Shown in pieces: positions 1-64,000 of a stretch of 64,000 bases of DNA. The stretch covers positions 23,288-87,287 of the forward strand of contig JBFXBH010000002.1 of assembly GCA_050183355.1 (NCBI GenBank). The letters are read 5' to 3'. How positions within the stretch are numbered: the stretch's first letter is position 1; the number at the start of each line of letters is the position of its first letter. The stretch is from Vicinamibacterales bacterium (lineage in GTDB: Bacteria > Acidobacteriota > Vicinamibacteria > Vicinamibacterales > UBA2999). The notes beneath the pieces are model-generated. The model was not told the DNA's origin, made no database searches, and saw only the letters and a program-made list of their open reading frames with translations. The translations under genes and the position numbers were made by a program.

Positions 1-83
1 TCAATACCATCACGGACTACTCGAACTACCGCCGCTTCACCGTGGACACCGCGACCACCTACGGCCTGCCCGTCGCCGACTGA
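1..83 (+). CDS. 3' end of an upstream CDS (partial, product not assignable)
   Basis: Frame 3 is open from the window edge to TGA at 81-83 (NTITDYSNYRRFTVDTATTYGLPVAD*). It lies 62 bp upstream of a DUF1552 gene, which is usually preceded by a DUF1592/DUF1588-family partner (inference only). Confidence 0.3.
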   Translation, partial: NTITDYSNYRRFTVDTATTYGLPVAD

Positions 84-145
84 TTCCAGTTCCCTCCGCG
101 CCGGCCGATTACCGTCGGGGCTGTTCCACGCCCGACGGGGGACCC

Positions 146-1471
146 ATGGCCGGAATCGTCACCAGGTGCGCGCTGCCTCGACGGACCTTCCTGCGCGGTG
201 CGGGCGTGTCCATCGCGCTGCCGTGGCTCGATGCGATGCTGCCCGCGCTGTCGGCCGCGCCGGCCTCCGGCCCCGCGCGGCTCGGCTTCTTCTACGTGCC
301 GAACGGCATGGCCATGGACGCGTGGCGCACGGCGTCGGCGGGCGCGTGCCCCGCGCTCACCGGGACGCTCGAACCGCTGTCGCCGCTGCGGCCTCACGTG
401 ACGGTCGTCTCGGGTCTCGGTCAGCCCTCGGCCGGGCGCGCCGATGCCGTCGGCCCGCACGCGCGGGCGGCGGCCGCGTGGCTGTCGGGGATGCCGCTCA
501 TCGAGACCGGGGCCGGTCACCTGCAGGGCGCGGTGACCGCGGATCAACTCGCGGCGCGCGACCTCGGCCGCGACACCGCCGTACCCGACCTCGCGCTGAT
601 GGCTGACGTTCCAGACGGCCCGCTGCCGCGGGCCCGCACGCCGGAGGCGGCCCGGCGGACGATCTCGTGGCGGGGGCCGGATACGCCCAACCCGATGGTG
701 TGGGAGCCGAGGGCGGTCTTCACACGCCTGTTCGGGACGGAGGGCGCGGACGGCGGAACAGGCCGTGACCGCAGCATTCTCGACGGCGTGGCCGATCAAC
801 TGCACGCACTGGCGCGGCGGATCGACGCGCGCGATCGGGCGGCCGTCGAGGATTACCTGACGGCGATCCGCGCGGTCGAGACGGCGTCGGCGTCGCGTCC
901 CGGGCGGTCCGATGTCGTTCCGGAGGAGGCGGCCGGTCTCGACGCGGAGCCGGATGACGACCCGGGTGCCCACGCCACGCAGATGTTCGACCTGTTGTAT
1001 CTGGCCTACCGTGCCGACCTCACGCGCGTCGCGACCTTCATGTTCGCGCCCGAGGCGAGCACCCGTGCGTACGCGCTCGACACGGGGACGGTCGTCCACC
1101 ACGAGGTGTCGCACCATGGGGGCGACCCGGTGAGCCTGGCGGCGCTGGCCGCGATCAACCGGACGCACGTGGCGCTGTTCGCGCGCTTCTGCGAGCGGCT
1201 GCGCGCCACGCCGGACGGCGACGCCACGCTGCTCGACCGGGCCGTCTTGCTCTACGGGGCGGGCTTGAGCGACTCGAGCCGGCATCACGCGCTCGACCTG
1301 CCGCTGGTCGTCGTCGGCGGCGCGAACGGTGCGCTGGCCGGCAACCGTCACCTGCGGTGCGACGCGCGCAAGCCGGAGCCGATGGCGAACCTGCTGCTGG
1401 GGTTGCTGGTGAAGGCCGGCGTGCGCGCCGGCCGGCTCGGCGACAGCACGGGCGTGCTGCCGGGGATCTAG
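146..1471 (+). CDS. DUF1552 domain-containing protein
   Basis: 441-aa ORF. The N-terminal RRTFLRGAGVSIALPWLDAM twin-arginine-like leader is characteristic of DUF1552 proteins. Confidence 0.8.
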   Translation: MAGIVTRCALPRRTFLRGAGVSIALPWLDAMLPALSAAPASGPARLGFFYVPNGMAMDAWRTASAGACPALTGTLEPLSPLRPHVTVVSGLGQPSAGRADAVGPHARAAAAWLSGMPLIETGAGHLQGAVTADQLAARDLGRDTAVPDLALMADVPDGPLPRARTPEAARRTISWRGPDTPNPMVWEPRAVFTRLFGTEGADGGTGRDRSILDGVADQLHALARRIDARDRAAVEDYLTAIRAVETASASRPGRSDVVPEEAAGLDAEPDDDPGAHATQMFDLLYLAYRADLTRVATFMFAPEASTRAYALDTGTVVHHEVSHHGGDPVSLAALAAINRTHVALFARFCERLRATPDGDATLLDRAVLLYGAGLSDSSRHHALDLPLVVVGGANGALAGNRHLRCDARKPEPMANLLLGLLVKAGVRAGRLGDSTGVLPGI

Positions 1472-1478
1472 CGCGCCG

Positions 1479-1913
1479 CTAGCGCTGCTCGGTGAACTCC
1501 CACGTGGAGAGGGTCTCGTCGTCCGCCGTCAGTTCCTTGCCGCCGGCCGGCACGCCGTTCGACCGCAGGAAGAACATCACGATGTCCACGTACTCCTGCC
1601 GCTTGAGCGAGTTGGGGTTCTCCGACGGCATCAGCCCCGAGATCTGGTCGATCATGTCGTTGAGCGCCGTGCCGTTCCAGCGCAGGAAGAACTCCTTGCC
1701 GCGCAGGGGCGGGCCGCCGTCGATCGCGCCGCCGAGCGCCGGGCCGTGGCACGTCGTGCACTTGCTCTTGTAGAGCGCGAAGCCGCGGTCGGCCTGGGCG
1801 TCCGTGTAGGCGCCTTCCCAGATGCTGCGGCGATGCTGCCCGGCCACCGGCGCGGCAAAGGCCGCCGTGAGCAGGGAAAGACCCAGACCGAACGCGACGA
1901 GTGAACGCTGCAT
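1479..1913 (-). CDS. c-type cytochrome (periplasmic)
   Basis: CXXCH haem motif (CTTCH). An internal Met gives a signal peptide MQRSLVAFGLGLSLLTAAFA. The track start at 1997 adds an Arg/Gly/Pro-rich extension that is probably not translated. Confidence 0.8.
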   Translation of the reverse strand: MQRSLVAFGLGLSLLTAAFAAPVAGQHRRSIWEGAYTDAQADRGFALYKSKCTTCHGPALGGAIDGGPPLRGKEFFLRWNGTALNDMIDQISGLMPSENPNSLKRQEYVDIVMFFLRSNGVPAGGKELTADDETLSTWEFTEQR

Positions 1914-2196
1914 AGGCCGAGGATAACAGAATGGCGACGGTGGGCCAGCCGCCGGCCCCCGCGCGGCGCCTCGACCGTATGCGCCATGGCGGGCCATCGC
2001 TCCCGGACGGCATGCCCCGATCGCGACGTGCAGCCCGCCGTCATGGTGCGCGAGACACCTGTCTCGACACGATTACGGAACTCAGGTATCCAGCGCATGG
2101 TCCTGCCGCTCCCGTGATACAACCCGCGACGCAATCCCTGGCACGGCTCCGGAGGTGCCCTGACGACCTCCGTGGCCCTTGAACTGGAGGAAGCCG

Positions 2197-5100
2197 ATGA
2201 GCGTGTGGAAAAGACTAGGCGTCGTGGTCGCGGCTGTCAGTCTCCTGCTGCTGGGCAGCGGCATCAGCGCGGCGCAGGTTGGAGGCAGCATCGCGGGAAA
2301 TGTGAAGGACTCGACCGGGGGCTCCATTCCGGGAGCCACCGTCGAAGTCGAGAGCCCCGCGCTCATCGAGAAGGTGCGCACCACGGTCACGGACGGACAA
2401 GGGAACTACCGGATCACCGACCTGCGCCCGGGCACCTACGCCGTCACCGTCAGGCTGGACGGGTTCAAGACCTACCGGCGGGAAGGCATCGAGCTGAGCG
2501 CCGGGTTCACGGCGCCGGTCAACGCGGAACTGTCCGTCGGCGCACTCGAGGAGACCGTGACCGTTACCGGCGCGGCCCCCATCGTCGACGTGCAGAGTGC
2601 GGGTTCGCAGTCCGTGCTGAGGACGGAGACGCTGAACGCCCTGCCGTCAGGCCAACAGGACCTCACCCAGGTGGCGTCCCTCACCCTGGGCGCGATGCCG
2701 TCCAGCGGCGACCGCAACGACGTCGGCGGCGACAAGGGCAGCCAGAGCACGGGCATCTCGATCCACGGCAGCCGCGGAGACGACGGCCGTCTGAGCTTCG
2801 ACGGCTTCAACGCCAACGTGTTCTTCGGCGGGTCCGGCGGGCAGCAGACGACCTATCAGTTCAACACCGTGGCCATCGCCGAGCAGGTGGTGGACACGAG
2901 CGGCAATTCCGCCCGCACGGAGACGGGCGGTGCGAACGTCAACATGGTGCCGCGTGAAGGCGGCAACGGCCTGAGCCTGATCGGCACGGCGTTCTACACC
3001 AACGAAAGCCTGTCGGCCGGTGCGGTCCCGGACAGCCTCGTGAGCCGGGGTTCGGCGGATGAAGTCAAGTCGCTGAAGGTCATCTACGACTACGGCGCCG
3101 GCATCGGCGGGCCGATCATGAAGGACAAGATCTGGTTCTTCAGCGCCAACCGGGTCTGGGGCTCCCAGACGTACGGCGCGGCCAACAACTACTTCAACAA
3201 GTCCGACGTGTTCTACCGGTACGAGCCGGATACGTCCAGACCGGTCTATTCGGACACCTACTTCCGCGACTACGGCGGCCGCATCACGCTCCAGGCGACC
3301 GACAAGCAGAAGGTCGGCATCCAGATCCATTATCAGCGCGGCTGCCGCTGCTGGCAGGGCATCACGGGCGGGGCGGCGCCGGAAGCGCAGTACAGCTTCT
3401 TCTACACGCCCCACTACGTCGCGCAGGGCACGTGGTCCTACCCGGCGACCAACCGGCTCCTCGTCCGCGCCGGCGCGGGCTACATGTACCAGGGCGTCGA
3501 ATTCAGCAGCTTCGGCTACGACCTGCCGTCGCGCCGCCGCGTCACCAACATCAACGACCCCGAGCGCGGCACCTATATCTGGGGCGGCACGTTCGGCGGC
3601 ATCGTCTTCAACGACAACGGCGAGCGCCAGCGGCAGGACAACGTCAGCTACTTCTCCAGCGCCTCGTACATCACCGGATCGTTCGACATCGAGTTCGGCT
3701 TTGACGGCCAGTGGGGCATGTTCCAGCAGAAGGGCAACCCGTTTCCGGCGGACGGCTACGACTTCACCTTCACCAACGGCCTCCCGCTGCAGATCACGCA
3801 GAACGCGGGACCGTTCAGAAGCGACGGCCGCGTCAAGAAGCTCGGGCTCTTCAGCTCGATTCGCTACAAGCTCGATCGCCTGACGATCACGGGCGCGCTT
3901 CGCTACGACCGCCACCACAGCTTCGCGCTGCCGGTGGAGATTCCGGCGGGACCGTTCATCGGTGCGCGCACGTATGACGGCGTTGATGCGCTGCCCCGCT
4001 ATCAGGACATCACGCCGCGTGTCGGCGCGGCCTACGACCTGTTCGGCAACGGGCGGACGGCGCTCCGTGCGTCGTGGGGCCGGTACCTGGTGGGCCTGGG
4101 CGGCGGCGCGCTGTCGAACCTCTCGCCCTCCAACGCGACCGTGGCGAGCGCGAGCCGGCTGTGGTTCGACAATCCGGCGAACCCCCTCATCGGCGGCACG
4201 AGCCCGTTCACCGGTGTCCGGGGTGACGCCGACTTCGTGCCGGACTGCGACCTCACCAACTTCGCGGCCAACGGTGAGTGCGGCCCGCTCAACGCGGGCG
4301 GCTTCGGCGTCTCGCGACCCGCCTACACCTGGGATGCGAACGCGCGTGAGGGCTGGGGCGTCCGCGAGTACAGCTACCAGTGGTCGCTGGCCGTGCAGCA
4401 CGAGCTGATGCCGAACTTCGGCGTGAGCGCGGGCTACTACCACACGGAGTTCAGGAACCAGCAGATCCAGGTCAACACGGCGCTGACCGCGGCCGACTTC
4501 AACACCTACTGCGTCACCGCGCCGACGGACACACGGATCGGGGGGGCCAGCGGCCAGGAGGTGTGCGGCCTCTACAACCAGACGCTCGCCTCGCTGACGA
4601 CGGCGCCGCAGAACGTCTGGTACCGGATCGGGGACGCACCCGTCCCGGGTCTGAGTGGGACGCCCAAGGAGTACTTCGACGGCGTCGAACTCTCGATGAA
4701 CTACCGCTACGGCAAGGGCGCGCTGCTCTCCGGCGGCCTCTCGCTCGGGCGCACGCGGACCGACACGTGCTTCGCCAACGCCTTCCCGCAGATCACCGCG
4801 ATCGGCCAGCAGGGCGCGGCCGGGCAGACGACGCTTAACCTCAACACCGCTCGCAGCGCGGACTACTGCACGAACGCGGCCCAGAAACTCTGGGACTCGA
4901 TCGGCTCGCAGGTGAAACTGCAGGCCGTGTATCCGCTGCCGGGCAACTTCATCGTCAGCGGCACGTTCAAGCACCTTCCGGGCGTCAGCCGCACGGCGAA
5001 CGTACAGTACGGCAACGCGCTCATCGCCCCGAGCCTGGGCCGGAACCTCTCGGCCTGCGGCAACGTGACGGGTGCCTGCGGCGTGACGCAGACGGTCAAC

Positions 5101-5352
5101 ATCGACCTGCCCGGCCAGTTGCGGGATGACCGGCTCACGCAGGTGGACCTGCGGTTCCAGCGCCGGTTCCAGATCGGCAAGGCGCGGTTCGCTCCCGTGT
5201 TCGAGATCTACAACGTGACGAACACGCGCGCGCCGCAGGGCAGTTTCGCGACGTGGGGCATCGCGCCGAGCAACCAGAACCCGTCGTTCTACCGGCCGAC
5301 GGTCCTGCTGGGCGGCCGGCTCTTCAAGTTCGGCACGCAGATCGACTTCTGA
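2197..5352 (+). CDS. TonB-dependent receptor with N-terminal carboxypeptidase-regulatory-like domain
   Basis: GGAGGA RBS before ATG 2197. Signal peptide, then GSIAGNVKDSTGGSIPGATVEV...TDGQGNYRITDLRPGTY (CarboxypepD_reg-like). About 1050 aa with a C-terminal aromatic residue (QIDF). Confidence 0.9.
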   Translation: MSVWKRLGVVVAAVSLLLLGSGISAAQVGGSIAGNVKDSTGGSIPGATVEVESPALIEKVRTTVTDGQGNYRITDLRPGTYAVTVRLDGFKTYRREGIELSAGFTAPVNAELSVGALEETVTVTGAAPIVDVQSAGSQSVLRTETLNALPSGQQDLTQVASLTLGAMPSSGDRNDVGGDKGSQSTGISIHGSRGDDGRLSFDGFNANVFFGGSGGQQTTYQFNTVAIAEQVVDTSGNSARTETGGANVNMVPREGGNGLSLIGTAFYTNESLSAGAVPDSLVSRGSADEVKSLKVIYDYGAGIGGPIMKDKIWFFSANRVWGSQTYGAANNYFNKSDVFYRYEPDTSRPVYSDTYFRDYGGRITLQATDKQKVGIQIHYQRGCRCWQGITGGAAPEAQYSFFYTPHYVAQGTWSYPATNRLLVRAGAGYMYQGVEFSSFGYDLPSRRRVTNINDPERGTYIWGGTFGGIVFNDNGERQRQDNVSYFSSASYITGSFDIEFGFDGQWGMFQQKGNPFPADGYDFTFTNGLPLQITQNAGPFRSDGRVKKLGLFSSIRYKLDRLTITGALRYDRHHSFALPVEIPAGPFIGARTYDGVDALPRYQDITPRVGAAYDLFGNGRTALRASWGRYLVGLGGGALSNLSPSNATVASASRLWFDNPANPLIGGTSPFTGVRGDADFVPDCDLTNFAANGECGPLNAGGFGVSRPAYTWDANAREGWGVREYSYQWSLAVQHELMPNFGVSAGYYHTEFRNQQIQVNTALTAADFNTYCVTAPTDTRIGGASGQEVCGLYNQTLASLTTAPQNVWYRIGDAPVPGLSGTPKEYFDGVELSMNYRYGKGALLSGGLSLGRTRTDTCFANAFPQITAIGQQGAAGQTTLNLNTARSADYCTNAAQKLWDSIGSQVKLQAVYPLPGNFIVSGTFKHLPGVSRTANVQYGNALIAPSLGRNLSACGNVTGACGVTQTVNIDLPGQLRDDRLTQVDLRFQRRFQIGKARFAPVFEIYNVTNTRAPQGSFATWGIAPSNQNPSFYRPTVLLGGRLFKFGTQIDF

Positions 5353-5364
5353 GATGTAACGGGC

Positions 5365-5402
5365 GCCCCGCGTCGGGCTGACCGGACAGCCGGACGCGGG
5401 GC
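5365..5402. terminator. Strong GC hairpin between convergent genes (putative bidirectional intrinsic terminator)
   Basis: GCCCCGCGTCGGGCTG (5365-5380) pairs with CAGCCGGACGCGGGGC (5387-5402), 15/16 bp, loop ACCGGA. It starts 13 nt after the receptor stop. No clear U-tract. Confidence 0.55.
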
Positions 5403-5437
5403 CTCGTCCGCACCCCACCAGGCGTCGACGACGCGCT

Positions 5438-6472
5438 CTACGCCGGTGTCGAGGAGGGGCGTGGCGGCACAGCGGACGCGGAGCCGCGGCCGCGCAGCCG
5501 CGCGACGGCCCGGCCGATGGCCACCGACCCGTGGAAGATCCGGCCGACCGGAATCACGCCCTGGATCCGGTGACGGCCGATCGCTTCGAGGCCCGCGGAG
5601 GCGATGCACCCGCAGTTGAGGCAGTCGGGATTGCCGCCGAACTGGCACGGCGTCACCGTCGTCGTGAAGTCCGACGACACACAGTGCGTCGTCTGCGCGA
5701 ACACGCACGCGTCCGGCGACGCCGGCGGCGTGGCGTAGACGTTCAGCATGGCGTCGGGGACCTGGAGCTTCGGGTATTTCGCGCGCAGGGTTCGCAGGCC
5801 GGCAATCACGCGCGCGCGGTCGTCCTTCGTCAGCCGCTCCATCGAGATCTCGCCCTTCTGCGGCGTGTAGAGGCTGAACCAGATGAGGCGCGTGTGCGCG
5901 TTGGCGTGCCAGAAGGCGACGAACTCGTCGAGATAGCCGTCGCGCCGGGCCTGCTGCCGGGTGACCGTGCAGTGGACGGTGATCTGGTGCCCGTCAATGT
6001 GCTTGAGGATGCGCTCGTAGGTGGCCGGCTTGCGGCGCTCGTCATGCTCCGGCTGGAGGCCGTCGATCGAGACGACGATCTGCAGACGGCGCAGCCCGGC
6101 CCAGCTCGCGGGAATGGGCCGCACGGCGCTGGTCACCAGTTGCGTGTGGACGCCGCGGTCCGCGAGCCACGGCAGGATCCGATCGAGCTCCCGGAAGCGC
6201 ACGAGCGGCTCGCCTCCGATGATCGACAGGTGGAGCGGGTGGTGTTCCTCGACGAGCGCCTTGAAGCGGTCGACCAGTTCGTCGCCCTTGAAGTCGGACA
6301 GGCCGCGCAGCGTGACGTCGCCGCCCAGGTGCTCGTCGCCGTAGGCGTAGCAGCCCGGGCAGGTGAGCGGGCACTCCTTCGTCAGCTCGACGGACAGATT
6401 GGGATGCCGGCCCGCGAGAATCCGGCCCCAGGCGCTGACGACATGACCGACGCCGATCCCGCTCGCTGCCAT
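5438..6472 (-). CDS. radical SAM protein with Cys-rich C-terminal (SPASM/DUF3463-like) region
   Basis: CX3CX2C motif (CPLTCPGC) near the N-terminus. C-terminal cluster CVFAQTTHC...CQFGGNPDCLNCGC. Start set at the internal Met (MAASGIGVG); the upstream part of the track ORF overlaps the SET gene region. Confidence 0.8.
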   Translation of the reverse strand: MAASGIGVGHVVSAWGRILAGRHPNLSVELTKECPLTCPGCYAYGDEHLGGDVTLRGLSDFKGDELVDRFKALVEEHHPLHLSIIGGEPLVRFRELDRILPWLADRGVHTQLVTSAVRPIPASWAGLRRLQIVVSIDGLQPEHDERRKPATYERILKHIDGHQITVHCTVTRQQARRDGYLDEFVAFWHANAHTRLIWFSLYTPQKGEISMERLTKDDRARVIAGLRTLRAKYPKLQVPDAMLNVYATPPASPDACVFAQTTHCVSSDFTTTVTPCQFGGNPDCLNCGCIASAGLEAIGRHRIQGVIPVGRIFHGSVAIGRAVARLRGRGSASAVPPRPSSTPA

Positions 6473-6532
6473 GACCCAATTATCGGCGCGGCCCGGGGAA
6501 TCGCAACCGCGGCCTTTGTTATCCTGTGAGCA

Positions 6533-6949
6533 ATGAGCCGTCCCGTCGTGTTGCCGAAGATCGTCCGCCGCAAGTCCAAACTGCATGGGTTCGGGGTCTT
6601 TGCGAAGGAAGACATCAACAAGAATCGCCGGATCGTCGATTACGCCGGCGAGCTGATCGACCACAAGGAAAGCTACAAACGCGAGACGAAGTACCTGAAG
6701 CAGGGCTGCATCTGGTGCTTCACGGTGAACCGCCGCTGGGTCCGGGACGGCAACGTCAACGGCAACATCGGCCGGTTCGTCAACCATGCCTGCAAGCCGA
6801 ACTGCTACAGCCAGGTGATCGGCCGCACGGTGTGGATTCGCGCGGCGCGCAACATCAAGGCCGGCGAAGAACTGACCTACGACTACTACACGGACGGCGA
6901 CCGGATCATCCAGTGCCGGTGCCGCCCGGGCTGCACGCGCAAGCTGTGA
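6533..6949 (+). CDS. SET domain-containing protein-lysine N-methyltransferase (minimal bacterial SET)
   Basis: 138 aa with GFGVFA, RFVNHACKPNC (NHxCxPN-type), ELTYDY and post-SET CRCRPGC motifs. Confidence 0.85.
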   Translation: MSRPVVLPKIVRRKSKLHGFGVFAKEDINKNRRIVDYAGELIDHKESYKRETKYLKQGCIWCFTVNRRWVRDGNVNGNIGRFVNHACKPNCYSQVIGRTVWIRAARNIKAGEELTYDYYTDGDRIIQCRCRPGCTRKL

Positions 6950-8505
6950 TGCGGGGAGCCTCGCCGTCGCGGATGCTGACCGGCGGCGTGGCGGCCGTGC
7001 TCGCGCTGCTCGTCATGCCGCTCGCGGGGCGCCAGGCCGGCGAGCCCGGCGATGGCGACCTCGAGGCGGCCAGCGGCGGCCGGACCGTCCGCGTCGGGAC
7101 GGGGCCCGACCGGCGCGTGGTCACCGTGCCGCTCGAGGTCTACGTGGCCCGTGTGCTGGCGGGCGAGGGCGAGCCGAGAGCCGCGGAGGCCGCGCATCAG
7201 GCGCTCGCGATCGCGATCCGCACCTACGCCTTCGCGAACCAGAACCGGCACCAGCGCGACGGCTACGACCTCTGCGACACCACGCACTGCCAGGTGATGC
7301 GGACGGCGAGCCCGGCCTCGCGCCGCGCGGCGATGGCCACCGCCGGCCAGACGTTGATGTACCAGGGGCGGCCGGCCGAGCTCTTCTATTCCGCGTCGTG
7401 CGGAGGCCGGACCGAGGCGGCGTCGACGGTGTGGCGCGGCATGCCCGCCTATCCCTACCTGCGGTCCGTCGAGGACGGCGTCCACGGGGACGACGCGCCC
7501 TGGACGCTCGTGCTCTCCACGACCGCGCTCCGCACCGCGCTGGCCAAGGTGGGCCTCAGCGGCGAGAGCCTGCGCTCGATCGCGGTCGAGGACCGGACGG
7601 CTTCGGGCCGCGTCACCCGCCTGCGCGTCAACGGCCTGCGGCCGCCCGAGATTTCCGGCGAGGACTTCCGCGCGGCGGTCGGTCCGACCGTGCTCAGGAG
7701 CACGGCGTTCTCCGTCCGGAAGACGGATGCGGGCTACGAGTTCAGCGGCCGGGGGTACGGACACGGCGTCGGCATGTGCGTGATCGGTGCCGGGCGTCTG
7801 GCGGCGCGGGGACAGTCGGCGTCGCAGATTCTCGAGCTGTACTACCCGGGCCTGCAACTGCTGACGGCCTCCGGTGTCGCGGTCCCGGCGGGCGTGCGCA
7901 GCGCGTTGCCCGGTGCTCCGGTGGGCGCGGGAGATCGGCCCGCGTCGGCGTCCGCGCCGGCCGTTCCCGCGTCCGCGGCGCCCGTCGTGGTGCGCGTCGC
8001 CGGGGACGCGACGATCGATCGGACCGCGCTGGAGCGCCTGTCGGCCTCGGCCTACGATGCGCTGTCGACGACGCTCGGCGTGTCGGTGGCGCCGCTGACC
8101 GTGACCGTGCACCAGACGGTCGAAGGATTTCGCGCGGCGACCGGCCGGCCCTGGTGGGCGGACTCCCGCGTCTCCGGCTCGACGGTCGACCTGCAGTCGC
8201 CGGTCCTGCTGGCGCAGCGCGCGGGCCTCGACTTCGCGCTGCGGGAGGCGATCGCGGGTGTTCTGGTGTCGGCGTCGCTCGCCGGCCGGCCCGAGTGGGT
8301 CCGTGTCGGCGCGGCGCGCTACTATGCGCGCCTGACCGCGGGTGGCGGCGCCCTGCCACCGCGGAACGAGAAGCTGGTGTGTCCTGCCGACGACGAACTG
8401 CTGCTGCCGGTCTCGGCCGCGGCCCAGCGCGAGGCCGAACGCCGCGCGGAGGCCTGTTTCGCGCGTGCGCGGGCCAAGGTGACCGACTGGCGGGCCGTGC
8501 GGTGA
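6949..8505 (+). CDS. SpoIID/LytB domain-containing protein (secreted)
   Basis: ATG 6949 overlaps the SET stop codon (TGATG). Signal peptide, then SpoIID-like motifs (YLxGVL-type VYVARVLAGE, CDTTHCQV, FYSASCGGRT, GHGVGMC). The track start at 6526 is an in-frame artefact. Confidence 0.8.
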   Translation: MRGASPSRMLTGGVAAVLALLVMPLAGRQAGEPGDGDLEAASGGRTVRVGTGPDRRVVTVPLEVYVARVLAGEGEPRAAEAAHQALAIAIRTYAFANQNRHQRDGYDLCDTTHCQVMRTASPASRRAAMATAGQTLMYQGRPAELFYSASCGGRTEAASTVWRGMPAYPYLRSVEDGVHGDDAPWTLVLSTTALRTALAKVGLSGESLRSIAVEDRTASGRVTRLRVNGLRPPEISGEDFRAAVGPTVLRSTAFSVRKTDAGYEFSGRGYGHGVGMCVIGAGRLAARGQSASQILELYYPGLQLLTASGVAVPAGVRSALPGAPVGAGDRPASASAPAVPASAAPVVVRVAGDATIDRTALERLSASAYDALSTTLGVSVAPLTVTVHQTVEGFRAATGRPWWADSRVSGSTVDLQSPVLLAQRAGLDFALREAIAGVLVSASLAGRPEWVRVGAARYYARLTAGGGALPPRNEKLVCPADDELLLPVSAAAQREAERRAEACFARARAKVTDWRAVR

Positions 8506-8510
8506 GCCGG

Positions 8511-9647
8511 ATGCGCGCCGTACGCGGCGGTGTGGCGGTCTGTACGGCCGTTCTGCTGGCGGCCACGCTCGTCGCCGAGCGGCGCCACCCGGGCGCGCAC
8601 GCGCAGGCATCGGCCGCGCCGGGTCGTCAGCCGGCACCGGGCTGGGCCGCCGCGATCGGCGAACTGTCCGAGCCGGGCGGGTACTTCGACACCGACAACC
8701 TGATCTCGAACGAACGGTCCTACGCCGAGCCGATGCCTGCGCTTGACGCCGCCGGCCTCGCGGGCGGCGTGTACATCGGCGTCGGGCCCGACCAGAACTT
8801 CTCGTACATCGCGCGGCTGAAGCCGTCGGCCGCCTATCTGATCGACATCCGGCGCGACAACCTGCTGCTGCATCTGCTGTTCAAGGCGTTCTTCGAGCTG
8901 GCCGACACGCGGGCGGAGTACCTGTGCCTGCTCATCGGCTGTGCGGTGCCGCCCGCGGACCTGGCGCGGACCCGCGAGATGCCGGCCGGCGCGCTGGCCG
9001 ACTGGACGGACATGGCGCGCCGCCACCGGCCGATCGGGTCGGTGCCAGACCCGCGGATCGACCGCGTGCTCGCCGCGTTCGGCGTGCCGCTGTCGGCGGG
9101 CGACCGCGACGCCGTGACCCGGTTTCATCGAAGCTTCCAGGATGAGGGGCTGGACCTGAAGTTCCACTCGTTCGGCCGTCCGCCGCAGCGGCACTATCCC
9201 TCGTATCGCGATCTGATGACCGAGACGGACCCGGCCGGAGCGCCGGCGCACTTCCTGGCGACCGAAGCTGCGTACGCCGTCGTGCGCGACCTGCAGCGGC
9301 GTGACGCCATCGTGCCGCTGGTCGGCGACCTCGCCGGCCCGACGGCGCTGGCGGCGCTGGGCCGCCGGCTCGAGTCATCCGGTGCGCGCGTGTCGGCGGT
9401 CTATGTGTCCAACGTCGAGTACTACCTGTTCGGAACGGGCCGGTTCCGGGCGTTCGCCGCGCATCTTGCCAGGCTGCCCCGCCGGCCGGGCGCGGTGCTG
9501 CTGCGGTCGGTCTTCCAGGGGATGAGCGGCCCGGTGCGGCCCGGCTACGGGAGCACGTCGGTCGCCGTGCCGGTCGACGCCGTGGTCCGGGCCTGGAACG
9601 CGGGCGCGATTGACAGCTACGGCGACCTGCTGCGCGTGGTTCGCTGA
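8511..9647 (+). CDS. hypothetical secreted protein
   Basis: ATG 8511 lies 6 nt after the SpoIID stop. It has an N-terminal signal-like segment and coding-like composition. I do not recognise a family. Confidence 0.6.
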   Translation: MRAVRGGVAVCTAVLLAATLVAERRHPGAHAQASAAPGRQPAPGWAAAIGELSEPGGYFDTDNLISNERSYAEPMPALDAAGLAGGVYIGVGPDQNFSYIARLKPSAAYLIDIRRDNLLLHLLFKAFFELADTRAEYLCLLIGCAVPPADLARTREMPAGALADWTDMARRHRPIGSVPDPRIDRVLAAFGVPLSAGDRDAVTRFHRSFQDEGLDLKFHSFGRPPQRHYPSYRDLMTETDPAGAPAHFLATEAAYAVVRDLQRRDAIVPLVGDLAGPTALAALGRRLESSGARVSAVYVSNVEYYLFGTGRFRAFAAHLARLPRRPGAVLLRSVFQGMSGPVRPGYGSTSVAVPVDAVVRAWNAGAIDSYGDLLRVVR

Positions 9648-9731
9648 CTGACAACACGCCCCCCGGGGAGCCACCCCGTTTGGCATAATGGCGGAAGTCT
9701 CGCGTCTGGCACGCTTCTGAGGACGACTCCC

Positions 9732-10688
9732 ATGCTGATTCGCAAGCCGGCCGACCTGCGCTACTCCGACGTCACGCCGAAATCCATCTGGGTCCGCCGG
9801 CGCGAGTTCATCAAGCTCGCCACCGGCGCCGCCGCCGGTGCGGGCGCGAGCCTGCTGCTGCCGGACGCCGAGGCGCTCGCCCAGACGGGACAGAAGCTGC
9901 CGGGCGTGAAGCCCAGCCCGCTCAGCACGACTGGCGAGAAGGTGAATCCGTACCGGGACATCACCACGTACAACAACTATTACGAGTTCGGCACAGACAA
10001 GGCGGACCCCGCGCAGTACTCGAAGGGCTTCCCGACCAACCCGTGGACGCTGACCATCGAGGGTGAGGTCGCGAAGAAGAAGGTGCTCGGCTACGACGAC
10101 CTCTTCAAGATCGCGCCGCTCGAGGAGCGCATCTACCGCATGCGGTGCGTCGAGGCGTGGTCCGTGGTGGTGCCCTGGGTCGGGTTCTCGCTCGGCGAGC
10201 TGCTGAAGCAGGTGGAGCCGACGCCGAAGGCGAAGTTCGTGTCGTTCGAGACCATCTACGACCGGGGGCGCATGCTGTCGGAGCGCGAGACCGGCATCTT
10301 CCTGCCGTATGTCGACGGACTCCGGCTCGACGAGGCGATGCATCCGCTGACGATCCTCGCCGTGGGCCTGTACGGCGAGAAGCTGCCGAATCAGAACGGC
10401 GCCCCCATCCGTCTCGTGGTGCCGTGGAAGTACGGCTTCAAGGGCGTGAAGTCGATTGTGAAGATTCGCCTCACGGAGAAGCAGCCGCGCTCGACCTGGA
10501 ACGTGATCAACCCGCAGGAGTACGGCTTCTACTCGAACGTCAATCCGCAGGTGGACCACCCGCGGTGGAGCCAGGCCACCGAGCGCCGGCTCGGCGAGTT
10601 GCTCCGGCGCAAGACGCTCCCGTTCAACGGCTACGCGGATCAGGTGGCGTCCATGTACAGCGGGATGGACCTCCGGAAGTTCTATTGA
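9732..10688 (+). CDS. msrP: protein-methionine-sulfoxide reductase catalytic subunit MsrP (YedY)
   Basis: 318 aa with a Tat leader ([18 protein letters not shown]). Molybdopterin YedY-like sequence throughout ([24 protein letters not shown]). Confidence 0.9.
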
Positions 10689-11272
10689 TCGCGGGCCTGA
10701 AGGTGCTCGTCTGGGCGGCGGCCCTCGTGCCTGCCGCCCGCCTCGTCTTCCTGATCCTCACCGGCGGTGACCTCACCGCCAACCCCATTGAATACATCAC
10801 GCACCAGACGGGCTGGTGGGCGCTCGTCATCCTGCTGACGTCGCTCGCGGTGACGCCGGTGCGCCGCCTGACCGGCTGGCACGCGGCGGTCCGGTTCCGG
10901 CGCCTGCTCGGGCTCTTCGGCTTCTTCTACGTCGTGCTGCACTTCTCGACGTGGTTCGTCTTCGACAAGTTCTTCGACGTCGTCGAGATGGGGAAGGACA
11001 TCGTCAAGCGCCCGTACATCACGGTCGGCATGGCCGGGTTCGCGATGCTGCTGCCGCTGGCCGTCACGTCGACGACGGGGTGGATCCGCCGGCTCGGCCG
11101 CCGGTGGCAGGCCCTGCACCGGCTCGCCTACGCGGTGCCGGTCGCCGGCGTGCTGCACTTCTGGTGGCTGGTGAAGTCCGACATCCGCGAGCCGCTGGCA
11201 TTTGCCGTCGCAACGGCGGCCGTACTGGGCTTCCGCGTGGCGTGGCTGCTGCGACGGCCCGCGCGCGCATAA
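10685..11272 (+). CDS. msrQ: protein-methionine-sulfoxide reductase haem-binding subunit MsrQ (YedZ)
   Basis: TTG start overlaps the msrP stop. About 195-aa polytopic membrane protein with conserved His residues (HFSTW, HRLAY..HFWW). Confidence 0.8.
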
Positions 11273-11298
11273 TCGACCGCGTCTCCCTGGAGTCACGC

Positions 11299-12513
11299 AT
11301 GAGTCCTGATCCCGCGAAGTCGTCCGACGCCCCTCGTCGCCCCCATCCCGTCGTGCTGCTGCTCGTCGTTGCCGTGCTCGCGGGCGGCGGCGTGACGCTG
11401 TGGCGCATGCGCGCGGCCGCGTCGGTGAACCCCGGTGTTCTCACGCTGAGCGGGCGGCTCGAAGGCGACGACTCGGCCGTGGCGTCCCGCGTGCCGGGCC
11501 GCGTGGTGCGGATCACGGTGCGCGAGGGCGACGCCGTCAAGGCGGGCGAGCCTGTCGCCGAGCTCGACGACGACCAGGTGGCGGCGCGCGAGCAGCAGGC
11601 GCGGGCCGCGCTGGCGCAGGCCGAGGCGCGCTCCCGGGTGGCGCGGGAGCAGATCGCCGTGCTGCAGCAGCAGCTCCGGCAGGTGCAGTTGCAGACGGAG
11701 CAGGCACGCGTGGAGGCCGACGGCCGGGTGAGCCAGGCCGACGCGGACCTGGCCGCGGCCGAGGCCCAGCTCGCCCGCGAGCGGGCGGCGCTGCAGATCG
11801 CGCAGTTCGACCGTGACGCGTACGCGAAGCTCGCGCAGTCCGGCGCGGTGTCCGAGCGGCAGGGCCGCCAGGCGGCGTCGGCGGCGGACCAGCAGGCGGC
11901 GGCCGTCGCCGCGGCCGTGAAGCGCGTGGATGCCGCGCGGGGCGCGCTCGCCACGGCGAGAGCCATGCTCGCGAATCCGGACATCCGGCTCGCGCAGAGC
12001 GAGGCCATCAAGGGGCAGATCGCGCAGCAGCAGGCCGAGATCGCCAGCAGCCTCGCGACGACGGAGCAGGCGCGGGCGCGCCTCGTCGAGGCCGAGGCGG
12101 CGCGGAAGGACCTGACCGTCGTGGCCCCGTTCGATGGCACCGTCGTCACGCGCAGTGCCGAGCCCGGGGAGATCGTCGCGGCCGGGACGCCGCTCCTGAC
12201 CATCGTCGACCTGAGCCGGATGTACCTGCGAGGGTTCGTCCCCGAGGGGCGGATCGGCGAGGTGAAGGCCGGGCAGCCGGCGCGTGTCTATCTGGACTCG
12301 AATCCGCAGGCGCCGATCGAGGCCGTCGTGACGCGCATCGACCCGGAGGCGACGTTCACGCCCGAGAACACCTACTTCCAGGAAGACCGGGTCAAGCAGG
12401 TCGTCGGCGTGAAGGTGCAACTGAAGGGAGCCGTCGGCTTTGCGAAGCCCGGTATGCCGGCGGACGGCGAGATTCTCGTGGGTGGCTCCTGGCCTGCAGA
12501 GTCGTCCCGGTGA
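11299..12513 (+). CDS. HlyD-family efflux periplasmic adaptor (YbhG-like)
   Basis: TM anchor, lipoyl-like hairpin (GRVVRITVREGDAVKAGEPVAELD), a long Ala/Gln coiled coil and a beta-barrel tail. First gene of the exporter operon. Confidence 0.85.
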   Translation: MSPDPAKSSDAPRRPHPVVLLLVVAVLAGGGVTLWRMRAAASVNPGVLTLSGRLEGDDSAVASRVPGRVVRITVREGDAVKAGEPVAELDDDQVAAREQQARAALAQAEARSRVAREQIAVLQQQLRQVQLQTEQARVEADGRVSQADADLAAAEAQLARERAALQIAQFDRDAYAKLAQSGAVSERQGRQAASAADQQAAAVAAAVKRVDAARGALATARAMLANPDIRLAQSEAIKGQIAQQQAEIASSLATTEQARARLVEAEAARKDLTVVAPFDGTVVTRSAEPGEIVAAGTPLLTIVDLSRMYLRGFVPEGRIGEVKAGQPARVYLDSNPQAPIEAVVTRIDPEATFTPENTYFQEDRVKQVVGVKVQLKGAVGFAKPGMPADGEILVGGSWPAESSR

Positions 12514-14441
12514 CACCCCCGGCGATTCGTGTCGAGGGTCTCGTCAAGCGCTACGGCGACCTCGAGGCGGTGCGCGGCATCGGCTTCGAGATTGCCGAGG
12601 GCGAGATCTTCGGCCTGATCGGCCCCGACGGCGCGGGCAAGACCAGCACGTTCCAGGTGCTGGCCGGCGTGATGGAGGCGACCGGCGGCGTGGTCGATGT
12701 GTTCGGCCGACCGGCCCGGGACGCGCGTGCCCACACGGGCTACCTCACGCAGGCCTTCAGCCTCTATCCCGACCTCACGGTGATGGAGAACATCCGCTAC
12801 CTCGGCGACCTGCGCGGCACCCCGCGCCCTGACGTCGACGCGCGCGGGCTGCGGTACCTGCGGATGTTCGACATGCACCGTTTCACGGAGCGCCGCGCGG
12901 GGCAGCTCAGCGGCGGGATGAAGCAGAAGCTGGCGCTCGCGTGCGCGCTCGTGCCCGAGCCACGCGTGCTGCTGCTCGACGAGCCGACCACGGGCGTCGA
13001 CCCCGTGTCGCGCCGCGAGTTCTGGGACACGCTGGCGCACCTCTCCGCCGGGGGCCTGACCATCCTCGTGGCGACGCCGTACCTCGACGAGGCGGAGCGC
13101 TGCCACAGGGTGGCGCTGATGTACGCCGGCGCCCTCCAGCAGGTTGGCACGCCGGCGGCGCTGCGCGAGAGCCTCGGTGTGGCGCGGCTCGAGGTGCGGA
13201 CGCCGGGCCTCGGGCAGGCGGAGCTGATCCTGCACGAGGCGCATCGCGACCACCCCGGCATCGTCGACGTGCAGCGCTTCGGTGACCGTCTGGATGTCCT
13301 GGTGCGTGATGAGCCGGCCGGTGCGGCCGTCGTCCGAGAGCGGCTCGGGCAGGCCGGCCTCGCGGTCACCGACATCCGGGCGGACGCGCCGACGCTCGAG
13401 AACGCCTTCGTGGCCAGACTGCGGGCGCTGGGCGGCGTGGTGGAGCATCCCGTGTTCCCGGCCCGGCGCGATCGCTCCGGCGCCGTGGGCACCGTCGCCA
13501 TCGGGGCGGAGCACGTCTCGCGGATGTTCGGCGCGTTCAGGGCCGTGCACGACCTGTCGCTCCAGGTGCGCTACGGCGAGGTGTACGGGCTGCTCGGCGC
13601 GAACGGCGCCGGCAAGACGACCACGATCAAGATGCTGTGCGGCCTGCTGGACCCGTCGCACGGTGTCACGGAGCTCGCGGGCGCCCGGCGGAACCTGCGA
13701 GCACCGAAAGTTCGCCGGCAGGTCGGGTACATGTCGCAGAAGTTCTCGCTCTACGAGGACATGACCGTCGCCGAGAACCTCGCGTTCTTCGCCGGCGTCT
13801 ACGGCGTGCCGGACGACGAGCGCGACGACAAGGTCGAGTGGGTGCTGCGCTTCGCCGGTCTCGAGCGCGAGAGCGATCGCATGGTGGCCAGCCTGCCCGG
13901 CGGGTGGAAGCAGCGCGTCGCGTTCGGCGCGGCCATCATGCACGAACCCGGCGTCCTGTTTCTCGACGAGCCGACGTCAGGCGTCGACCCGCTGGCGCGG
14001 CGGTCGTTCTGGAGCCTGATCAACCGGCTCGCTGACGCGGGCACGGCCATCCTGGTCACGACGCACTATCTGGAAGAGGCGGAGCAGTGCAACCGGCTCG
14101 GGATGATGGTCGCCGGAGAACTGGTGGCGGAGGGCACGCCGTCCGAGATCAAGGCGGCGCAGACGGGCACGCTGCTCGAACTGCACGTCGACCGGCCGCA
14201 GCTCGCGGCGGACTTCCTGAAGACCGTCACGGAGCGCTGGCGCGTGTCGCTCTTCGGCGACCGGCTGCACGTGATCAGCGACCGGCCCGCGGCGCCGGCC
14301 ACGGCGTGGGTCACCGGCGTGCTCGCCGGGCAGGGCCTGACGGTCCGGCAGTGCCGCGAGGCGCGCTTCTCGCTCGAGGACGTGTTCATCAGCGTCGTCG
14401 AGCAGGCGCGCGAGGCCGGGAAGGTGATGGTGGAGGCATGA
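12510..14441 (+). CDS. ABC transporter ATP-binding protein with two fused ATPase domains (YbhF-like)
   Basis: GTGA start/stop overlap. Two Walker A motifs (GPDGAGKT, GANGAGKT), two LSGG signatures (LSGGMKQK, LPGGWKQR) and two Walker B motifs (LLLDEPT, LFLDEPT). Confidence 0.9.
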   Translation: MTPPAIRVEGLVKRYGDLEAVRGIGFEIAEGEIFGLIGPDGAGKTSTFQVLAGVMEATGGVVDVFGRPARDARAHTGYLTQAFSLYPDLTVMENIRYLGDLRGTPRPDVDARGLRYLRMFDMHRFTERRAGQLSGGMKQKLALACALVPEPRVLLLDEPTTGVDPVSRREFWDTLAHLSAGGLTILVATPYLDEAERCHRVALMYAGALQQVGTPAALRESLGVARLEVRTPGLGQAELILHEAHRDHPGIVDVQRFGDRLDVLVRDEPAGAAVVRERLGQAGLAVTDIRADAPTLENAFVARLRALGGVVEHPVFPARRDRSGAVGTVAIGAEHVSRMFGAFRAVHDLSLQVRYGEVYGLLGANGAGKTTTIKMLCGLLDPSHGVTELAGARRNLRAPKVRRQVGYMSQKFSLYEDMTVAENLAFFAGVYGVPDDERDDKVEWVLRFAGLERESDRMVASLPGGWKQRVAFGAAIMHEPGVLFLDEPTSGVDPLARRSFWSLINRLADAGTAILVTTHYLEEAEQCNRLGMMVAGELVAEGTPSEIKAAQTGTLLELHVDRPQLAADFLKTVTERWRVSLFGDRLHVISDRPAAPATAWVTGVLAGQGLTVRQCREARFSLEDVFISVVEQAREAGKVMVEA

Positions 14442-15544
14442 CGCGCATCGTCGCCCAGTGGCGCAAGGAGGTCTCCCAGTTCTCCCGCGACCGGCTCGCG
14501 CTGGCGCTCGCGCTGCTGCTGCCGACGCTGCAGTTGCTGATGATGGGGCAGTCGCTCTCGTTCATCGTGCACGACATGCCGCTCGTCGTACAGGACCTGG
14601 ACGGTTCGCCGGCGTCGCGCGAGCTCATCGACGGCTTCCGCGGGTCGCTGACGTTCCGCATCGTCGAGTGGCCTCCGGATCGGCAGCCGGACGAGGCGTT
14701 GACGGCCAACCGGGCGCGCGGTGTGCTGATCATTCCGGCCGATTTCTCCCGGGATCTCGCGCGAGGCCTCACCGCGGACGTCCAGCTGATGGTCGACGGG
14801 TCGGACGGCAATACGGCGGGCCTGCTGGCCGGCCACGCCAGCGGCATCACGGCCGCGTTCAACGCGAAGCACGGCGGGCGCCGCGCCGGCGGGCAGGTGG
14901 CCGCGGCGGTCCGCTACTGGTACAACCCGGGCCGCGTCTCGAAGAAGTTCTACGGCCCCGGCATCTTCGTCATGGGGCTCTCGATGTTCCCGCCGCTGCT
15001 CGCCTCGATCGCGATGGCGCGCGAGGCGGAGCGGAAGACGATCCTGCAGGTCTACGTGTCGAACATCCCGGCGCGGGACTTCCTCGCCGGCAAGGTGCTC
15101 GCGTTCATGACGGTCGCGCTGGCCGAGGCGTTGCTGCTGTTTGCCATCCTGCGGCTCGTGTTCGGGCTGAGCTTCGTCGGCGACCCGACGCCGTTTCTGG
15201 TCGCGACGATCCTGTATGTGTTCACGGTCGCGGCCTTCGGCACGATGATCGGCGCCGTCGTGCCGAACCAGGTCGCGGCCATGCAGGCCGTGATGATGGG
15301 CGGCTTCCTGTTCACGTTCCTGCTGTCGGGCCTGCTGTTCCCGCTCTCGAACGTGCCCGGCGAACTGCGCTGGCTGTCGTACCTCGTCTGGGCGCGCTAC
15401 TACATCGAGATCGTGCGCGACGCGCTGCTGCAGGGTGGCGGCTGGCCGGCCGTGTGGTGGAAGGTGCTCGCGATCGGGGGCATCGGCGTCGTGTTCTTCG
15501 GCATCGCGTGGCGGCGCCTGCGGCCGATGAGGCTGGAGGTCTGA
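14438..15544 (+). CDS. ABC-2 type transporter permease (YbhS/YbhR-like)
   Basis: ATGA overlap with the ATPase gene. N-terminal TM helix, large periplasmic loop, then 5 C-terminal TM helices. Confidence 0.85.
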   Translation: MTRIVAQWRKEVSQFSRDRLALALALLLPTLQLLMMGQSLSFIVHDMPLVVQDLDGSPASRELIDGFRGSLTFRIVEWPPDRQPDEALTANRARGVLIIPADFSRDLARGLTADVQLMVDGSDGNTAGLLAGHASGITAAFNAKHGGRRAGGQVAAAVRYWYNPGRVSKKFYGPGIFVMGLSMFPPLLASIAMAREAERKTILQVYVSNIPARDFLAGKVLAFMTVALAEALLLFAILRLVFGLSFVGDPTPFLVATILYVFTVAAFGTMIGAVVPNQVAAMQAVMMGGFLFTFLLSGLLFPLSNVPGELRWLSYLVWARYYIEIVRDALLQGGGWPAVWWKVLAIGGIGVVFFGIAWRRLRPMRLEV

Positions 15545-16710
15545 TGGTTGCGCGGTTCAGGCGCTTCTGGAGCCCCGCGCTCCGGGCACTGGTGCTGAAG
15601 GAGCTGCACCAGGTGCGTCACGACAAGCGGATCCTGGTGGCGCTCGTGCTGCCGCCGCTCATGCAGCTCATGATCTTCGGCACGGTGATGAGCCCGAAGG
15701 TCACCGGTATCGAGTTGGGCGTGGTGGACGACAGCCGCACGCCTGCCAGCCGGAGTCTCGTCGCCGCGCTGAGCGAAAGCGGCAGCTTCAAGCTCGCCGC
15801 GTCCTTCGGCTCGGTGGAAGCGCTGAGCGAGGAGATCCGGCAGGGGACGGTCGATGCGGGCATCGTGATCCCGGCCGAGTTCGCGGGCGAGCTGGACCGG
15901 GGCCGGACGGCGCTGATTCAGGTGCTGCTCAATGCGATGAACGCAAATACGGCCGCCGTGAGCCAGGGCTACGTGCGCGGCGTACTGCAGAGCTTCAACC
16001 GGACGCTGACCGCCGGGGACGTCGGGCTCTCGCAGCGCAACGTCGACGGCGCGCCTCCGCGACGCGGCCTCGTGCAGCTCCGTCCGCTGTTCCTGTTCAA
16101 CCCGGGGCTCGTGTCGTCGTGGTTCCTGGTCACGGGGCTCATCGGCCAGCTCCTGCTGATGAACGGCATGATCACGGCCTCGGCCACGATGGTGAAGGAG
16201 CGGGAGGCCGGCACGCTCGAGCAACTGCTGATGACGCCGCTCCGCACCTCGGAGATCATCGTCGCGAAGATCCTGCCGCAGTTCGTGCTGCTGATGATCC
16301 CGGCGTCGATCGCGCTCGTCGTGATCCGCTTCTGGTTCGACGTGCCGTTCCGTGGCAGCGCCGCGCTCTTCGCGGTGGCGGTGGCGGCGTGCCTGATGTG
16401 CGGCATCGGCTTCGGCACCGTCGTGGCCACGCTCAGTAAATCCGCGCAGCAGGCACAGCTCGCGAGCTTCTTCATCATTCCGCCGATGATGTCGCTCTCC
16501 GGGACGATGACGCCGGCCGAAGCCATGCCGGCGTGGATGCAGCCGTGGACGGTCATCAACCCCATCTATCACTTCGGCTTCATCGCGCGCGGCACGCTCA
16601 TCCGCGGCAGCGAGCTGCCGGACGTGTGGACGCACCTGGTGGCGCTCGTGATCATCGCCAGCGTGGTGATGGGGATCAGTGTCTGGCGGTTCCGCCAGCA
16701 GTTGTCATGA
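15544..16710 (+). CDS. ABC-2 type transporter permease (YbhS/YbhR-like), second copy
   Basis: TGATG overlap with the previous permease. Same architecture. EREAGTLEQLLMTP motif typical of ABC-2 permeases. Confidence 0.85.
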   Translation: MVARFRRFWSPALRALVLKELHQVRHDKRILVALVLPPLMQLMIFGTVMSPKVTGIELGVVDDSRTPASRSLVAALSESGSFKLAASFGSVEALSEEIRQGTVDAGIVIPAEFAGELDRGRTALIQVLLNAMNANTAAVSQGYVRGVLQSFNRTLTAGDVGLSQRNVDGAPPRRGLVQLRPLFLFNPGLVSSWFLVTGLIGQLLLMNGMITASATMVKEREAGTLEQLLMTPLRTSEIIVAKILPQFVLLMIPASIALVVIRFWFDVPFRGSAALFAVAVAACLMCGIGFGTVVATLSKSAQQAQLASFFIIPPMMSLSGTMTPAEAMPAWMQPWTVINPIYHFGFIARGTLIRGSELPDVWTHLVALVIIASVVMGISVWRFRQQLS

Positions 16711-18296
16711 CGGCGGCCATGGCCGCCGGAGGATGCAGCGTCATGAATCGAGTGGTGATGGTGGCGATGACCGGCGCGTTCACGCTGGCCGTGGGCGGTG
16801 TGCCGCCGGTGTTCGCGCAGGGGAGTGCCGCGAGCGGTGGCGCCGGTGGCGCCGCGCAGGGCCTGACGCTGCCGCTGTCCGGCCGTCCCGGGCAGGCCGG
16901 TTCCGTCTCCGTGGTGCAGACGGCGCTGCCCGGGGCCTCGTCGAGCGTGAACACGGCGAGCCCGACGGTCCAGGCGCAGGGCGCGGCAACCGGCAGCCGG
17001 AACGGCGCGACGCCGTTGACCGGGCCGCTGGGATTCCGCGACGCGGTCGAGCGCGGCCTCGCCTGGAATCTCGGCACGGTGAGCGTGGCGCAGACCGTCC
17101 GGCAGGCCCGGAGCCAGCAGGTGCTGGCCCGGAGCGCCCTACTGCCGACGATTGGCGCAGACCTGGCGGCGACGCGGCAGCAGTTGAACCTCGCGGCGAG
17201 CGGGTTCGGCAGCATCGGCAGCCCGCTGCCCGGCTTCAACTTTCCGAGTGTGGTCGGCCCGTTTACCGTCGTGGACCTGCGTGCGCGGCTCTCGCAGTCT
17301 GTCGTGGACGTGACGAGCTGGAAGAACTTCAAGGCGGCCCGGGAGGGCGCGGCCGCCGCGCAGTGGACGAACGAGGACGCCCGCGACCTGGTCGTGCTCG
17401 CCGTGGGTGGCAGCTACCTGCAGGCGCTGGCGGCGCGCGCGCGTGTGGAGTCGGCTCGCGCCCAGGTCCAGACGGCGGAAGCGCTCTTCAGGCAGACGGC
17501 GGAGCGCAAGGCCGCGGGTGTGGCCGCGCAGGTGGACGTCGACCGGAGCGAGATCCAGGCGCTGACGCAGCGGCAGCGCCTGACGGCGCTCGTCAACGAC
17601 CTGGCCAAGCAGAAGATCGCGCTGGCGCGGATGGTGGGCCTGCCGCCGACCGACGCGTACGACCTGGCCGAGCCCGTTGCGTTCGCGCCGGCGCCGGCTA
17701 CGACGCCCGAGGCCGCCGTCACGCTGGCGCGCGAGCGCCGGGCCGATCTGAAGTCGGCCGCGGCGCAGGTCCGCGCGGCAGAGCTTGCACTTGCGGCGGC
17801 CCGCAGCGAACGGCTGCCGACGGTCTCCGTGAGCGGCGACTACGGCACGCTGGGCAGCTCGCTCGCGAACGGCCGCACCACGTTCAGCGTGGCCGGGCGC
17901 GTGCACGTGCCGGTCTTCGACGGCGGCCGCACCGGCGCCCACGTCCAGCAGGCAGAGGCCGTGGTGGCGCAGCGGCGGGCCGAGCTGGAGGACCTCGCCG
18001 GCCAGATCGAGGCCGACATCCGCCGCGCGCTGCTGGATCTCGGCGCGGCCACCAGCCAGGTCGAGCTGGCGCGGCGGAACGTGACCGTGACGAAGGAAGC
18101 GCTGGATCTGACGCGCCAGCGCTTCGAGGCCGGCGTGGCCGAGAGCCTCGAGGTCGTACAGGCTCAGGAAGCCGTGGCCACGGCCGAGCTGGACTACATC
18201 AACGGCGTCTTCGCGCACAACCTGTCGAAGCTGGCGCTCGCGCGGGCCACGGGCGAGGCGGACGAGCGGCTGGCGGACTACCTGAAGTTACCCTGA
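16707..18296 (+). CDS. TolC-family outer membrane efflux protein
   Basis: ATGA overlap with the permease. Signal peptide, then two tandem OEP-type helical repeats. A start at MNRV (about 16743) is also possible. Confidence 0.85.
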   Translation: MTAAMAAGGCSVMNRVVMVAMTGAFTLAVGGVPPVFAQGSAASGGAGGAAQGLTLPLSGRPGQAGSVSVVQTALPGASSSVNTASPTVQAQGAATGSRNGATPLTGPLGFRDAVERGLAWNLGTVSVAQTVRQARSQQVLARSALLPTIGADLAATRQQLNLAASGFGSIGSPLPGFNFPSVVGPFTVVDLRARLSQSVVDVTSWKNFKAAREGAAAAQWTNEDARDLVVLAVGGSYLQALAARARVESARAQVQTAEALFRQTAERKAAGVAAQVDVDRSEIQALTQRQRLTALVNDLAKQKIALARMVGLPPTDAYDLAEPVAFAPAPATTPEAAVTLARERRADLKSAAAQVRAAELALAAARSERLPTVSVSGDYGTLGSSLANGRTTFSVAGRVHVPVFDGGRTGAHVQQAEAVVAQRRAELEDLAGQIEADIRRALLDLGAATSQVELARRNVTVTKEALDLTRQRFEAGVAESLEVVQAQEAVATAELDYINGVFAHNLSKLALARATGEADERLADYLKLP

Positions 18297-18309
18297 CCGG
18301 CGTCGCGCC

Positions 18310-18621
18310 TCAGTCCGAGTCTGGTACGAACGCAAAGGACACCACGACCGAATCTCCGTGTCCTTTCTTCCCGCGGATGCGCGCCGGGACGGCCAGCAGC
18401 GACCGGTCGGTCTTCCGGTCTCGCCAGATGCTGGTGTCCCACGTGAGGCCGTCAACGGTGGCACGCACCGGCGTACGGCCCCACGGGCGGGTGACCGGCG
18501 GGGCGAGTCGCGTCGGCACCGGGGCAAAGGTCCACGCGGCGCCCGCTCCGGCGTGGCGAAAGAGTGTCGCCGTGAACGGGCCGCGCACGGTAGTTCCGCC
18601 GATAGAGGTCGAAGTTGCCAT
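18310..18621 (-). CDS. DUF1905 domain-containing protein
   Basis: 103 aa. The pattern VRATVDGLTWDTSIW...LLAVPARIRGKKGHGDSVVVSF resembles DUF1905/YdeI N-terminal domain proteins. Confidence 0.7.
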   Translation of the reverse strand: MATSTSIGGTTVRGPFTATLFRHAGAGAAWTFAPVPTRLAPPVTRPWGRTPVRATVDGLTWDTSIWRDRKTDRSLLAVPARIRGKKGHGDSVVVSFAFVPDSD

Positions 18622-18769
18622 AGCAAGCGTTCAATAACAGGTGTCAGTGGGCAGACCTGGCCCGGTCAGAATGGGGCGCACAGTATAGACGGCCGGTCCG
18701 TCCAGGAGGAACGACGAAGGTCGGGATGAGGGCGAGCGGCGCGGGTCCTGTCGCGTACAATGGGAGCGC

Positions 18770-19171
18770 ATGAGCGGACACTGTCGGCGGTCTCTTGTCG
18801 CCGTGATCCTGGCGGCGCTCATCTTCGGTCCGACCGGCCTTTGCGAGACCGTGATGGCGGTTGCCGAGTCGGTGGGCGCCTGTTGTCCCGTGGCGGCGGA
18901 GTGCCCGTCACACGCGGTACCTGCCGGCGGGAATGACGCGCGCGTGCGCGTTCCGCACGCCGTGCCGCCGTGCTGCGCGCTGTCCTCTGACGCTCCTCTT
19001 CCGCTCGTGCTTGCACCGGGATCTGCCTCCGCCATTGCAGTGCCGCCGCTGTCTCAGCCGTCGGCCTTCCCTGTGGTACCAGAGGTGAAGGGCATCACCG
19101 CATGCCGTTCCCGCCCCGCGCGTCCAGCTACGACGTCCCCTCACCTGCTCTTCTCCGTCTTTCTCCTGTAA
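18770..19171 (+). CDS. hypothetical Cys/Pro-rich signal-anchored protein upstream of the RND pump
   Basis: 133-aa ORF with an N-terminal hydrophobic anchor, two CC pairs (GACCPVAAECPSH, PPCCAL) and several His. Same strand as the cusA-like gene and 90 bp upstream of it. GC3 is lower than in neighbours, so the coding status is uncertain. Confidence 0.4.
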   Translation: MSGHCRRSLVAVILAALIFGPTGLCETVMAVAESVGACCPVAAECPSHAVPAGGNDARVRVPHAVPPCCALSSDAPLPLVLAPGSASAIAVPPLSQPSAFPVVPEVKGITACRSRPARPATTSPHLLFSVFLL

Positions 19172-19261
19172 CAGCCTTCCGTCGTAATCCGCGTGCGCGG
19201 GCGCAGGCCCGGTGTACGTCGACGCGTGCCCGTGGCATGTCCGTGTTGAACGGGGGCTTTC

Positions 19262-22200
19262 ATGATCGATCAGCTGATAGACATCGCGCTGCGCAACCGC
19301 GCGCTGGTGGTCGCGCTCTATGTCGGGCTCGGCGGGTGTGGCTGGTGGGCGCTCGGCTCCACGCCTATCGACGCGATTCCGGACCTCTCCGACAACCAGG
19401 TGATCGTCTTCACCGACTGGCAGGGCCACAGCCCCCAGGAAGTGGAAGACCAGATCAGCTACCCGCTGACCACGAACCTGCAGGGTCTGGCCGGTGTGCG
19501 CGTCGTCCGCTCGCAGTCGGCCTTCGGGTTCTCGATGGTCTACGTCCTGTTCGAGGACGACGTGGACAGCTACTTCGCCCGGACACGCGTGCTCGAGCGG
19601 CTGGCGCTGGTGGCCAGAGACCTCCCGGCAGACGTGATACCCGTGCTCGGCCCGGACGCCACGGGCGTCGGCCACGTGTTCTGGTACACGCTCGACAGCC
19701 CCACCCACTCGCAGCAGGAACTCCGCGCGCTCCAGGACTGGTTCGTCCGCTACCAGCTCAACGCCGTGCCCGGCGTGGCGGAGGTGGCCTCGGTCGGCGG
19801 GCAGGTGCAGCAGTACCAGATCGACGTCGACCCGAACCGCCTGCGCGCCCACGGCCTGACGCTCGGCACGCTGGTCTCGGCCGTGCGCGGCAGCAACGTG
19901 AACGTGGGAGGGAACGTCCTCGAATCGAACGGTTCGTGGGTCATCGTGCGAGGTGTCGGCCTCGTGACGTCGGTCGACGATCTGCGCTCGGTCGTGGTGG
20001 GTGGGTCCGGCGGCGTGCCGATCCGGGTGGGCAATGTGGCCAACGTCCACATCGGCAACGCCTTCCGGGTGTCGTCGCTGGTCAAGGGTGCGCACGAGGC
20101 GGTGGGCGGCGTGGTCGTGGTCCGGTCCGGGGTCAACACCAAGGCCGTCATCGACGCTGTGAAGGCGCGGATAGCACAGATCCAGCCCGGCTTGCCGCCC
20201 GGGGTCACGATCGTGCCCTTCTACGACCGGTCCACGCTCATCGAGCAGGCCGTGGACACGCTCCGGGCCGCGCTCCTCGAAGAGATCGCCCTGGTGACCC
20301 TGGCGCACGTCGTGTTTCTGATGCACGTGCGTTCCATTCTCATCGTCACGCTGCCGTTACCGCTTGCCGTACTGCTGTCCTTTCTGGCCATGCACTACGC
20401 GGGCCTCTCGGCCAACATCATGAGCCTGGCCGGCATCGCCATCGCCATCGGCGTGCTGGTGGACGCTGGTATCGTCGTCACCGAGAACGCCTTCCGCTAC
20501 ATCGAGCAGCACGCGATCAACACGAGGGACCGGAAGCGCGTGCTGGAAGCAGTGCGCACCTCGACGCGGCTGGTGGGCCGGCCGGTGTTCTTCTCGATCG
20601 CCATCATCCTGCTGGCCTTCGTGCCGGTCTTCACGCTGACGGGGCAGGAGGGCAAGCTCTTCCACCCGCTGGCCTTCACCAAGACAGCCGCCGTGCTGGC
20701 CGCCACGCTGATGGCTGTGACGCTCGTGCCTGTGCTGTGCTCGCTCCTCCTGGGCGGCACGATGCACAGCGAGGACCGCAACCCCCTGATGCGGGGGCTG
20801 CAGTTCGTCTATCGCCCGGCGCTGACCTTTGCCCTCTCGCACCGCGGTCTGGCCGTGGGCACAGCGGCGCTCATCTTGGCGGGCGCGCTGGCCTTGACGC
20901 GGCAGATCGGCAGCGAGTTCATGCCGGCCCTCGACGAGGGCGACCTGATGTTCATGCCGATCTCCGACCCGGCGATCTCGCTCGAGGAGAACACGGCGAT
21001 CGCCGCCCGGCAGAACACGGCGCTGCTCCGCGTGCCGGAGGTAGCCACGGTCGTGGCCAAGGTGGGACGCGCCGACACGTCCACGGACCCGTCACCCCTC
21101 AACATGACCGAGACGATCGTCCACCTGAAGCCGAAGGACCAGTGGCGGCCGGGGAAGACCCTGGACGACCTGCGGGGCGAAATGGGTCGCGCGGCGGAAC
21201 TGCCGGGGGTCTCCAACATCTGGACGATGCCCATCGTCAACCGGATCGACATGCTCACCACGGGCATCCGCTCCGAGGTCGGCGTGAAGGTGTTTGGCAC
21301 GGACCTGGACGTTCTCGAAGACCTGGCCCGGCGCGTAGGGGATGTGGTGGCGAAGGTGCCCGGCGCCGGGGGCGTCTATCCAGAGCCGGTTACGAGCGGC
21401 GAGTACCTGAACATTGACATCGACCGGGAGGCCGCGGCCCGGTATGGCATCGGCGTCATGGACATCCAGACCGTCATCGAGCACGCCGTTGGCGAATCGG
21501 TGCTGGGCATGACGATTGAGGGCCGCCGCCGCGTGCCGATCCGCGTGCGGTATGCGCCGGAGCACCGCGCGGATCCCGCGGCGCTCGGCGCCGTGCTGGT
21601 CGCGTCACCGGCCGGACTGCAGGTGCCGCTCGGGCAAGTAGCGCGCATCACGCAGGTACGCGGGCCCGCGATGATCTCGTCGGAGAACGGGCTGCTGCTG
21701 GCGACCGTGCTGCTCAATGTTCAAGGGCGCGACATCGGCGGGTTCGTGGCCGAGGCGCGGGCGACCGTCGCGAGGGAAGTGTCGCTGCCGGCCGGCTACT
21801 ACGTCGGCTGGAGCGGTCGGTGGGAGAACCAGGAGCGCGCCCGCGCGCGGCTGCAGGTCGTGCTGCCGATCGTGCTCGTCGTGATCTTCGTCCTGCTCTA
21901 CCTGACCTACCGGTCCCTGGTCGAAGCGGCCCACGTCCTGCTGGCGGTGCCTTTTGCCCTCTCGGGCGGCGTGTACCTCCTCTGGGCGCTTGGCTACAAC
22001 TTCTCGGTGGCGGTGTGGGTGGGCTTCATCGCGCTTTTCGGCACGGCGGTGCAGACCGGCGTGGTGATGGTCATCTACCTTGAGGAAGCGGTCGAGCGGA
22101 AGCGGCTGGCGCTCGGTGGCGTGCTGACGCGGGGGGCGCTGCGCGAAGCCGTCATGGAAGGGGCCCTGCTGCGCCTGCGGCCGAAAGTGATGACGGTGTC

Positions 22201-22870
22201 GACGGTGGTCGCGGGCCTTCTGCCCCTCATGTGGAGCGACCGGGTGGGTGCCGAAGTGATGAAGCCGCTGGCGACGCCCGTGCTTGGCGGCATGGTGTCC
22301 TCGCTTCTGCACGTGCTCATCGTGACGCCGGCCATCTTTTCGTGGCTGCGCGAGCGGCAGTTGGGGCTGGGCGATGAGCCCGCCGAGGTCAGCCCTGACG
22401 CCAGGGCGGGGGCCGGCTCCGTGACCGCCAGGTCGAGGGCGGGCTTGCGGGTAGCCGTGCTCCTGGGCGTGGCCGGCGTAGCGCTGGCCGGGTGGCTCCT
22501 CCGGTCGCGGATGCCGGCCTCCCGTGAGCCGGATGCCATGCCGGTCGTGCAGACCGTGAAGGCCGGCGATATCGAGGTGGTGCTGCGCGCGCCGGGTGGC
22601 GCGTTCACGCAGGGCCGCAACCGGTTCGTGCTCGAGTTCCGAAGGAGCGGTGCCGACGGGCTCGTGGATGTGGGCCGGACGCGGGCGGTGGCCAGCATGG
22701 CGATGCCCGGCATGACGATGTCCGGTGGACTCGAGGTGCAGCGGACGGACGTGCCCGGGCGATATGCCGTCACCGGCGAGTTCGGGATGGCCGGGGCGTG
22801 GCAGTGGGTCGTCGAGTGGGATGGGCCGGCGGGGAAGGGTTCCGCCACCTTCGAAGGGGGCGTGCGATGA
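19262..22870 (+). CDS. CusA/CzcA-family heavy-metal efflux RND transporter with extra C-terminal TM helix and periplasmic FixH/YtkA-like domain
   Basis: 1202 aa. The first 1030 or so aa are collinear with HME-RND pumps ([11 protein letters not shown]..., 12-TM pattern). The last 168 aa (from nt 22364) add a TM helix plus a beta-rich domain carrying [10 protein letters not shown]. Confidence 0.9.
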
Positions 22871-24177
22871 GGATCGGGCTTGTGCGTGCCGTCGTGGCCG
22901 CGGCAGTCGTGGTGTGGCCGGCCGTTGCGCGTGGGCAGGGCCCCGCGCCGACGCCGTCCGCCCGGTTCGTGGACAGGGTCCGGGGGATCACGGTCGATGA
23001 CGCTGTGCAGCGCGCACTGACGCGGGAGCCGGCACTCCGGGAGGTGCGGAGCGCCGTGGAGGCGACCCGTGGCATGCGGCAGCAGGCCAGACTCCGCCCC
23101 AACCCGGAAGTCATGGTCGAACGCCGCGACGCGCCGGCCGGCATGGATGCCCAGACGATGGCCGGCATCGAGTGGCCGCTGGAACTGGGCCGGCGCCAGG
23201 CACGCATCGCCGTGGCCGATCGGCAGGTGCGTGTCGCCGAACTCGGTGTGGCGGATCGGGAGCGGCGACTCGCGGCTGATGTCCGGTCGCGCTACGGCGC
23301 CGTCCTTACGGGTGCCCGGGTGCTGGACGTGCTGACCGAGATGGCCGAGGTCACCCGCAGGCAGCGCGATCTGGCTGCGGCCCGGGTGGAGGCAGGGGCG
23401 TCGCCGGCCGTGGAGCGGGACGCGCTAGACGTGGAGCTGGGACGGCTGGATGCGGAGGTCTTCATGCAGATCGGTCGTGTGCATGCCTCGATGGCGGAAC
23501 TGCGGCGGCTCGTAGCGGCCCAGCCTGAGGATCCGCTTCTGCTGAAGGACACGCTGGAGGAGGCGCGCGGGCGCGTGACCGGGGAGGCCACCGCGGCCCT
23601 GGCCAATGGCACCGGCCGGCCCGACGTGGGCGAGGCGGAGGCGCGGGTGGCCGTTGCGGAGGCCAGGGTGGACCAGATCCGCCGCGAGGCACGGCCGGAG
23701 CTGAAGGTGTTCGGGGGCTACATGCGCATGGATAGCGGCTTCCCGCAATTCGGCCAGACGGCGACCGGCGCGCTCGAGCCGGTCAGCGGCGTCTTCCACT
23801 ACGCCACCGGAGGCCTGAAGATCACGCTCCCGTTCAACCGGGGCCAGGGTGAGGCGCGGGCCGCGCGGGCAGAGCGTGCGGGCGCCGTGGCGGCGGTCGA
23901 CGCCGTGAAGCTGGCGGTGGAGAGCGAGCGCAGTGCGGCTCGCGCGAACCTGGAGGGCGTGCGCGGTGCTTCGCGCGTCCTCGAAGCGACGAGGACCACT
24001 GCGAGGCGCCTGCTCGACGTGGTGGGGCAGAGCTACGAGCTGGGCCGGGGAACCCTGGCCGACGTGCTCATGGAACGCCGGCGGTACGTGGAGGTCGAAC
24101 GGGCCTACGTCGAGGCCATGGGTGCCGAGTACGACGCGGCGGTGATGCTGAATCTGGCGATGGGAGGTGCGCGATGA
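22867..24177 (+). CDS. CusC/CzcC-family outer membrane efflux protein
   Basis: ATGA overlap with the RND gene. Signal peptide and TolC/OEP repeat organisation. Confidence 0.85.
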
Positions 24178-25457
24178 CAGGTCCTGCCGTGATGCTTAAC
24201 CGCGGAGGTGTCGCACTGACCGCGCTCGGACTGGTGGCGGCCGGTGTGGTCGCGGGTTTCGTGGCGGCGCGCTGGGGGATAGCTCCCGCGCCCCCGCCGA
24301 TGCCCGCTTCCGGTTCTGTGGCCCCCCCGGCCCCTGTCGCGGCGCCCGCCGCGGCCGGCGACGTCGCGATTGAATTGAGCCCGGAGATGCTGGCCCGAGC
24401 GGCAATCGTCACCGCACCGGCGTCCGTGCGGACCGTCACCACGGTGCTTCGCGTGCCGGGAATCGTGAGTGCCGACACGTACCGCCAGACCATCGTGACC
24501 CCGCTCGTGGGTGGCCGGGTCGAGACCGTGGCTGTGGAGCTGGGCGCGACCGTTCGTCCGGGGCAGGTGCTGGCCCGGCTGTACAGCCCGGAGGTCGCCG
24601 AGGCGCGCGAGCGTTACGTCTCCGCCGAGGCCATGCTGAGCGCCCACGACCGCGAGCTACAGCGCCTCGAGGGGCTTCGGACGATCGGCGCCGCCAGCCA
24701 GCAGGAGCTCGAGCAGGCGCACGCCGAGCACGCCGCCCAGGTGGCCGGGGTCGAAACCACGAAAGCAAGGCTCGCGCTGCTCGCGGCGGAGGAGGGGACC
24801 GGGTCCGCGGCATCGATGTTCCCCGTGCGGGCGCCGTCGGCGGGCATTGTCACCGCCCGAACCGCGAACGTGGGGCAGACCGTGAACCCGGCCATGCCGC
24901 TTTTCACCATCAGCGACCTGTCGTCGGTCTGGGTGGTCGCGGATGTCTATGAACGGGAGCTGGCGGCCGTGCGCGTGGGGCAAGCCGCGCGGGTCATCGC
25001 GGGCGCGTATCCGGACCAGCCACTGACAGGCCGTGTGACCTATATCGATCCCCAGATGCGGACGGAGACCCGGACGGCACAGGTGCGCGTTCAGGTATCG
25101 AACGCCGGGGGCAACCTCCGCCTGGGCATGTTTGCGGACGTGGCGATCGACCGGCCCTCTCCGAAGGCGTCGGTCGTCGTCCCGCGATCAGCCGTGCAGG
25201 TAATCGGAGACCGGCACGTGGTGTACGTGCCGGTGCCTGGCCGCGCGGGTGCGTTTGCCGAACGAGGGGTCCGGTTGGGCGAACCTGGTGGCGACGATGT
25301 GCCGGTGCTGAGCGGCCTCGCTACCGGTGAAGCAGTAGTGACCGGTGGCGGTTTCTTTCTGCGGGCCGAGATCGAGCGGCTCGGCCTACGCCCCCCGGCG
25401 CGCGATGTCGCGGCTGGAGTCCCTTCGCCGCGGCCGGCGGCACGTTCGGGCGAGTGA
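24174..25457 (+). CDS. efflux RND periplasmic adaptor subunit (CusB/CzcB-like)
   Basis: ATGA overlap. TM anchor, then lipoyl/beta-barrel motifs (GRVETVAVELGATVRPGQVLARLYSPE, APSAGIVTARTANVGQTV). Confidence 0.85.
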   Translation: MTGPAVMLNRGGVALTALGLVAAGVVAGFVAARWGIAPAPPPMPASGSVAPPAPVAAPAAAGDVAIELSPEMLARAAIVTAPASVRTVTTVLRVPGIVSADTYRQTIVTPLVGGRVETVAVELGATVRPGQVLARLYSPEVAEARERYVSAEAMLSAHDRELQRLEGLRTIGAASQQELEQAHAEHAAQVAGVETTKARLALLAAEEGTGSAASMFPVRAPSAGIVTARTANVGQTVNPAMPLFTISDLSSVWVVADVYERELAAVRVGQAARVIAGAYPDQPLTGRVTYIDPQMRTETRTAQVRVQVSNAGGNLRLGMFADVAIDRPSPKASVVVPRSAVQVIGDRHVVYVPVPGRAGAFAERGVRLGEPGGDDVPVLSGLATGEAVVTGGGFFLRAEIERLGLRPPARDVAAGVPSPRPAARSGE

Positions 25458-25520
25458 GCGGTTCGGCTCGCGGCGTCCGCGACGGGCTTCACGTTGGCCC
25501 GGGTCTCGACCGCACCTCGC

Positions 25521-25949
25521 TCAGGCCCTTGACCTGGCGGGGCTCTCACGAGCGTGCAGCGCGGAGATCAGCGGGCATGTGATGGAGCCCTGGCGCGAGC
25601 CGCAGTCCGCGACGAGCTTCTTGAGGACCGACTCGATACGTCGCAGGTCGCGGAGCTTTGACCGGACGTCGTCCAGTTTCTGTGCCGCCATGACCCGAGC
25701 CTCGCCGCAGTGTGCCCCGTCGTCCAGCCGGAGGAGCGCGGCGACTTCCTCCAGGCTGAACCCCAGGCGCTGGGCGGACTTCACGAACTTGACGCGCGCC
25801 ACATCCGACGCGCCGTATCGCCGAATCTGTCCATAAGCGCGCCTGGGCTCGGTGAGCAGGCCACGTCGTTGATAGAAGCGAATCGTTTCAACGCTGACGT
25901 TGGCCGCGGCGGCGATCTCGCCGATCGTCGAATCTCCAGGCTTGATCAT
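25521..25949 (-). CDS. merR: Hg(II)-responsive transcriptional regulator MerR
   Basis: 142 aa, collinear with Tn21/Tn501 MerR ([42 protein letters not shown]). The three Hg-ligand Cys are present (DGAHCGEA; [13 protein letters not shown]). Confidence 0.92.
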
Positions 25950-25954
25950 GAAGG

Positions 25955-25985
25955 TTGACTCCGTACCGAAGTACGGTCCTAACCT
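25955..25985 (+). promoter_or_regulatory. mer operator/promoter (MerR-type promoter with 19-bp spacer)
   Basis: TTGACT (25955-25960), a 19-nt spacer containing the dyad CCGTAC-N4-GTACGG (25961-25976), then TAACCT (25980-25985). This nearly matches the Tn21 merOP layout, between divergent merR and merT. Confidence 0.8.
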
Positions 25986-26021
25986 TAACCTGTCGAGAGG
26001 TCAACGAGAAGGAGGGTGGGG

Positions 26022-26372
26022 ATGTCCGAGCGCCCGAAGGGTCGTGGCGCGCTGCTGGTCGGGGGGCTTACGGCGATACTCGCGTCGACCTGCTGCCTCG
26101 GTCCGCTCATCCTGCTGATGCTCGGCATCAGCGGAGCGTGGATCGGCACCCTCACCGCGCTGGAGCCCTACCGGCCTGTCTTCATCGGCTCGGCGGTCGT
26201 CGCCCTGTTGTTGGCCTATCGACAGATCTTCCGTCCGGTTGCCGAGTGTCGTCCCGGCGAGGTCTGTGCCGTGCCCGAGGTCCGGACGACATACAAGGCC
26301 CTGTTCGGTCTGGTTGTCGTGCTGCTGGCGATCGCTCTCGGCTACCCGTTCGTTGCGCCCTGCTTCTATTGA
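26022..26372 (+). CDS. merT: mercuric ion transporter MerT
   Basis: AAGGAGGG RBS before ATG 26022. CC pair in TM1 (ASTCCLGPL) and a cytoplasmic Cys pair (CRPGEVC). About 116 aa with 3 TM helices. Confidence 0.9.
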   Translation: MSERPKGRGALLVGGLTAILASTCCLGPLILLMLGISGAWIGTLTALEPYRPVFIGSAVVALLLAYRQIFRPVAECRPGEVCAVPEVRTTYKALFGLVVVLLAIALGYPFVAPCFY

Positions 26373-26404
26373 ACAGGCTCACCTCATCCACAAAGGAGAA
26401 CCAC

Positions 26405-28097
<1,693 letters not shown>

Positions 28098-28153
28098 GCG
28101 CCTCGGCTGCGGCACAGGCCGAGCGGTGCGTCGACAGCCCAGCCGGCGGGACA

Positions 28154-29107
28154 TCAGAAGAGCGCGGCGACAGCCTGGCGCAGTTCGGCTGCCGCCATCC
28201 CACCCGGTTGGTACCGTTGGACTCGACCCGCGCGATCGACCAGCACCAGCGTCGGCGTCGTGCTGACGCCGTAGGCCGCGAAGTTCTTCGCGCTGAGCGG
28301 GATCGGGATCCCGGTCAGCGTGGGGTAGAACTCGCGCTGGATCTGCCGGATATGCCGCGCTTCTTCCGTCGGCGGCACGTCGTCCCGTGAACCGATGTAG
28401 CCGTACCGCTGCGTCGGCGCCACCACGCGGAGTCCCCGGTTTCCGAACTCGCGCTGCACGGCGGTCAAGGTCTTCGCGAAGAGCTTGCAGTCCGCGCACC
28501 AGTGTGCCCAGAAGAAGAGTAGCGTCGGCTGGCCCTGTCCGGCTTTCATCCGGGCGTCGGTCAGGTATTCGTCAGTGGCGAGCGGAGGCATGGCCTGGCC
28601 CTTCAGGCCGATCAGGTGCACGTTCTTCTGGAGCCGGGCCTGGATCGACGTGTTGCCGAAGCGGTCGAGCGCCCGGTTCAGGAGCAGCAGCGCTTCGGAG
28701 CGGGCACCCTGCGCGGCGAGCGCCTGCGCCTGCACTTCGTAGGCGGCCCCGAGCGCGAGGGGGACGCTGGGCTCCTGATCCAGCGGCCGGTTCCGCAGCG
28801 CGGCCAGCACGCTCTTCTCGGTGTCGCCCGCCACGCGGAGGGCGAGATTGAACTGCCGGGCGGCCAGCGCCCCTCGACCGACCCACGAGAGGGCCAGCAG
28901 GGCTTCGGGATCGGCAGGCGCGCGCCCGACCGCGGCCGCGGCCAGCCGCTCCGCCCCCCTCAGGTCGCCAGCGGTGATCAGGGCACGGGTGTCTGCTACG
29001 AGATCGGCCGCGGCGACCCGGTGCGTGATGGCAAGAACTCCGGCGAGTGTCAACGTGGCGAGCAGGACCGAGAGGCCCGTCGCGCGTGGGGTGCGGAGGT
29101 CGGACAT
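28154..29107 (-). CDS. TlpA-family thiol:disulfide oxidoreductase with N-terminal helical (TPR-like) domain
   Basis: Internal Met (MSDLRTP) gives a signal anchor, an Ala/Leu-rich repeat region and a C-terminal thioredoxin fold with WCADC. The 850-aa track ORF is an upstream artefact. Confidence 0.8.
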   Translation of the reverse strand: MSDLRTPRATGLSVLLATLTLAGVLAITHRVAAADLVADTRALITAGDLRGAERLAAAAVGRAPADPEALLALSWVGRGALAARQFNLALRVAGDTEKSVLAALRNRPLDQEPSVPLALGAAYEVQAQALAAQGARSEALLLLNRALDRFGNTSIQARLQKNVHLIGLKGQAMPPLATDEYLTDARMKAGQGQPTLLFFWAHWCADCKLFAKTLTAVQREFGNRGLRVVAPTQRYGYIGSRDDVPPTEEARHIRQIQREFYPTLTGIPIPLSAKNFAAYGVSTTPTLVLVDRAGRVQRYQPGGMAAAELRQAVAALF

Positions 29108-29163
29108 GGGTGCTTCCCTTGTAGCAGGTGTGCGGGCGATCCGCACGCGCAAGCGGTGGATAG

Positions 29164-29179
29164 TGTGAGGTTGCTCACA
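29164..29179. promoter_or_regulatory. perfect CRP-type palindrome TGTGA-N6-TCACA (site 1)
   Basis: TGTGAggttgcTCACA. It lies between the divergent tlpA-like start (29107) and the thioredoxin-like/crp operon start (29213). Confidence 0.6.
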
Positions 29180-29212
29180 GCGGTCGGGCGCGATGCCGCG
29201 TATCTTCGATCG

Positions 29213-29476
29213 GTGAGCGGGACAGTCGAACTGTTCGTGAGTGACCATTGTCCGGCGTGCCCGGAGGCGCGCATACGGCTCCGCCGGCTCGCGCGAGGCC
29301 GCCCTGGTCTGCGCGTCGTCGAGCACGACGTGGACCTGCCGGAGGGGCGGGAACATGCCGAAGCGTACGGCCTCATCGCCGTTCCCGCGTTCGTGGTCGA
29401 CGGCGCGTCCATCAGCTATGGCATCCCGACGGACGCCTGGATCCTCGGCCAGTTCCTGCGCCGGCACGTCCGCTGA
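29213..29476 (+). CDS. small thioredoxin/glutaredoxin-fold protein (Thioredoxin_3-like)
   Basis: 87 aa from GTG 29213. VELFVSDHCPACPEA...YGLIAVPAFVVDG pattern. An alternative GTG at 29165 would overlap the palindrome. Confidence 0.6.
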   Translation: MSGTVELFVSDHCPACPEARIRLRRLARGRPGLRVVEHDVDLPEGREHAEAYGLIAVPAFVVDGASISYGIPTDAWILGQFLRRHVR

Positions 29477-29500
29477 CGGACACGCTTCTATACTTCCCAC

Positions 29501-30187
29501 ATGGCAGCCCACACCAAGCTCTGGTACCTTGAGCGGTTCCGCATGCTCGATGTCGTGCCGGCTCATCAGCGGCAGGTCGTCGAGAAGATGACGCGGATGC
29601 TCGAGGTCAAGCGTGGCCAGCGGATCTATATCCACGGCGACCCCAGTGACCAGGTATTCCTCCTGAAGGCCGGTGTCGTGAAGATCGCCCGGCTGGGTCC
29701 GCGGCAGCAGGAAACGATTCTGGCGTTTCTCTATCCCGGGGATGTCTTCGGCGAGCTTGCGATCGTGGATCAGAGCCCGCGCGATCACGTGGCCGAGGCG
29801 CACGAGGACACCGTGCTCTGCGCGCTCAGCCGCGATCTGGTGATCCGCATTGCGCAGGAGGCGCCGGCGCTCGGCTATCACATCACCAAGGTCATGGGTC
29901 AGCGGGTGAAGCGGCTCGAGACTCGCTTGAGTGAGCTGCTCGGCAAGGGTGCCGCCGCTCGGGTGGCCCACACGCTCGTCGAGTTGGCGGAGGCCTACGG
30001 CGTACCGGACGCCGCCGGCGTGCTGGTCCCGCTTCGGCTGAGTCAGTCGGATATCGGGAATCTGGTGGGGCTGACACGCGAGACAGTGAACATCGTGCTG
30101 CAGGACTTCCGTCAGCGCGGTCTCGTGCTCGCCGAGCGGCGGGCCATCAGGATTGCCGACATGGCAGGTCTCCGCGCGGTCTCGTAG
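29501..30187 (+). CDS. Crp/Fnr-family transcriptional regulator
   Basis: 228 aa. cNMP-binding-like beta-roll (VFLLKAGVVKI...GDVFGELA) and a C-terminal HTH with LTRETVNIVL (RETV as in E. coli CRP recognition helix). Confidence 0.9.
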   Translation: MAAHTKLWYLERFRMLDVVPAHQRQVVEKMTRMLEVKRGQRIYIHGDPSDQVFLLKAGVVKIARLGPRQQETILAFLYPGDVFGELAIVDQSPRDHVAEAHEDTVLCALSRDLVIRIAQEAPALGYHITKVMGQRVKRLETRLSELLGKGAAARVAHTLVELAEAYGVPDAAGVLVPLRLSQSDIGNLVGLTRETVNIVLQDFRQRGLVLAERRAIRIADMAGLRAVS

Positions 30188-30228
30188 CGTTCCGCCGGTG
30201 GGGCCGGGCTCCAGAGTGGAAGCGGTTT

Positions 30229-30257
30229 CGTAACGAGTTCGTCCGCTGGCGCACTCA
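30229..30257 (+). promoter_or_regulatory. ECF-type promoter-like motif cGTAAC-N17-CACTCA (copy 4)
   Basis: CGTAAC (30229-30234), 17 nt, CACTCA (30252-30257). It lies 46 nt upstream of the ATG at 30303 and has the same architecture as the copies at 39181, 46495(-) and 46518. Confidence 0.5.
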
Positions 30258-30302
30258 CCTTGGTCGGCCATGTCGGCCGGTTGGGACACAAGGAGACGGC
30301 AG

Positions 30303-30725
30303 ATGGCATCGACACCAACGTTCGGACGAGCAGTGGCTGGTGGGGCCGTGGGCACGGTGGCGATGACCGCCATGATGTACGGCGTCGCGCCGATGATGGG
30401 TCTGAACATGGACATCGCGGCCATGCTCGGCAGCATGCTGGGCGGCAGTTGGCTCGCCGGCATGGCGATGCACGGCCTGCTCGGGGTTGTCGTGTTTCCG
30501 GCCGCGTTCACATTCGGGGTGCGCGGTCTTCTGCCTGGCTCCGAGCTGATGCGCGGGCTGGCCTGGGGCGTCGTCCTCTGGCTGATGGCGCAGGTCGTCG
30601 TGATGCCGATGATGGGCGGAGGGCTGTTCAGCAGCGCGATGGGCGGGATGATGGCCGTCATGGGCTCCCTTGCGGGGCACGTGCTGTACGGAGGCCTGTT
30701 CGGCATGGTTGCCGGCCGACGGTAA
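30303..30725 (+). CDS. Met/Gly-rich small integral membrane protein (hypothetical)
   Basis: AAGGAGA RBS before ATG 30303. 140 aa, about 4 predicted TM helices, 21 Met (15%) including PMMG, GMAMHG, VMPMMGGG and GGMMAVMG clusters. Confidence 0.65.
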   Translation: MASTPTFGRAVAGGAVGTVAMTAMMYGVAPMMGLNMDIAAMLGSMLGGSWLAGMAMHGLLGVVVFPAAFTFGVRGLLPGSELMRGLAWGVVLWLMAQVVVMPMMGGGLFSSAMGGMMAVMGSLAGHVLYGGLFGMVAGRR

Positions 30726-30777
30726 CGTCCCTCGGTCCGTCAGGAAACTCCGGGGCGGCCGATCCGCAAGGCCGTGC

Positions 30778-31917
30778 TTATCGGCCGGCTCGCTGCGGGC
30801 CAGCCGTCCTGCGCATGAAGCGTCGATCGAGATGGTCCTTCCAGCGGCGGACCCAGCGTCCCTCCGCCGACCAGGGTCCCCATTCGGCAAGGCTCCGGCC
30901 GTTTCCGAGATTCAGGATCCGGAGCATCCGACGGGGCTGGTGGAACAGGACCAGGGGCTCATCGGCCAGCACCCTCCTGATGTTCGCATCGAGGACAGGC
31001 CCCTGGCGCACGGCGACCACGCCAGACTTCCGCGCCCGTCGGCCGCGGAACGTGCCGGCGTCGCCGGCCACGAAGACGCGCGCGTCGCCGACGACCCGCA
31101 ACGTGTGCTCCGTGACCGGGAAGCCGTCTGCGCCGGTGGGCAGGTCTGTCGCGTTGATCACCGGTGCGGGCGCGGACGTCGTGGCCCAGAGAATCGCCTC
31201 GCCCACGAGCGAACTGCCTCCGGCGGCGGTCACGGTGCCGCCGTTGATGCCGGTGACGCGGAGGCCGCTGAACACCTCAACGCCTGCGGCGGTCAGCGCC
31301 CTGAGTGCCCGGACCGACGCAGCCGGCGACTCGTCGCCGAGCACTCCGCGCTCACCGGCCAGCAGCGTGACCTGAAGGTCTGGCGAGATGCGGCGCAGGT
31401 AGATCGGCGCGCAGAGCGCCAGCTCGACACCCGAGGCGCCTCCGCCGACCACGATGAGGCGCGGCGCGCGTCCGTGGAGGCCAGCCTGCGCCTCCGTCCA
31501 GGTCCTTTCCAGCCGGTCGAGGAGCGAGGCGAGTGGCTTGTGCGGGACGAGGCGTGACGCGTCGACGATAGTGACTCCCTCGAACGACGGCTGCGATCCG
31601 ACGGCGATGGAGAGGACGTCAAAGGGTACGGGTTGACCCCGGTCCAGTGTGACCGTCCGGGTGGCCCGGTCGATCCCGGTCATCGACGCGACGTGGAGCT
31701 CAGCCGACGCCGCGTTGGTGAGGGCTCCGATGTCGATCAGCGCCTCCGACGGGGCGTACTCACCTGCCAGGAGCCCCGGCACCATGCCCGAGTAGATGAC
31801 GGCCGGCGTGTCGGTGACGCAGACCAGGCGGGCGTCGGGCGGTGGATGGCTGGCCCAGCGCCGCAGCACGTGCAGGTGGGCGTAGCCCATCCCGACGAGG
31901 ACAACCTGTCGGACCAT
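30778..31917 (-). CDS. FAD-dependent pyridine nucleotide-disulfide oxidoreductase (TIGR03169 'N-terminal-to-SelD'-like)
   Basis: 379 aa. VVLVGMGYAHLHVLRRW...IYSGMVPGLLAGEY and a second dinucleotide fold LIVVGGGASGVELA. The start overlaps the stop of the upstream glycosyltransferase gene (TGATG). Confidence 0.75.
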   Translation of the reverse strand: MVRQVVLVGMGYAHLHVLRRWASHPPPDARLVCVTDTPAVIYSGMVPGLLAGEYAPSEALIDIGALTNAASAELHVASMTGIDRATRTVTLDRGQPVPFDVLSIAVGSQPSFEGVTIVDASRLVPHKPLASLLDRLERTWTEAQAGLHGRAPRLIVVGGGASGVELALCAPIYLRRISPDLQVTLLAGERGVLGDESPAASVRALRALTAAGVEVFSGLRVTGINGGTVTAAGGSSLVGEAILWATTSAPAPVINATDLPTGADGFPVTEHTLRVVGDARVFVAGDAGTFRGRRARKSGVVAVRQGPVLDANIRRVLADEPLVLFHQPRRMLRILNLGNGRSLAEWGPWSAEGRWVRRWKDHLDRRFMRRTAGPQRAGR

Positions 31918-32606
31918 CAGCGAACGTGTCCGTACGCGCGCGCGAGGACGGCAGGATCGACGCCGGACCGATAGAGGATCGGCAGCACGTTCATCGCGAG
32001 CGCGAAGTAGATCGGCCGGGTCGCAAATCGACGACCCGACACGATGACATCCCGGCGCAGCGTGCGCACCAGGCCCGCGCGGCGCAAGCGCCGGCTGAAC
32101 TCGAGATCTTCGAACAGCGGCTGGTCCGGAAATCCTCCCACGGCGTCGAATACACTCCGACGCGCGAAGATCGCCTGGTCGCCGTAGGGAAGCCTGGTGT
32201 ACCGGGAGCGAAGATCAGCCAGCCGCACGAGCGTCGACAGAACCGGAGTTGGCGTGTCCAGCACGGTGCGGGTCGTGAAGGCGCCGCCGACCGTATCAGG
32301 GTCTTCCAGCGCGCCGGCGATGCGCGCGGTGACGTCGGCAGGCAGGCGGACGTCGGCGTGGAGGAAGAGCAGCACATCGCCGCGGGCAGCCTTGGCGCCC
32401 GCGTTCAATTGTGGGCCTCGTCCGCGCGGCGCGCTGAGAAATCTGGCTCGCGTGGCCCGCACGCACGCCTCGGTCTCGTCCTCGCTGCCGCCGTCGGCGA
32501 CGACTACTTCGAAGACACCCGCGAGACGCTCCAGCGCAGCCAACTGCCCGGGGATGGCGCGCGCCTCGTTCAATGTCGGGATGACGATCGAAACGGACAG
32601 GCTCAC
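31917..32606 (-). CDS. family-2 glycosyltransferase, TIGR04283-like (rSAM/selenodomain-associated; 'arsenosugar biosynthesis glycosyltransferase')
   Basis: 229 aa. VSIVIPTLNEA...VVVADGGSEDET...LLFLHADVRLP...YGDQAIFARRSVF, typical of this family. Co-located with arsS, arsM and a DUF2064 gene. Confidence 0.8.
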   Translation of the reverse strand: MSLSVSIVIPTLNEARAIPGQLAALERLAGVFEVVVADGGSEDETEACVRATRARFLSAPRGRGPQLNAGAKAARGDVLLFLHADVRLPADVTARIAGALEDPDTVGGAFTTRTVLDTPTPVLSTLVRLADLRSRYTRLPYGDQAIFARRSVFDAVGGFPDQPLFEDLEFSRRLRRAGLVRTLRRDVIVSGRRFATRPIYFALAMNVLPILYRSGVDPAVLARAYGHVR

Positions 32607-33289
32607 GCCTGGTCTCCGGTCCGTCGGGATGTCACGTCGAGCTGGGCGATGGCCGCGGCGGTCGCCGGGGCCCGCCGCGCCAGGGTGGCCGGCCGCTGGC
32701 GGAGGCAGCGCAGGCCGGCTTCATCGTCGACGTCGTGCCAGGAGGCTATCGTGGCAACATCCAGCCCGAGGCCCTGCAGACGCGCGAGTGTGTCGCGGCC
32801 GGTCCGAGGCTGACTCCAGGCGAGGCCCGCGAGCAGCTGTGGCGGGCAGCGCGTGAGGCCCAGCAGGTAGAAGCCGCCGTCGTCGGCGGGGCCGAGCACC
32901 GCCTCGTGCGTGCGGAGCAACCGTCTGGTGGACGCCAGCCGGTTAGCGGGGAGGTCCGGGACATCCGTGCCGATCACGATGGCCGCTTCGTGCGAGCGCA
33001 GAGCCCGCCGCAGCACGCGGGTCATCCGGTCGCCGAGGTCGCCTGTGCCCTGCGGCCAGATCTCGGAGCCGCCCGGCGCGGCTGCCGCCATGGCGCGCAC
33101 ATCCGTCGTCGCGATGACACAGTCGGCCCAGTCGAGCGCGCGAACGGTCGACCAGGTGTCGCGCAGAAACGCCAGCGCGAGATCCGCCGCCGGTCCCGAT
33201 CCGACCGTGCGCGCCAGGCGTGTCTTCACACGTCCAGGAAGAGGCGGTTTGGCAAAGACGCAGATGCGGATGCGGCCGCCCGGCGTCAT
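32603..33289 (-). CDS. DUF2064 / TIGR04282-like glycosyltransferase (rSAM/selenodomain-associated)
   Basis: Start at the internal Met (ATGA overlap with the upstream gene). ICVFAKPPLPGRVKTRL...IGTDVPDL...GPADDGGFYLLGL motifs of DUF2064. Confidence 0.8.
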   Translation of the reverse strand: MTPGGRIRICVFAKPPLPGRVKTRLARTVGSGPAADLALAFLRDTWSTVRALDWADCVIATTDVRAMAAAAPGGSEIWPQGTGDLGDRMTRVLRRALRSHEAAIVIGTDVPDLPANRLASTRRLLRTHEAVLGPADDGGFYLLGLTRCPPQLLAGLAWSQPRTGRDTLARLQGLGLDVATIASWHDVDDEAGLRCLRQRPATLARRAPATAAAIAQLDVTSRRTGDQA

Positions 33290-34791
33290 CGGCGCCACGC
33301 GAGCAACCCCGTCAGTACGCGCCGGACGCGGGGTGTCAGGCGCGTTCGATTCCACTCGTCCCCCAGCCGCTTCCATGCCTCGGCCACGGTCGGGTAGGGA
33401 TGCACCGTGGAGGCAAGGGTGCCCAGCCGGATGCCGGCTGCCATCATCAACGCCATCTCTCCGATCGCCTCACCGGCGTGGGGCGCGACCATGGTGGCGC
33501 CGAGGACCCGCCCGGCACGATCCGTCCGGACCCGGGCGAAGCCGTCGGTGGCGCCGTCGAGCACGGCACGATCGACATTCGTCATCGGCACGGTGAAGGT
33601 CGAGATATCAGCGCGATCGGCGGCCTCGGACTCCGGCAGCCCCACGCTCGCGACTTCCGGATCGGTGTACGTACAGGAGGGAATGACGAGCGCGCTGGCG
33701 CGCTCGCGACCGAAGAAGAGCGCGTTCTGGACGGCGATGCGGGCCATGGCGTCGGCCGCGTGCGTGAAGGCCGGCAGGCCTGTGATGTCGCCCGCGGCGT
33801 AGACCGCGCGATTGGTCGTACGCAGGAAGTCGTCGACGATCACGCCACGCGGTCCGGCGGTGATGCCGGCGGCGCCGAGGTTGAGTCCGTCGACGTTCGG
33901 CCGCCGGCCGGCCGCCACGAGCAGCGCATCGCCATGCACGGTACGTTCGCGCCCCTCGTGGTCGGCGACGAGGAACAGCCCCTGGGCGTCACGACCAGCC
34001 AGGCGGATGGCAGCTCCGAGGATCAGACGCACGCCATCAGACTCGAGCGCGCGGGCCACGATGGCACCTGCGTCCGCATCGTCTCTGGGGAGCACGCGAG
34101 CACTGTCGCTCACGACCGTCACCTCCGACCCCAGGCGCGCGAAGACCTGCGCCAGTTCGCAGCCAATCGGCCCGGCACCGATGACGGTAAGCCGCGGAGG
34201 ACAGGTCTCCAGCGAGAAGACGGTCTCGTTGGTCAGCACGGGCACCCCCTCGAGGCCCGGGATCGGCGGCACCGCCGCTCGCGCACCCGTCGCGATGATT
34301 GCCCTCGTGAAGCGGAGCCGCGCGCCGGCCGCGTCAAGGACGCGGGGTTCGGCGAACCGGGCCCCGCCCAGAAAGACGTCGATGCCGAGACCGGCCAAGC
34401 GTGCCACGGAATCGTGTGGCGCGAGTGACAACCGCAGCGCGCGCATCCGGTGCATCACGGCGTCGAAGTCGATCGCTGGAGCGCCCGGCACCTGGACGCC
34501 ATAGGCCGCGGCGCCCCTCACGCCGGCCGCGGCCCGGCCCGATCGAATGAGCGCCTTCGACGGCACGCACCCATAGTTCAGGCAATCCCCGCCCAGGCGG
34601 TGTCGTTCGACGATGGCCACGCGCGCACCGAGCGAAGCGGCCCCGACGGCACTGACCAGTCCCGCGGTGCCGCCGCCGACGACGACCAGGTTGTAGCGCG
34701 GCGCGGGCTCGGGATTGCGCCAGTCGGCCGGCCGTACGTGATGCAGAAGGGCCTGGTCCGTTTCGGCCCCCGGGCCTGTGTGGAGGGTCAT
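33286..34791 (-). CDS. MerA-like pyridine nucleotide-disulfide oxidoreductase (no C-terminal Cys pair)
   Basis: Start at the internal Met MTLHTG (ATGA overlap with the upstream gene). VVVGGGTAGL, redox-active GGDCLNYGCVPSK and HPYPT(VAEA) dimerisation motif. It lacks the MerA CC tail. Confidence 0.85.
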   Translation of the reverse strand: MTLHTGPGAETDQALLHHVRPADWRNPEPAPRYNLVVVGGGTAGLVSAVGAASLGARVAIVERHRLGGDCLNYGCVPSKALIRSGRAAAGVRGAAAYGVQVPGAPAIDFDAVMHRMRALRLSLAPHDSVARLAGLGIDVFLGGARFAEPRVLDAAGARLRFTRAIIATGARAAVPPIPGLEGVPVLTNETVFSLETCPPRLTVIGAGPIGCELAQVFARLGSEVTVVSDSARVLPRDDADAGAIVARALESDGVRLILGAAIRLAGRDAQGLFLVADHEGRERTVHGDALLVAAGRRPNVDGLNLGAAGITAGPRGVIVDDFLRTTNRAVYAAGDITGLPAFTHAADAMARIAVQNALFFGRERASALVIPSCTYTDPEVASVGLPESEAADRADISTFTVPMTNVDRAVLDGATDGFARVRTDRAGRVLGATMVAPHAGEAIGEMALMMAAGIRLGTLASTVHPYPTVAEAWKRLGDEWNRTRLTPRVRRVLTGLLAWRR

Positions 34792-35495
34792 ACGTGCGCC
34801 GTCCGCGCAGGGGGATCGGGTTGGTGCAGTTCGCGCGTCAGCGCACGACGCGCTACCCGCGTCAGCGCGACGACGACGGCCACCGTTGCGGCCAGGCCGA
34901 CGCCGGCCGAGATCTGCCGCAGCGTGCCGCCCGCGAGGTCGCCGCGCGCGAGCGTGGCCACGTCGCGGACCAGCGATCCGAGGTAGACGAACAGGAATGT
35001 CGCGGGCAGCATGCCGACAAACGACGCGGCGACATAGTCGCGGAGCCGCACCGCCGTCAGGCCGAGCGCGTAGTTCAGCATGCCAAACGGCACGAGGGGA
35101 GACAGCCGGAGGAGGACGACGATCCTGAAACCATGGGCGCCGATGGCGGCATCGATCGCGTGAAAGCGCGGATCGGCCGCGGCCCGGTTCGCCACCGCGT
35201 CCCGCAGGACCGTCCTGCCGAGCAGGAACGCGACGGTAGCGGCCGCGACGCTGACTGGCGAGACGAGCAGCGTCCCGAGCAGAGGTCCGTAGGCGAAGCC
35301 CGCTCCGACCGTCAGCACCGAGCCCGGCAACAGCAGGATCGTGACGGCGACGTAGACACCCGCATAGACGAGTGCGCCCATCGGACCGGCGTCGCGCACC
35401 CACTCCGCGAGGCCGGCCAGCCACTCGCGCGCGGGCAGGACGAGCGCGGCCTCCGCGACCAGCGACAACGCTGCCAGCACGCCGAGCGCAGGCAT
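34788..35495 (-). CDS. TVP38/TMEM64 (DedA/SNARE-associated) family membrane protein
   Basis: Polytopic membrane protein with LLPGSVLTVGAGFAYG and RLSPLVPFGMLNYALGLT motifs. Start set at Met 35495; the longer 35603 start would overlap arsS by 62 nt. Confidence 0.75.
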   Translation of the reverse strand: MPALGVLAALSLVAEAALVLPAREWLAGLAEWVRDAGPMGALVYAGVYVAVTILLLPGSVLTVGAGFAYGPLLGTLLVSPVSVAAATVAFLLGRTVLRDAVANRAAADPRFHAIDAAIGAHGFRIVVLLRLSPLVPFGMLNYALGLTAVRLRDYVAASFVGMLPATFLFVYLGSLVRDVATLARGDLAGGTLRQISAGVGLAATVAVVVALTRVARRALTRELHQPDPPARTAHV

Positions 35496-35541
35496 CCACA
35501 GCCGGGAGCGTCCGGTTACCGAATCCGGTCCGGTCGGCACG

Positions 35542-36543
35542 TCAGACCACGGCTCCGGAGCAGCCCGACCCGGCGCCCGCCGTGCATCCGAAGCAGTGTC
35601 CACCGGTGGCGACCCGCGCGCCTCTCAGGCCTCCCAGGTCCGAGACGTCCCAGATCGTCGGGCGTCCCTGTGGCGTCGCCGCCATGGGCAGGTCCAGCAT
35701 CTGGTTGAAGTCGCAGTCGTAGAGTCCGCCATCCCAGCTGACACTCACCAGCGACCGGCACATCAGACCGGCGACCGTGGCGGGATTGAAGTGCTGGACG
35801 AGCAGACTCATGTACGCGTCCATCCGGCCCTCGCGTTCGAGCATTCCCGCGAACCGGCGAATCGGCATGTTGGTGATCGTCAGGAGGTGGTGAAAGACGA
35901 TGCCGAAGCGGTCGCCGAGCGCATCGCGATACTGGGCTTCCAACTCGGCCTGCGCGGGCGGCAGTGATGCGCCGAGCGGATTGAAGACCAGATCGAGCCT
36001 GAGCGGAGACTCGGGCTGGCCGTACCCGAGCGCGTTCAACTGCCGCAGGGCCTCGATGCTGGCGTCGAACACGCCGAGGCCACGCTGGCGGTCCACGTTG
36101 TCCAGGGTGTAGCAGGGCAGACTCGCGACGATGTCTACACCCTGCGCTGCCAGGAAGCCGGCGAGGTCCTCCTGGCCCGGCTCACGCAGGATCGTCAGAT
36201 TGCAGCGATCGATGACGCGCAGGCCGCGGGCTCTTGCCGCCAGGACGAGCGGGCGGAAGTGCGCATTCAGTTCGGGCGCGCCACCGGTCAGGTCGACGGT
36301 CCGCAGCCCCGGGTTGGCGTCCAGCAGCTCGATCAGGCGATCGGCCACCTCCGCGCCCAGGGCTTCGGTCCGCTTCGGTCCGGCTTCGACGTGGCAGTGG
36401 TGACACGCTTGATTGCATACGCGTCCCACGTTGATCTGCAGGGTGTCCACGACGCCTCGCGCCAGCGTGGGGACACCGGCCGACTGGAGGGCCGACTCGA
36501 ACGACGGCGCGGTATCGAGGAGGGCCGGTACCATCAGCAGCAC
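35542..36543 (-). CDS. arsS: arsenosugar-biosynthesis-type radical SAM protein ArsS (TIGR04167 radical SAM/Cys-rich family)
   Basis: CNQACHHC (CX3CX2C) and the family-typical C-terminal GGHCFGCTAGAGSGCSG Cys-rich tail. An ATG at 36534 (TGATG overlap with arsM) is an alternative to GTG 36543. Confidence 0.85.
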   Translation of the reverse strand: MLLMVPALLDTAPSFESALQSAGVPTLARGVVDTLQINVGRVCNQACHHCHVEAGPKRTEALGAEVADRLIELLDANPGLRTVDLTGGAPELNAHFRPLVLAARARGLRVIDRCNLTILREPGQEDLAGFLAAQGVDIVASLPCYTLDNVDRQRGLGVFDASIEALRQLNALGYGQPESPLRLDLVFNPLGASLPPAQAELEAQYRDALGDRFGIVFHHLLTITNMPIRRFAGMLEREGRMDAYMSLLVQHFNPATVAGLMCRSLVSVSWDGGLYDCDFNQMLDLPMAATPQGRPTIWDVSDLGGLRGARVATGGHCFGCTAGAGSGCSGAVV

Positions 36544-37709
36544 CCGTCCTCACCGGAGCAGAGCGCGGCGGCGTCTGTCGTGAGGTTGTAGTCCTCGCCC
36601 TTTGTTTCGCGCGGATCGCGCACCAGCGTGCCGCCCGTGCACGGGAACGGCCTGGCGTCGCCCTCCGCGACCGGTACGACCGGGTCGATCAATTCCACGT
36701 GCTCCCGGTACGGCGCCTGGGAGAAGACGTTGAATGTCTTGCGGCACACGGCAGTCCGCACGCCGCGCCGCAGCCGGTGCCCGTCGTCGTCGAGCACTTC
36801 CCGGAACGGGCCCTTGTACACGACCGCGTCCTTGTGGTCGAGACAGGGGCCGTCGCTGTGCTTCCACGCCACGATTGTCATGCTGCGGAACTCGATGCCC
36901 TCCACGGTACGCCATGCGTCGACCGCGCGCGACGCGATTGTCAGGGCGCGAAACCCCGCGCGCTCGAACGCCAGAAGGAACTCATCCTCGCGCAGGGCAC
37001 CGGAGACGCAGCCGGTCCAGAGCTCGGGATCCTGCCGCAGATGGTCGGGCACCGCTTCGTCCGCGACGATGTCCGAGATCACCACCCGCCCGCCGACGCG
37101 CACCACCCGGAACAACTCGTCGAACATGCGCGCCTTCTGGGACGCCTCGACCAGATTGAGCACGCAGTTGGAGATGACCACATCCACGGAGCCGTCGGCG
37201 ATGAGGGGCGTCTGGCGGCGCAGGCGCTCGGCTTCCGCCTCTGCCCGGGAGAAGGCTCCGACGGAGTCCGCCGGGGACGATGCGAGGTAGCGGTCGAAGG
37301 CATCGAGGTCGAGCGCCAGATCCTGGATCCGGGCCCTGGCGAACCGGACGTTCGAGAAGCCGACTGCCGCGGCGACGGTCGGTGCACTCCGGCGGGCGAG
37401 GGCAAGCATTTCCTCGTTCATGTCGACGCCGATGACCGCGCCCTCAGGTCCGACGACCTGACTGGCGATGAAACAGACCTTGCCTCCGCCTGAACCCAGA
37501 TCCAGGACCCTCTCGCCCGGCTGGAGATACCGGCTGGGGTCGCCGCAGCCGTAGTCCCGTTCCAGGACCTCCTCCGGAATCGCCCTCAGGAGGGCCGGAT
37601 CGTAGGACACGGGGCAGCACAGCGCGGCCTCCCTCGCCTGGGCGGCAGCGCCGTATCGTTCGCTCACCGCGTGTTCAACGCTCAAGTTGCTGAGGGCGCG
37701 CACTGACAT
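36534..37709 (-). CDS. arsM: arsenite S-adenosylmethionine methyltransferase ArsM-like
   Basis: Start at the internal Met MSVRAL. CCPVSYD...YGCGDP, SAM motif VLDLGSGGGK, TGCVSGAL, plus a Cys-rich C-terminal domain ending in GCC. Confidence 0.85.
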   Translation of the reverse strand: MSVRALSNLSVEHAVSERYGAAAQAREAALCCPVSYDPALLRAIPEEVLERDYGCGDPSRYLQPGERVLDLGSGGGKVCFIASQVVGPEGAVIGVDMNEEMLALARRSAPTVAAAVGFSNVRFARARIQDLALDLDAFDRYLASSPADSVGAFSRAEAEAERLRRQTPLIADGSVDVVISNCVLNLVEASQKARMFDELFRVVRVGGRVVISDIVADEAVPDHLRQDPELWTGCVSGALREDEFLLAFERAGFRALTIASRAVDAWRTVEGIEFRSMTIVAWKHSDGPCLDHKDAVVYKGPFREVLDDDGHRLRRGVRTAVCRKTFNVFSQAPYREHVELIDPVVPVAEGDARPFPCTGGTLVRDPRETKGEDYNLTTDAAALCSGEDGCC

Positions 37710-37854
37710 CCGTGTGACTCCTGGGTTGGGCCGGTAATGACCCAAGGGCGGCGGGCAGCCGGGATACCGCCACCTACCGGGTATGGGTGTGCTGGCAGCG
37801 CCGGACATTACAGACTCGCGTTCAGGACACGCCGGCGGGGCTTCTTCGCGAAGC

Positions 37855-37870
37855 TGTGAGGTCGGTCACA
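37855..37870. promoter_or_regulatory. perfect CRP-type palindrome TGTGA-N6-TCACA (site 2)
   Basis: cTGTGAggtcggTCACAg, in the 243-bp divergent region between arsM (start 37709) and the CMD-family gene (start 37953). Confidence 0.6.
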
Positions 37871-37952
37871 GCATTGCGCCGCGCATCCACGAACAATGGA
37901 GTGGACGACGTAACAACACGACTGACGCACATCATCCAAGGAGAACGACGCC

Positions 37953-38501
37953 ATGAACTACACCGTGCATTCCATCGAGTCCGCTCCGGCGGCTTCCAAA
38001 GATACATTGGCTGCCGTCGCAAGGGCCTACGGGTTTCTGCCGAATCTGATGGGCGTGATGGCCGAGGCGCCTGCCGCGCTCAAGGCCTACCCGACGCTGA
38101 TCGGGCTGTTCGACCAGACGTCGTTCACGCCGACGGAGCGGCAGGTCGTACTCCTGGCTACCAGCGTCGAGAACGGGTGCGACTACTGCGTGGCCGCGCA
38201 TACGGTGATCGCGGGCATGCAGGGCGTGGCCGGCGAGGTCGTGCAGGCGATTCGCGCGGGTCAGCCCCTTGCCGATACGAGGCTCGAGGCCCTGCGCCGC
38301 TTCACGATCGCGGTGGTCGGTTCACGGGGACGCGTCTCCGACGCGGACACCACGAGCTTCCTCGGCGCTGGATACACACTGGGGCAGGTGCTGGAGGTCG
38401 TGCTGGGCGTCGCCATCAAGACGCTGTCGAACTACGTGAACCACATTGCCGAGACGCCCATCGATGGCGCGTTTGCAGCGGCGGCGTCGCCGGCCGCGTA
38501 G
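37953..38501 (+). CDS. carboxymuconolactone decarboxylase (AhpD-like) family protein
   Basis: AAGGAGAA RBS. 182 aa with a CxxC in the AhpD-like context (ENGCDYCVAAH). Confidence 0.85.
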   Translation: MNYTVHSIESAPAASKDTLAAVARAYGFLPNLMGVMAEAPAALKAYPTLIGLFDQTSFTPTERQVVLLATSVENGCDYCVAAHTVIAGMQGVAGEVVQAIRAGQPLADTRLEALRRFTIAVVGSRGRVSDADTTSFLGAGYTLGQVLEVVLGVAIKTLSNYVNHIAETPIDGAFAAAASPAA

Positions 38502-38645
38502 GGCTCCGCCGAAGACCGCCGGACGGCGGGCCAGTCCGACCCAGGCAATCGGTGAGGTGCTGGCTGTGGCCGCCCGCACACCAGCAACCTCGTCTGTCGT
38601 CGCTCCCGAGCACCACGACAGCCGCGTCAAAGAGAGGAGCAGCAC

Positions 38646-39119
38646 ATGACCTCGTCAGCACGCCCGCCGGTTCCACCGTTCACCGGTGCGACCGCCGCGC
38701 GGAAGGTGCGCATGGCCGAGGACTCCTGGAACAGTCGCGACCCCGACCGCGTGTCGCTCGCCTACACGCCGGACTCTGCGTGGCGAAACCGGGCCGAGTT
38801 CCTCCTCGGCCGCTCGGCGATCGTAGCGTTCCTGCAACGAAAGTGGGCGCGCGAGCTGGAGTACCGGCTCGTCAAGGAACTCTGGGCGTTCGCCACGGAC
38901 CGCATCGCCGTTCGCTTCGCCTACGAGTGGCACGACGACGGCGGGAATTGGTTCCGGTCGTACGGCAACGAGAACTGGGAGTTCGACGCCGGCGGGCTGA
39001 TGCGACGTCGTCTCGCCAGCATCAACGACCTCCCGATTCGCGAGGTCGACCGGCTGTTCCGATGGCCCGCCGGCCCGCGACCGGAGGGCCATCCATCGCT
39101 CACCGATCTGGGTCTCTGA
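38646..39119 (+). CDS. DUF1348 / nuclear transport factor 2-like family protein
   Basis: 157 aa. Motif run [33 protein letters not shown]...[27 protein letters not shown], typical of DUF1348. Confidence 0.8.
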
Positions 39120-39180
39120 CCGGCGCGCGCCTTGACCCGAATTCCTCAGGAATGCCGCTACAGGCATTGGACGACGGGCC

Positions 39181-39209
39181 TGTAACGATCGGGCCACCTC
39201 CGGCACTCA
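39181..39209 (+). promoter_or_regulatory. ECF-type promoter-like motif TGTAAC-N17-CACTCA (copy 3)
   Basis: TGTAAC (39181-39186), 17 nt, CACTCA (39204-39209). Upstream of a 32-codon ORF (39276) and the histidine kinase (39418). Confidence 0.55.
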
Positions 39210-39275
39210 CCCGGTGACGGAACGTTAGCTGTGTCCGCTCCTCGGGCCAGGTGCAGCGAACCCGGAGGAATGCTG

Positions 39276-39374
39276 ATGCAGCCGCTCGCCGACGTCGATC
39301 AGATCGACCACGCACCTGAGGAGTCGAAGGAGCCAGGCGAAGGCCGGGCTGAAGAGTGGGCTCCGGTCAGGTAA
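39276..39374 (+). CDS. candidate small acidic protein (32 aa), unverified
   Basis: ATG preceded by GGAGG (39264-39268, 7-nt spacing). MQPLADVDQIDHAPEESKEPGEGRAEEWAPVR*. It sits between the promoter-like motif and the kinase gene. It is below the track length cut-off and I have no homology evidence. Confidence 0.25.
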   Translation: MQPLADVDQIDHAPEESKEPGEGRAEEWAPVR

Positions 39375-39417
39375 TAGCACCGTCGAGCCGCCGGCGCGGC
39401 AGAGAGGGGAAGAGTGG

Positions 39418-40872
39418 ATGCAGCCGTGGGCATGGGGACTCCTGAACGTGCTCGTCTGGTCGGTCGGCCTGAAGGCTGTGTACGACCTGCGGCGTGAGCA
39501 CGCGGCTGGTTCGCGCGCCTGGACGCTTCTGACGTGGGCGCTCTGGTGCTGCCTGGCGATGGAGGCAGCCATGCTGCTGTCTCCGTCGATTCCGGGTCTG
39601 GCCCTTGTCTCGGTCGTGACAGGAATGCTCTCCGCGGGTCTCGCGGCCGGCGGCATGATGACCCTGGTGTCCGACGTGAGGACGGGAACGGATGCGGTCG
39701 GCGGGCCTCGTGTCGGGATTCTGGGCGGGCTACTCGCCGCGGCGCTGGCCGGATCCGTTGCGGTATCGGTTGTGGCGTCAGACACGGCCGTGCGCATATC
39801 CGGCGCCCTGCACTATCTGGAGGGCGCCCTCTGGCTGGCATCGTCGGCCATGCTGGTCACCGCGCTCCTGGCCAGCCACGAGACCACGGAGAGGCAACTG
39901 CTCAGGCCGCGGCAGTTCGCGGCGGCCTTTGCGATCGCGTTTCTCGGACCCGCCACGTCCATGCTGGCCTGGCTGGTCGGCACCACGGTGCCTCGGGAGG
40001 TGACGGCGCTGCTGAGCACGTTGTTCGTGCTGACGCTCGTATCGGCACTGTACGCCATGGTCATACGCGTGCGGAGCCGCGGCCTGGCGGCCGCGACGGC
40101 CCAGGTTCACGCCTACGAGCACCAGATCCTGATCGTCGAGAAACTCGCAGCGGTCAGCACCCTGGCGGCCGGTGCGGCGCATGACCTGAACAATGCACTC
40201 GCGGCCATCCACGGTTTCACGGAGTTGCTGCTCGACACGCCGGACCTGGCGCCGTCGGTCCGGCAGGATCTCTTGCAGGTTCGTACGGCGGCCCGGTCCG
40301 CCTCGGCTGTCGCGAAGGATCTGCTGGGCGTTGCCCGAGTGCACGCGGGCGCCGGTGGACCGAGGGGTGTGAAGGACGCAGTGCTGCAGCCGCTGGCGCT
40401 GCTGGAGCGGGAGTTCCAGCGTCGCCGAGTGCAGGTAGTCGCGGACGTGCCGGACGGGCTGCCGGACGTGTCAATGGAGCCGCAGGCACTGAGTGGGGTG
40501 TGCATGAACCTGTACCTCAACGCGCGGGACGCCATGGCCAGTCGCCAGAAGGGCCGGCTCACCCTCACGGTGCGCTCCCACGGCGACGGCGTTACGGTGA
40601 GCGTCGCCGATACGGGAACGGGCATCCCCGCCTCCTTTCGGAGCCGCATCTTTCAGCCGCTGGCGAGTACCAAGGGCGAGCACGGCACCGGCCTCGGATT
40701 GTCGGTATCGCGGCGGCTGGTTGTGGAGGCCGGCGGAGACATCACATTCGTCACCGATGAGGGCGTCGGGACGGAGTTCCGAATCCATCTGCCTGCCGCC
40801 AGCCGCGAGACCTGGCAGCGGAGCGATGGCGAGCCCTTGGACGTAGAGCCGCCGCCCGGACGGGCCGCGTAG
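39418..40872 (+). CDS. membrane-bound sensor histidine kinase (orphan, no adjacent response regulator)
   Basis: About 6 N-terminal TM helices. HisKA H-box (AAGAAHDLNNALAAIHGFTELL) and HATPase N/G boxes (NLYLNARDA, DTGTGIP, GTGLGLS). Confidence 0.9.
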   Translation: MQPWAWGLLNVLVWSVGLKAVYDLRREHAAGSRAWTLLTWALWCCLAMEAAMLLSPSIPGLALVSVVTGMLSAGLAAGGMMTLVSDVRTGTDAVGGPRVGILGGLLAAALAGSVAVSVVASDTAVRISGALHYLEGALWLASSAMLVTALLASHETTERQLLRPRQFAAAFAIAFLGPATSMLAWLVGTTVPREVTALLSTLFVLTLVSALYAMVIRVRSRGLAAATAQVHAYEHQILIVEKLAAVSTLAAGAAHDLNNALAAIHGFTELLLDTPDLAPSVRQDLLQVRTAARSASAVAKDLLGVARVHAGAGGPRGVKDAVLQPLALLEREFQRRRVQVVADVPDGLPDVSMEPQALSGVCMNLYLNARDAMASRQKGRLTLTVRSHGDGVTVSVADTGTGIPASFRSRIFQPLASTKGEHGTGLGLSVSRRLVVEAGGDITFVTDEGVGTEFRIHLPAASRETWQRSDGEPLDVEPPPGRAA

Positions 40873-40887
40873 GGATCGTCGCCACCG

Positions 40888-40918
40888 GCGCGTCTGGCCG
40901 GACGCGCGATCGGCCAGA
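40888..40918. terminator. overlapping GC hairpins after the kinase gene (possible terminator)
   Basis: GCGCGTC (40888-40894) pairs with GACGCGC (40901-40907). Alternatively TCTGGCCG (40893-40900) pairs with CGGCCAGA (40911-40918). It starts 16 nt after the stop. Confidence 0.35.
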
Positions 40919-41169
40919 GAGGCGACGTGCAGCCGTGACGTCTCGTCGACCGGGAACGGCCCTGGCGCCGATCCGAGAAGGTCAGGGCGCGTCCGGCAGG
41001 TCCACATCAGCGGTGGCAGTTCTGTCTGGGCCGCCGGGTTCCCGCCGGCGATCAACGATGCGAGCCGTGCCCCTGACCACGACCTCTCCCGTGCGGCCTC
41101 ATCGCGGGGCCGCGGAAGGTGCCGCGTCACTGTGATGCCTGCGCAGTCCGCGTGCCCAGCTGCAAGCGT

Positions 41170-42624
41170 TCACTTGAGCAGAACCGTGTCGGGAAACTGC
41201 GCGTACCAGGCGAACCAGAATGCTCGCTGCGCGGGAACCCGAGGCAGGGCAGGACCGCCCGACTCGGGCACGAGGCCGGACTCGGTGATGATCCACCGGC
41301 GGCCCGACTCGTCACGGAGCACGCGGTCGATGCGCTGCATCGGAGGTGCGATCGCGCCCTCGTACACGCGATTGGCGCCAGCGGAGGTCGTGACGACGAG
41401 GTACCGCCGGCTGCCACGCGAGAAGCTCAACAGCGGATTCCGCTTGAGGAGCCGCACGTCGATGGCGAGCGGCTCGATGGCCCCGGCGGCCGAGGGCAGT
41501 CGCAGCACGAGTACTTCGTCTTTCAGGTTCAGTCGGCGGTCCTCGGCCGGCACCGGAAACAGCAGATCGGGACTGGCGAAGTAGTCCCGGTACGCCGCGC
41601 CTTCGGCGTAGTCGCGGGAGAAGCCCGTGTTAATCGAGAGCACCGTCGTGTCGGGATGCATCTGCCGCCACTCTCGCCACGTCGTCGTGACCACCGCGCG
41701 CATCGGCAGTCGTATGCCGGACCGTGCGAGTGGACCGATCACCGGCGCGCCTTCGATGGCGGACCATAGGGTTCCGGTCTCCTCATCGAACATCAGTTTG
41801 TTCGAGCGGTAGAGCAGGCCGCTGGTGCCGAAATGAAAGTCCGCCGCGCCGACGTGGGTCTCGTACGGAATGACGGTGCCGCAGAGCGTGCAGTACACCA
41901 CCGCAAGGTCGATCTGGCCCAACCGGTCCAGGGCCAGCTCATGCCACGCGAGAATCCGCTTCGGATAGGCACGGGCCACCCCGCCGACTTCGATGCCGAA
42001 GACGATGTCGGAGTCTCGAAGGTAGTTCGCCTCCGGCGCAGTGACCACGGCCGGGTTGCGCAGCGGGGGGATGCCGTTGACCATCACGCCGCCCCAGTCC
42101 ACTTCGTCCAGGCGGATGCGCAGCGCGACGCCGTCGGGAAAGAATCTGGCCATTCGCGGGTCGATGCCGGCGTACAGTTGCCGCTTCAGCGCCACGTGGA
42201 CTGACAGCGATTCGGACGGCAGTGACCACGTCCACTTGCGCCAGCGGACCAGGTCGTCGCCGAGCTTCTGTTTCGTCTGGCGTTCGAGAAACTGAAGGAG
42301 CCGGCGCCGCTCGGGTGAGCCGGGATCGCCGATCTCGGGTAACCCGGCCCCGGCGGACGGCAGCCGAGACCCGGAGGGCATCCCATCGCCGTCGCCGACC
42401 GGTTGAGATCGACGTGGGGGCCGGAACATCCGAGCCATGTCGAGGAGGAGCGCCGCATACCCTGGGCGCCACTGCCGCGCGATCTCCCGCAGGGCCGCCT
42501 CGGCCACGGGCCGTTCCCGGGAGGCGGCTCGGAAGAAGGTGTCGACTGGAACCTCTGCCGTCGCGACCAATGGGACCGTGACGAGAGCCAGAGCGACGAC
42601 GACGCGCACGCCGAATCGGGCCAT
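41170..42624 (-). CDS. DUF3179 domain-containing protein (secreted)
   Basis: Signal peptide. Core motifs VFGIEVGGVARAYP, VVYCTLCGT, SGLLYRSNKLMFDEETGTLW typical of DUF3179. Confidence 0.85.
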   Translation of the reverse strand: MARFGVRVVVALALVTVPLVATAEVPVDTFFRAASRERPVAEAALREIARQWRPGYAALLLDMARMFRPPRRSQPVGDGDGMPSGSRLPSAGAGLPEIGDPGSPERRRLLQFLERQTKQKLGDDLVRWRKWTWSLPSESLSVHVALKRQLYAGIDPRMARFFPDGVALRIRLDEVDWGGVMVNGIPPLRNPAVVTAPEANYLRDSDIVFGIEVGGVARAYPKRILAWHELALDRLGQIDLAVVYCTLCGTVIPYETHVGAADFHFGTSGLLYRSNKLMFDEETGTLWSAIEGAPVIGPLARSGIRLPMRAVVTTTWREWRQMHPDTTVLSINTGFSRDYAEGAAYRDYFASPDLLFPVPAEDRRLNLKDEVLVLRLPSAAGAIEPLAIDVRLLKRNPLLSFSRGSRRYLVVTTSAGANRVYEGAIAPPMQRIDRVLRDESGRRWIITESGLVPESGGPALPRVPAQRAFWFAWYAQFPDTVLLK

Positions 42625-42681
42625 CTCGACCTCCCTACGCCAGGCGGGAAGACTTCCGTTGCCGGGACCTCACCCTGGTCG

Positions 42682-43074
42682 TCAGGCCGAGAGTGCGGCG
42701 TCCGCCGCCTCGACATGCGCCGCGACTGCCCGCCGCGCGGCTTCGCCGGTGATCCGGAAGTGCGAGGCCGTCCAGCGGGCTCGGCCGTCGCCGACGAGCA
42801 GCAACTGCGGCGACTCGTGCCGGACACCCAGCCGTTCCGCGACGGCACTCGATGCTGCACGGCCTGTCTGAACGCTGATGACGTAGAGCGGGACGGGGAG
42901 GCTGCCGCGAGCCTCGGACAACTCGTCCCAGGCCTGCGCGCTGATCCCGCACGTCTCGCTGTGCTTGAACAGCAGGATGGGCCCGGTCCGTGACGCAGCC
43001 AGGGCGGCGTCGACGTCTTCCGGCGTCGTCAGTTCAGGGGCGTGGCGCATGGGGTCGGTCTGGTGTACGGGCAT
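42682..43074 (-). CDS. ytxJ: YtxJ-like monothiol thioredoxin-fold protein (DUF2847, bacillithiol-system type)
   Basis: GGAG RBS before the internal Met 43074. ILLFKHSETCGIS (TCxxS monothiol motif) and ESPQLLLV as in YtxJ. The track start 43128 adds 18 aa. Confidence 0.7.
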   Translation of the reverse strand: MPVHQTDPMRHAPELTTPEDVDAALAASRTGPILLFKHSETCGISAQAWDELSEARGSLPVPLYVISVQTGRAASSAVAERLGVRHESPQLLLVGDGRARWTASHFRITGEAARRAVAAHVEAADAALSA

Positions 43075-43162
43075 GGGTGCTCCAGAGGGATCGCTGCCAG
43101 GTGATCGTGTCAACCGATCGTGACGCATCCGCGCCGGGCACGGCGGCGCGAAGCGCGGGAAC

Positions 43163-43178
43163 TGTGAGATGCGTCACA
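43163..43178. promoter_or_regulatory. perfect CRP-type palindrome TGTGA-N6-TCACA (site 3)
   Basis: cTGTGAgatgcgTCACAa, between divergent ytxJ (start 43074) and the second CMD-family gene (start 43287 or 43251). Confidence 0.6.
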
Positions 43179-43286
43179 ACAATCATTGGCGCCCCGCGGC
43201 GATGATGCCGTCCGGATCGCGTCGGTCATGGGCAGTGACGCACTGCCGGGGTGACCGTGAACAGGAACCAGAACCGAGGGAATGAC

Positions 43287-43856
43287 ATGGCCGAAGCCGA
43301 ATTCACGATGTCCCTGCCTGCCCGAACCGAGAATGATGCCGACCCGGCCGTTGCGGACGTGCTGCGTGCCGCGAGGGCGGCCATGGGCATGATTCCGAAC
43401 ATGTACGCGAACATGGCGAATGTGCCCGGTCTGCTGCAGACCTACCGGACGGGCTACGACGCCTTCCGCTCGGATTCCGACCTGACGCCGGTCGAGCAGG
43501 AAGTCGTCTTTCTGACGATCAGCCGGCTGAACGGCTGTCGGTACTGTGTGGCGGCGCACAGCGCCGTGGCCGACATGTCCCAGGTACCAGAGGCGGTGAC
43601 CGCCGATCTTCGAGCCGGTACGCCCCTGGCCGATGCGAAGCTCCAGGCTCTGACGAGGTTCACGACAACGATGGTGGAGAGCCGTGGGCTGCCGACAAGG
43701 GCTGATGCGACCGCGTTTATCGATGCGGGCTATACCGAGCGCCACATGCTGCATGTGCTCCTCGCCATTGCTGTCAAGACCATCTCGAACTACAGCAATC
43801 ATCTCTTTCACACCCCACTGGACGCGGTGTTCGCGCACCGCGTCTGGGAGGACTAG
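43287..43856 (+). CDS. carboxymuconolactone decarboxylase (AhpD-like) family protein, paralog 2
   Basis: GAGGGA RBS before ATG 43287 (GTG 43251 is also possible). NGCRYCVAAH CxxC motif. Collinear with the 37953 paralog (…IKTLSNYVNH / …VKTISNYSNH). Confidence 0.8.
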   Translation: MAEAEFTMSLPARTENDADPAVADVLRAARAAMGMIPNMYANMANVPGLLQTYRTGYDAFRSDSDLTPVEQEVVFLTISRLNGCRYCVAAHSAVADMSQVPEAVTADLRAGTPLADAKLQALTRFTTTMVESRGLPTRADATAFIDAGYTERHMLHVLLAIAVKTISNYSNHLFHTPLDAVFAHRVWED

Positions 43857-43877
43857 GTCCAGCGGCGTTCGCTCTGG

Positions 43878-43903
43878 CAGCGCGCCCGTTCACGGGCGCG
43901 CTG
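43878..43903. terminator. perfect 11-bp GC hairpin (putative bidirectional terminator)
   Basis: CAGCGCGCCCG-TTCA-CGGGCGCGCTG, 22 nt after the CMD stop and upstream of the convergent DoxX stop. No U-tract. Confidence 0.5.
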
Positions 43904-44028
43904 CTGATGGTCGAACTCCCAGGCGACCGGGTCGCCGAAGCAGCCGCCTCGTGCGGGGCGCCCGAGGCCCCTCGCAATATCGCCAAGCCGGAGCAGGGCG
44001 CGCCGGATCTGGTCGCGGAGGCGTGCCA

Positions 44029-44499
44029 TCAGGCCCTCGACGTGCCGCCGAGCATCCGCGAAAGGACATGGTCCACGGAAACTGCGCCGCCGCCGCGTAC
44101 GAGCAAGGTGACCAGGATGGAGGCCCACACGAGATGATCCGTCCACGCCGCCGGGTAGACAAACGTCTGAATCACGAGCAGCATGCCCAGGAACGGCAGC
44201 GTCGCCAGGCGGGTGCCGAGCCCGACGATGAGCAGCGTTGAGAAGACGAGTTCGTTGAAGGTGGCCATCTGCGCACTCAGCTCTGGCGGCATCAACGGCA
44301 CTTTGTACTCGTCCCGGAAGAGCATCAGGGTCAGTTCCCAGCTCTGGTACTTCAGCAGTCCCGCCTTGAGAAACACGGAGCCGATGGCGACCCGCATCAC
44401 CAGCTGAACGGCGGAGAAGGGGATGGCCTCGAGGCGGGCGAAGACGTTCGAGACAAGCCGTGCGGCAGGCGACGGCATGGCAATGGCGGCAGTGGTCAT
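44029..44499 (-). CDS. DoxX-family membrane protein (last gene of the bufferin-type operon)
   Basis: 156 aa, 4 TM helices, RVAIGSVFLKAGLLK DoxX pattern. ATGA overlap with the DUF2063 gene. Confidence 0.85.
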   Translation of the reverse strand: MTTAAIAMPSPAARLVSNVFARLEAIPFSAVQLVMRVAIGSVFLKAGLLKYQSWELTLMLFRDEYKVPLMPPELSAQMATFNELVFSTLLIVGLGTRLATLPFLGMLLVIQTFVYPAAWTDHLVWASILVTLLVRGGGAVSVDHVLSRMLGGTSRA

Positions 44500-45272
44500 C
44501 GGTGCGCTCCTGTGAGTGGCGATACGCCGGTCACCAGACCGTCGTGGAACAGGGCCGCCAGAGCAGGCCCGGGCTGAAAGTCGGGATGTACGACTGCCGC
44601 GGCGGCCGCCGCCTCCAGTGAAAGACCACGCTGGACGCCCTGACGGAACGCGAACGCACCGGGCGCCAGTCGCGTGAACCAGACGCGGCCGCGATCACCG
44701 CGCGCTTCGATCCAGACGGGTTCGTCTTCAAGCGGCGCGCCGCCCTCCTCCCGTCCGGAGAGGAACCGGGTCATGAGCGTGTCGATTGGCGACCGCGCGG
44801 TCCCGTACCACGTCGCGGGCTGCAGCGTGAGGCTGCAGCCAGGCAGCGCGTCGCCCAGCGCCTGCACCGCCTCCACCGGAAGAGCCGGTGCGGAGACGCC
44901 CACGGCCAGGCGTCCGAGATGCCAGTCGAACTCGGCGAAGACCCTGGCGGGGATGCCCGGCCGGGGTTCGGCCATCTCGAGCCATGCGGGAACGCCAGAT
45001 CCGTACTCCGCGATGCAGGGTGCCGCCGGCGGGTGAGCCCGGACGAACGCGCGTGCCGCGCGCTCGAGCGCGGGGGACCCCAGGAGCCAGCCCGTGGCGG
45101 GGAATCGGTTCATGACGGCCTCGACGAGGCTCGTCTCGAAGTGCCGGAGGTAGATGTCGAGCCTGCTGGCCGGATCCCGCTCGTCCGGCCGTTCGAGGAG
45201 CGTCAGGAGCGGCTCTCCGTTGCCGCTGACGACGGCGTCCCGGACGCGGCGCTGGAGGTCAGCGAGCCGCAC
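44496..45272 (-). CDS. bufC: DUF2063 domain-containing protein (BufC/MbnC-like RiPP partner protein)
   Basis: 258 aa. N-terminal LQRRVRDAV...RLDIYLRHFETSLVEAV typical of DUF2063. The GTG start overlaps the DUF692 gene by 14 nt. Confidence 0.8.
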   Translation of the reverse strand: MRLADLQRRVRDAVVSGNGEPLLTLLERPDERDPASRLDIYLRHFETSLVEAVMNRFPATGWLLGSPALERAARAFVRAHPPAAPCIAEYGSGVPAWLEMAEPRPGIPARVFAEFDWHLGRLAVGVSAPALPVEAVQALGDALPGCSLTLQPATWYGTARSPIDTLMTRFLSGREEGGAPLEDEPVWIEARGDRGRVWFTRLAPGAFAFRQGVQRGLSLEAAAAAAVVHPDFQPGPALAALFHDGLVTGVSPLTGAHR

Positions 45273-46131
45273 GGCCGCACCCTTCCGTCAACGCGCGCTG
45301 CGCCCTGTCCGCCTCACGCACCAGCGAGGCCAGCGGTGGCAGGTTCGTGTCACGCTCGATGAGCGTCGGCACGGGACCGAAGAGACGGAGCGCCGTCTCC
45401 AGCAGTCGCCATGGCCCGTCATCGACGTCCCGATCGTGCGTGTCGATGATGACGATGCCGCCGTCTGGTTCGGGCTCGCGCGTGAAGCCGCCGAGGTGCA
45501 GCTCGGCGACGGCGTGCGCCGGCAGGGCCGCCAGGTACGCCTCGGCGCGGTAGCCCATGTTGTGCGCGCTCAGGTAGACGTTGCTGACGTCGCAGAGGAG
45601 CCGGCAACCCGTGCGCGCGACCAGCGCGCTCAGAAACTCCGGCTCCGTCATGTCCGAGCCTGCGAATCCAAGGTAGTTCGCCGGGTTTTCCAGCAGAAAC
45701 GGCCGCCCGAGTGCGTCCTGCACCTCCTGCACGTGCGGCGCGATGACGGCCAGGGCTTCAGCCGTGTACGGCAGCGGCAGCAGGTCGTTGAGGTAGTCCG
45801 CCCCGTGCGTGGACCACGCGAGGTGCCCTGAGACGAACACCGGGTCCACCTGCTCAGCAAGCTCTTGCAGCCGGACCAGATGCCGGCGATCAAGACCTGA
45901 GGCGCTGCCGACCGACACGCCGACGGTGTGCAGCGCGATCGGATAGTCGCGGCGCAGGTCCAGCAACAGTTCGGTGGCGTGCGGGTTGGCGAGGACGTTC
46001 TCCGGGTGGATTTCGAACCACCCGACGGACGGGCGGGTGGCCACCGCCTCCTGCACATGCGGCAGGCGCAGCCCGATACCGGACCCGAGGGGAGGCGGGA
46101 CGGTGTCGGTCATGGCGGTAGCCACCGGCAT
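45259..46131 (-). CDS. bufB: DUF692 / MNIO (multinuclear non-haem iron oxidative) enzyme, BufB/MbnB-like
   Basis: AGGA RBS before Met 46131. GIGLRLPH...WFEIHPEN...HTVGVSVGS...SGHLAW...FLLENP...LHLGG TIM-barrel motifs of DUF692. Confidence 0.85.
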   Translation of the reverse strand: MPVATAMTDTVPPPLGSGIGLRLPHVQEAVATRPSVGWFEIHPENVLANPHATELLLDLRRDYPIALHTVGVSVGSASGLDRRHLVRLQELAEQVDPVFVSGHLAWSTHGADYLNDLLPLPYTAEALAVIAPHVQEVQDALGRPFLLENPANYLGFAGSDMTEPEFLSALVARTGCRLLCDVSNVYLSAHNMGYRAEAYLAALPAHAVAELHLGGFTREPEPDGGIVIIDTHDRDVDDGPWRLLETALRLFGPVPTLIERDTNLPPLASLVREADRAQRALTEGCGRAAR

Positions 46132-46139
46132 CGGCGTTC

Positions 46140-46403
46140 CTACTTGGCGGCCTTGGACGCGCCGACGAGGCGGTCGCAGTAGCCCTCGGGCACGAACACC
46201 CACGCCTTCTTGTCCCCGTCCTTCTTCGACATGCCGGCGCAGGAGTTGTTGCCCTGGGACGCACAGTCGTTCTTGCCGGCCTTGGCGATGCCGTAGCACT
46301 TCTCGGCTTTGAACGAGGGCATGGCGGCCGGCTGGGCGGAGAGGATGGCGGGGGCGGCGAGCGAGACAGCAAACGCGGAGGCGAGCAGAGCACGTGAGGT
46401 CAT
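46140..46403 (-). CDS. bufA: DUF2282 signal-peptide-bearing precursor (BufA-type bufferin precursor)
   Basis: 87 aa. Sec signal peptide, then EKCYGIAKAGKNDCASQGNNSCAG...WVFVPEGYCDRL with the four conserved Cys of DUF2282. Confidence 0.85.
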   Translation of the reverse strand: MTSRALLASAFAVSLAAPAILSAQPAAMPSFKAEKCYGIAKAGKNDCASQGNNSCAGMSKKDGDKKAWVFVPEGYCDRLVGASKAAK

Positions 46404-46466
46404 GATGAGAAGTCTCCCGGGGCCCGGGGTCCGGGTTCATCCCGGCCTGACCGGCCCACGCTGGAG

Positions 46467-46495
46467 TGAGTGCGGAAGGCGCGCCGGATGTTACA
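46467..46495 (-). promoter_or_regulatory. ECF-type promoter-like motif TGTAAC-N17-CACTCA (copy 2, drives bufA operon)
   Basis: Minus strand: TGTAAC (46495-46490), 17 nt, CACTCA (46472-46467). 64 nt upstream of the bufA ATG. Confidence 0.6.
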
Positions 46496-46517
46496 GGCGG
46501 CCCCGTGCCGGGGCTGC

Positions 46518-46546
46518 TGTAACGTCGCGCGGCCGGACAGCACTCA
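46518..46546 (+). promoter_or_regulatory. ECF-type promoter-like motif TGTAAC-N17-CACTCA (copy 1, autoregulatory)
   Basis: TGTAAC (46518-46523), 17 nt, CACTCA (46541-46546). 50 nt upstream of the sigma-factor GTG. Confidence 0.6.
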
Positions 46547-46595
46547 TGATCGCGAGACCGTCAGGACTTCTGCGGTGGCCGCGTAGAATAGCGCG

Positions 46596-47174
46596 GTGGC
46601 TGTTCGACCGGATCTGGAGAAGCTGAAGAACCGCGATGCGGACGCGTTGCGCGAGGTCGTGGACCAGCACGCGCGACGGCTGTACCGGACCGCGCGGGCG
46701 CTCGGGTGCAGCGCGGCGGTGGCCGAGGACGTGACGCAGGACGTGTTCGTGACGTTTCTGGAAGCGCTGGACCGCTTCGAAGGGCGATCGTCGCTGAGCA
46801 CGTGGCTGATCGGCATCCTGCGGCACAAGGTGTTCGAGCGGCGCCGTGCGGCTCTGCGCGATGATCGGCACGACCCGATTGACGAGGTGTTCGAAGCGCA
46901 GTTCGATCGGGCGGGCCACTGGACGCCCGAGGCGTCACCAGCCGATCGGCAGTTGGAGGCTCTGCAGTCCGCTGAAGCCGTGACGGCCTGCATGGCGGCG
47001 TTGCCGGATCGACTGCGCGAGGTGTTTCACCTGAGGCAGGTGGAAGATCTCTCTGCCGAAGAGGTCGGCCGCATGGTGGGATGCACGCCGGGACATGTGG
47101 GCGTGCTCCTGCATCGGGCCCGGACGCGGCTGCGGACGTGCCTGAAGGAGAAGGGATGGGGGCCAAGGCTATGA
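46596..47174 (+). CDS. ECF-family RNA polymerase sigma-70 factor
   Basis: 192 aa. Region 2 (AEDVTQDVFVTFLEALDRFEGRSSLSTWLIGILRHKV) and region 4 (LPDRLREVFHLRQVEDLSAEEVGRMVGCTPGHVGVLLHRAR). GTG start. Confidence 0.9.
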   Translation: MAVRPDLEKLKNRDADALREVVDQHARRLYRTARALGCSAAVAEDVTQDVFVTFLEALDRFEGRSSLSTWLIGILRHKVFERRRAALRDDRHDPIDEVFEAQFDRAGHWTPEASPADRQLEALQSAEAVTACMAALPDRLREVFHLRQVEDLSAEEVGRMVGCTPGHVGVLLHRARTRLRTCLKEKGWGPRL

Positions 47175-47404
47175 TGACCTGCAAGGACGTGTCGACGCTC
47201 GTCTCGCTGGGCGATGTCGGTTCGTGGTCCGTGTCCAGGCGTCTTGCGATCCGGCTCCACCTCCTCATGTGCCGGCACTGCCGGGCGTTCGCCCGGCAGG
47301 TCGAGATGTTGACGCACGCGGCGCGCGGCACGGGCGCACGGGTGGGGCAGGAGCCTCCGCCGACGTTTGAGACGGCGATCGTGGATCGGTTGAGGAAAGG
47401 TTGA
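47171..47404 (+). CDS. short soluble zinc-finger (ZAS, HxxxCxxC) anti-sigma factor
   Basis: ATGA overlap with the sigma gene. 77 aa with C4 ... H30-x3-C34-x2-C37 (HLLMCRHC). No hydrophobic segment. Confidence 0.8.
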   Translation: MMTCKDVSTLVSLGDVGSWSVSRRLAIRLHLLMCRHCRAFARQVEMLTHAARGTGARVGQEPPPTFETAIVDRLRKG

Positions 47405-47408
47405 CGAC

Positions 47409-48476
47409 ATGAAGATCCTTCGCTTGCGTGTACGGGCGGCAGTGGCTCTGGCGATTGTGTGTGTCGCAGCGGGCGCGGGGGCGGCGCAGACAGCCGCACC
47501 GTTGCCGGATGTGCGGTCGCTCGGTCCGCAGGTGGGACAGACGGTTCCCTCGATCTCCCTGGCGGATCAGAAGGGCGTGGTGCGCACGCTGCCGTCGCTC
47601 ATGGGACCGAAGGGCCTGATGTTGGTGTTCTCGCGGTCCGCGGACTGGTGCCCCTATTGCAAGACCCAGATGGCGGAACTGCAGACCAAAGCGGAGGACC
47701 TCCGCCGCAACGGGTGGGGGCTGGCAGTCGTGACCTACGACGCGGTCCCCGTCCTGGCGGACTTCGCAGCGAGGAGAGGCATTACCTACCCGCTCCTCTC
47801 CGACCCCGGATCGGAGACCATCAAGCGTTTCGGCATCCTGAACACGACGGTCCCTGCCGAGAACAAGGCGATGTTCGGGATCCCGTTCCCGGGTACGTTC
47901 CTGCTGGATGCGAAAGGCGTTGTCACGAACCGGTTCTTCGAGCCCGCGTATCAGGAGCGGGTCACGGTGGGGAGTGTTCTCGCGCGCCTGGGTAATCGCC
48001 TTGACGTTCCCGTGACGAAGGTCTCCTCGCCGCAGATGAACGTCACGGCGTACGCCACCGACGGTGTCGTGGCGCCGGGGACGAACTTCTCGGTCGTCCT
48101 GGACGTGGAGCCCGGTCCGAAGATGCACGTGTACGCGCCGGGCGTGACGGGCTACAAGCCGATCGCGCTGACCATGCAGCCGACTCCGGGCGTTCAGGTG
48201 AAGGCCGCGCAGTATCCGAAGTCCGAGGAGTACTACTTCGCGCCGCTCAAGGAACGCGTGCAGGTCTACCAGCGGCCGTTCCGCGTGGTGCAGGACCTGG
48301 CGGTCGACGCCTCGACGGCCGGTCAGGCCGCGCTCAAGGGCGTGACCACGCTGATACTGAAGGGCACGCTCGCCTACCAGGCGTGTGACGACCGTGTCTG
48401 CTACACGCCGCAGACCGTTCCCTTGACGTGGACGGTCGAACTGCGCGCACTCGACCGGGATCGGCCGAGGCCCTGA
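47409..48476 (+). CDS. secreted peroxiredoxin (AhpC/TSA/BCP-like) fused to a DsbD-alpha-like domain
   Basis: Signal peptide. Redoxin domain with WCPYC. The C-terminal domain ends in YQACDDRVCYTPQ, resembling the DsbD N-terminal domain YQGCADAGFCYPP. Starts 4 nt after the anti-sigma stop. Confidence 0.8.
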   Translation: MKILRLRVRAAVALAIVCVAAGAGAAQTAAPLPDVRSLGPQVGQTVPSISLADQKGVVRTLPSLMGPKGLMLVFSRSADWCPYCKTQMAELQTKAEDLRRNGWGLAVVTYDAVPVLADFAARRGITYPLLSDPGSETIKRFGILNTTVPAENKAMFGIPFPGTFLLDAKGVVTNRFFEPAYQERVTVGSVLARLGNRLDVPVTKVSSPQMNVTAYATDGVVAPGTNFSVVLDVEPGPKMHVYAPGVTGYKPIALTMQPTPGVQVKAAQYPKSEEYYFAPLKERVQVYQRPFRVVQDLAVDASTAGQAALKGVTTLILKGTLAYQACDDRVCYTPQTVPLTWTVELRALDRDRPRP

Positions 48477-48542
48477 CGCACGCGTTCGTGGCGGTGTTCG
48501 GCGCCCGCGCATCGGCATAGAATGCCGACCGGAGGCACGGAC

Positions 48543-48971
48543 ATGTTCAGCGAGTTCAAGCAGTTCGCGATGCGCGGGAACGTGGTTGATCTCGCGATCG
48601 GCGTGATTATCGGCGGCGCGTTCGGCGCGATCGTCACCAGCTTCGTCGGCGACATCATGATGCCGATTATCGGCGTGCTCACCGGCGGCGTGGACTTCTC
48701 GAATATGTACGTGCTGCTCAGAGAGGGTCCGCAGGCGGGGCCGTACGCCTCACTGGATGCGGCGCGGAAGGCCGGCGCGGTGGCCGTCGCCTACGGCGCG
48801 CTGATCAACACGGTCGTCAACTTCCTGATCGTGGCCGCCGCGCTGTTCGTGGTCGTCAAGGGCATGAACGCGGCGAAGAAGCAGGAAGCCGCGGCCCCGG
48901 CCGCGCCGCCGGCGCCGCCCGAGGATGTCGTGCTGCTGCGCGAGATCCGGGACCTGCTCGCAAAGCGATAG
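48543..48971 (+). CDS. mscL: large-conductance mechanosensitive channel MscL
   Basis: [44 protein letters not shown] is near-consensus MscL. GGAGG RBS before ATG 48543. Confidence 0.92.
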
Positions 48972-49000
48972 CCACACCCGCGCGCCGCCGCGAACGTGCC

Positions 49001-49202
49001 CCGTCCCGCCGGGGTGCCATGGTCGCCGCGGGGGCTCCGGTTCCGCAGACCGGAAAAGCGACGCTCCGGCTTAACGTCCCGTGCAAGGCGTGGGGGCCCC
49101 CATCCCCACGCGTGTCAGTGGCCTGCGCGTCACTTTTCGTGCCTTCATGACGGTCTGCTCCACAGTCGCCCCCGCAGCGACCATGGCACCCCGGCGGGAC
49201 GG
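49001..49202. repeat. roughly 200-bp nested imperfect palindrome (34-bp outer arms, 33/34 match)
   Basis: 49001-49034 is the reverse complement of 49169-49202 with 1 mismatch. Inner complementary blocks are GCAGACCG, GAAAAGCGACGC/GCGTCACTTTTC and GCGTGGGG/CCCCACGC. The apex is GGGGGCCCCC (49092-49101). Confidence 0.75.
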
Positions 49203-49231
49203 CCCGTGGCCGCTCGTCGAGCGGCGGATCG

Positions 49232-49816
49232 TCAGCCGGCGGCGTCGGCGGCGATCGCGCGGCGCGTGTCTTCGCCGAGCACGGCCTGGGCCTGATAGGC
49301 CGGGTGGTCCACGATCAGGCGCACCACGGTGCCGTCGGTGGCGAGCAGGCCGACCTGGGTCGGCGTCAGCGCGAACTTCACGTACTGGACGGAGGACACG
49401 GCCCGTTCGTCGATCTGCCCGCGGTCGAACGTGGCCAGCACGCGCGGCGTGTCGCCCACCTGCAGCCACACGTGGCGGTCGAGCCCGACGAAGCGCGGCA
49501 GGGCCAACGCCCGCTCGGCCGGGGTTTCGTACTCGAGCATCAGCGTGGCCGAGAGTTCGCCGGGCCCCGGGATCAGCGGGTTGTAGGCACGGAGTTCGTC
49601 CTCGAGCGCGCCGGGCCGCGACCAACTGTCCTCCGCGCGCAGCATCTCCTGCACCTGGTACCGCATCGTCTCGCGGCTCTCGAAGTGGACGGAGCAGTGC
49701 CAGCCCACGAGCACGCGGCGGCGCGCCTTCTCCAGCATGATGCGCCGGCGGAACTCCGGCCGCGCGGCTTCGTACGCGGCCTTGTCGAGGATGTCGGCCG
49801 GGGTCAGTCGGGTCAT
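49232..49816 (-). CDS. DUF3501 family protein
   Basis: Start at the internal Met MTRLTP (ATGA overlap with the upstream gene). 194 aa; sequence and Fe-S/rubrerythrin neighbourhood are typical of DUF3501. Confidence 0.75.
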
Positions 49817-51195
49817 GCGTCTGGCTCCGTGGCGGTCACCGGCGCAGCAACCGCGGTGGGGAAGCCGTCCGGGCGGTAGGCACGGTCCAGCACCTGCACG
49901 GGATGGAGGGGCTCGCGGCCCGAGACCTGCCGGAACTGCAGCGCCGCCAGCGGGCACTCGGTCGTCCAGGTGTCCGCGTCCGCCTCGGCCATCCCCTCAA
50001 ACGCCCGCCGGCCGTTCACGATCGACGCGGCGTGGTGTTCCGTCTTCAGCGCCCACGTGCCGTCGTGCCCGCAGCACTCGGCGACCAGCTTCGGTATGAC
50101 GCCGGGGATCCGGCGCATCAGGTCGCGCCCGCGGAAGCCGATGTTCTGTGCGCGCAGGTGGCAGGGGGCGTGGTACGCGACCGGACCGGCCGGCGTGGAC
50201 CGGAAATCCTCGCGGAAGTGGCCGGCCTGGCGCTGCTGGAACAGATACTCCCCGAGGTCGCGCGTGGCCGCCGCGACGAGCAGCGCCTGCGTGTGGAGCG
50301 CCGGCTCCGCGGTGTCGTTGAGCAGTTCCGGATACTCCTGCCGGATCATCAGGCTGCACGTGGGGTTGACGACCGCCACGGCGTAGCCGCGGTCGACCCA
50401 CGGCGCGAGCGTGGTCACCGTCGCCCGGGCGGCGCGGCGCGCCTGGTCCACGTCGCCGCTGTCGAGCGCCGGCATCCCGCAGCACGGCACGCCGGGCGTC
50501 GCGACCCGGCAGTCGTTATGGCGCAGCACCCGGTGCGCGGCGTGGCCGATCTCCGGCTGGTTCCACTGGACGTAGCAGGTGGGGTGCAGCACCACCGTGT
50601 GCGTGCCGTCCGGCGTGACGTCGGCTCCAACCGTGCGCCGTGTCCAGGCGGAGAAGGTTTCGGACGCGAACGGGGGCAGCGCGGCATCCCGGTGGATGCC
50701 GGCCGCGTGCTCCATCAGCGTCCGGTGGGCCCGGCTCCGGTTCACCGCGTTGGCCAGCATCGGCAGCGCCGTGCCCACGCGGCCCAGCGTGTCGGGATTG
50801 GCCAGCATCCGCTCCCGCAGCGGGATGCCGTGCTCGCGCCGCCGGACGGCGTTCGCGCGGAGGAGCAGCCGCGGCACGTCGAGCTTGAACTCGTGGCCCT
50901 CCGCCTCCGTGTAGGGGCACTGGGTGTAGCACTGCTTGCACTGGAAGCAGGCGTCGATCACGCGGTCCGTGACGGTGGCCGGCAGGTGACGGACGTCACC
51001 CGCCTGTTCCACCGCGTCAAAGAGGGTGGGAAAGGACTCGCAGTGCTTGAAGCAGAGCCGGCAGCCGTTGCAGAGGTCGTAGGCGCGGTCGAGTTCCTGC
51101 TGCAGCGCCGCGCGGTCCCAGTATTTCGGCTCGTTCGGGTTGTACGTCAGGCCGTCGGTCGGGGTGTACCGGATCTCGGGCAGCGGGTCGCTCAT
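49813..51195 (-). CDS. (Fe-S)-binding protein with two CCG domains (HdrD/GlpC-like heterodisulfide-reductase-related)
   Basis: Two ferredoxin-type clusters ([11 protein letters not shown]; [12 protein letters not shown]) and two CCG motifs (PCCGMP; ECCGHDG). Confidence 0.85.
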
Positions 51196-51248
51196 GGGCG
51201 CGTCGGGGGGAGCGCGGGCCGGCGGCGACGGATCGCCGGCCCGGCTCG

Positions 51249-51665
51249 CTACAGGGTCTCGAGGGCGCGCTGGAACTTGCCCGCGTGCGAGCGTTCCGCC
51301 TTGGCCAGCGTCTCGAACCAGTCGGCGATCTCGGCGAAGCCCTCCTCACGTGCGGCCTTCGCCATGCCGGGATACATGTCCGTGTACTCGTGGGTTTCCC
51401 CGGCCACCGCCGACGCCAGCATCTGGGGGACGTCCCCCAGCGGGAGGCCCGTCGCGGGGTCGCCGACCTTCTTCAGATACTCGAGATGACCGTGCGCGTG
51501 CCCCGTCTCGCCTTCCGCGGTGTCGCGGAACAGCCCCGCCACGTCCGGGTAGCCCTCGATATCCGCCTGCTTGGCGAAGAACAGGTACCGGCGGTTCGCC
51601 TGGGATTCCCCCGCGAACGCATCCTTCAGATTCTGCTCCGTCTTTGAGCCCTTCAAGCCCGCCAT
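51249..51665 (-). CDS. rubrerythrin-family protein (ferritin-like di-iron domain only)
   Basis: GGAGGG RBS before Met 51665. [19 protein letters not shown]...[10 protein letters not shown]...GETHE..MY...AERSHAGKF di-iron ExxH motifs. No rubredoxin tail. Confidence 0.9.
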
Positions 51666-51778
51666 GTTCCCTCCGTGTCGCAAATGATCTCATCCGAGTC
51701 TAGCCCGAAGCCGAACCATTGGAACCGCCGGTATACTGAGTGGCCAGTACCAATCCCGGCAACCCAAGGTTTCCCTGA

Positions 51779-53359
51779 GTGACTTCTACAGCCCCATCCC
51801 GCGTTTCGTCCGCCCCGCGCGTCCATCTTGTGAACCCCAGCGCCCGCGCCTTCGGCGTGGCCGTGATCACGCCCCGCTGGCTCTACGTGCTGGCCGCGGC
51901 GACCGGCACCGAGTGGGGCGACCCGGTGATCGTGGATGAGACGCTCGAGCACATCGACCTTTCGACCATTGCCCCTGGCGACGTGGTCGGCATCGGCGTG
52001 CACACCGGCAACGCCCTCCGCGGCTACGAAGTGGGCCGGGCGGCCCGCGAGCGGGGCGCCTGGGTGGTCTACGGCGGCATCCACGCGACGCTCTTCCCGG
52101 AGGAGATGCACGAGGTCGGCGGGGCGCACGCCGTCGTCAAGGGCGACGGCGACGTCGTCTGGCCGCAGGTCGTCCGCGATTGCCTGGCCGGCACGCCGCA
52201 GCGCGTCTACGAGGGCGGCCGCATCCCGGCCGGCGAGTTCTCGAAGGCCCGCTGGGACCTGATGCCGAAGGGCCGCTACATGTGGGCCTCGGTCCAGACG
52301 GTCCGCGGGTGTCCGAAGCACTGCTCGTTCTGCTCGGTCTGGCGGACCGACGGCCAGGAGCCCCGCCAGCGCGGCGTGGACGCCGTCATCGCCGAGATCG
52401 TGGAACTGCGGCGGATGGGCTTCCGCTTCATCGCACTGGCGGACGACAACTTCTACCCGGTCACGTTCGAGGACATCGCGATGGCCCGCCGCCGGTCGGA
52501 CAAGACCCGGCTGCACGAGCTGGAGGCGCTGCGCGCGGAGCGGTTCGAGCTGATGGACCGGCTGGCGCAGCTCCCGAGCGACACGGTCTGCTTCACGCAG
52601 ATCACGATGGAAGCGGCCGAGGACCCGGAGTTCCTGGACGCGATGAAGCGCGCGCGGATCATGGGCGCGCTGGTCGGCGTGGAATCGGTCAGCGAGGCCG
52701 GTCTCAAGGACGTCTACAAGGGCTTCAACCTGGCCGGCGAGGAACTGGTGGCCAGGCTCAAGACGTTCCGCCGCCACGGCGTGCACGTGCTCGGGTCCTT
52801 CATCTTCGGCCTGCCGAGCGACACCGAGGACACGTTCCGGTCGACCGTGGCGCTGGCGCAGCGCGCGGACCTGACGTTCGCGCAGTTCGTGCTGCTCACG
52901 CCGTTCCCCGGCACGATCGACTTCGAGAAGTGGGCGAAGGCCGAGAACCAGAAGGGCACGGCGGTGGACGGGGTACCTGTGACCAAGCATTGGCTGATCC
53001 CCGAGTCGCGCCGGCCGAAGCTGTTCACACCGCACCCGACGATGAGCCTCGAACGGATCCGCGAGGGTGCGCAGGGCGCGTGGGACGACTTCTACAGCTG
53101 GGCCTCCGTGTGGAAGCGGTCCGGCGCGGCGGTCAAGTCCATCAAGGCGCGCGTGGCGTTCGTGCTGATCTCGAAGCTGTACCGGCAGATGTACGCCAAC
53201 ACCGGGATCGCGACCGACAGCGCCCGCGTGAACCGGTCGCAGAAGTGGGCGCGGCTGATGGCGGCGGCGGCCAAGCCGCTGTTCTCCGGCCGGCCGATGC
53301 CGGACCTGCAGGTGCCCGCGCCGGTGAACCGTCCGGTCCCCGTGGCGCGGAGCGCCTAG
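51779..53359 (+). CDS. B12-binding domain-containing radical SAM protein
   Basis: 526 aa. N-terminal Rossmann-like B12-binding region (VVGIGVHTGN...VVYGGIHAT), then RGCPKHCSFC (CX3CX2C). Confidence 0.8.
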   Translation: MTSTAPSRVSSAPRVHLVNPSARAFGVAVITPRWLYVLAAATGTEWGDPVIVDETLEHIDLSTIAPGDVVGIGVHTGNALRGYEVGRAARERGAWVVYGGIHATLFPEEMHEVGGAHAVVKGDGDVVWPQVVRDCLAGTPQRVYEGGRIPAGEFSKARWDLMPKGRYMWASVQTVRGCPKHCSFCSVWRTDGQEPRQRGVDAVIAEIVELRRMGFRFIALADDNFYPVTFEDIAMARRRSDKTRLHELEALRAERFELMDRLAQLPSDTVCFTQITMEAAEDPEFLDAMKRARIMGALVGVESVSEAGLKDVYKGFNLAGEELVARLKTFRRHGVHVLGSFIFGLPSDTEDTFRSTVALAQRADLTFAQFVLLTPFPGTIDFEKWAKAENQKGTAVDGVPVTKHWLIPESRRPKLFTPHPTMSLERIREGAQGAWDDFYSWASVWKRSGAAVKSIKARVAFVLISKLYRQMYANTGIATDSARVNRSQKWARLMAAAAKPLFSGRPMPDLQVPAPVNRPVPVARSA

Positions 53360-53377
53360 CCGCCCGCGCCCGGTCCG

Positions 53378-54574
53378 ATGCACGCGCGGCTGCCCGACCT
53401 CCAGCCGTATCCGTTCGAGCGGCTGCGCGCGCTGTTGGCGGGCGTCACGCCGCCCGACCTCCTGCCGCTGCGCCTGTCGATCGGTGAGCCGCAGTTCCCG
53501 ACGCCTGCCGTCATCACCGAGGCGCTCGCGGCCGGCATGCGCGGGCTGTCGGTGTATCCGCTGACAGCGGGGCTGCCGGCGCTGCGCGAGGCCATCGCCG
53601 CGTGGTTCTGCCGGCGGTACGGGTTGCCATCGCTCGACCCGGACACCGAGGTTCTGCCCGTGAACGGGTCGCGGGAGGCGCTGTTCGCGTTCGCGCAGGC
53701 CGTCATCGATCAGGCGAAGCCCGCGCCGCTGGTCGTCAGCCCGAACCCGTTCTATCAGATCTACGAAGGCGCGGCCGTGCTCGCGGGCGCGACCGTCCAC
53801 TTTCTGAACCAGACGGCGGACCGGGGCTTCGCGCTCGACCTCGCGTCGCTCCCGGACGAGGCGTGGCGGCGCACGCAACTGCTCTACGTCTGCACGCCCG
53901 GCAACCCGACCGGGCACGTGCTCGACCTCGACGCCTGGCGCGAGATCTTCAGCTACGCGGATCGCTACGGCTTCGCGGTCGCCTCGGACGAGTGTTACTC
54001 GGAGATCTACCCGGACGAGGCCCGTCCGCCCCTGGGCGGCCTCGAAGCGGCGCAGCGCCTCGGCCGCACGGACTTCCGGAACCTCGTGGTGTTCACGAGC
54101 CTGTCGAAGCGCTCCAACGCACCGGGTCTGCGGTCCGGCGCCGTGGCCGGGGACGCCGCGCTGCTGAAGGCCTTCCTGCTGTACCGGACGTATCACGGCA
54201 GCGCGATGAGCGAGACCGTGCAGCAGGCCAGCCTGGCGGCCTGGCGGGACGAAGCGCACGTCGTGGCGAACCGGCAGCGGTACCGGGCGTCGTTCGACGC
54301 GATGCTGCCGGTGCTCGCGCCGGTGATGGACGTCTACCGGCCGGATGCGGGGTTCTACCTCTGGGCCGGCGTGCCCGGTGGCGACGACGCGGCCTTCACG
54401 CGCGAGCTGTTCCGCGCGACGCACGTCACCGTGCTGCCGGGCCAGTTCCTGGCGCGCGACGCGCAGGGGATGCAGCCGGGGCGCGGCCGCGTGCGGATGG
54501 CGCTCGTGGCGGGCGAGGACGCCTGCGCCGAGGCCGCGCGGCGGATCGCGGCGTTCTGCCTCGCTCAGGCCTGA
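53378..54574 (+). CDS. dapC: succinyldiaminopimelate transaminase DapC
   Basis: LQPYPFERLRALL N-terminus, SLSKRSNAPGLRSG PLP-lysine motif, 398 aa. dapD and dapE lie nearby. Confidence 0.85.
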   Translation: MHARLPDLQPYPFERLRALLAGVTPPDLLPLRLSIGEPQFPTPAVITEALAAGMRGLSVYPLTAGLPALREAIAAWFCRRYGLPSLDPDTEVLPVNGSREALFAFAQAVIDQAKPAPLVVSPNPFYQIYEGAAVLAGATVHFLNQTADRGFALDLASLPDEAWRRTQLLYVCTPGNPTGHVLDLDAWREIFSYADRYGFAVASDECYSEIYPDEARPPLGGLEAAQRLGRTDFRNLVVFTSLSKRSNAPGLRSGAVAGDAALLKAFLLYRTYHGSAMSETVQQASLAAWRDEAHVVANRQRYRASFDAMLPVLAPVMDVYRPDAGFYLWAGVPGGDDAAFTRELFRATHVTVLPGQFLARDAQGMQPGRGRVRMALVAGEDACAEAARRIAAFCLAQA

Positions 54575-55443
54575 GCCGGCACGGCCGCGCGGGCGAGGGC
54601 GCCGAGGACCCGGCGGCCGTCAGGGTCGCGCCGTGGATTGACCGGCACGCAGAGCACCGTGCCCTCCCGCCGCGCCAGCACGTTCTCGACCACCACGGCC
54701 CGCATCATCCAGACGGCCGTGGCCACCTGTCCGCAGTCCACGCCGAGCCAGCCTCGCGCGGCCAGCGGTGCGGCCGGCAGTCCCGTCTGCCGCGTGACCG
54801 CGTCCGCCAGTGCGGTCGCGGCGGCGCCGGTGCCGGAGAAGCCCTCGTCCACCATCGGCGTCACCAGCGGAGACTCCAACTCCATCTCCACGAACAGCGT
54901 CGCGATCCGTTCGCGCTGCTCGGGCGGTATGTGCCCGGACCAGTAGTGGCACGTCTTGGCGAGTGACGTGATGACGTTCTTGATTTCCTTCTCGACGCGG
55001 TAGTCCGGCCCGGCCGGCAGATCCAGCCAGCTGCCTTGCCGGCGGGCTGAGACGTTCTCCGTCACGACCGCGCGCAGCAGCCACGAGGCCATCACCTCGC
55101 GGTCGCATGTCACGCGGACCCAGCCGGGGTCGGGGGACGCCGTGGCGCGAAGGCCCGTCACCATCCGCACACCCCGGCAGATCTCGTCGACGACAGCCGC
55201 GTGGGCCTCCGGCGCGCGCGTGATGGCGGCCGGTGCCGCCGGCTCGAGCAGCGTGCCCCGGTGCGGCGGACCGCCGGCCAGCGCCAGGTCGCAGAAGGTC
55301 TGCCAGATCTCGTCCCACGCCACCCGGCCGTCGGGGCCGTACTTCAACCCGGCGGAGCCCATCGAGACCGGCTGCACGGTTTCCCACGTCTCCTGGTAGA
55401 GCGGCGGCAGCAGCGTCCGCAGGCGCGTGTCCAGACGATCCAT
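54565..55443 (-). CDS. hypothetical protein with an internal tandem duplication
   Basis: 292 aa from Met 55443. Residues about 80-146 and 205-270 are clearly related ([37 protein letters not shown] vs [37 protein letters not shown]). I do not recognise a family. Confidence 0.55.
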
Positions 55444-55576
55444 CCCGCGTCCATTGTCGCGAATGCCCGCGCGGACCGCTACTCCAGCCAGAGGAGCAAC
55501 GCCGCCCACCGGGCCCCGCCGCGCGGACCGCGCGTGGTGGGTCGGGCAAGCATGCTGGTACTATGGCGCTCACGTC

Positions 55577-56404
55577 ATGACCACGTCCGCGCTTGCTTCC
55601 GTGATTGACGCCGCCTTCGAGCGGCGTGCCGACCTGACCGCCTCCACCGCACCGGCCGATCTGCTGGCCGCGCTGAACGACGTCGTGGGCCGGTTGAACG
55701 CCGGCACGCTGCGCGTCGCCGAGAAGATCGACGGCGTCTGGACGACGCACCAGTGGATCAAGAAGGCGGTGCTGCTCTACATCCGCACGCGCGAGAACGG
55801 CGTGATGCCGTCCGGCAGCGGGTCGCCGTACTTCGACCGGGTTCCGCTCCGGTTCGAAGGCTACGACGAGGCGCAGTTCCGGGCGGCCGGCGCGCGCGTG
55901 GTGCCGGGCGCCGTGGCGCGTACGGGCGCCTACATCGCGCCGAACGTCGTGCTGATGCCGTCGTTCGTCAACATCGGCGCCTACGTGGACGAAGGCACGA
56001 TGGTCGACACGTGGGCCACGGTCGGCTCGTGCGCCCAGGTGGGCAAGCACGTCCATCTCTCGGGCGGCGCCGGCATCGGGGGCGTGCTGGAGCCGCTCCA
56101 GGCCAATCCGACGATCATCGAAGACCACTGTTTCATCGGCGCCCGATCGGAGGTCGTCGAGGGCGTGATCGTCGAGGCGCACTCGGTCATCTCGATGGGC
56201 GTCTTCATCGGCCAGAGCACGAAGATCTACGACCGCGCGACCGGAGAGGTCAGCTACGGGCGCGTCCCGTCGGGGTCGGTCGTCGTCCCGGGCAGTCTGC
56301 CGTCGGCGGACGGGACGTACTCGCTGAACTGCGCGGTCATCGTGAAGCGCGTCGACGCGGCCACGCGCGCGAAGACCTCCATCAACGAGCTGCTCCGCTC
56401 CTAA
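55577..56404 (+). CDS. dapD: 2,3,4,5-tetrahydropyridine-2,6-dicarboxylate N-succinyltransferase DapD
   Basis: 275 aa. Hexapeptide-repeat LbH region ([40 protein letters not shown]) and typical DapD N-terminus. Confidence 0.9.
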
Positions 56405-56411
56405 CCCCGTC

Positions 56412-57578
56412 ATGCTGCAGCCCGGCGCGGTTCCCGGCTCAGACCTGCAGGCCGCCACGCTCGACCTGGCGAAGCAGTTGATCGCCCGGCCGTCGCTGAC
56501 GCCCGACGACGCCGGCTGCCTGGACATCGTGGCCGCGCGTCTGGCCGCCGCCGGGTTCACGTGCGAGCGGCTGGATCGTGGGGGCGTTGGCAACCTGTGG
56601 GCGCGGAGGGGGACCGGCGCGCCGCTGGTCGCCTTCGCGGGCCACGTCGACGTGGTGCCCGCAGGGCCGGCCGCGCAGTGGACCGGGGATCCGTTCACGC
56701 CCGTCGTGCGCGATGGCCTGCTCTTCGGGCGCGGCGCGGCCGACATGAAGGGCTCGGTGGCCGCGATGGTCGTCGCGCTCGAGCGCTGGACCGCCGCCAA
56801 CCCGGCGCATCCGGGTTCGGTGGCGCTGCTGCTGACCTCCGATGAAGAAGGCGACGCCGTGCACGGCACGGCGGCGGCCGTGGAGGCGCTGGCCGCGCGC
56901 GGCGTCGCGATCGACGCCTGCATCGTCGGGGAGCCGACGTCGGTGGCGCAACTCGGCGACACGATGAAGGTCGGCCGGCGCGGGTCGCTGAACGGCGTGC
57001 TGACCGTGCGCGGCGTCCAGTGCCACATCGCCTACCCCGAGCTTGGACTGAACGCCGTCCATGCCGCGCTGCCGGCGCTGGCCGAACTGGCGGGCCTCGA
57101 GTGGGATGCCGGCACGGGGGCCTTTCCGCCGACGCGGTTCCAGATCTCGAACGTGCACGCGGGCACGGGCGCGGTCAACGTCGTGCCGGGCACGTGCGAC
57201 GTGCTGTTCAACATCCGCTTCTCGCCCGCATCGACGCCAGAGGCGATCCAGTCGCGTGTGCGCGAGGTCCTCGACCGGCACGGCCTCACCTATGAGCTCC
57301 GCTGGACGCTCTCCGCGATGCCGTTCTCGACGCCGGCCGGCGCGCTGGTGGACACGCTCGCCGCGGCCGTGCGCGAGGTTACCGGCCTGACGCCGGAACT
57401 CTCCACGTCCGGCGGCACCTCCGACGGCCGCTTCCTGGCGGCCATCTCGCGCGAACTGGTCGAGTTCGGCCCCGTGAACCGGTCGATGCACGCCGTGGAC
57501 GAGCACGTGCGCGTCGAGGACCTCGGCCGGCTGGCGGGGATCTTCTCGCGCACGCTCGACGCCCGGATCGCGCGGTGA
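56412..57578 (+). CDS. dapE: succinyl-diaminopimelate desuccinylase DapE
   Basis: M20 peptidase motifs (AFAGHVDVVP, GRGAADMKG, LLTSDEEG). 388 aa. Confidence 0.9.
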   Translation: MLQPGAVPGSDLQAATLDLAKQLIARPSLTPDDAGCLDIVAARLAAAGFTCERLDRGGVGNLWARRGTGAPLVAFAGHVDVVPAGPAAQWTGDPFTPVVRDGLLFGRGAADMKGSVAAMVVALERWTAANPAHPGSVALLLTSDEEGDAVHGTAAAVEALAARGVAIDACIVGEPTSVAQLGDTMKVGRRGSLNGVLTVRGVQCHIAYPELGLNAVHAALPALAELAGLEWDAGTGAFPPTRFQISNVHAGTGAVNVVPGTCDVLFNIRFSPASTPEAIQSRVREVLDRHGLTYELRWTLSAMPFSTPAGALVDTLAAAVREVTGLTPELSTSGGTSDGRFLAAISRELVEFGPVNRSMHAVDEHVRVEDLGRLAGIFSRTLDARIAR

Positions 57579-59815
57579 TCCCGATGGCCCGGCGCGCGGG
57601 GGCTGTCTGCCTGCTGACGGCGCTCGCCGCGAGTGTGCCGGCGCCCTCCCTCGCGCAGGAGGTCGACCCGCCGGTGCCGGTCGCGCCGGCCGTCATCAAC
57701 CGGGACGCGGCGGGCCGCGCGACGATCCGGGCGGTCCGCGTCTCCGCGCCGATCAGGATCGACGGCACGCTCGACGAGGACGTCTATCGCACCACGGAGG
57801 CGATCTCGGGCTTCATCCAGGTCGAACCGAATGTCGGCGCGGTCGAGACCGAGAAGACCGAGTTGTGGGTGTTCTTCGATGACACCAACCTCTACGTGTC
57901 GTTCCGTTGCTGGGACAGCCACCCCGAGCGGCAGGTGGCGAACGAGATGCGGCGCGACTCGAACCAACTCGTCCAGAACGAGCACGTCTCGTTCGTGCTC
58001 GACACGTTCCACGACAAGCGGAACATGTTCGCGTTCAACATCGGGATCCTCGGCGGCCGCATGGACGGCCAGATGACGAACGAGACGCAGTTCAACATGG
58101 ACTTCAACCCGATCTGGCGTGTGGCGACCGGGCGCAGTGGCGAGGGGTGGACCGGCGAGGCCGCCGTCCCGTTCAAGTCGCTGCGGTTCAAGCCGGGATC
58201 GCCACAGGTCTGGGGGTTCAATGCCAGGCGGACGGTGCGCTGGAAGAACGAGTCGTCCCACATCGTGCCGATGCCGGCGCGGGGCCTGAATGCGCTGGCG
58301 ATCACGTCGCTGGCGCCGAACCTCGTGCTCGACGTGCCCGAGACCTCGCGGCTGGTCGAGGTGAAGCCCTACGCCGTCGGCGGTGTGGCGACGGACCTCA
58401 CCGCGCTCCCGCCGACCCGGAACGACGCGACGGCGGACTGGGGCATCGACGTCAAGTACGGCCTCACGCAGAATCTGACGTCGGACTTCACCTACAACAC
58501 GGACTTCGCGCAGGTCGAAGCGGACGAGCAGCAGGTCAACCTGACACGCTTCAGCCTGTTCTTCCCGGAGAAGCGCGAGTTCTTCCTGGAGAACTCGACC
58601 ACGTTCGCCTTCGGTGGCACGGCCAGCGGCAGCGGCGACACACCGCTGATGTTCTACAGCCGCCGTATCGGGCTCGCCGGCGCCCGGGAGGTGCCGCTGG
58701 TCGGCGGCGGACGGCTGACGGGCCGGGTGGGGTCGTTCGACGTGGGGGCCGTGTCGATCCGCGCGGACGCGGAGCCGCTGTCAGGCAGTCCGGCGACGAC
58801 GTTCTCCGTCGCGCGTCTCCGCCGTGACCTGCTCCGGCAGAGCAGCATCGGCTTCCTGGCTACGCACCGCACGACCGCCGGCGTGGGCCTCCCGCGGACC
58901 GCGTTCGGGTTCGACGGCGTGTTCAAGTTCTTCAAGAATCTCTACGCCAACACGTACTGGGCGAACACCCCGCGGCCGGACGGCGCGGACGGGACGACGA
59001 GCTACCGGGCGCAGGTGGACTATCCGGCGGACCGGTACGGGTTCCAGGCCGAGCACCTGCTCGTGGGCCGGCGCTTCGCGCCCGAAGTGGGGTTCGTCCG
59101 CCGGCCCGACATGCGCAAGTCGTACGTCTACGGCCGCTTCAGCCCGCGCACGGCGAAGCATCCGTGGATTCGCCGCTACGTGTTGGAGGGGTCCTCGTCC
59201 CGGATCGCCAATCACACCGGCCGCGTGGAATCCACGGCCACGATGGCCGCCTTTGCCATGGAACTGCACAACAGCGACCGGATCTCGGCGTCCGTGACGA
59301 ACAGCGGCGAGTTCCTGCCGCTGCCGTTCCGCATCGGGCCCGGTGTCACGCTGCCCGTCGGGCAGTACGACTTCCTCGGCGCACGGGCGGCGTACAGCTT
59401 CGGGGCGCAGCGGAAGATCTCGGGCAACGTCTCTCTCGAGCGCGGGGCGTTCTACAACGGCCACCGCACGGTGTTCGGCGTTTCGGGCAGCCGGGTCGAG
59501 GTGACGCCACGCCTGTCGCTGCAGCCGACGGCCTCCGTCAACGACGTGCAGCTCGCACAGGGCAGCTTCCGGGCGACGCTGGTCGGCTCGCGCATCACCT
59601 ACACCGTCACGCCGCTGATGTTCGTCAGCGCGCTGGTGCAGTACAACTCGTCCAACAATTCGTTCTCGACCAACACGCGCCTGCGGTGGGAGTACCTCCC
59701 CGGCAGCGAACTGTTCGTCGTGTTCAACGAGCAGCGCGACACGCTCGGCACGGGCGCGCCGGATCTCGTCGGCCGGAGCCTCGTGTTCAAGCTGAACCGG
59801 CTGCTCCGGTTCTGA
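57575..59815 (+). CDS. carbohydrate-binding family 9-like / DUF5916 domain-containing outer membrane protein
   Basis: Signal peptide. The N-terminal IDGTLDEDVY...WVFFDDTNLYVSFRC is CBM9/DOMON-like, followed by a long beta-rich C-terminal region ending in LLRF. The GTG overlaps the dapE stop; an ATG at 57584 is an alternative. Confidence 0.75.
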   Translation: MIPMARRAGAVCLLTALAASVPAPSLAQEVDPPVPVAPAVINRDAAGRATIRAVRVSAPIRIDGTLDEDVYRTTEAISGFIQVEPNVGAVETEKTELWVFFDDTNLYVSFRCWDSHPERQVANEMRRDSNQLVQNEHVSFVLDTFHDKRNMFAFNIGILGGRMDGQMTNETQFNMDFNPIWRVATGRSGEGWTGEAAVPFKSLRFKPGSPQVWGFNARRTVRWKNESSHIVPMPARGLNALAITSLAPNLVLDVPETSRLVEVKPYAVGGVATDLTALPPTRNDATADWGIDVKYGLTQNLTSDFTYNTDFAQVEADEQQVNLTRFSLFFPEKREFFLENSTTFAFGGTASGSGDTPLMFYSRRIGLAGAREVPLVGGGRLTGRVGSFDVGAVSIRADAEPLSGSPATTFSVARLRRDLLRQSSIGFLATHRTTAGVGLPRTAFGFDGVFKFFKNLYANTYWANTPRPDGADGTTSYRAQVDYPADRYGFQAEHLLVGRRFAPEVGFVRRPDMRKSYVYGRFSPRTAKHPWIRRYVLEGSSSRIANHTGRVESTATMAAFAMELHNSDRISASVTNSGEFLPLPFRIGPGVTLPVGQYDFLGARAAYSFGAQRKISGNVSLERGAFYNGHRTVFGVSGSRVEVTPRLSLQPTASVNDVQLAQGSFRATLVGSRITYTVTPLMFVSALVQYNSSNNSFSTNTRLRWEYLPGSELFVVFNEQRDTLGTGAPDLVGRSLVFKLNRLLRF

Positions 59816-59848
59816 CGGCCGGGGAGCCCGGCCGGGACGCCGGGCCTG

Positions 59849-60253
59849 CTACGGCGCGGCCGGCGCGGGCGCGGGCGCCGAGCCGGTCAGGGCTTCGCAC
59901 CCGCCCGGCGGGACCGGGTGCGCCCAGAATGTTTCGATTTCCCGGATGTGGTCCAGGCAGATCGCATCGCCCGCCTTCAGGCCTTCGCGCGAGAGCGTGA
60001 ACGCCATGTGGGGCCGGTCGGCCGTCGGCCAGTCCACGCGGACCAGCTCGACCTCCTGGAGTTCCTCATACGGCTGCACGGAGATGACCCGCCACGCCTT
60101 GTGCGGGGGCAGCGTCACGTGGTCGACATGGAGCCGGCCGTCCTGAGGATGGGGCTGCGGCTGGGCCTGGCAGCCGGCCAGCCCGGCAGCCGCAACCACG
60201 ATGGCGAGGGCCAGCGCCCCTCGCGATGCCCGTGCCGTGACACGCATCTCCAT
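59849..60253 (-). CDS. hypothetical lipoprotein
   Basis: Lipobox LAGC after a signal peptide (MEMRVTARASRGALALAIVVAAAGLAGC). Small and Pro-rich at both ends. Confidence 0.55.
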   Translation of the reverse strand: MEMRVTARASRGALALAIVVAAAGLAGCQAQPQPHPQDGRLHVDHVTLPPHKAWRVISVQPYEELQEVELVRVDWPTADRPHMAFTLSREGLKAGDAICLDHIREIETFWAHPVPPGGCEALTGSAPAPAPAAP

Positions 60254-60318
60254 GAAGTCCTCCCTGCGCATCCTACTCCCGGTCGCGCGCGGCCGGCAGG
60301 GCGGCGCGCCTGTCCGCT

Positions 60319-61623
60319 CTACGCACTGCGCCGTGACGGCACCGTCCGCGACGCCTTCGCCGCGGCGCGGCCCCAGAGGCCGATCGAGAACCCGGTTTCC
60401 GGCGGCATCTGCACGAGCACGTAATCACCTTTCGGGCCTTCGATGATCGGCTCGCCGCCGAGCGCGGCCAGGCTCGCCGTCACCTCCGCGAGCCGATCCC
60501 CGACGTTGAAGTCGAGCGTGTAGACGCCGCTGCCGCCGGCGGCCAGAAACCGCCGCAACGGGCTCTCGCCGGACGGCTCGCAGTACTGCACGGCGACATT
60601 GGGCTGTTCGCAGGTGGCGACATGGATGGCCGCCTCGCCGCCTGCGCGCGCGGACGGCATGAACGGCGGCGTGTAGTGGCGCACGCGCGGGGCGGGGCCG
60701 CCGAAGATGCCCTGGTAGGTGGCGAGCGTCCGGTGGAGGTCGTGGACGAGGACACCCAGGTGCGTCACATGGAAGAACGGGCTGGACCGCGGCACTTCGA
60801 CGACCGGCCACGAGTTGGCGGGGATGCCGGCGCGGTCGGCGACCGAGATGTTGACGCCGAGGTCGCTCAGGAAGTCGAAGGCCGCATAGGTGCCGTGTCC
60901 CCACACCACGCCGTCCGCCCGCTGCGCCAGCCAGCGCGACCGCGGCTCCGCCGAGTGGCCGACATAGTAGGAGAAGTGGTGGACACCCGCCGGCCGCCGC
61001 CGCGTGTACTCGGCAAACGGGCCCAGGCCGTCGGTGCTGGCCACCAGCTCGAGCACGAGGTTCTCGAACCGCCATGCGCAGACCTGGAGCCCGTACCGCA
61101 CGCCTTCGCGCATGATCTCGGTCGTGCTGACGCCGGGGACGGGCGTCCCGAGCACGCCGGCGAGCAGGCGCCGGGTGTGTTCCATCGTGGCGGTCGCGAG
61201 GGCGAGGTGGACGCGCGGGTGCCCCCAGACGAACGCGCCGGGTTCATCGGCAGGCTCCGCCGCGGCACCGGTCGTTCCGAGGGCGGCGGGCGGTGCCGAG
61301 GCGGGCGCCGGTGGCCTGGCGCCGGTGGCCTCGGTCCAGGCTTCCAGTGCCTTGAGGTGCGCGTGCAGCGCGTGACCCGCGACCGTCAGCCGATACCGCG
61401 GATGGCCCGTCTGACCGGGCCAGGCCCCCCGCGCCACGATGCCGTCGGCCTCCAGATCCCGCAGGACGCGCGTCAGCATTTTCGGCGTGACGTGACAATC
61501 GGCCAGCAGATCGCTGAAGCGGGCGTCGCGACGGGCCAGCAGGTCGATCACCGCGGCCGTCCACTTGTTGCCCAGCCCGTCGAGGAGCCGCCGGAGTGGA
61601 CCGCTGACGGCCAGGGGAGGCAT
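60319..61623 (-). CDS. HxlR-type winged-helix regulator fused to tandem VOC (glyoxalase/bleomycin-resistance/dioxygenase) domains
   Basis: The N-terminal 100 aa or so are HxlR-like (LGNKWTAAVIDLL...FSDLL...PKMLTRVLRDLEADGIV...RYRLT). An Ala/Pro linker follows, then two VOC-like modules of about 150 aa each. 434 aa in a single frame. Confidence 0.7.
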   Translation of the reverse strand: MPPLAVSGPLRRLLDGLGNKWTAAVIDLLARRDARFSDLLADCHVTPKMLTRVLRDLEADGIVARGAWPGQTGHPRYRLTVAGHALHAHLKALEAWTEATGARPPAPASAPPAALGTTGAAAEPADEPGAFVWGHPRVHLALATATMEHTRRLLAGVLGTPVPGVSTTEIMREGVRYGLQVCAWRFENLVLELVASTDGLGPFAEYTRRRPAGVHHFSYYVGHSAEPRSRWLAQRADGVVWGHGTYAAFDFLSDLGVNISVADRAGIPANSWPVVEVPRSSPFFHVTHLGVLVHDLHRTLATYQGIFGGPAPRVRHYTPPFMPSARAGGEAAIHVATCEQPNVAVQYCEPSGESPLRRFLAAGGSGVYTLDFNVGDRLAEVTASLAALGGEPIIEGPKGDYVLVQMPPETGFSIGLWGRAAAKASRTVPSRRSA

Positions 61624-61670
61624 CAGGCAGGAAATCTTAGAACAGGAGCTTTCATAAGTGAAACAGGTTG

Positions 61671-61680
61671 TGACATGTCA
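61671..61680. promoter_or_regulatory. perfect 10-bp palindrome TGACATGTCA (candidate operator)
   Basis: Located 48-57 nt upstream of the HxlR-VOC start and 100 nt upstream of the divergent receptor gene. It is AT-richer than its surroundings. Confidence 0.3.
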
Positions 61681-61779
61681 GAGCCGTGGGCATAATCCGC
61701 CCCGCCTTGCCGGCAGGTGCCGGGAAGGGGGCCACGTCCTCCGGACGGGCCACTTGCGGTTATCAGGGGAGGAAGAGCT

Positions 61780-64000
61780 ATGGGCATCGGCACGCGTCGC
61801 GCCGCTGGGCTGTTCGCGGCGGTCTTCGTTCTGCTGGGCGGGGTGTCACACGCCCTCGCGCAGGGGTCCACCGGTTCCATCGCCGGCAACGCCAGGGACA
61901 CATCCGGCGGCGTGCTGCCGGGGGTGACGGTTGAGGCGGCCAGTCCCGCCCTCATCGAGAAGGTCCGCACGGCGGTCACCGACGAGCAGGGCAACTACAA
62001 GCTGACGGAACTGCGGCCCGGCACCTACACCGTCACGTTCACGCTTGGGGGCTTCGCCGTCTACAAGCGCGAAGGCATCGAGATCAGCGCCGGGTTCACC
62101 GCGCCGGTCAATGCCGAGATGAAGGTCGGGTCGCTGGAAGAGACGGTGACGGTGACCGGGGCGGCCCCGATCGTCGACGTCCAGAGCACCCGCACGCAGT
62201 CGGTCCTCAAGGCCGAGACGCTGGACGCGCTGCCGTCCTCGCAGCGGGATACGGTGGCCCTGGCGTCGCTGACGCTCGGCGCGATGCCGTCCAGCCCGGG
62301 CCGCAACGACGTCGGCGGCGACCGCGGCGAGCGCAGCACCGGCATCTCGATTCACGGCACGCGCGGCGACGACGGCCGCCTCAACTACGAGGGCATGAAC
62401 ACGAACGTCTTCTACGGCGGCGGTGGCGGGCAGCAGCGCACCTACAAGTTCAACACGGTCATGGTGGCCGAGTCGGTGGTCGACACCGGCGGCAACTCGG
62501 CCGAGACGGAGACGGGCGGCGGCAACGTCAACATGGTGCCGAAGGAGGGCGGCAACAGCTTCAGCTTCTACGGCAACGCCAACTACACGAGCGCCGGCCT
62601 CGCCTCCGGCAAAGTGCCGGACGCGCTGATCGCGCGCGGCAGCACGGCCGACCAGAACAGCATGAAGCAGGTGTGGGACTACGGCCTCGGCGCGGGCGGT
62701 CCGGTGGTCCAGGACAAGTTGTGGTTCTACACCGGACACCGGATCTGGGGCAGCCAGAGCTACGTGGCCGACAACTACTTCAACAAGTCGACGAACTTCT
62801 ACTCGTACGTGCCCGATCTCGACCGGCCGTCGTTCGTCGACATCTGGACGCGCGACTTCGGCGGACGCCTGACGTGGCAGATCAACTCGAAGCAGAAGCT
62901 CTCGATGGAGCACCACTACCAGCAGTCGTGCGGCTGCTGGGAGGGCCTGGGCGCGACCTCCGCGCCGGAATCAACGCCGGCCTTCGTCTACACGCCGCAC
63001 TACTTCAACCAGTGGACGTGGACCTACCCGCGCACGAACCGGCTGCTGATGCAGGCGGGTGCGTCGCTGATGCGTGCGCAGGTGCAGTTCACCAGCAAGG
63101 GCTTCGCCGACGTGCCCGGCCGCCTGACGGTCACGGACTTCAACCTGCCCGGCCGAGGCTTCTACACGTGGGGTGGCGTGGCGCAGCAGTTCTTCCCGAT
63201 CATCTTCGATGACGGCGACCCGCAGCGGCAGGACAACTTCAACTGGCGCTTCGCCTCGTCGTACATCACCGGCACGCATGCGCTGAAGTTCGGCACGCAG
63301 GGCCTGCGCGGCACGTTCAACACGCGCGGCCACGCGAAGAACGGCGCGGGCGAGGAGATCGGCTACTCGCTGAACCTGTTCAGCGGCTTCCCGATCCAGG
63401 TCACGCAGTATGCGTCGCCGTTCATGGCCGACGGCCGCATCAACAGCCAGGCGCTCTACGCGTCGGACCAGTGGACGCTGAAGAAGCTGACGCTGAACAT
63501 GGGCGTGCGCTACGATCACTTCAACGCCGGGACGCTGCCGATCGACGTGCCGGCCGGACCGTTCATCTCGGCGCGCAGCTATCCGGCCGTAAAGGACATT
63601 CCGAACTATCACGACGTGACCTATCGCGTGGGCGCGGCGTATGACGTGTTCGGCAACGGCAAGACGGCCATCCGTGCGTCATGGGGCCGGTATCTCGTCG
63701 GCCTCGGCGGGCAGCAGTTGATGTCGCTCGCGCCGTCCAACTCGATCATCGCGACGACGACGCGGCCGTGGTTCGACGCGAACCAGAACTACGTGCCGGA
63801 CTGCACGCTGACCAACTTCGGCGCCAACGGCGAGTGCGGCCCGATCGCGAACCCCGGCTTCGGCGTGCCATTCACAGCCTTCACGTGGGATGACAACGCG
63901 CGGAAGGGCTGGGGCGTGCGCGAGTACAGCAACCAGTGGTCCGTCTCGTTCCAGCAGGAAGTGGCGTCGGGCTTCGGCATCGCCGCTGGCTTCTACCACA
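61780..64000 (+). CDS. TonB-dependent receptor with carboxypeptidase-regulatory-like domain (5' part, runs off the window)
   Basis: [13 protein letters not shown] before ATG 61780. Signal peptide, then GSIAGNARDTSGGVLPGVTVEA...TDEQGNYKLTELRPGTY. Collinear with the 2197-5352 paralog. Open to the window end. Confidence 0.9.
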   Translation, partial: MGIGTRRAAGLFAAVFVLLGGVSHALAQGSTGSIAGNARDTSGGVLPGVTVEAASPALIEKVRTAVTDEQGNYKLTELRPGTYTVTFTLGGFAVYKREGIEISAGFTAPVNAEMKVGSLEETVTVTGAAPIVDVQSTRTQSVLKAETLDALPSSQRDTVALASLTLGAMPSSPGRNDVGGDRGERSTGISIHGTRGDDGRLNYEGMNTNVFYGGGGGQQRTYKFNTVMVAESVVDTGGNSAETETGGGNVNMVPKEGGNSFSFYGNANYTSAGLASGKVPDALIARGSTADQNSMKQVWDYGLGAGGPVVQDKLWFYTGHRIWGSQSYVADNYFNKSTNFYSYVPDLDRPSFVDIWTRDFGGRLTWQINSKQKLSMEHHYQQSCGCWEGLGATSAPESTPAFVYTPHYFNQWTWTYPRTNRLLMQAGASLMRAQVQFTSKGFADVPGRLTVTDFNLPGRGFYTWGGVAQQFFPIIFDDGDPQRQDNFNWRFASSYITGTHALKFGTQGLRGTFNTRGHAKNGAGEEIGYSLNLFSGFPIQVTQYASPFMADGRINSQALYASDQWTLKKLTLNMGVRYDHFNAGTLPIDVPAGPFISARSYPAVKDIPNYHDVTYRVGAAYDVFGNGKTAIRASWGRYLVGLGGQQLMSLAPSNSIIATTTRPWFDANQNYVPDCTLTNFGANGECGPIANPGFGVPFTAFTWDDNARKGWGVREYSNQWSVSFQQEVASGFGIAAGFYH

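Follow-up and report, generated by a model that had tools for sequence, protein, structure and literature searches.

The Crp protein of M. tuberculosis (Mtb Crp, Rv3676) and GlxR of C. glutamicum bind cAMP via RS/TS-type residues, and both are global regulators. Class II activation by CRP/FNR proteins is defined by a box at -41.5 that replaces the -35 element. The FNR-type oxygen sensors of the same family have an N-terminal Cys cluster for [4Fe-4S], an E--SR helix and a TTGAT-N4-ATCAA box. In CRP, R180 and E181 read TGTGA, and the cAMP signatures are the RS phosphate-binding pair (R82-S83) with E72 and the TS of the C-helix (T127-S128), which contacts adenine (PMC10187061). Mtb CRP is among the TGTGA-recognising CRPs (PMC11253593). 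The cAMP-independent proteins SdrP (TTHA1359) from T. thermophilus and DdrI from D. radiodurans bind TGTGA/TGTRA-N6-TCACA/TYACA boxes and are described as stress-related, and in DdrI the final two residues of the RETV helix are not conserved (PMC11253593; PMC8465061), so that a CRP box can still be bound by an RETV helix whose end is not conserved.

We analysed a stretch of 64,000 nucleotides of a Vicinamibacterales (Acidobacteriota) genome with a G+C content of 69.8% (the window), which contains a Crp/Fnr-family regulator gene. Its product has the same domain order as Mtb Crp and GlxR, the same start of the recognition helix (RETVN) and the same type of box (TGTGA-N6-TCACA); these two proteins were also its closest solved structures (E=2e-31), and the aligned Mtb Crp fragment was 30% identical to it (alignment A1). 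Unlike them, the regulator here has RD for RS and LE for the TS/TN of the C-helix, the residue after RETVN, Lys in those two, is Ile or variable, and its regulon appears small and linked to thiol redox and arsenic genes, whereas Mtb Crp and GlxR act globally. SdrP and DdrI are not close to it in sequence; SdrP (2ZCW) was absent from its best 60 PDB matches. They belong to another phylum and, unlike the regulator here, are described without a co-transcribed thioredoxin or an ArsS/ArsM cluster. Judging from sequence comparisons, we put the probability at about 0.7 that the CRP boxes of this locus are operators of the adjacent regulator, and that it serves as a class II activator in a regulon of thiol-redox and arsenic genes. 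The following features of the window, with genes assigned by Pfam and NCBIfam profiles, bear on this reading.

29164 to 29179, no strand assigned: CRP-box 1, TGTGAGGTTGCTCACA, a perfect match; predicted autoregulatory operator of the small-thioredoxin/crp operon, with a counterpart in 13 of 14 related promoters.
37855 to 37870, no strand assigned: CRP-box 2, TGTGAGGTCGGTCACA, a perfect match, intergenic.
43163 to 43178, no strand assigned: CRP-box 3, TGTGAGATGCGTCACA, a perfect match, intergenic.
28154 to 29107, minus strand: TlpA/ResA-like membrane-anchored thioredoxin-fold protein with WCADC (WCxxC motif); Pfam Thioredoxin_2, Thioredoxin_8 and AhpC-TSA.
29213 to 29476, plus strand: small thioredoxin-fold protein (CPAC, MJ0307-like), first gene of the operon; Pfam Thioredoxin_3 and DUF1223, NCBIfam TIGR00411-like.
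29501 to 30187, plus strand: Crp/Fnr-family regulator of 228 aa; PF00027, PF13545 and PF00325.
30778 to 37709, minus strand: arsenosugar-type operon, with the ArsM-like gene first and then ArsS; NCBIfam.
37953 to 38501, plus strand: AhpD/CMD-like peroxidase-related gene 1; PF02627, TIGR01926-like.
42682 to 43128, minus strand: BrxC/YtxJ-like monothiol protein (TCGIS); PF11009 and translation.
43287 to 43856, plus strand: AhpD/CMD-like gene 2 (CRYC motif); PF02627, with its ATG at 43287 after GAGGGA.

Box 1 lies between the minus-strand TlpA/ResA-like gene and the small thioredoxin and crp genes, which are followed by a DUF6789 gene. Box 2 separates the minus-strand ArsM-like methyltransferase operon from AhpD/CMD-like gene 1, downstream of which come DUF1348 and then a histidine kinase. 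Box 3 stands between the BrxC/YtxJ-like gene, which lies on the minus strand, as does a DUF3179 gene, and whose true start is probably downstream of 43128, and AhpD/CMD-like gene 2. The arsenosugar-type operon encodes the ArsM-like methyltransferase, the ArsS radical SAM protein, a VTT/DedA-like protein, an FAD disulfide oxidoreductase, TIGR04282, TIGR04283 and a TIGR03169-like oxidoreductase. Two other gene groups were observed in the window: a mercury-resistance module immediately upstream of the regulon block (25521-28097), which has no CRP box, and a bufferin-like RiPP cluster on the minus strand (44029-46436).

25521 to 26000, minus strand: MerR (Pfam/NCBIfam).
25989 to 26372: MerT (Pfam/NCBIfam).
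26700 to 28097: MerA-like pyridine nucleotide-disulfide oxidoreductase (Pfam/NCBIfam).
46140 to 46436, minus strand: DUF2282 precursor-like gene of the bufferin-like cluster.
45259 to 46440 as called, minus strand: ORF of the MbnB/TglH/ChrH-family (DUF692) enzyme of this cluster.
44496 to 45272, minus strand: DUF2063 gene of this cluster.
44029 to 44499, minus strand: DoxX gene of this cluster.

An exact scan of the window found three perfect TGTGA-N6-TCACA boxes with first letters at 29164, 37855 and 43163, the same three that the sequence-only reading had listed. All three are intergenic with thiol-redox or arsenic genes on their flanks, which bears out its statement that the boxes occupy divergent promoter regions and that none lies inside a gene. 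To set the chance level, we made 100 dinucleotide-preserving shuffles of the window, which contained 0.02 perfect boxes on average, at most 1 and never 3; the earlier estimate of about 0.01 sites per 64 kb was of the right order of magnitude. When all 5-Nx-5 palindromes with gaps of 2-10 were enumerated (about 4600 tests), TGTGA-N6-TCACA ranked first in the window (three against 0.011 expected, Poisson p about 2e-7), and after correction for the number of tests the p value was still about 1e-3. A mismatch scan of the window gave zero boxes with one mismatch, and boxes with up to two mismatches were not enriched (13 vs 14.7 expected), indicating that the window holds three sharp sites and not a diffuse family. 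The two-mismatch matches were rejected as sites, having neither an in-phase -10-like hexamer nor a convincing intergenic position. Apart from the core and one or two neighbouring bases, the three boxes have nothing in common (alignment A2), and they are therefore not repeat copies; a larger repeat or mobile element around them was discarded as well, as the sequence likeness ends at the core. An Rfam search of the whole window gave zero matches. We also observed GGTGA-N6-TCACC palindromes at 19084, 19399 and 50985 (three vs 0.06 expected), an enrichment that fails multiple-testing correction; none of them has an in-phase -10-like hexamer.

The regulator is composed of an N-terminal cNMP-binding-type beta-roll and a C-terminal Crp-type HTH, with matches to PF00027 (E=9e-19), PF13545 (5e-18) and PF00325 (8e-10) that all exceed their cut-offs; it stays under every cut-off of the NCBIfam Crp/Fnr equivalog models (PRK11753, 72.6 bits vs 266). 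Its recognition helix reads TRETVNIVL. The RETV noted earlier as shared with E. coli CRP is thus present, and R193-E194-T195-V196, equivalent to R180-V183 of CRP, is invariant across the regulator subfamily, though the equivalent of R185, the third residue with which E. coli CRP touches the bases of its box, is Ile in the window regulator and I, T, M, V or G in the subfamily (alignment A1), which counts against the assignment of the boxes to this regulator. In the same alignment, the RS position is RD, inside a PRDHxAxAHED motif (PRDHVAEAHED in the window regulator) in which the Ser position is Asp in nearly all subfamily members, E85 and R94 are conserved, and the TS position is Leu-Glu. Since both the RS and the TS signatures are missing, the regulator is probably not an E. 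coli-type cAMP receptor, and cAMP sensing is probably absent. We also rejected an FNR-type oxygen sensor, because the regulator has no FNR-type N-terminal Cys cluster, the helix is RETV and the box is TGTGA-N6-TCACA. Its sole Cys, C107, is conserved in the alignment. Two further features of the subfamily were observed: the N-terminal segment MAAHSKLWYLQRFRLLD is strongly conserved, and the PRDHxAxAHED..LC motif sits where the cAMP phosphate-binding cassette would be.

Related loci were collected from a scan of a genome collection and from seven contigs with the regulator protein as the only query, so that the choice of loci was blind to the motif. After removal of duplicates, the set comprised 19 loci (numbered with the prefix L; 272.7 kb), and the best-named regulator homologues came from Vicinamibacterales MAGs of the Acidobacteriota. 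These loci contained 28 perfect boxes, compared to 0.08 expected; together with the window, this makes 31 perfect boxes in 336.7 kb, where 0.09 are expected. TGTGA-N6-TCACA was also the most over-represented 5-Nx-5 palindrome of the related loci (-log10P = 60), and the runners-up CTGTG-N8-CACAG and GTGAG-N4-CTCAC were shifted versions of it, which gives the extended consensus cTGTGAg...cTCACAg. In the loci with gene tables, 17 of the 18 perfect boxes were intergenic. The small thioredoxin gene lies upstream of crp in most relatives. Of 14 orthologous small-thioredoxin/crp promoters, 9 have a perfect box and 4 a box with one mismatch (13 in total); the one without a box is that of L001. Between lineages, the flanks and the 21-nt spacers of these promoters are unrelated while the box is kept, so the box stands out as a phylogenetic footprint. 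In L024 and L025, crp is present but both the thioredoxin gene and an autoregulatory box are missing. An autoregulated and possibly local Crp-family regulon for thiol/metalloid stress, as proposed from the sequence alone, is the best reading of this conservation at the regulator's own promoter, and its thiol/metalloid theme returns in the related genomes, where boxes recur before thiol-redox genes and the ArsS/ArsM cluster.

We then compared the spacing between the boxes and candidate -10 elements. The hexamers predicted in the window are as follows.

29201 to 29206, plus strand: predicted -10 TATCTT, 21 nt after box 1 and 6 nt before the GTG at 29213.
37892 to 37897, plus strand: predicted -10-like AACAAT, 21 nt after box 2.
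43201 to 43206, plus strand: predicted -10-like GATGAT, 22 nt after box 3.

In the orthologous small-thioredoxin/crp promoters, the order is box, 21-22 nt (22 in two lineages), TAnnnT, 6-7 nt and GTG/ATG, with TAnnnT at the conserved spacing in all 14. The thioredoxin N-terminus M-x-H-L-V-E-L-F-Y-S..C-x-x-C is conserved from this GTG/ATG onward, and there is too little space for a Shine-Dalgarno sequence before the start codon. A hexamer at -12 to -7 implies that the transcript would begin at the start codon, leaderless, with the box centred at -41.5; for box 1 the centre is 29171.5 and the predicted transcription start site (TSS) 29213. For box 2, the predicted TSS is at about 37904, followed by a 5'UTR with AAGGAG before the ATG at 37953, and for box 3 it is at about 43213 with the box centre at -42.5; AACAAT and GATGAT are weak -10 hexamers. 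A spacing histogram was built from all 31 perfect boxes in both orientations (62), with nAnnnT counted as -10-like. The hexamer followed the box at 21 nt in 17 of 62 orientations and at 22 nt in 7, compared to about 2 at other spacings, with a weak bump at 39-40 (6 vs about 2). The 21-22 nt phasing occurs in at least 8 promoter classes, including small-thioredoxin/crp, the FAD oxidoreductase to ArsS-ArsM operon (L017, L019, L021, L023 and L026), the ECF sigma genes of L004 and L005, both AhpD-like genes of the window, and others in L006, L013 and L017. Perfect boxes with no 21-22-nt hexamer in either orientation are those at L004 1210 and L005 6789 and most of those in L025. A sigma-70 promoter and terminator scan detected no -35/-10 pairs and no terminators in the three intergenic regions of the window, a null result that was counted only as support for the missing -35.

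This arrangement resembles the class II promoters of E. coli CRP/FNR, in which the palindrome takes the place of the -35 at -41.5 and is followed by the -10. Here, the operator near -41.5 in place of the -35 and the in-phase -10 were found relative to predicted -10 elements; unlike in E. coli, the regulator is probably no cAMP receptor, a leaderless autoregulated transcript is predicted, and the geometry comes from sequence. The class II geometry, on which the sequence-only reading had made no statement, suggests that the regulator activates its own operon and the two AhpD-like genes: the small-thioredoxin/crp operon is most likely switched on by its own product, and AhpD/CMD-like genes 1 and 2 are likely class II targets of box 2 and box 3, respectively. 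On the opposite faces of the boxes, -10-like hexamers occur at 40-42 nt, which tentatively suggests that arsM, the tlpA-like gene and the brxC-like gene are controlled from there. A class I reading for these divergent genes was not relied on, as the signal in the pooled histogram was weak.

The same promoters could in principle be read with the adjacent regulator as a repressor that occludes the -35 region, represses its own operon and is released by an effector as in ArsR-type logic. A box that spans -49 to -34 is indeed where a bound protein could block RNA polymerase, and stress and detoxification operons are frequently controlled by de-repression; several boxes also do not have class II spacing. 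However, we found no recognisable -35 or extended -10 that would allow activator-independent initiation, and the strict 21-22 nt phasing to the -10 is a hallmark of class II activation that a repressor does not require, so we regard repression as unlikely and class II activation as the better account.

That the boxes are bound by the adjacent regulator is suggested by its matching RETV helix and by their distribution. Box density is highest at the regulator's own promoter: it reaches 4.0 per 10 kb at distances of up to 1 kb from crp, ranges from 0.2 to 1.0 farther out and falls to zero past 20 kb, a range covered by the window alone. The linkage of box and regulator is kept across lineages even though the regulators of Vicinamibacterales orthologues are only 51-72% identical, and in the window we found no second Crp-family gene and no perfect boxes in the approximately 50 kb outside the 29-43 kb block. 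All of this argues against another Crp-family protein, for example a global cAMP-CRP, as the one that binds the boxes, with the adjacent regulator merely one of its targets. Such a binder would be compatible with TGTGA-N6-TCACA being a generic CRP box common to many family members, with the several Crp/Fnr paralogs per acidobacterial genome (two of the regulator's subfamily in L025), and with boxes up to 10 kb from crp, where the densities of 0.6-1 box per 10 kb out to 7.5 kb are also compatible with a broader regulon; on balance, we find it quite improbable. The second paralog of L025 (4088-4678, minus strand; PRDHVAKAHED, RETVNLVL) has its own perfect box upstream at 4832 and an N-terminus that is seemingly frameshifted; with a second subfamily paralog in some genomes, the assignment of boxes to one protein is not unique there. 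Chance palindromes, or repeat or mobile-element copies with no regulatory role, are hardly credible even with only three boxes in the window, given the 0.02 expected in shuffles, the 28 additional perfect boxes in related loci that are nearly all intergenic, the core-only likeness with no Rfam match and the conserved positions of orthologous boxes, and the comparative data refute them.

For the arsenic genes, we evaluated cluster membership and the position of box 2. ArsS matched TIGR04167 with 427 bits (cut-off 300), and TIGR04282 and TIGR04283 scored 162.5 (cut-off 134) and 213.8 (cut-off 182) bits; together with the ArsM-like methyltransferase, these assign the operon to the arsenosugar-type (ArsS) system, the ArsM-like protein being under every ArsM cut-off (335.7 vs 500; 193.3 vs 263). 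The ATG at 37709, preceded by GGAG, is a more likely arsM start than 37808, and the ArsM profile match starts about 36 residues into the longer ORF. With the start at 37709, box 2 is located about 150 nt upstream of arsM, and a candidate -10 for the operon (TGTAAT, 37807-37812) would place the box 2 centre at about -62.5. From this position, the arsenosugar-type operon is a possible class I-like target of box 2. L009 shares the arsM-first order and showed no box ahead of arsM, so direct control of arsM in the window stays tentative. In other relatives, a box at class II spacing precedes the FAD oxidoreductase to ArsS-ArsM operon, and boxes also recur before the divergent VKOR/fatty-acid-hydroxylase genes. 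As in ArsR/SmtB-controlled systems, As(III) SAM-methyltransferase-like and ArsS radical SAM genes are in the neighbourhood, but the regulator family, the operator and the presumed logic (activation) are all different here, and the window has no ArsR-type gene beside the arsenosugar-type cluster. As an observation on the cluster itself, ArsS-like radical SAM and ArsM-like methyltransferase are fused into proteins of about 830-860 aa in L017 (212-2794), L019 (1323-3806) and L021 (1-1362); in the window they are separate adjacent genes, and the gene order of the cluster differs from that of the fused relatives.

DUF3179, VTT/DedA-like, BrxC-like, AhpD-like, ECF sigma and AhpC-TSA/DsbD_N peroxiredoxin-like genes are recurrent box targets in the relatives. 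The TlpA/ResA-like gene may be a second target of box 1; in L025, a one-mismatch box stands 78 nt ahead of the orthologous gene. The BrxC/YtxJ-like gene is likewise a possible target of box 3, and the brxC-like ortholog of L004 also diverges from a perfect box. The overall gene content is consistent with a regulon theme of thiol/disulfide redox and arsenic, and possibly selenium.

Several side observations were made on these gene families. The ECF sigma gene of the window (46584-47174) is apparently leaderless, with TAGAAT at 46584-46589, 6 nt and a GTG at 46596, and it has no CRP box. Its homologues carry boxes at class II spacing at L004 3256 and at L005 15183 and 18932 (minus strand), which shows that regulon membership varies between genomes. 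The AhpC-TSA/DsbD_N peroxiredoxin-like genes of L024 (11842-12984) and L025 (7399-8550) are orthologs of window 47394-48476 and lie directly downstream of perfect CRP boxes. In both, a TGA codon in frame occupies the position of the active-site Cys (SADW*P[FY]C; the window protein reads SADWCPYC), and they are probably selenocysteine variants. The regulator of L024 adjoins selA, selB and selD (13252-17750).

Class II activation by the adjacent regulator can be put together as follows. The regulator subfamily, found here in Vicinamibacterales, keeps RETV for reading TGTGA and has lost the cAMP-contacting residues. The dimer would bind with its centre at -41.5 or -42.5 in promoters that have a -10 and no -35, and recruit RNA polymerase as a class II activator. 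Box 1 would drive the leaderless small-thioredoxin/crp transcript, giving positive autoregulation, while boxes 2 and 3 would each drive one AhpD-like gene. With their other faces, at about -60 to -62, the boxes may also act on the divergent tlpA-like gene, arsM/arsS operon and brxC-like gene. The whole gene set would make up a compact regulon that serves thiol/disulfide redox and arsenic (possibly selenium) chemistry. The sequences show the boxes, how enriched and conserved they are, and how constant their distance to -10-like hexamers and start codons is; we infer the binding protein, activation versus repression, the TSSs and the effector. For the latter, a thiol, redox or metalloid signal is a speculation prompted by the conserved His/Asp/Glu/Cys region and by the CxxC thioredoxin of the same transcript, and our guess is that it acts via the PRDH..AHED..C region and this thioredoxin. 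A bolder proposal, which we consider doubtful, is that the regulator represents a new Crp-family sensory class that senses a thiol-reactive metalloid or disulfide stress. The remodelled cNMP-type pocket (PRDHxAxAHED) and the single Cys would then work with the co-transcribed CxxC thioredoxin; arsenite, methylarsenite, a selenium compound or disulfide stress would be candidate signals; and in soil Acidobacteria the regulator would be dedicated to activating arsenosugar/arsenolipid-type biosynthesis and the (seleno)thiol peroxidases associated with it.

Literature searches gave nothing relevant on a Crp-type regulator of ArsS/ArsM clusters or on an acidobacterial CRP regulon; the regulon is previously undescribed, while the regulator type and the operator are well known. 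The ArsS/TIGR04282/TIGR04283 cluster is widespread and its physiological trigger, possibly arsenic and/or selenium, is poorly understood, and Vicinamibacteria are abundant in soil and rarely cultured. The regulon is conceptually unsurprising and does not overturn current understanding. It adds a clear case of a Crp-family protein with a canonical CRP box and no cAMP signatures, and gives evidence, at the level of sequence, that Acidobacteriota have leaderless class II promoters. A sharp operator with a dedicated regulator offers an experimental handle: the regulator and its 16-bp box could be used in effector screens, and the box could help predict which genes of metagenome-assembled genomes are co-regulated. 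The locus may thus open a way to study how ArsS-type clusters and redox defence are regulated in uncultured soil Acidobacteria.

Follow-up and report, generated by a model that had tools for sequence, protein, structure and literature searches.

Seven tightly packed genes on the minus strand in the genome of an uncultured Vicinamibacterales bacterium (GCA_050183355.1, contig JBFXBH010000002.1) probably form one transcription unit for arsenosugar-type organoarsenical synthesis, into which a redox/membrane module has been recruited; this is the explanation that we favor, with moderate confidence, for the locus as a whole. The operon joins the known arsenic–carbon bond enzymes ArsM and ArsS to good candidates for the later arsenosugar steps, and offers a concrete biochemical setting for testing the TVP38–flavoprotein module. 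It occupies positions 30778–37709 of the window, the 64,000-nucleotide stretch of DNA that was analysed (Table 1).

Table 1 Features of the operon and its surroundings, in window coordinates.
Feature	Position	Strand	Description
arsM	36534..37709	-	391 aa As(III) SAM methyltransferase, 'type A'; NF040538 336 bits
arsS	35542..36534	-	Radical SAM enzyme; TIGR04167 427 bits
TVP38/DedA (COG0398-type) membrane protein	34788..35540	-	250 aa; VTT_dom 87.5 bits
Class I flavoprotein disulfide reductase, MerA/LipDH-like	33286..34791	-	501 aa; NF004991 669 bits
TIGR04282/DUF2064 protein, CofC/FbiD-like nucleotidyltransferase fold	32603..33289	-	228 aa; 162.5 bits
TIGR04283 GT2 glycosyltransferase, GT-A fold	31917..32606	-	229 aa; 213.8 bits
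TIGR03169-like flavoprotein, NDH-2/FSP1/SQR-like	30778..31917	-	379 aa; 292 bits
Candidate operator, perfect CRP-type box	37855..37870	.	TGTGA-N6-TCACA, in the arsM/AhpD-like intergenic region
AhpD/CMD-fold CxxC protein, divergent	37953..38501	+	PF02627 CMD, ahpD core domain; CDYC
Crp-family regulator gene	29477-30187
Genuine MerA	26700-28097		781 bits

ORF analysis recovered all seven minus-strand reading frames, with every junction overlapping or abutting. The arsM gene starts with ATG, with AGGAG 8 nt 5' of the start, and overlaps arsS by 1 nt (TGATG). ATGA overlaps flank the FAD oxidoreductase gene on both its TVP38 and its TIGR04282 side, a GTGA overlap links TIGR04282 to TIGR04283, and a TGATG overlap links the latter to the TIGR03169-like gene. 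This confirms the initial description of the locus as to its genes, their order and their close coupling, these five overlaps included; the 46-nt gap reported at the sixth junction arises from an ATG at 35495, and the GTG start chosen here for TVP38 lies 1 nt past the arsS stop. These starts, including that of the 250-aa TVP38, agree with independent gene calls in a 97%-identical relative (L159) that carries the same seven-gene operon (391/330/250/501/228/229/375 aa). A scan of the operon interior on its own strand for terminator-like or promoter-like sites found none. Contigs from river and drinking-water metagenomes span the operon at about 91–93% identity; with relatives from water and the source itself a landfill metagenome, the host cannot be called demonstrably a soil bacterium, as had been supposed.

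HMM searches supported all seven family assignments, although ArsM and the TIGR03169-like protein scored under curated cut-offs. The best model for ArsM was the arsinothricin-type NF040538 (cut-off 500), followed by PRK11873 (193 bits, cut-off 263) and AsSugarArsM (128 bits, cut-off 400); that all curated ArsM cut-offs were missed, with the arsinothricin type the closest, counts against our best explanation. Alignment with CmArsM (4fs8/4kw7) matched the conserved cysteines of the YGCG, SNCV and TGCV motifs to C55, C182 and C234, and an N-terminal Cys-Cys lies at 31/32. As judged from these residues, ArsM retains the As(III)-binding cysteines. A C-terminal Cys-Cys is present in 23/23 ArsS-linked ArsM homologues and is invariant in 'type A' ArsM, the kind located upstream of ArsS; we count this in favor of redox support by the recruited module. 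ArsS exceeded the TIGR04167 cut-off of 300 and comprises Radical_SAM and DUF3641 domains; its CX3CX2C motif is C40/C44/C47, and seven more cysteines are invariant among 20 homologues.

As the original prediction held, ArsM and ArsS are the sole parts of the operon with experimental precedent; what the two do is set out in PMC8552651, PMC12159101 and bioRxiv 10.64898/2026.04.29.721666. As outlined in PMC8552651 and PMC12159101 (Xue et al. 2019; Cheng et al. 2021), the Synechocystis sp. PCC 6803 pathway likewise has adjacent arsM and arsS genes, conserved As(III)-binding cysteines in ArsM and an ArsS of the kind found here, which belongs fully to TIGR04167, carries CX3CX2C and has a Cys-rich DUF3641 domain. 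Unlike that system, the present one resides in a non-photosynthetic Acidobacterium, uses an ArsM of another clade (128 bits with the arsenosugar-ArsM model vs 336 with the arsinothricin type), and includes five extra translationally coupled genes of predicted roles only. The arsinothricin-type affinity is reminiscent of Burkholderia gladioli arsQML, and the ArsM cysteines (31/32, 55, 182 and 234) nearly coincide in position with the BgArsM cysteines (30, 54, 181 and 233) (PMC8552651). However, ArsQ and the ACP-transferring radical SAM enzyme ArsL are both missing here, the radical SAM enzyme being a clear ArsS.

The transferase genes encode members of TIGR04282 (cut-off 134) and TIGR04283 (cut-off 182), both named 'arsenosugar biosynthesis glycosyltransferase' in NCBIfam; since these names already say so, the arsenosugar link is curated knowledge. 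By fold, a glycosyltransferase assignment holds for TIGR04283 alone. Its structure model (pLDDT 95.1) matched the GT-A enzymes WrtF, PcManGT, GpgS, ArnC and GtrB in Foldseek, a comparison that did not discriminate between soluble and lipid acceptors. The TIGR04282 AlphaFold model (pLDDT 95.7) matched 3cgx best, followed by FbiD Rv2983, 3-phosphoglycerate guanylyltransferase 7p97 and CofC 2i5e, with KdsB, IspD and GlmU further down; its fold is that of a CofC/FbiD nucleotidyltransferase and not the glycosyltransferase fold implied by the NCBIfam label. Similarity to CofC/FbiD of F420 biosynthesis (6bwh, 7p97, 2i5e) is clear in fold (TM about 0.7, E 1e-10 to 3e-12), whereas sequence identity is just 15–26%. 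In both systems a transferase follows, CofD after CofC and a GT2 after TIGR04282, whose substrate is thus far only predicted.

ArsS, TIGR04282 and TIGR04283, all over their cut-offs in one operon, match the NCBIfam 'arsenosugar biosynthesis' set, which also comprises the TIGR04169 peroxidase-like protein and NF038099 ArsM. Unlike that set, the present locus has an ArsM that is not of the NF038099 type and, in place of TIGR04169, another AhpD-fold CxxC protein that is divergently encoded upstream; TVP38, the NF004991 flavoprotein and TIGR03169 lie outside the curated set.

We surveyed 134 ArsS loci, 54 from Acidobacteriota and 80 from a broad set of which 48 were well flanked, counting loci without phylogeny correction in all co-occurrence statistics. 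Across these loci the ArsS operon is put together, mosaic-like, from modules that recur, and the accessory neighbors are found far above chance, in line with the co-conservation first proposed; all seven genes together were found in no further examined locus besides near-identical relatives, which counts against our best explanation. TIGR04282 and TIGR04283 occur in nearly half of the well-flanked loci. The two share 31 loci (odds ratio 42, p = 8e-16), and fusions exist with either one in front (L002, L025, L029, L080 and L160/L161). An MTA phosphorylase gene (TIGR01694, 278 bits vs cut-off 274.85) lies within 9–11 ArsS clusters and is associated with TIGR04283 (p = 8e-4). The flavoprotein is present in 20/48 and TVP38 in 17/48 well-flanked broad loci (about 40%), and 15 single-ORF fusions of the two occur among ArsS loci. 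In the broad set, type-A ArsM is almost never found with the flavoprotein (0/26), another point against our best explanation, and the flavoprotein shares no locus with the AhpD-like TIGR04169 (0 of 30 and 32, p = 1.4e-4), a mutual exclusion that fits alternative suppliers of the same redox support.

Based on these data, we propose a plausible pathway. ArsM would methylate As(III) to dimethyl-As(III), a family chemistry shown elsewhere for which the cysteines were checked here. ArsS, whose family membership was likewise checked, would then add the 5'-deoxyadenosyl radical of SAM to yield 5'-deoxy-5'-dimethylarsinoyl-adenosine, as shown for Synechocystis ArsS. The bioRxiv study states that adenine 'can then be removed' and names no enzymes for the removal; MTA phosphorylase, encoded inside related clusters and in the source genome outside the operon by a housekeeping gene, may strip it to leave arsenoribose-1-phosphate. 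From fold, fusion and neighborhood, we infer that the TIGR04282 protein turns this into NDP-arsenoribose, from which the TIGR04283 GT2 would move the arsenoribosyl group to glycerol, phosphoglycerol or a lipid acceptor. In the least certain step, the recruited TVP38/DedA and MerA-like module, here with the NDH-2-like TIGR03169 and possibly the AhpD-like CxxC protein, would most likely hold cysteine and arsenic chemistry reduced, whether by re-reducing disulfides arising in each ArsM cycle or by converting pentavalent methylarsenic to trivalent substrate; transport of the product or substrate, through the membrane or inside it, may be a further role.

The MerA-like flavoprotein exceeded the NF004991 cut-off (620) and fell short of the MerA model TIGR02053 (376 bits, cut-off 454). 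MerA (5x1y, 1zk7) is its best solved-structure match (E 9e-81), with a shared FAD/NAD(P)H class I disulfide reductase fold and an aligned CxxxxC redox pair, C70/C75 (CLNYGC). Unlike MerA, it lacks the NmerA domain and, as previously noted, the Hg-type C-terminal Cys-Cys; its C-terminal motif is HPYPT..E. TVP38 (VTT_dom cut-off 33.9) has zero cysteines and therefore cannot form a thiol relay. COG0398 DedA proteins fused to pyridine nucleotide-disulfide oxidoreductase domains have been linked to aerobic life (Todor et al. 2023, PMC10127716). The domain order, VTT then Pyr_redox_2 and Pyr_redox_dim, is identical here, where the genes are separate and overlapping; the 15 fused ArsS-linked proteins are single polypeptides as in that study, which ties the fusion to aerobic metabolism only and names no pathway.

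The TIGR03169-like protein, slightly short of its cut-off (310), is nearest to the NDH-2-like YjlD (E 3.5e-13), FSP1 and SQR. A conserved cysteine pair was sought across five orthologues and not found, so we rejected its assignment as a disulfide-reductase type. The family has one copy in the source genome and occurs in 5/80 broad and 0/54 Acidobacteriota loci, always with the flavoprotein (5/5, p = 6e-4). The claimed conserved coupling to two disulfide-reductase-type flavoproteins is therefore not a general one; it is TVP38–flavoprotein that recurs.

Whether that module belongs to arsenic metabolism at all can be questioned. If the arsenic pathway were confined to ArsM, ArsS and the transferase pair, TVP38–flavoprotein and TIGR03169 would be a general membrane-homeostasis/redox module in a metal-stress island, as the mer, bufferin and thiol-redox genes in the window and the general, aerobic character of COG0398 fusions (PMC10127716) might suggest. 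NF004991 is over cut-off in 66/251 Acidobacteriota genomes, many without ArsS (overlap 22 vs 13.9 expected), and adjoins ArsS in about 8; 15/20 unlinked copies keep TVP38 directly upstream and have no other neighbor in common. TVP38–flavoprotein is thus an autonomous module that in Acidobacteriota usually lies apart from ArsS and was recruited on several occasions, and its role need not be arsenic-specific, given its presence in genomes without ArsS. Nevertheless, the roughly 8 adjacencies compare with a chance expectation of roughly 0.1–0.2, Myxococcota, Binatia, Acidobacteriota and many Pseudomonadota all have instances next to ArsS, the flavoprotein tree requires at least three gains or losses of ArsS linkage, and in the source genome the sole NF004991 gene sits mid-operon, where the TVP38–flavoprotein pair is flanked by ATGA overlaps. 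We therefore consider mere hitch-hiking improbable.

Another reading makes the module a substrate supply rather than housekeeping redox support or export: TVP38 would import pentavalent methylated arsenic from other microbes, and the MerA-like and NDH-2-like flavoproteins would reduce it for ArsS and ArsM, which accept trivalent substrates only (PMC8552651). Flavoprotein-containing ArsS loci of Pseudomonadota mostly lack a nearby ArsM, in the Pseudomonas clusters ArsS is accompanied by an SSS-like transporter, fused TVP38–flavoprotein and TIGR03169 but not by the transferase pair (an absence that also weighs against our best explanation), and PiT/PHO4 transporters lie inside several ArsS clusters. 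This salvage is nonetheless unlikely here: the operon encodes its own ArsM and is therefore independent of imported methylarsenic, the module is widespread in ArsS-less genomes, and arsenical activity of these families is without biochemical precedent. The DedA–selenite link cited in PMC10127716 and the definition of TIGR03169 by SelD fusion fit both salvage and action on selenium or another chalcogen, e.g., a Se-adenosyl or seleno-sugar product. TIGR04369 is also defined by SelD fusion, ArsS carries the label '(seleno)protein' in NCBIfam, and several ArsM-like families are UU selenoproteins. The selenium product raised as an option in the original prediction is nevertheless very improbable because the genome lacks SelD (best profile match in the 92% complete genome 24 bits vs cut-off 125); moreover, all active-site positions are Cys and none Sec, ArsM retains its As(III)-binding set, and ArsS chemistry was demonstrated on dimethyl-As(III). 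Arsenosugar-type synthesis with a recruited module remains our preferred reading.

Upstream of arsM, the CRP-type box, one of three perfect boxes in the window (0.02 expected), is probably a Crp-family control site for the operon; a Crp-family regulator gene is encoded in the window. The divergent AhpD-like protein, whose position is preserved in L159, is no member of TIGR04169 ('arsenosugar biosynthesis-associated peroxidase-like protein'), although its CDYC lines up with the CPYC found in that family; it is a possible eighth component. The window also holds mer, bufferin and thiol-redox genes, and genuine MerA is encoded separately from the operon flavoprotein.

Seven consecutive ORFs on the minus strand of this ~70% G+C genome encode ArsM, ArsS, a TVP38 membrane protein, a MerA-like FAD oxidoreductase of family NF004991 (here the flavoprotein), TIGR04282, TIGR04283 and a TIGR03169-like protein. 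With the best-supported starts, all six junctions overlap or abut: TGATG joins arsM to arsS and TIGR04283 to the TIGR03169-like gene, ATGA lies at the TVP38/flavoprotein and flavoprotein/TIGR04282 junctions, and GTGA links TIGR04282 to TIGR04283. The five overlaps of the original prediction hold, whereas its 46-nt gap between arsS and TVP38, measured from an ATG, narrows to 1 nt with a GTG start that matches the 250-aa TVP38 of L159, a public contig carrying the same seven genes and a 97%-identical ArsS. Independent gene calls on L159 (391/330/250/501/228/229/375 aa) agree with the chosen starts, and ORFs, junctions and gene calls together confirm the predicted seven-gene operon. AGGAG lies 8 nt 5' of the arsM ATG, and no terminator-like or sigma-70-like site was found within the operon on its own strand. 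An apparent 737-aa flavoprotein ORF reads through TVP38 out of frame and mimics a fusion of the two; we rejected it as an artefact of high G+C content, the real flavoprotein start being the ATG listed below. The window comes from a landfill metagenome, its sequence was matched in DNA metagenomes only, and the operon is covered by ~91–93%-identical contigs from river, drinking-water and freshwater metagenomes.

Upstream of arsM, a divergent gene encodes a CDYC-containing protein of the AhpD/CMD fold, and a perfect TGTGA-N6-TCACA box lies between the two genes; the window holds three such boxes vs 0.02 expected. Downstream of the operon are a Crp-family regulator, a TlpA-like protein, a Met-rich DUF6789 protein and a mer operon. 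A genuine MerA lacking NmerA (781 bits on PRK13748) is encoded 3 kb from the operon, and in L159 MerA belongs to a merR / merT-merP-merA unit. Given these mer genes, the arsenic operon forms part of a metal-stress island, to which genes for Crp, TlpA-like, YtxJ and bufferin proteins also belong. The immediate flanks scanned (~26.6–45.3 kb) contain neither ArsR nor ArsC, and no arsenite pump.

Coordinates of the features discussed, in the window or in a collected locus
Feature	Sequence	Position	Strand
Seven-gene operon	Window	30778-37709	-
ArsM C-terminal Cys-Cys	Window	36534-36542	-
Apparent 737-aa flavoprotein ORF	Window	33286-35499	-
Flavoprotein start (ATG)	Window	34791	-
CRP-type box	Window	37855-37870	
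MerA without NmerA	Window	26700-28097	+
mer unit	L159	13213-15754	
Radical SAM, methyltransferase and ArsR-type genes	L160	11718-14403	
Radical SAM, methyltransferase and ArsR-type genes	L161	8241-10926	
PiT/PHO4 transporter	L081	4027-5160	

Profile searches divided the predicted family assignments: ArsS, TIGR04282, TIGR04283, the flavoprotein and the VTT domain of TVP38 pass their cut-offs, whereas ArsM and, marginally, the TIGR03169-like protein fall below theirs. ArsS is a clear TIGR04167 member (whole-protein HMM, 427.1 bits vs a cut-off of 300), with the radical SAM motif CX3CX2C (C40/C44/C47), a C-terminal Cys-rich DUF3641 domain (174.7 bits) and seven further cysteines that 20 homologues all share (C111, C141, C259, C274, C314, C317, C325). 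ArsM has the SAM-binding fold (Methyltransf_31, 99 bits), and the As(III)-binding cysteines known from CmArsM (C72, C174, C224 and an N-terminal Cys) are conserved in it as YGC55G, SNC182V, TGC234V and C31/C32, nearly the cysteine positions of BgArsM (PMC8552651). It scores below all curated NCBIfam cut-offs (NF040538, NF008823 and NF038099: 336 vs 500, 193 vs 263 and 128 vs 400); the best score is that of the arsinothricin-type model, and the arsenosugar-ArsM model gives the lowest. We considered an arsinothricin (arsQML) cluster on account of this score and rejected it, as the sole radical SAM protein of the operon is an unambiguous ArsS and there is no ArsL. Neither the operon nor its flanks encode an ArsQ-like permease. 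Judged by its sequence, the operon's ArsM is a family member of an uncurated clade. In L160 and L161, an ArsM-ArsS-(TIGR04282/TIGR04283 fusion) cluster has convergent neighbours that encode a radical SAM protein (485 aa), a methyltransferase (277 aa) and an ArsR-type regulator; the first two may be an arsinothricin-like ArsL/ArsM pair beside arsenosugar-type genes.

Among type-A ArsM proteins, the kind upstream of ArsS, a C-terminal Cys-Cys is invariant in 23/23 ArsS-linked homologues (L002-L118), and in the two type-B ArsMs inspected the C-terminus reads GGGCC. Such an ending is reminiscent of MerA, with its metal hand-over tail, and of the 'UU' selenoprotein ArsM families in NCBIfam. According to the disulfide-bond cascade as cited in PMC8552651, disulfides arise during ArsM catalysis and have to be reduced again.

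Gene neighbourhoods were compared in a broad set of 80 ArsS loci from many phyla, 48 of them well flanked (≥5 kb upstream and ≥6 kb downstream), and in 54 Acidobacteriota loci (32 well flanked) from the 53 of 251 sampled genomes with ArsS over cut-off; families were re-detected in both sets with locus-trained HMMs. The accessory modules recur beside ArsS; the full seven-gene set, on the other hand, appeared among the loci examined only in near-identical relatives. The operon is thus one specific assembly of modules that recur. In pairwise tests, made without phylogeny correction, TIGR04282 and TIGR04283 occur together (odds ratio 42, p = 8e-16), as do TVP38 and the flavoprotein (odds ratio 106) and also MTA phosphorylase (MTAP) and TIGR04283 (p = 8e-4); TIGR03169 is seen only alongside the flavoprotein (5/5, p = 6e-4). 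A Pseudomonas variant (L045, L055, L062; ~+1 to +8.5 kb from arsS) dispenses with the transferase pair and runs from ArsS through an SSS-like transporter (463 aa) and a metallophosphoesterase-like protein (~340 aa, no Pfam match) to a fused TVP38-flavoprotein, DUF3047, further genes and TIGR03169. A PiT/PHO4-family phosphate (potentially arsenate) transporter lies inside 7–8 ArsS clusters (L081, L101, L115, L116 and others), often between ArsS and TVP38.

Occurrence of gene families at ArsS loci (Acidobacteriota by HMM re-scan over all 54 loci, with the tblastn figure where different)
Family	Well-flanked broad loci	Acidobacteriota loci
TIGR04283	23/48	8/54 (tblastn 7)
TIGR04282	22/48	11/54 (tblastn 10)
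Flavoprotein	20/48	6/54 (tblastn 7)
TVP38	17/48	7/54
ArsM (type A in broad set)	11/48	6/54 (tblastn 13)
MTA phosphorylase	6/48	
TIGR03169	4/48	0/54
FA_hydroxylase	3/48	
PiT/PHO4	2/48	
TIGR04169 (AhpD-like 'arsenosugar-associated peroxidase-like')		29/54

TVP38 is a predicted membrane protein of the COG0398/TVP38 branch of the DedA superfamily (VTT domain PF09335, 87.5 bits vs 33.9) without any cysteine. Its partner passes NF004991 (669 bits vs 620, profile positions 9–508 of 509). An identity as MerA was rejected (376 bits vs the TIGR02053 cut-off of 454); the CLNYGC redox pair aligns with the MerA active site and C-terminal cysteines are absent, which bears out the prediction of a MerA-like flavoprotein lacking the Hg-binding CC tail. 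True in-frame fusions of the two proteins occur in other genomes, 15 of them as single ORFs next to ArsS, such as the 713-aa protein beside arsS in Pseudomonas peli (VTT_dom, Pyr_redox_2 and dimerisation domain). Fusion to such a reductase has already been described as the most frequent one among COG0398 DedA proteins (PMC10127716); in the literature searched, which covers subscription journals in part, we found no paper tying the pair to arsenic.

The flavoprotein, present as a single NF004991 copy in the window's genome, exceeds its cut-off in 66/251 Acidobacteriota genomes, 22 of which also have ArsS vs 13.9 expected. About eight Acidobacteriota copies adjoin ArsS, far above the 0.1–0.2 expected by chance, and 15 of 20 ArsS-unlinked copies have TVP38 directly upstream, with no other neighbour in common. 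A dedicated arsenic reductase was rejected on these grounds, the Acidobacteriota copies being mostly unlinked to ArsS. A single clade of ArsS-linked flavoproteins was likewise discarded: the maximum-likelihood tree intermingles linked with unlinked copies and forces three or more changes. The window's copy falls in a small all-linked clade; the all-linked proteobacterial clade carries little weight because the tree holds no unlinked proteobacterial controls. Given the mostly unlinked copies, the excess adjacency and the interspersed tree, we read the TVP38-flavoprotein pair as an autonomous module repeatedly recruited to ArsS clusters, which provides a first concrete biochemical context for this widespread membrane module. 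DUF547 proteins recur beside the pair or ArsS in 11 of ~160 loci (L094, L088, L143, L050, L078, L160/L161 and others).

In 29 of the 54 Acidobacteriota loci (L085-L138), ArsS is immediately preceded by a 110-aa AhpD-like CxxC protein of family TIGR04169. TIGR04169 and the flavoprotein are mutually exclusive (0 shared of 30 and 32, p = 1.4e-4, without phylogeny correction), and they may be alternative solutions to one need. No TIGR04169 member is encoded in the window's operon locus; the divergent CMD protein matches generic AhpD models only, sharing with TIGR04169 the CxxC region (29% identity over 62 aa). In mycobacteria, AhpD receives its reducing power by way of lipoamide dehydrogenase. AhpD-fold CxxC proteins are fused to ArsM in some selenoprotein families (NCBIfam NF041537).

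The TIGR03169-like protein, the only copy in the genome, matches its model over nearly its full length (2–364 of 365) with a marginal 292.3 bits vs 310. It had been grouped with the flavoprotein as a disulfide-reductase type. Its nearest solved structures are the NDH-2-like YjlD, FSP1 and SQR, and five orthologues have no cysteine pair in common, so that a disulfide reductase is ruled out. With no SelD domain in the protein and no SelD in the genome, a part in selenophosphate synthesis is excluded here, and the selenium product allowed for by the original prediction becomes unlikely.

What the redox and membrane proteins do is the least certain part of our proposal. We favour NAD(P)H-driven thiol/arsenic reduction, in view of the Cys-Cys tails of ArsM, the Cys-rich ArsS, the disulfides of ArsM catalysis and the AhpD-fold alternative partners, with TVP38 acting in a membrane step that would flip or transport product or substrate. 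A bolder alternative is that the module takes up and reduces pentavalent methylarsenic, which would fit the proteobacterial clusters that lack ArsM as well as the selenium links of DedA and TIGR03169. Extended further, TVP38/DedA, the flavoprotein and NDH-2-like TIGR03169 would form a general module for metalloid uptake and reduction that delivers the reduced form to a Cys-rich biosynthetic enzyme, a generalisation we regard as improbable; its cargo could be pentavalent methylarsenic here and, in genomes with a TIGR03169-SelD fusion, selenium oxyanions, and the recipients could be ArsS/ArsM or SelD. On that improbable reading the module would be the long-sought pentavalent-methylarsenical reductase, and the COG0398 DedA-reductase fusions would gain a function. 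As a whole, the original interpretation, a reductive or export step for an organo-arsenic or selenium product, is supported in part.

Thiol/arsenic reduction, the favoured role, would accompany a pathway in which enzymes are assigned for the first two steps of arsenosugar synthesis only (ArsM and ArsS). In the accessible literature no enzyme is assigned to the steps after ArsS, and a 2026 preprint states of adenine no more than that it 'can then be removed' (bioRxiv 10.64898/2026.04.29.721666). The literature searched, with subscription journals covered in part, assigns no function to TIGR04282, TIGR04283 or TIGR03169. The core ArsS-TIGR04282-TIGR04283 association is already curated in NCBIfam, which names both families 'arsenosugar biosynthesis glycosyltransferase', and on sequence grounds the operon is a modular extension of the ArsM-ArsS pathway. 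TIGR04282 (162.5 bits vs 134) and TIGR04283 (213.8 bits vs 182) share the ArsS operon and, as originally predicted, belong to their families; the glycosyltransferase label of TIGR04282 was not upheld. After its own family's orphan structure 3cgx, the predicted TIGR04282 model (pLDDT 95.7) is nearest to FbiD/CofC guanylyltransferases (Rv2983, 3-phosphoglycerate guanylyltransferase, MM2497), then KdsB, IspD and GlmU, all nucleotidyltransferases, with glycosyltransferases ranking far lower. The TIGR04283 model (pLDDT 95.1) is a generic GT-A GT2, about equally like GpgS, PcManGT, ArnC and GtrB, so its acceptor may be either soluble or a lipid. The two proteins are fused into single polypeptides in both orders (L002, L025, L029, L080, L160/L161), and MTAP over its equivalog cut-off lies directly inside 9–11 ArsS clusters; the window's genome encodes one elsewhere.

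Together, the fusions, the folds and the in-cluster MTAP suggest a route from dimethylarsinoyl-adenosine to GT2 transfer. After ArsM methylation and ArsS adenosylation, steps with precedent that the encoded proteins would carry out, phosphorolysis of dimethylarsinoyl-adenosine would yield arsenoribose-1-phosphate. Nucleotide activation, for which CofC-like TIGR04282 is the candidate, would give NDP-arsenoribose, and the candidate GT2, TIGR04283, would transfer the glycosyl group. The operon and its relatives thus point to MTAP, TIGR04282 and TIGR04283 as testable candidates for the late steps, the latter two supported by gene fusions and predicted folds. Beyond the Acidobacteriota counts, ArsS forms >8000 protein clusters in metagenomes and is common far beyond algae and cyanobacteria, so the contribution of heterotrophic bacteria to the complex organoarsenicals of landfill, soil and water may have been overlooked. 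In L143 and L145, with no ArsS nearby, a TIGR04283-like GT2 (37–38% identity) is convergent to a TVP38-flavoprotein pair. A membrane FA_hydroxylase of the di-iron lipid hydroxylase/desaturase family directly adjoins ArsS in ~11–12 loci (L082-L084, L020, L026, L043, L047, L054, L073, L103, L116), which hints at a lipid-linked product.

Follow-up and report, generated by a model that had tools for sequence, protein, structure and literature searches.

An ECF-type promoter element before a brxC remnant and an orphan histidine kinase in a bufferin-bearing genome of the Vicinamibacterales

Does the ECF sigma factor encoded beside a bufferin operon also control a membrane histidine kinase encoded 7 kb away? 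Bufferins, copper-binding peptides recognised only recently, form a very widespread family, and to our knowledge the only bufferin regulator studied is SigF-NrsF of Caulobacter. The DNA analysed here, called the window throughout, is a stretch of 64,000 nucleotides from an uncultured MAG of the Vicinamibacterales. It holds a bufferin operon, an ECF sigma gene and, in front of an orphan kinase gene, a further copy of the motif that precedes the two.

The promoter element and its distribution

The putative ECF-type promoter P_hk lies on the forward strand at 39181-39209 and reads TGTAAC-gatcgggccacctccgg-CACTCA, with the -35 hexamer TGTAAC at 39181-39186, a 17-nt spacer and the -10 hexamer CACTCA at 39204-39209. 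Both hexamers and the spacing are identical to those of P_sig (46518-46546, forward strand), located before the ECF sigma gene and indicating possible autoregulation, and of P_bufA (46467-46495, reverse strand), located before bufA; these two sites form a back-to-back pair. The agreement of P_hk with the sigma/bufA pair, first noted in a preliminary description of this DNA, is exact by sequence check. That description counted P_hk as the third copy. It is the third exact copy, but the window holds four when the one-mismatch site CGTAAC-N17-CACTCA (30229-30257, forward strand) is included. The fourth site is found 46 nt before a gene (ATG 30303-30305) for a Met-rich membrane protein, assigned to DUF6789 by Pfam.

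The motif is rare. TGTAAC-N15-19-CACTCA occurs three times in the window, where shuffles predict 0.01, and the whole 3.32 Mb assembly has no copies beyond these three, the reversed control giving 0. The site at 30229-30257 is the sole one-mismatch copy in the genome, and the three exact copies and this one all fall within 17 kb. P_hk is intergenic, in the 298-nt gap between the stop codon of a DUF1348 gene (39119) and the kinase ATG (39418), and is correctly oriented toward the gene. From the motif there are 66 nt to an SD-preceded ATG at 39276 and 208 nt to the kinase ATG, the remaining three sites being 46-63 nt from their start codons. On a position matrix built from 26 sites in relatives, the P_hk spacer scored 3.9 bits, compared with a leave-one-out mean of 2.8 for the relatives' own sites, 1.05 for P_bufA, 0.42 for P_sig, and -2.1 and -23 for doubtful intragenic matches.

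The sigma gene (46596-47174, forward strand) encodes 192 amino acids with the Pfam domains Sigma70_r2 and r4_2. It is followed by a gene for a soluble ZAS-type anti-sigma factor of 77 amino acids with the motif HLLMCRHC (47171-47404, forward strand), which matches NCBIfam NF052368 with 55.9 bits (cut-off 50) and no Pfam family, and by a gene for a secreted protein with AhpC/Redoxin and DsbD_N domains by Pfam (47409-48476, forward strand). On the opposite strand is the operon bufA (DUF2282), bufB (MbnB/MNIO), bufC (DUF2063) and doxX (44029-46403; Pfam assignments). Orthologs of the sigma factor were found in 22 of 401 genomes of the order, the window's own included, while a search among named relatives returned only distant ECF paralogs of at most 42% identity. 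The most similar sigma/anti-sigma pair found belongs to another MAG, L187 (sigma 73%, anti-sigma 69% identical), which also has the order sigma, anti-sigma, AhpC/Redoxin-DsbD_N.

Among the first 40 relatives, all five orthologous sigma loci carry (T/A)GTAA(C/T/G)-N17-CACT(C/T)A at the divergent target; sites orthologous to P_bufA are present in G005, G007 and L187, the last of these also having the back-to-back equivalent of P_sig. Eighteen further sigma-bearing genomes gave 24 matches to TGTAAY-N17-CACTCA and none to the reversed control. Copies remote from the sigma gene precede bufA, DUF6789 genes (homologs lie downstream of the motif in G039, G357 and G143), DoxX, a secreted redoxin gene (in G039 downstream of an exact copy), a TVP38-like gene and a gene for a small secreted Cys/His/Met protein. 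Ten remote copies were examined in the other sigma-bearing genomes, and no kinase gene follows any of them. Two of the 24 stringent matches (L160, L161) lie within or antisense to coding sequence, as do two GGTAAC matches from a looser scan (L074, L076). The motif thus appears specific to the sigma clade and conserved with it, and the data support its role as the genuine cognate promoter element of the bufferin-linked ECF sigma.

Origin of the 32-codon reading frame

Transcription from P_hk would start a few nucleotides after 39209. The predicted 5' leader (39210-39275, forward strand) contains a block, GGTGACGGA..ACGTTAGCTGTGT at 39213-39234, which alignment shows to be conserved in two close relatives, L189 and L190; a scan of the leader against Rfam matched no family. 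The leader ends with a strong SD sequence, GGAGGA (39264-39269), 6 nt before the ATG of a 32-codon ORF (39276-39374, forward strand; stop codon 39372-39374). The layout of promoter, 32-codon ORF and kinase is as the preliminary description gave it, but the ORF does not hold as a gene, since alignments identify it as a deletion remnant of brxC/ytxJ.

Codons 1-18 come from brxC, codons 19-32 correspond to the former brxC stop and intergenic DNA, and the deletion joined the two parts near 39330. The first part is identical at 11 of 18 positions to residues 17-34 of the BrxC of L189, a protein that matches PF11009 and TIGR04019, and DNA alignments of both halves with relatives support the remnant origin. 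GC3 falls from 0.83 in the first 18 codons to 0.64 in the last 14. The part of BrxC with the active site TCGIS has been deleted and is absent from the ORF, and both differences of L190 within the ORF change the amino acid. Downstream, the former brxC-kinase spacer (39375-39417, forward strand), which includes the ribosome-binding region of the kinase, GAGAGGGGAAGAG, has been conserved in both L189 and L190. On these alignments the ORF is the start of brxC fused to the old spacer by a deletion of about 290 nt, and not an independent gene. We rejected it as a micro-protein or upstream ORF on the brxC-derived start, the formerly non-coding end and the drop in GC3. In annotation, caution is due even when a small ORF is well formed and has a strong ribosome-binding site, as it may be no more than what a deletion left of a longer gene. 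An intact brxC/ytxJ paralog (PF11009, TIGR04019) is present at 42682-43128 on the reverse strand, with no ECF motif upstream. A scan of 38500-41300 found no terminator-like or sigma-70-like sites, the stretch from the motif to the kinase included.

The orphan kinase and its orthologs

The kinase (39418-40872, forward strand; 484 amino acids) has HisKA (PF00512, 37.5 bits) and HATPase_c (PF02518, 76.6 bits) domains. An alignment of 8 orthologs shows an invariant H-box histidine, His255 in AAHD, and invariant C45 and M48. By hydropathy, residues 1-220 form about seven hydrophobic segments with very short loops. This sensor part matches no Pfam family and was found in 4 of 401 genomes of the order, the window's own included; a back-translated pattern search of all species genomes returned matches to the kinase core only and no orthologs. 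The absence of an adjacent response regulator, as claimed earlier, was confirmed in the window, where the neighbours by Pfam are the upstream DUF1348 gene and a convergent DUF3179 gene downstream. The only ortholog with an adjacent regulator is that of G396, in which a REC-HD (GYP-like) gene, not an NtrC-type activator, lies downstream. In the window's genome, the best full-length match to this regulator reaches only 32% identity, and therefore no partner was assigned to the kinase.

Gene order around the orthologs shows how promoter and kinase are associated. L190, whose kinase is 97% identical, has the arrangement of the window, with both hexamers identical and one change in the spacer. L189 (kinase 92% identical) has the motif followed by an intact brxC and the kinase; here the -35 hexamer is identical, the -10 is CACTTA, a form also present at sigma-linked promoters in G005 and L187, 5 of 17 spacer positions are changed and the upstream DNA is heavily diverged. 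In L187 (kinase about 60% identical) the order is sigma | bufA-bufB-bufC-doxX-brxC-kinase, with gaps of 45 nt and 31 nt and the kinase as last gene, and the stretches read contain the motif only as the back-to-back pair in the gap between sigma and bufA. This arrangement supports the idea that the L187 kinase may be reached from the bufA promoter, membership in the bufferin string replacing a motif of its own. In both L187 and L189, brxC and the kinase adjoin on the same strand (gaps of 31 nt and 88 nt). Deletions flank the kinase on both sides in the window and L190, yet both retain an intact kinase ORF and intact promoter hexamers.

In more distant orthologs the association varies. G396, which has the sigma factor, carries TGTAAC-N17-GACATC upstream of the kinase; this -10 is non-consensus, so that the kinase may there be only weakly controlled or depend on a different sigma. 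G016 and G009 have a kinase ortholog and no sigma ortholog. G339 has a kinase ortholog and no sigma match in a genome that is only 85% complete. The motif is absent at the kinase of G016, where the order is DoxX-YHS-kinase followed by a convergent DUF6789 gene; in G339 a TVP38/VTT gene is directly 5' of the kinase. The preliminary description had proposed to look for the motif at orthologous kinases, and the outcome is largely favourable: it is kept in L190 and L189, and the L187 kinase belongs to the bufferin string. The gene orders of these three genomes led us to reject control of the kinase as a private invention of the window's genome. The promoter probably served a brxC-kinase pair in the ancestor, so the link between sigma and kinase would be older than this genome.

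Proposed regulation, alternatives and known systems

We consider it probable, from the genomic comparisons, that the sigma factor encoded at 46596 uses P_hk as a working promoter and that the transcript from P_hk runs through the dead brxC stump into the kinase gene, and the same comparisons support the kinase as a likely member of the regulon of this sigma. From this arrangement we infer sigma-dependent transcription, co-transcription of the kinase, the inducing stress, and the signal and partner of the kinase. The soluble zinc-finger anti-sigma (47171-47404) would release the sigma factor, the likely trigger being thiol-oxidative or copper stress. Freed sigma would transcribe its own operon (sigma, anti-sigma and redoxin), the bufferin operon and the DUF6789 gene and, from the third exact copy, the transcript that crosses the stump into the seven-segment kinase. 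Kinase abundance would then rise under the stress that frees sigma, and the two signalling systems would be placed in series. The kinase itself probably senses a membrane-level signal through Cys45/Met48, possibly and speculatively Cu(I) or redox state, and may pass it to a response regulator encoded elsewhere, which is likewise speculative. In evolutionary terms, the brxC-kinase pair would have stood at the tail of the bufferin operon before becoming a separate unit, the ancestral form of which would be P_ECF, brxC (a YtxJ-type monothiol redoxin) and kinase. The deletion of about 290 nt in this lineage would have removed the catalytic part of brxC and left the 32-codon frame with the original SD and start.

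P_hk could instead be a real ECF promoter that was selected for brxC and is now retained only as a relic of its control, with the kinase functionally unrelated to sigma and expressed mainly from another start. That start could lie within the remnant or the spacer, or transcription of the CMD-DUF1348 genes upstream could read through into the kinase. The remnant nature of the ORF agrees with this, as does the occurrence of kinase orthologs without sigma in G016 and G009; brxC-type thiol-redox genes are also typical targets of ZAS-controlled sigmas, such as those of the SigR-RsrA regulon. However, brxC and the kinase adjoin on one strand in both L187 and L189, and the 31-nt gap of L187 is too short to hold an intergenic promoter of its own; the hexamers and the kinase ORF have survived the flanking deletions in the window and L190, and the scan from motif to kinase found neither a sigma-70-like promoter nor a terminator. 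We judge the relic explanation unlikely.

The main product of P_hk might also be the leader or the small ORF, acting as a regulatory upstream ORF, a small acidic protein or a small RNA, with the kinase only weakly coupled. The well-placed SD before ATG 39276 and the preservation of the GGTGACGGA..ACGTTAGCTGTGT block in L189 and L190 would be expected in this case, but the SD, the ATG and the first 18 codons are inherited from brxC, the last 14 codons are formerly non-coding with the lower GC3, both L190 differences alter the protein and Rfam has no match, which makes such a product very unlikely. A chance meeting of two hexamers with no promoter function is barely credible. Matches inside or antisense to coding sequence do exist in relatives (L160, L161, L074, L076), and the calculated expectation from single-base composition is about 0.06 exact matches per genome; against this, P_hk is intergenic, correctly oriented and no more than 7 kb away from the sigma gene, L190 and L189 retain it despite diverging flanks, its spacer resembles those of true sites, and the reversed controls were 0 in the window's genome and in the 18 relatives. 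Chance was rejected on rarity, control counts and spacer score.

The system preferred here, in which sigma drives the kinase through P_hk, can be compared with several known ones. SigF-NrsF (ECF16) of Caulobacter vibrioides controls the bufferin operons buf1 and buf2. As in the window, the ECF sigma is encoded beside a bufABCD/doxX-type cluster and has a small regulon made up largely of envelope proteins; it activates bufferin genes in response to metal stress or oxidative stress, much as is proposed for the window. Both promoters have GTAAC as their -35 core. The sigmaF promoter is GTAACC-N16-CGAA (PMC3511200; PMC11626156), whereas the window has CACTCA as -10 and a 17-nt spacer. The anti-sigma factors also differ: that of the window is a soluble 77-aa HxxxCxxC protein without a Pfam match to DUF1109, and NrsF/DUF1109 is a six-helix membrane protein. 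Relative to SigF, the predicted regulon here adds DUF6789, redoxin, brxC and histidine kinase genes; the sigmaF regulon table has no kinase entry (PMC3511200), and the bufferin papers searched do not contain the term histidine kinase. The locus points to a different regulatory solution in Acidobacteriota, represented by Vicinamibacterales-like MAGs, in which the anti-sigma is a soluble zinc-finger protein and the regulon is larger.

SigR-RsrA of Streptomyces coelicolor is a ZAS-controlled thiol-stress system with a soluble zinc-binding HxxxCxxC anti-sigma and an autoregulated sigma. The window resembles it in the type of anti-sigma, in the putative autoregulation and in the thiol-disulfide redox genes, here BrxC/YtxJ and AhpC/redoxin-DsbD_N. 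The SigR promoter motif, GGAAT-N18-GTT, differs from that of the window, where the predicted regulon revolves around a copper-binding peptide together with proteins of the envelope and has a sensor kinase among its members.

Control of a sensor kinase by an ECF sigma is an established arrangement, as in mycobacteria, where SigE raises mprAB transcription and closes a regulatory loop. Studies of SigE/MprAB of M. tuberculosis describe transcriptional coupling of an ECF sigma and a two-component sensor, by which envelope stress changes the level of a second sensor (PMC11173970, PMC8561658, PMC2258413). As described there, the MprAB kinase has an adjacent cognate regulator that activates sigE, while the window kinase is an orphan; in the window there is no visible feedback onto sigma, and the sensor domain is unrelated.

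The sensor kinase is tied to the bufferin system in two independent gene arrangements, which raises the hypothesis that bufferin expression is coupled to a second envelope signal. Its membrane domain, with the invariant Cys and Met, is a candidate metal or redox sensor. The multi-pass N-terminus with very short loops is common to this protein and the intramembrane-sensing histidine kinases, and the best NCBIfam matches of its DHp/CA core, ZraS and AtoS, mark the closest core type yet remain far below the equivalog cut-offs (136.9 against 479 bits). A broader proposal would make the kinase the founder of a new family of intramembrane sensors with about seven helices, which detect Cu(I) or thiol stress at the membrane and add a second, sigma-induced sensory layer to the bufferin copper defence; we hold this only tentatively, as an improbable extension. 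In the same proposal, Cys45-x-x-Met48 in the second helix would be the invariant feature, and the recurring neighbours of the family would mark a conserved envelope copper/redox module. These neighbours, namely bufferin genes, DoxX, YHS, DUF6789, BrxC and TVP38, were found in four gene arrangements, with and without the sigma factor.

Motif sites and the probable promoter of the sigma clade

The motif TGTAAC-gatcgggccacctccgg-CACTCA, read from the sequence at 39181-39209, is exact and on the plus strand, as the preliminary description had it. It occupies part of a 298-nt gap bounded by the stop of a DUF1348 gene (39119) and the histidine kinase gene (39418-40872), which encodes 484 aa with HisKA and HATPase_c domains (Pfam). 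A DUF3179 gene converges on the kinase from the downstream side, and with these two neighbours the kinase indeed has no adjacent response regulator. Two exact pattern matches stand back to back at 46467-46495 (minus) and 46518-46546 (plus). The former precedes bufA (DUF2282, 46140-46403, minus strand), found with bufB (MbnB/MNIO), bufC (DUF2063) and doxX on the same strand. The latter precedes the divergent ECF sigma gene (46596-47174), accompanied by genes for a 77-aa anti-sigma containing HLLMCRHC (NCBIfam NF052368) and a secreted AhpC/redoxin-DsbD_N protein; the remaining assignments are from Pfam.

With 15-19-nt spacers the pattern has 3 matches in the window, versus 0.01 expected from shuffles, and 3 in total in the whole assembly (3.32 Mb, 70% G+C), a MAG 92% complete, so that additional copies could be missing from the counts. 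The reversed control pattern gave 0 matches across the same 3.32 Mb. Allowing one mismatch added a single site, CGTAAC-N17-CACTCA (30229-30257), before the gene for a Met-rich DUF6789 membrane protein (Pfam); since it is also inside the window, all four sites fall within 17 kb. The kinase-proximal motif is thus one of three exact copies, as described, and the one-mismatch site makes four.

Orthologs of the sigma factor are patchy, being present in 6 of 41 genomes of a first search, 22 of 401 in the order (both counts include the window's own) and none of four same-genus genomes (G001-G004). The divergent target gene carries the element at all five of the first orthologous sigma loci examined: TGTAAT-N17-CACTCA in G039 and G018, TGTAAT-N17-CACTTA in G005, AGTAAT-N17-CACTCA in G007 and TGTAAG-N17-CACTCA in G015. 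In 18 further sigma-bearing genomes, TGTAAY-N17-CACTCA had 24 matches against 0 for the reversed control. In relatives, remote copies stand in front of bufA-bufB, of DoxX with DUF6789, of genes for a secreted redoxin, a TVP38-like protein and a Met-rich membrane protein, and of a gene for a small secreted Cys/His/Met protein that DUF6789 follows. Of the 24 stringent matches, two are within or antisense to CDS and probably due to chance, as are two GGTAAC matches from a looser scan. A position matrix built from 26 sites in relatives, with added information immediately 3' of the -35 (TGTAAY-gTy), scored the kinase-proximal site at 3.9 bits, the bufA site at 1.05 and the sigma site at 0.42; the training sites themselves averaged 2.8 bits when left out one at a time, and the two stringent intragenic matches scored -2.1 and -23. 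The motif thus appears to be the cognate promoter of this sigma clade.

In four relatives (L163 1119-1589, L179 1048-1410 and L181 1122-1640, all minus; L071 ~2205-2400), the gene immediately after the ECF motif encodes a small secreted protein with a conserved DAMCGxxHMM..C..C pattern, a possible further metal-binding member of the regulon; DUF6789 often comes next. In the window, none was noticed.

The probable kinase promoter in relatives

That the ECF sigma drives the kinase had been raised as a possibility in the preliminary description. Full-length kinase orthologs are rare, and a first answer looked negative: the orthologs in G016 and G009 occur without the sigma and without the full motif, and of ten remote motif copies in relatives, none has a kinase behind it. 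This view changed with three closer homologs, found in a large protein collection with a query limited to the sensor domain. L190 (kinase 97% identical) repeats the window layout, with the DUF1348 end, the motif, the same small ORF and the kinase; its hexamers are unchanged and its spacer differs at one position. In L189 (92%), TGTAAC-gatcggggtgcctcaga-CACTTA precedes a full-length 131-aa brxC/ytxJ (PF11009, TIGR04019), a thiol-redox gene, with the kinase 88 nt further on. Both are short contigs on which sigma genes are not visible. L187 (GCA_030651195.1, labelled Vicinamibacterales; sigma 73% and anti-sigma 69% identical) has the order redoxin <- anti-sigma <- sigma / bufA -> bufB -> bufC -> doxX -> brxC -> kinase, with gaps of 45 nt before brxC and 31 nt before the kinase; its sigma/bufA gap holds TGTAAT-N17-CACTCA and TGTAAT-N17-CACTTA back to back.

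Orthologous kinases therefore keep the motif in the closest relatives, identical in hexamers in L190 and with a CACTTA -10 in L189. These arrangements tie the kinase to this promoter type in two ways, either at the end of the bufferin string or together with brxC in a separate unit that has a motif copy of its own. Between window and L189, 1 of 12 hexamer positions and 5 of 17 spacer positions changed, and 5' of the -35 the two sequences have little in common. Selection on a promoter would be expected to leave such a distribution of changes. We infer transcription at this locus throughout from sequence and comparative genomics.

GTAAC occurs within ~250 nt upstream in 4 of 5 independent kinase lineages (calculated chance ~4e-4), three of which, all more distant orthologs, share a GAC-type -10 behind a 17-nt spacer: TGTAAC-N17-GACATC in G396 (L186 1332-1360), GGTAAC-N17-GACATT in G339 (L184 1356-1384) and TGTAAC-N17-GACTGG in G009 (L057 1461-1489). 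G396 has CACTCA at its other sigma-linked sites. The GAC-type -10 may be a decayed site or one for a related sigma.

A leader block right after the -10 (39213-39234, GGTGACGGA..ACGTTAGCTGTGT) is kept in L189 and L190 despite diverging flanks and partly discernible in G396 (cggaatac); it may mark where transcription starts or serve as an additional control element. L189 also has a perfect CRP-type box, TGTGAggcgccTCACA (~1265-1280), between a divergent DUF3179 gene and the brxC-kinase ECF promoter, and therefore Crp-family and ECF regulons may overlap at this unit in relatives.

Deletions flanking the kinase

The 32-codon frame reported behind the motif (39276-39374) is present, but alignment to L189 indicates a deletion stump of brxC. 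Its residues 1-18, MQPLADVDQIDHAPEESK, match BrxC residues 17-34 of L189, MHPLTGVGQLDDAIEESK, at 11 of 18 positions. The DNA is collinear through promoter and SD up to ...GAGGAGTCGAAGG near 39330, past which the window and L190 resume at the L189 brxC stop codon and continue along the brxC-kinase spacer; the deletion spans ~290 nt and takes the T-C-G-I-S active site with it. Codons 1-18 have a GC3 of 0.83 (0.81-0.85 in real genes here), the last 14 one of 0.64. An intact brxC paralog is found at 42682-43128 (PF11009, TIGR04019).

A second deletion, of ~700 nt relative to L190, lies directly downstream of the kinase (window 40872-41170; L190 1964-2959). It takes most of a 248-aa heavy-metal-binding domain (HMBD) gene between kinase and DUF3179 and alters the kinase C-terminal tail (484 aa versus 500 in L190). 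Together, the two deletions suggest ongoing gene loss around the kinase, despite which promoter and kinase ORF are intact.

The kinase family and known systems

Hydropathy puts about seven hydrophobic segments, joined by very short loops, in kinase residues 1-220, a part that matched no Pfam family. Across eight orthologs (38-93% identical), invariant positions include W6, W14, G17, E27, W35, C45, L46 and M48 in the membrane part, and the H-box His255. The catalytic core is closest to ZraS/AtoS-type kinases, far under their cut-offs (NCBIfam). The same protein families accompany the kinase even without this sigma: in G016, whose genome has no ECF sigma, DoxX, a YHS-domain protein and the kinase ortholog are followed by a convergent DUF6789 gene (L056 364-3553). 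The G339 ortholog neighbours a TVP38/VTT protein. In G396, a 359-aa REC-HD (GYP-like) response regulator lies 35 nt downstream of the kinase (L186 2973-3689; L191 142-1221), the only adjacent regulator seen for the family; nothing close to it is encoded in the window's genome, where the best full-length match is 32% identical. None of the four same-genus genomes has the kinase or the sigma, and sigma orthologs are limited to ~5% of the order, so that the bufferin/sigma/kinase region behaves like accessory DNA with a patchy inheritance.

Caulobacter sigmaF recognizes GTAACC-N16-CGAA (PMC3511200) and works with the membrane anti-sigma NrsF on two bufferin operons and a YedY-type gene (PMC3511200; PMC11626156), whereas the sigma studied here is paired with TGTAAC-N17-CACTCA and a 77-aa anti-sigma. 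No kinase is among the listed sigmaF regulon members (PMC3511200). A 2025 survey of MNIO gene clusters places sigma and NrsF genes in Buf1 clusters, and the terms 'histidine kinase', 'two-component' and 'BrxC' are absent from its text (PMC12452194). Coupling of ECF sigmas to two-component sensors is already known, for example from mycobacterial SigE/MprAB, and the kinase would therefore be a further regulon member of known design, one whose bufferin link is undescribed and whose sensor domain is uncharacterised.
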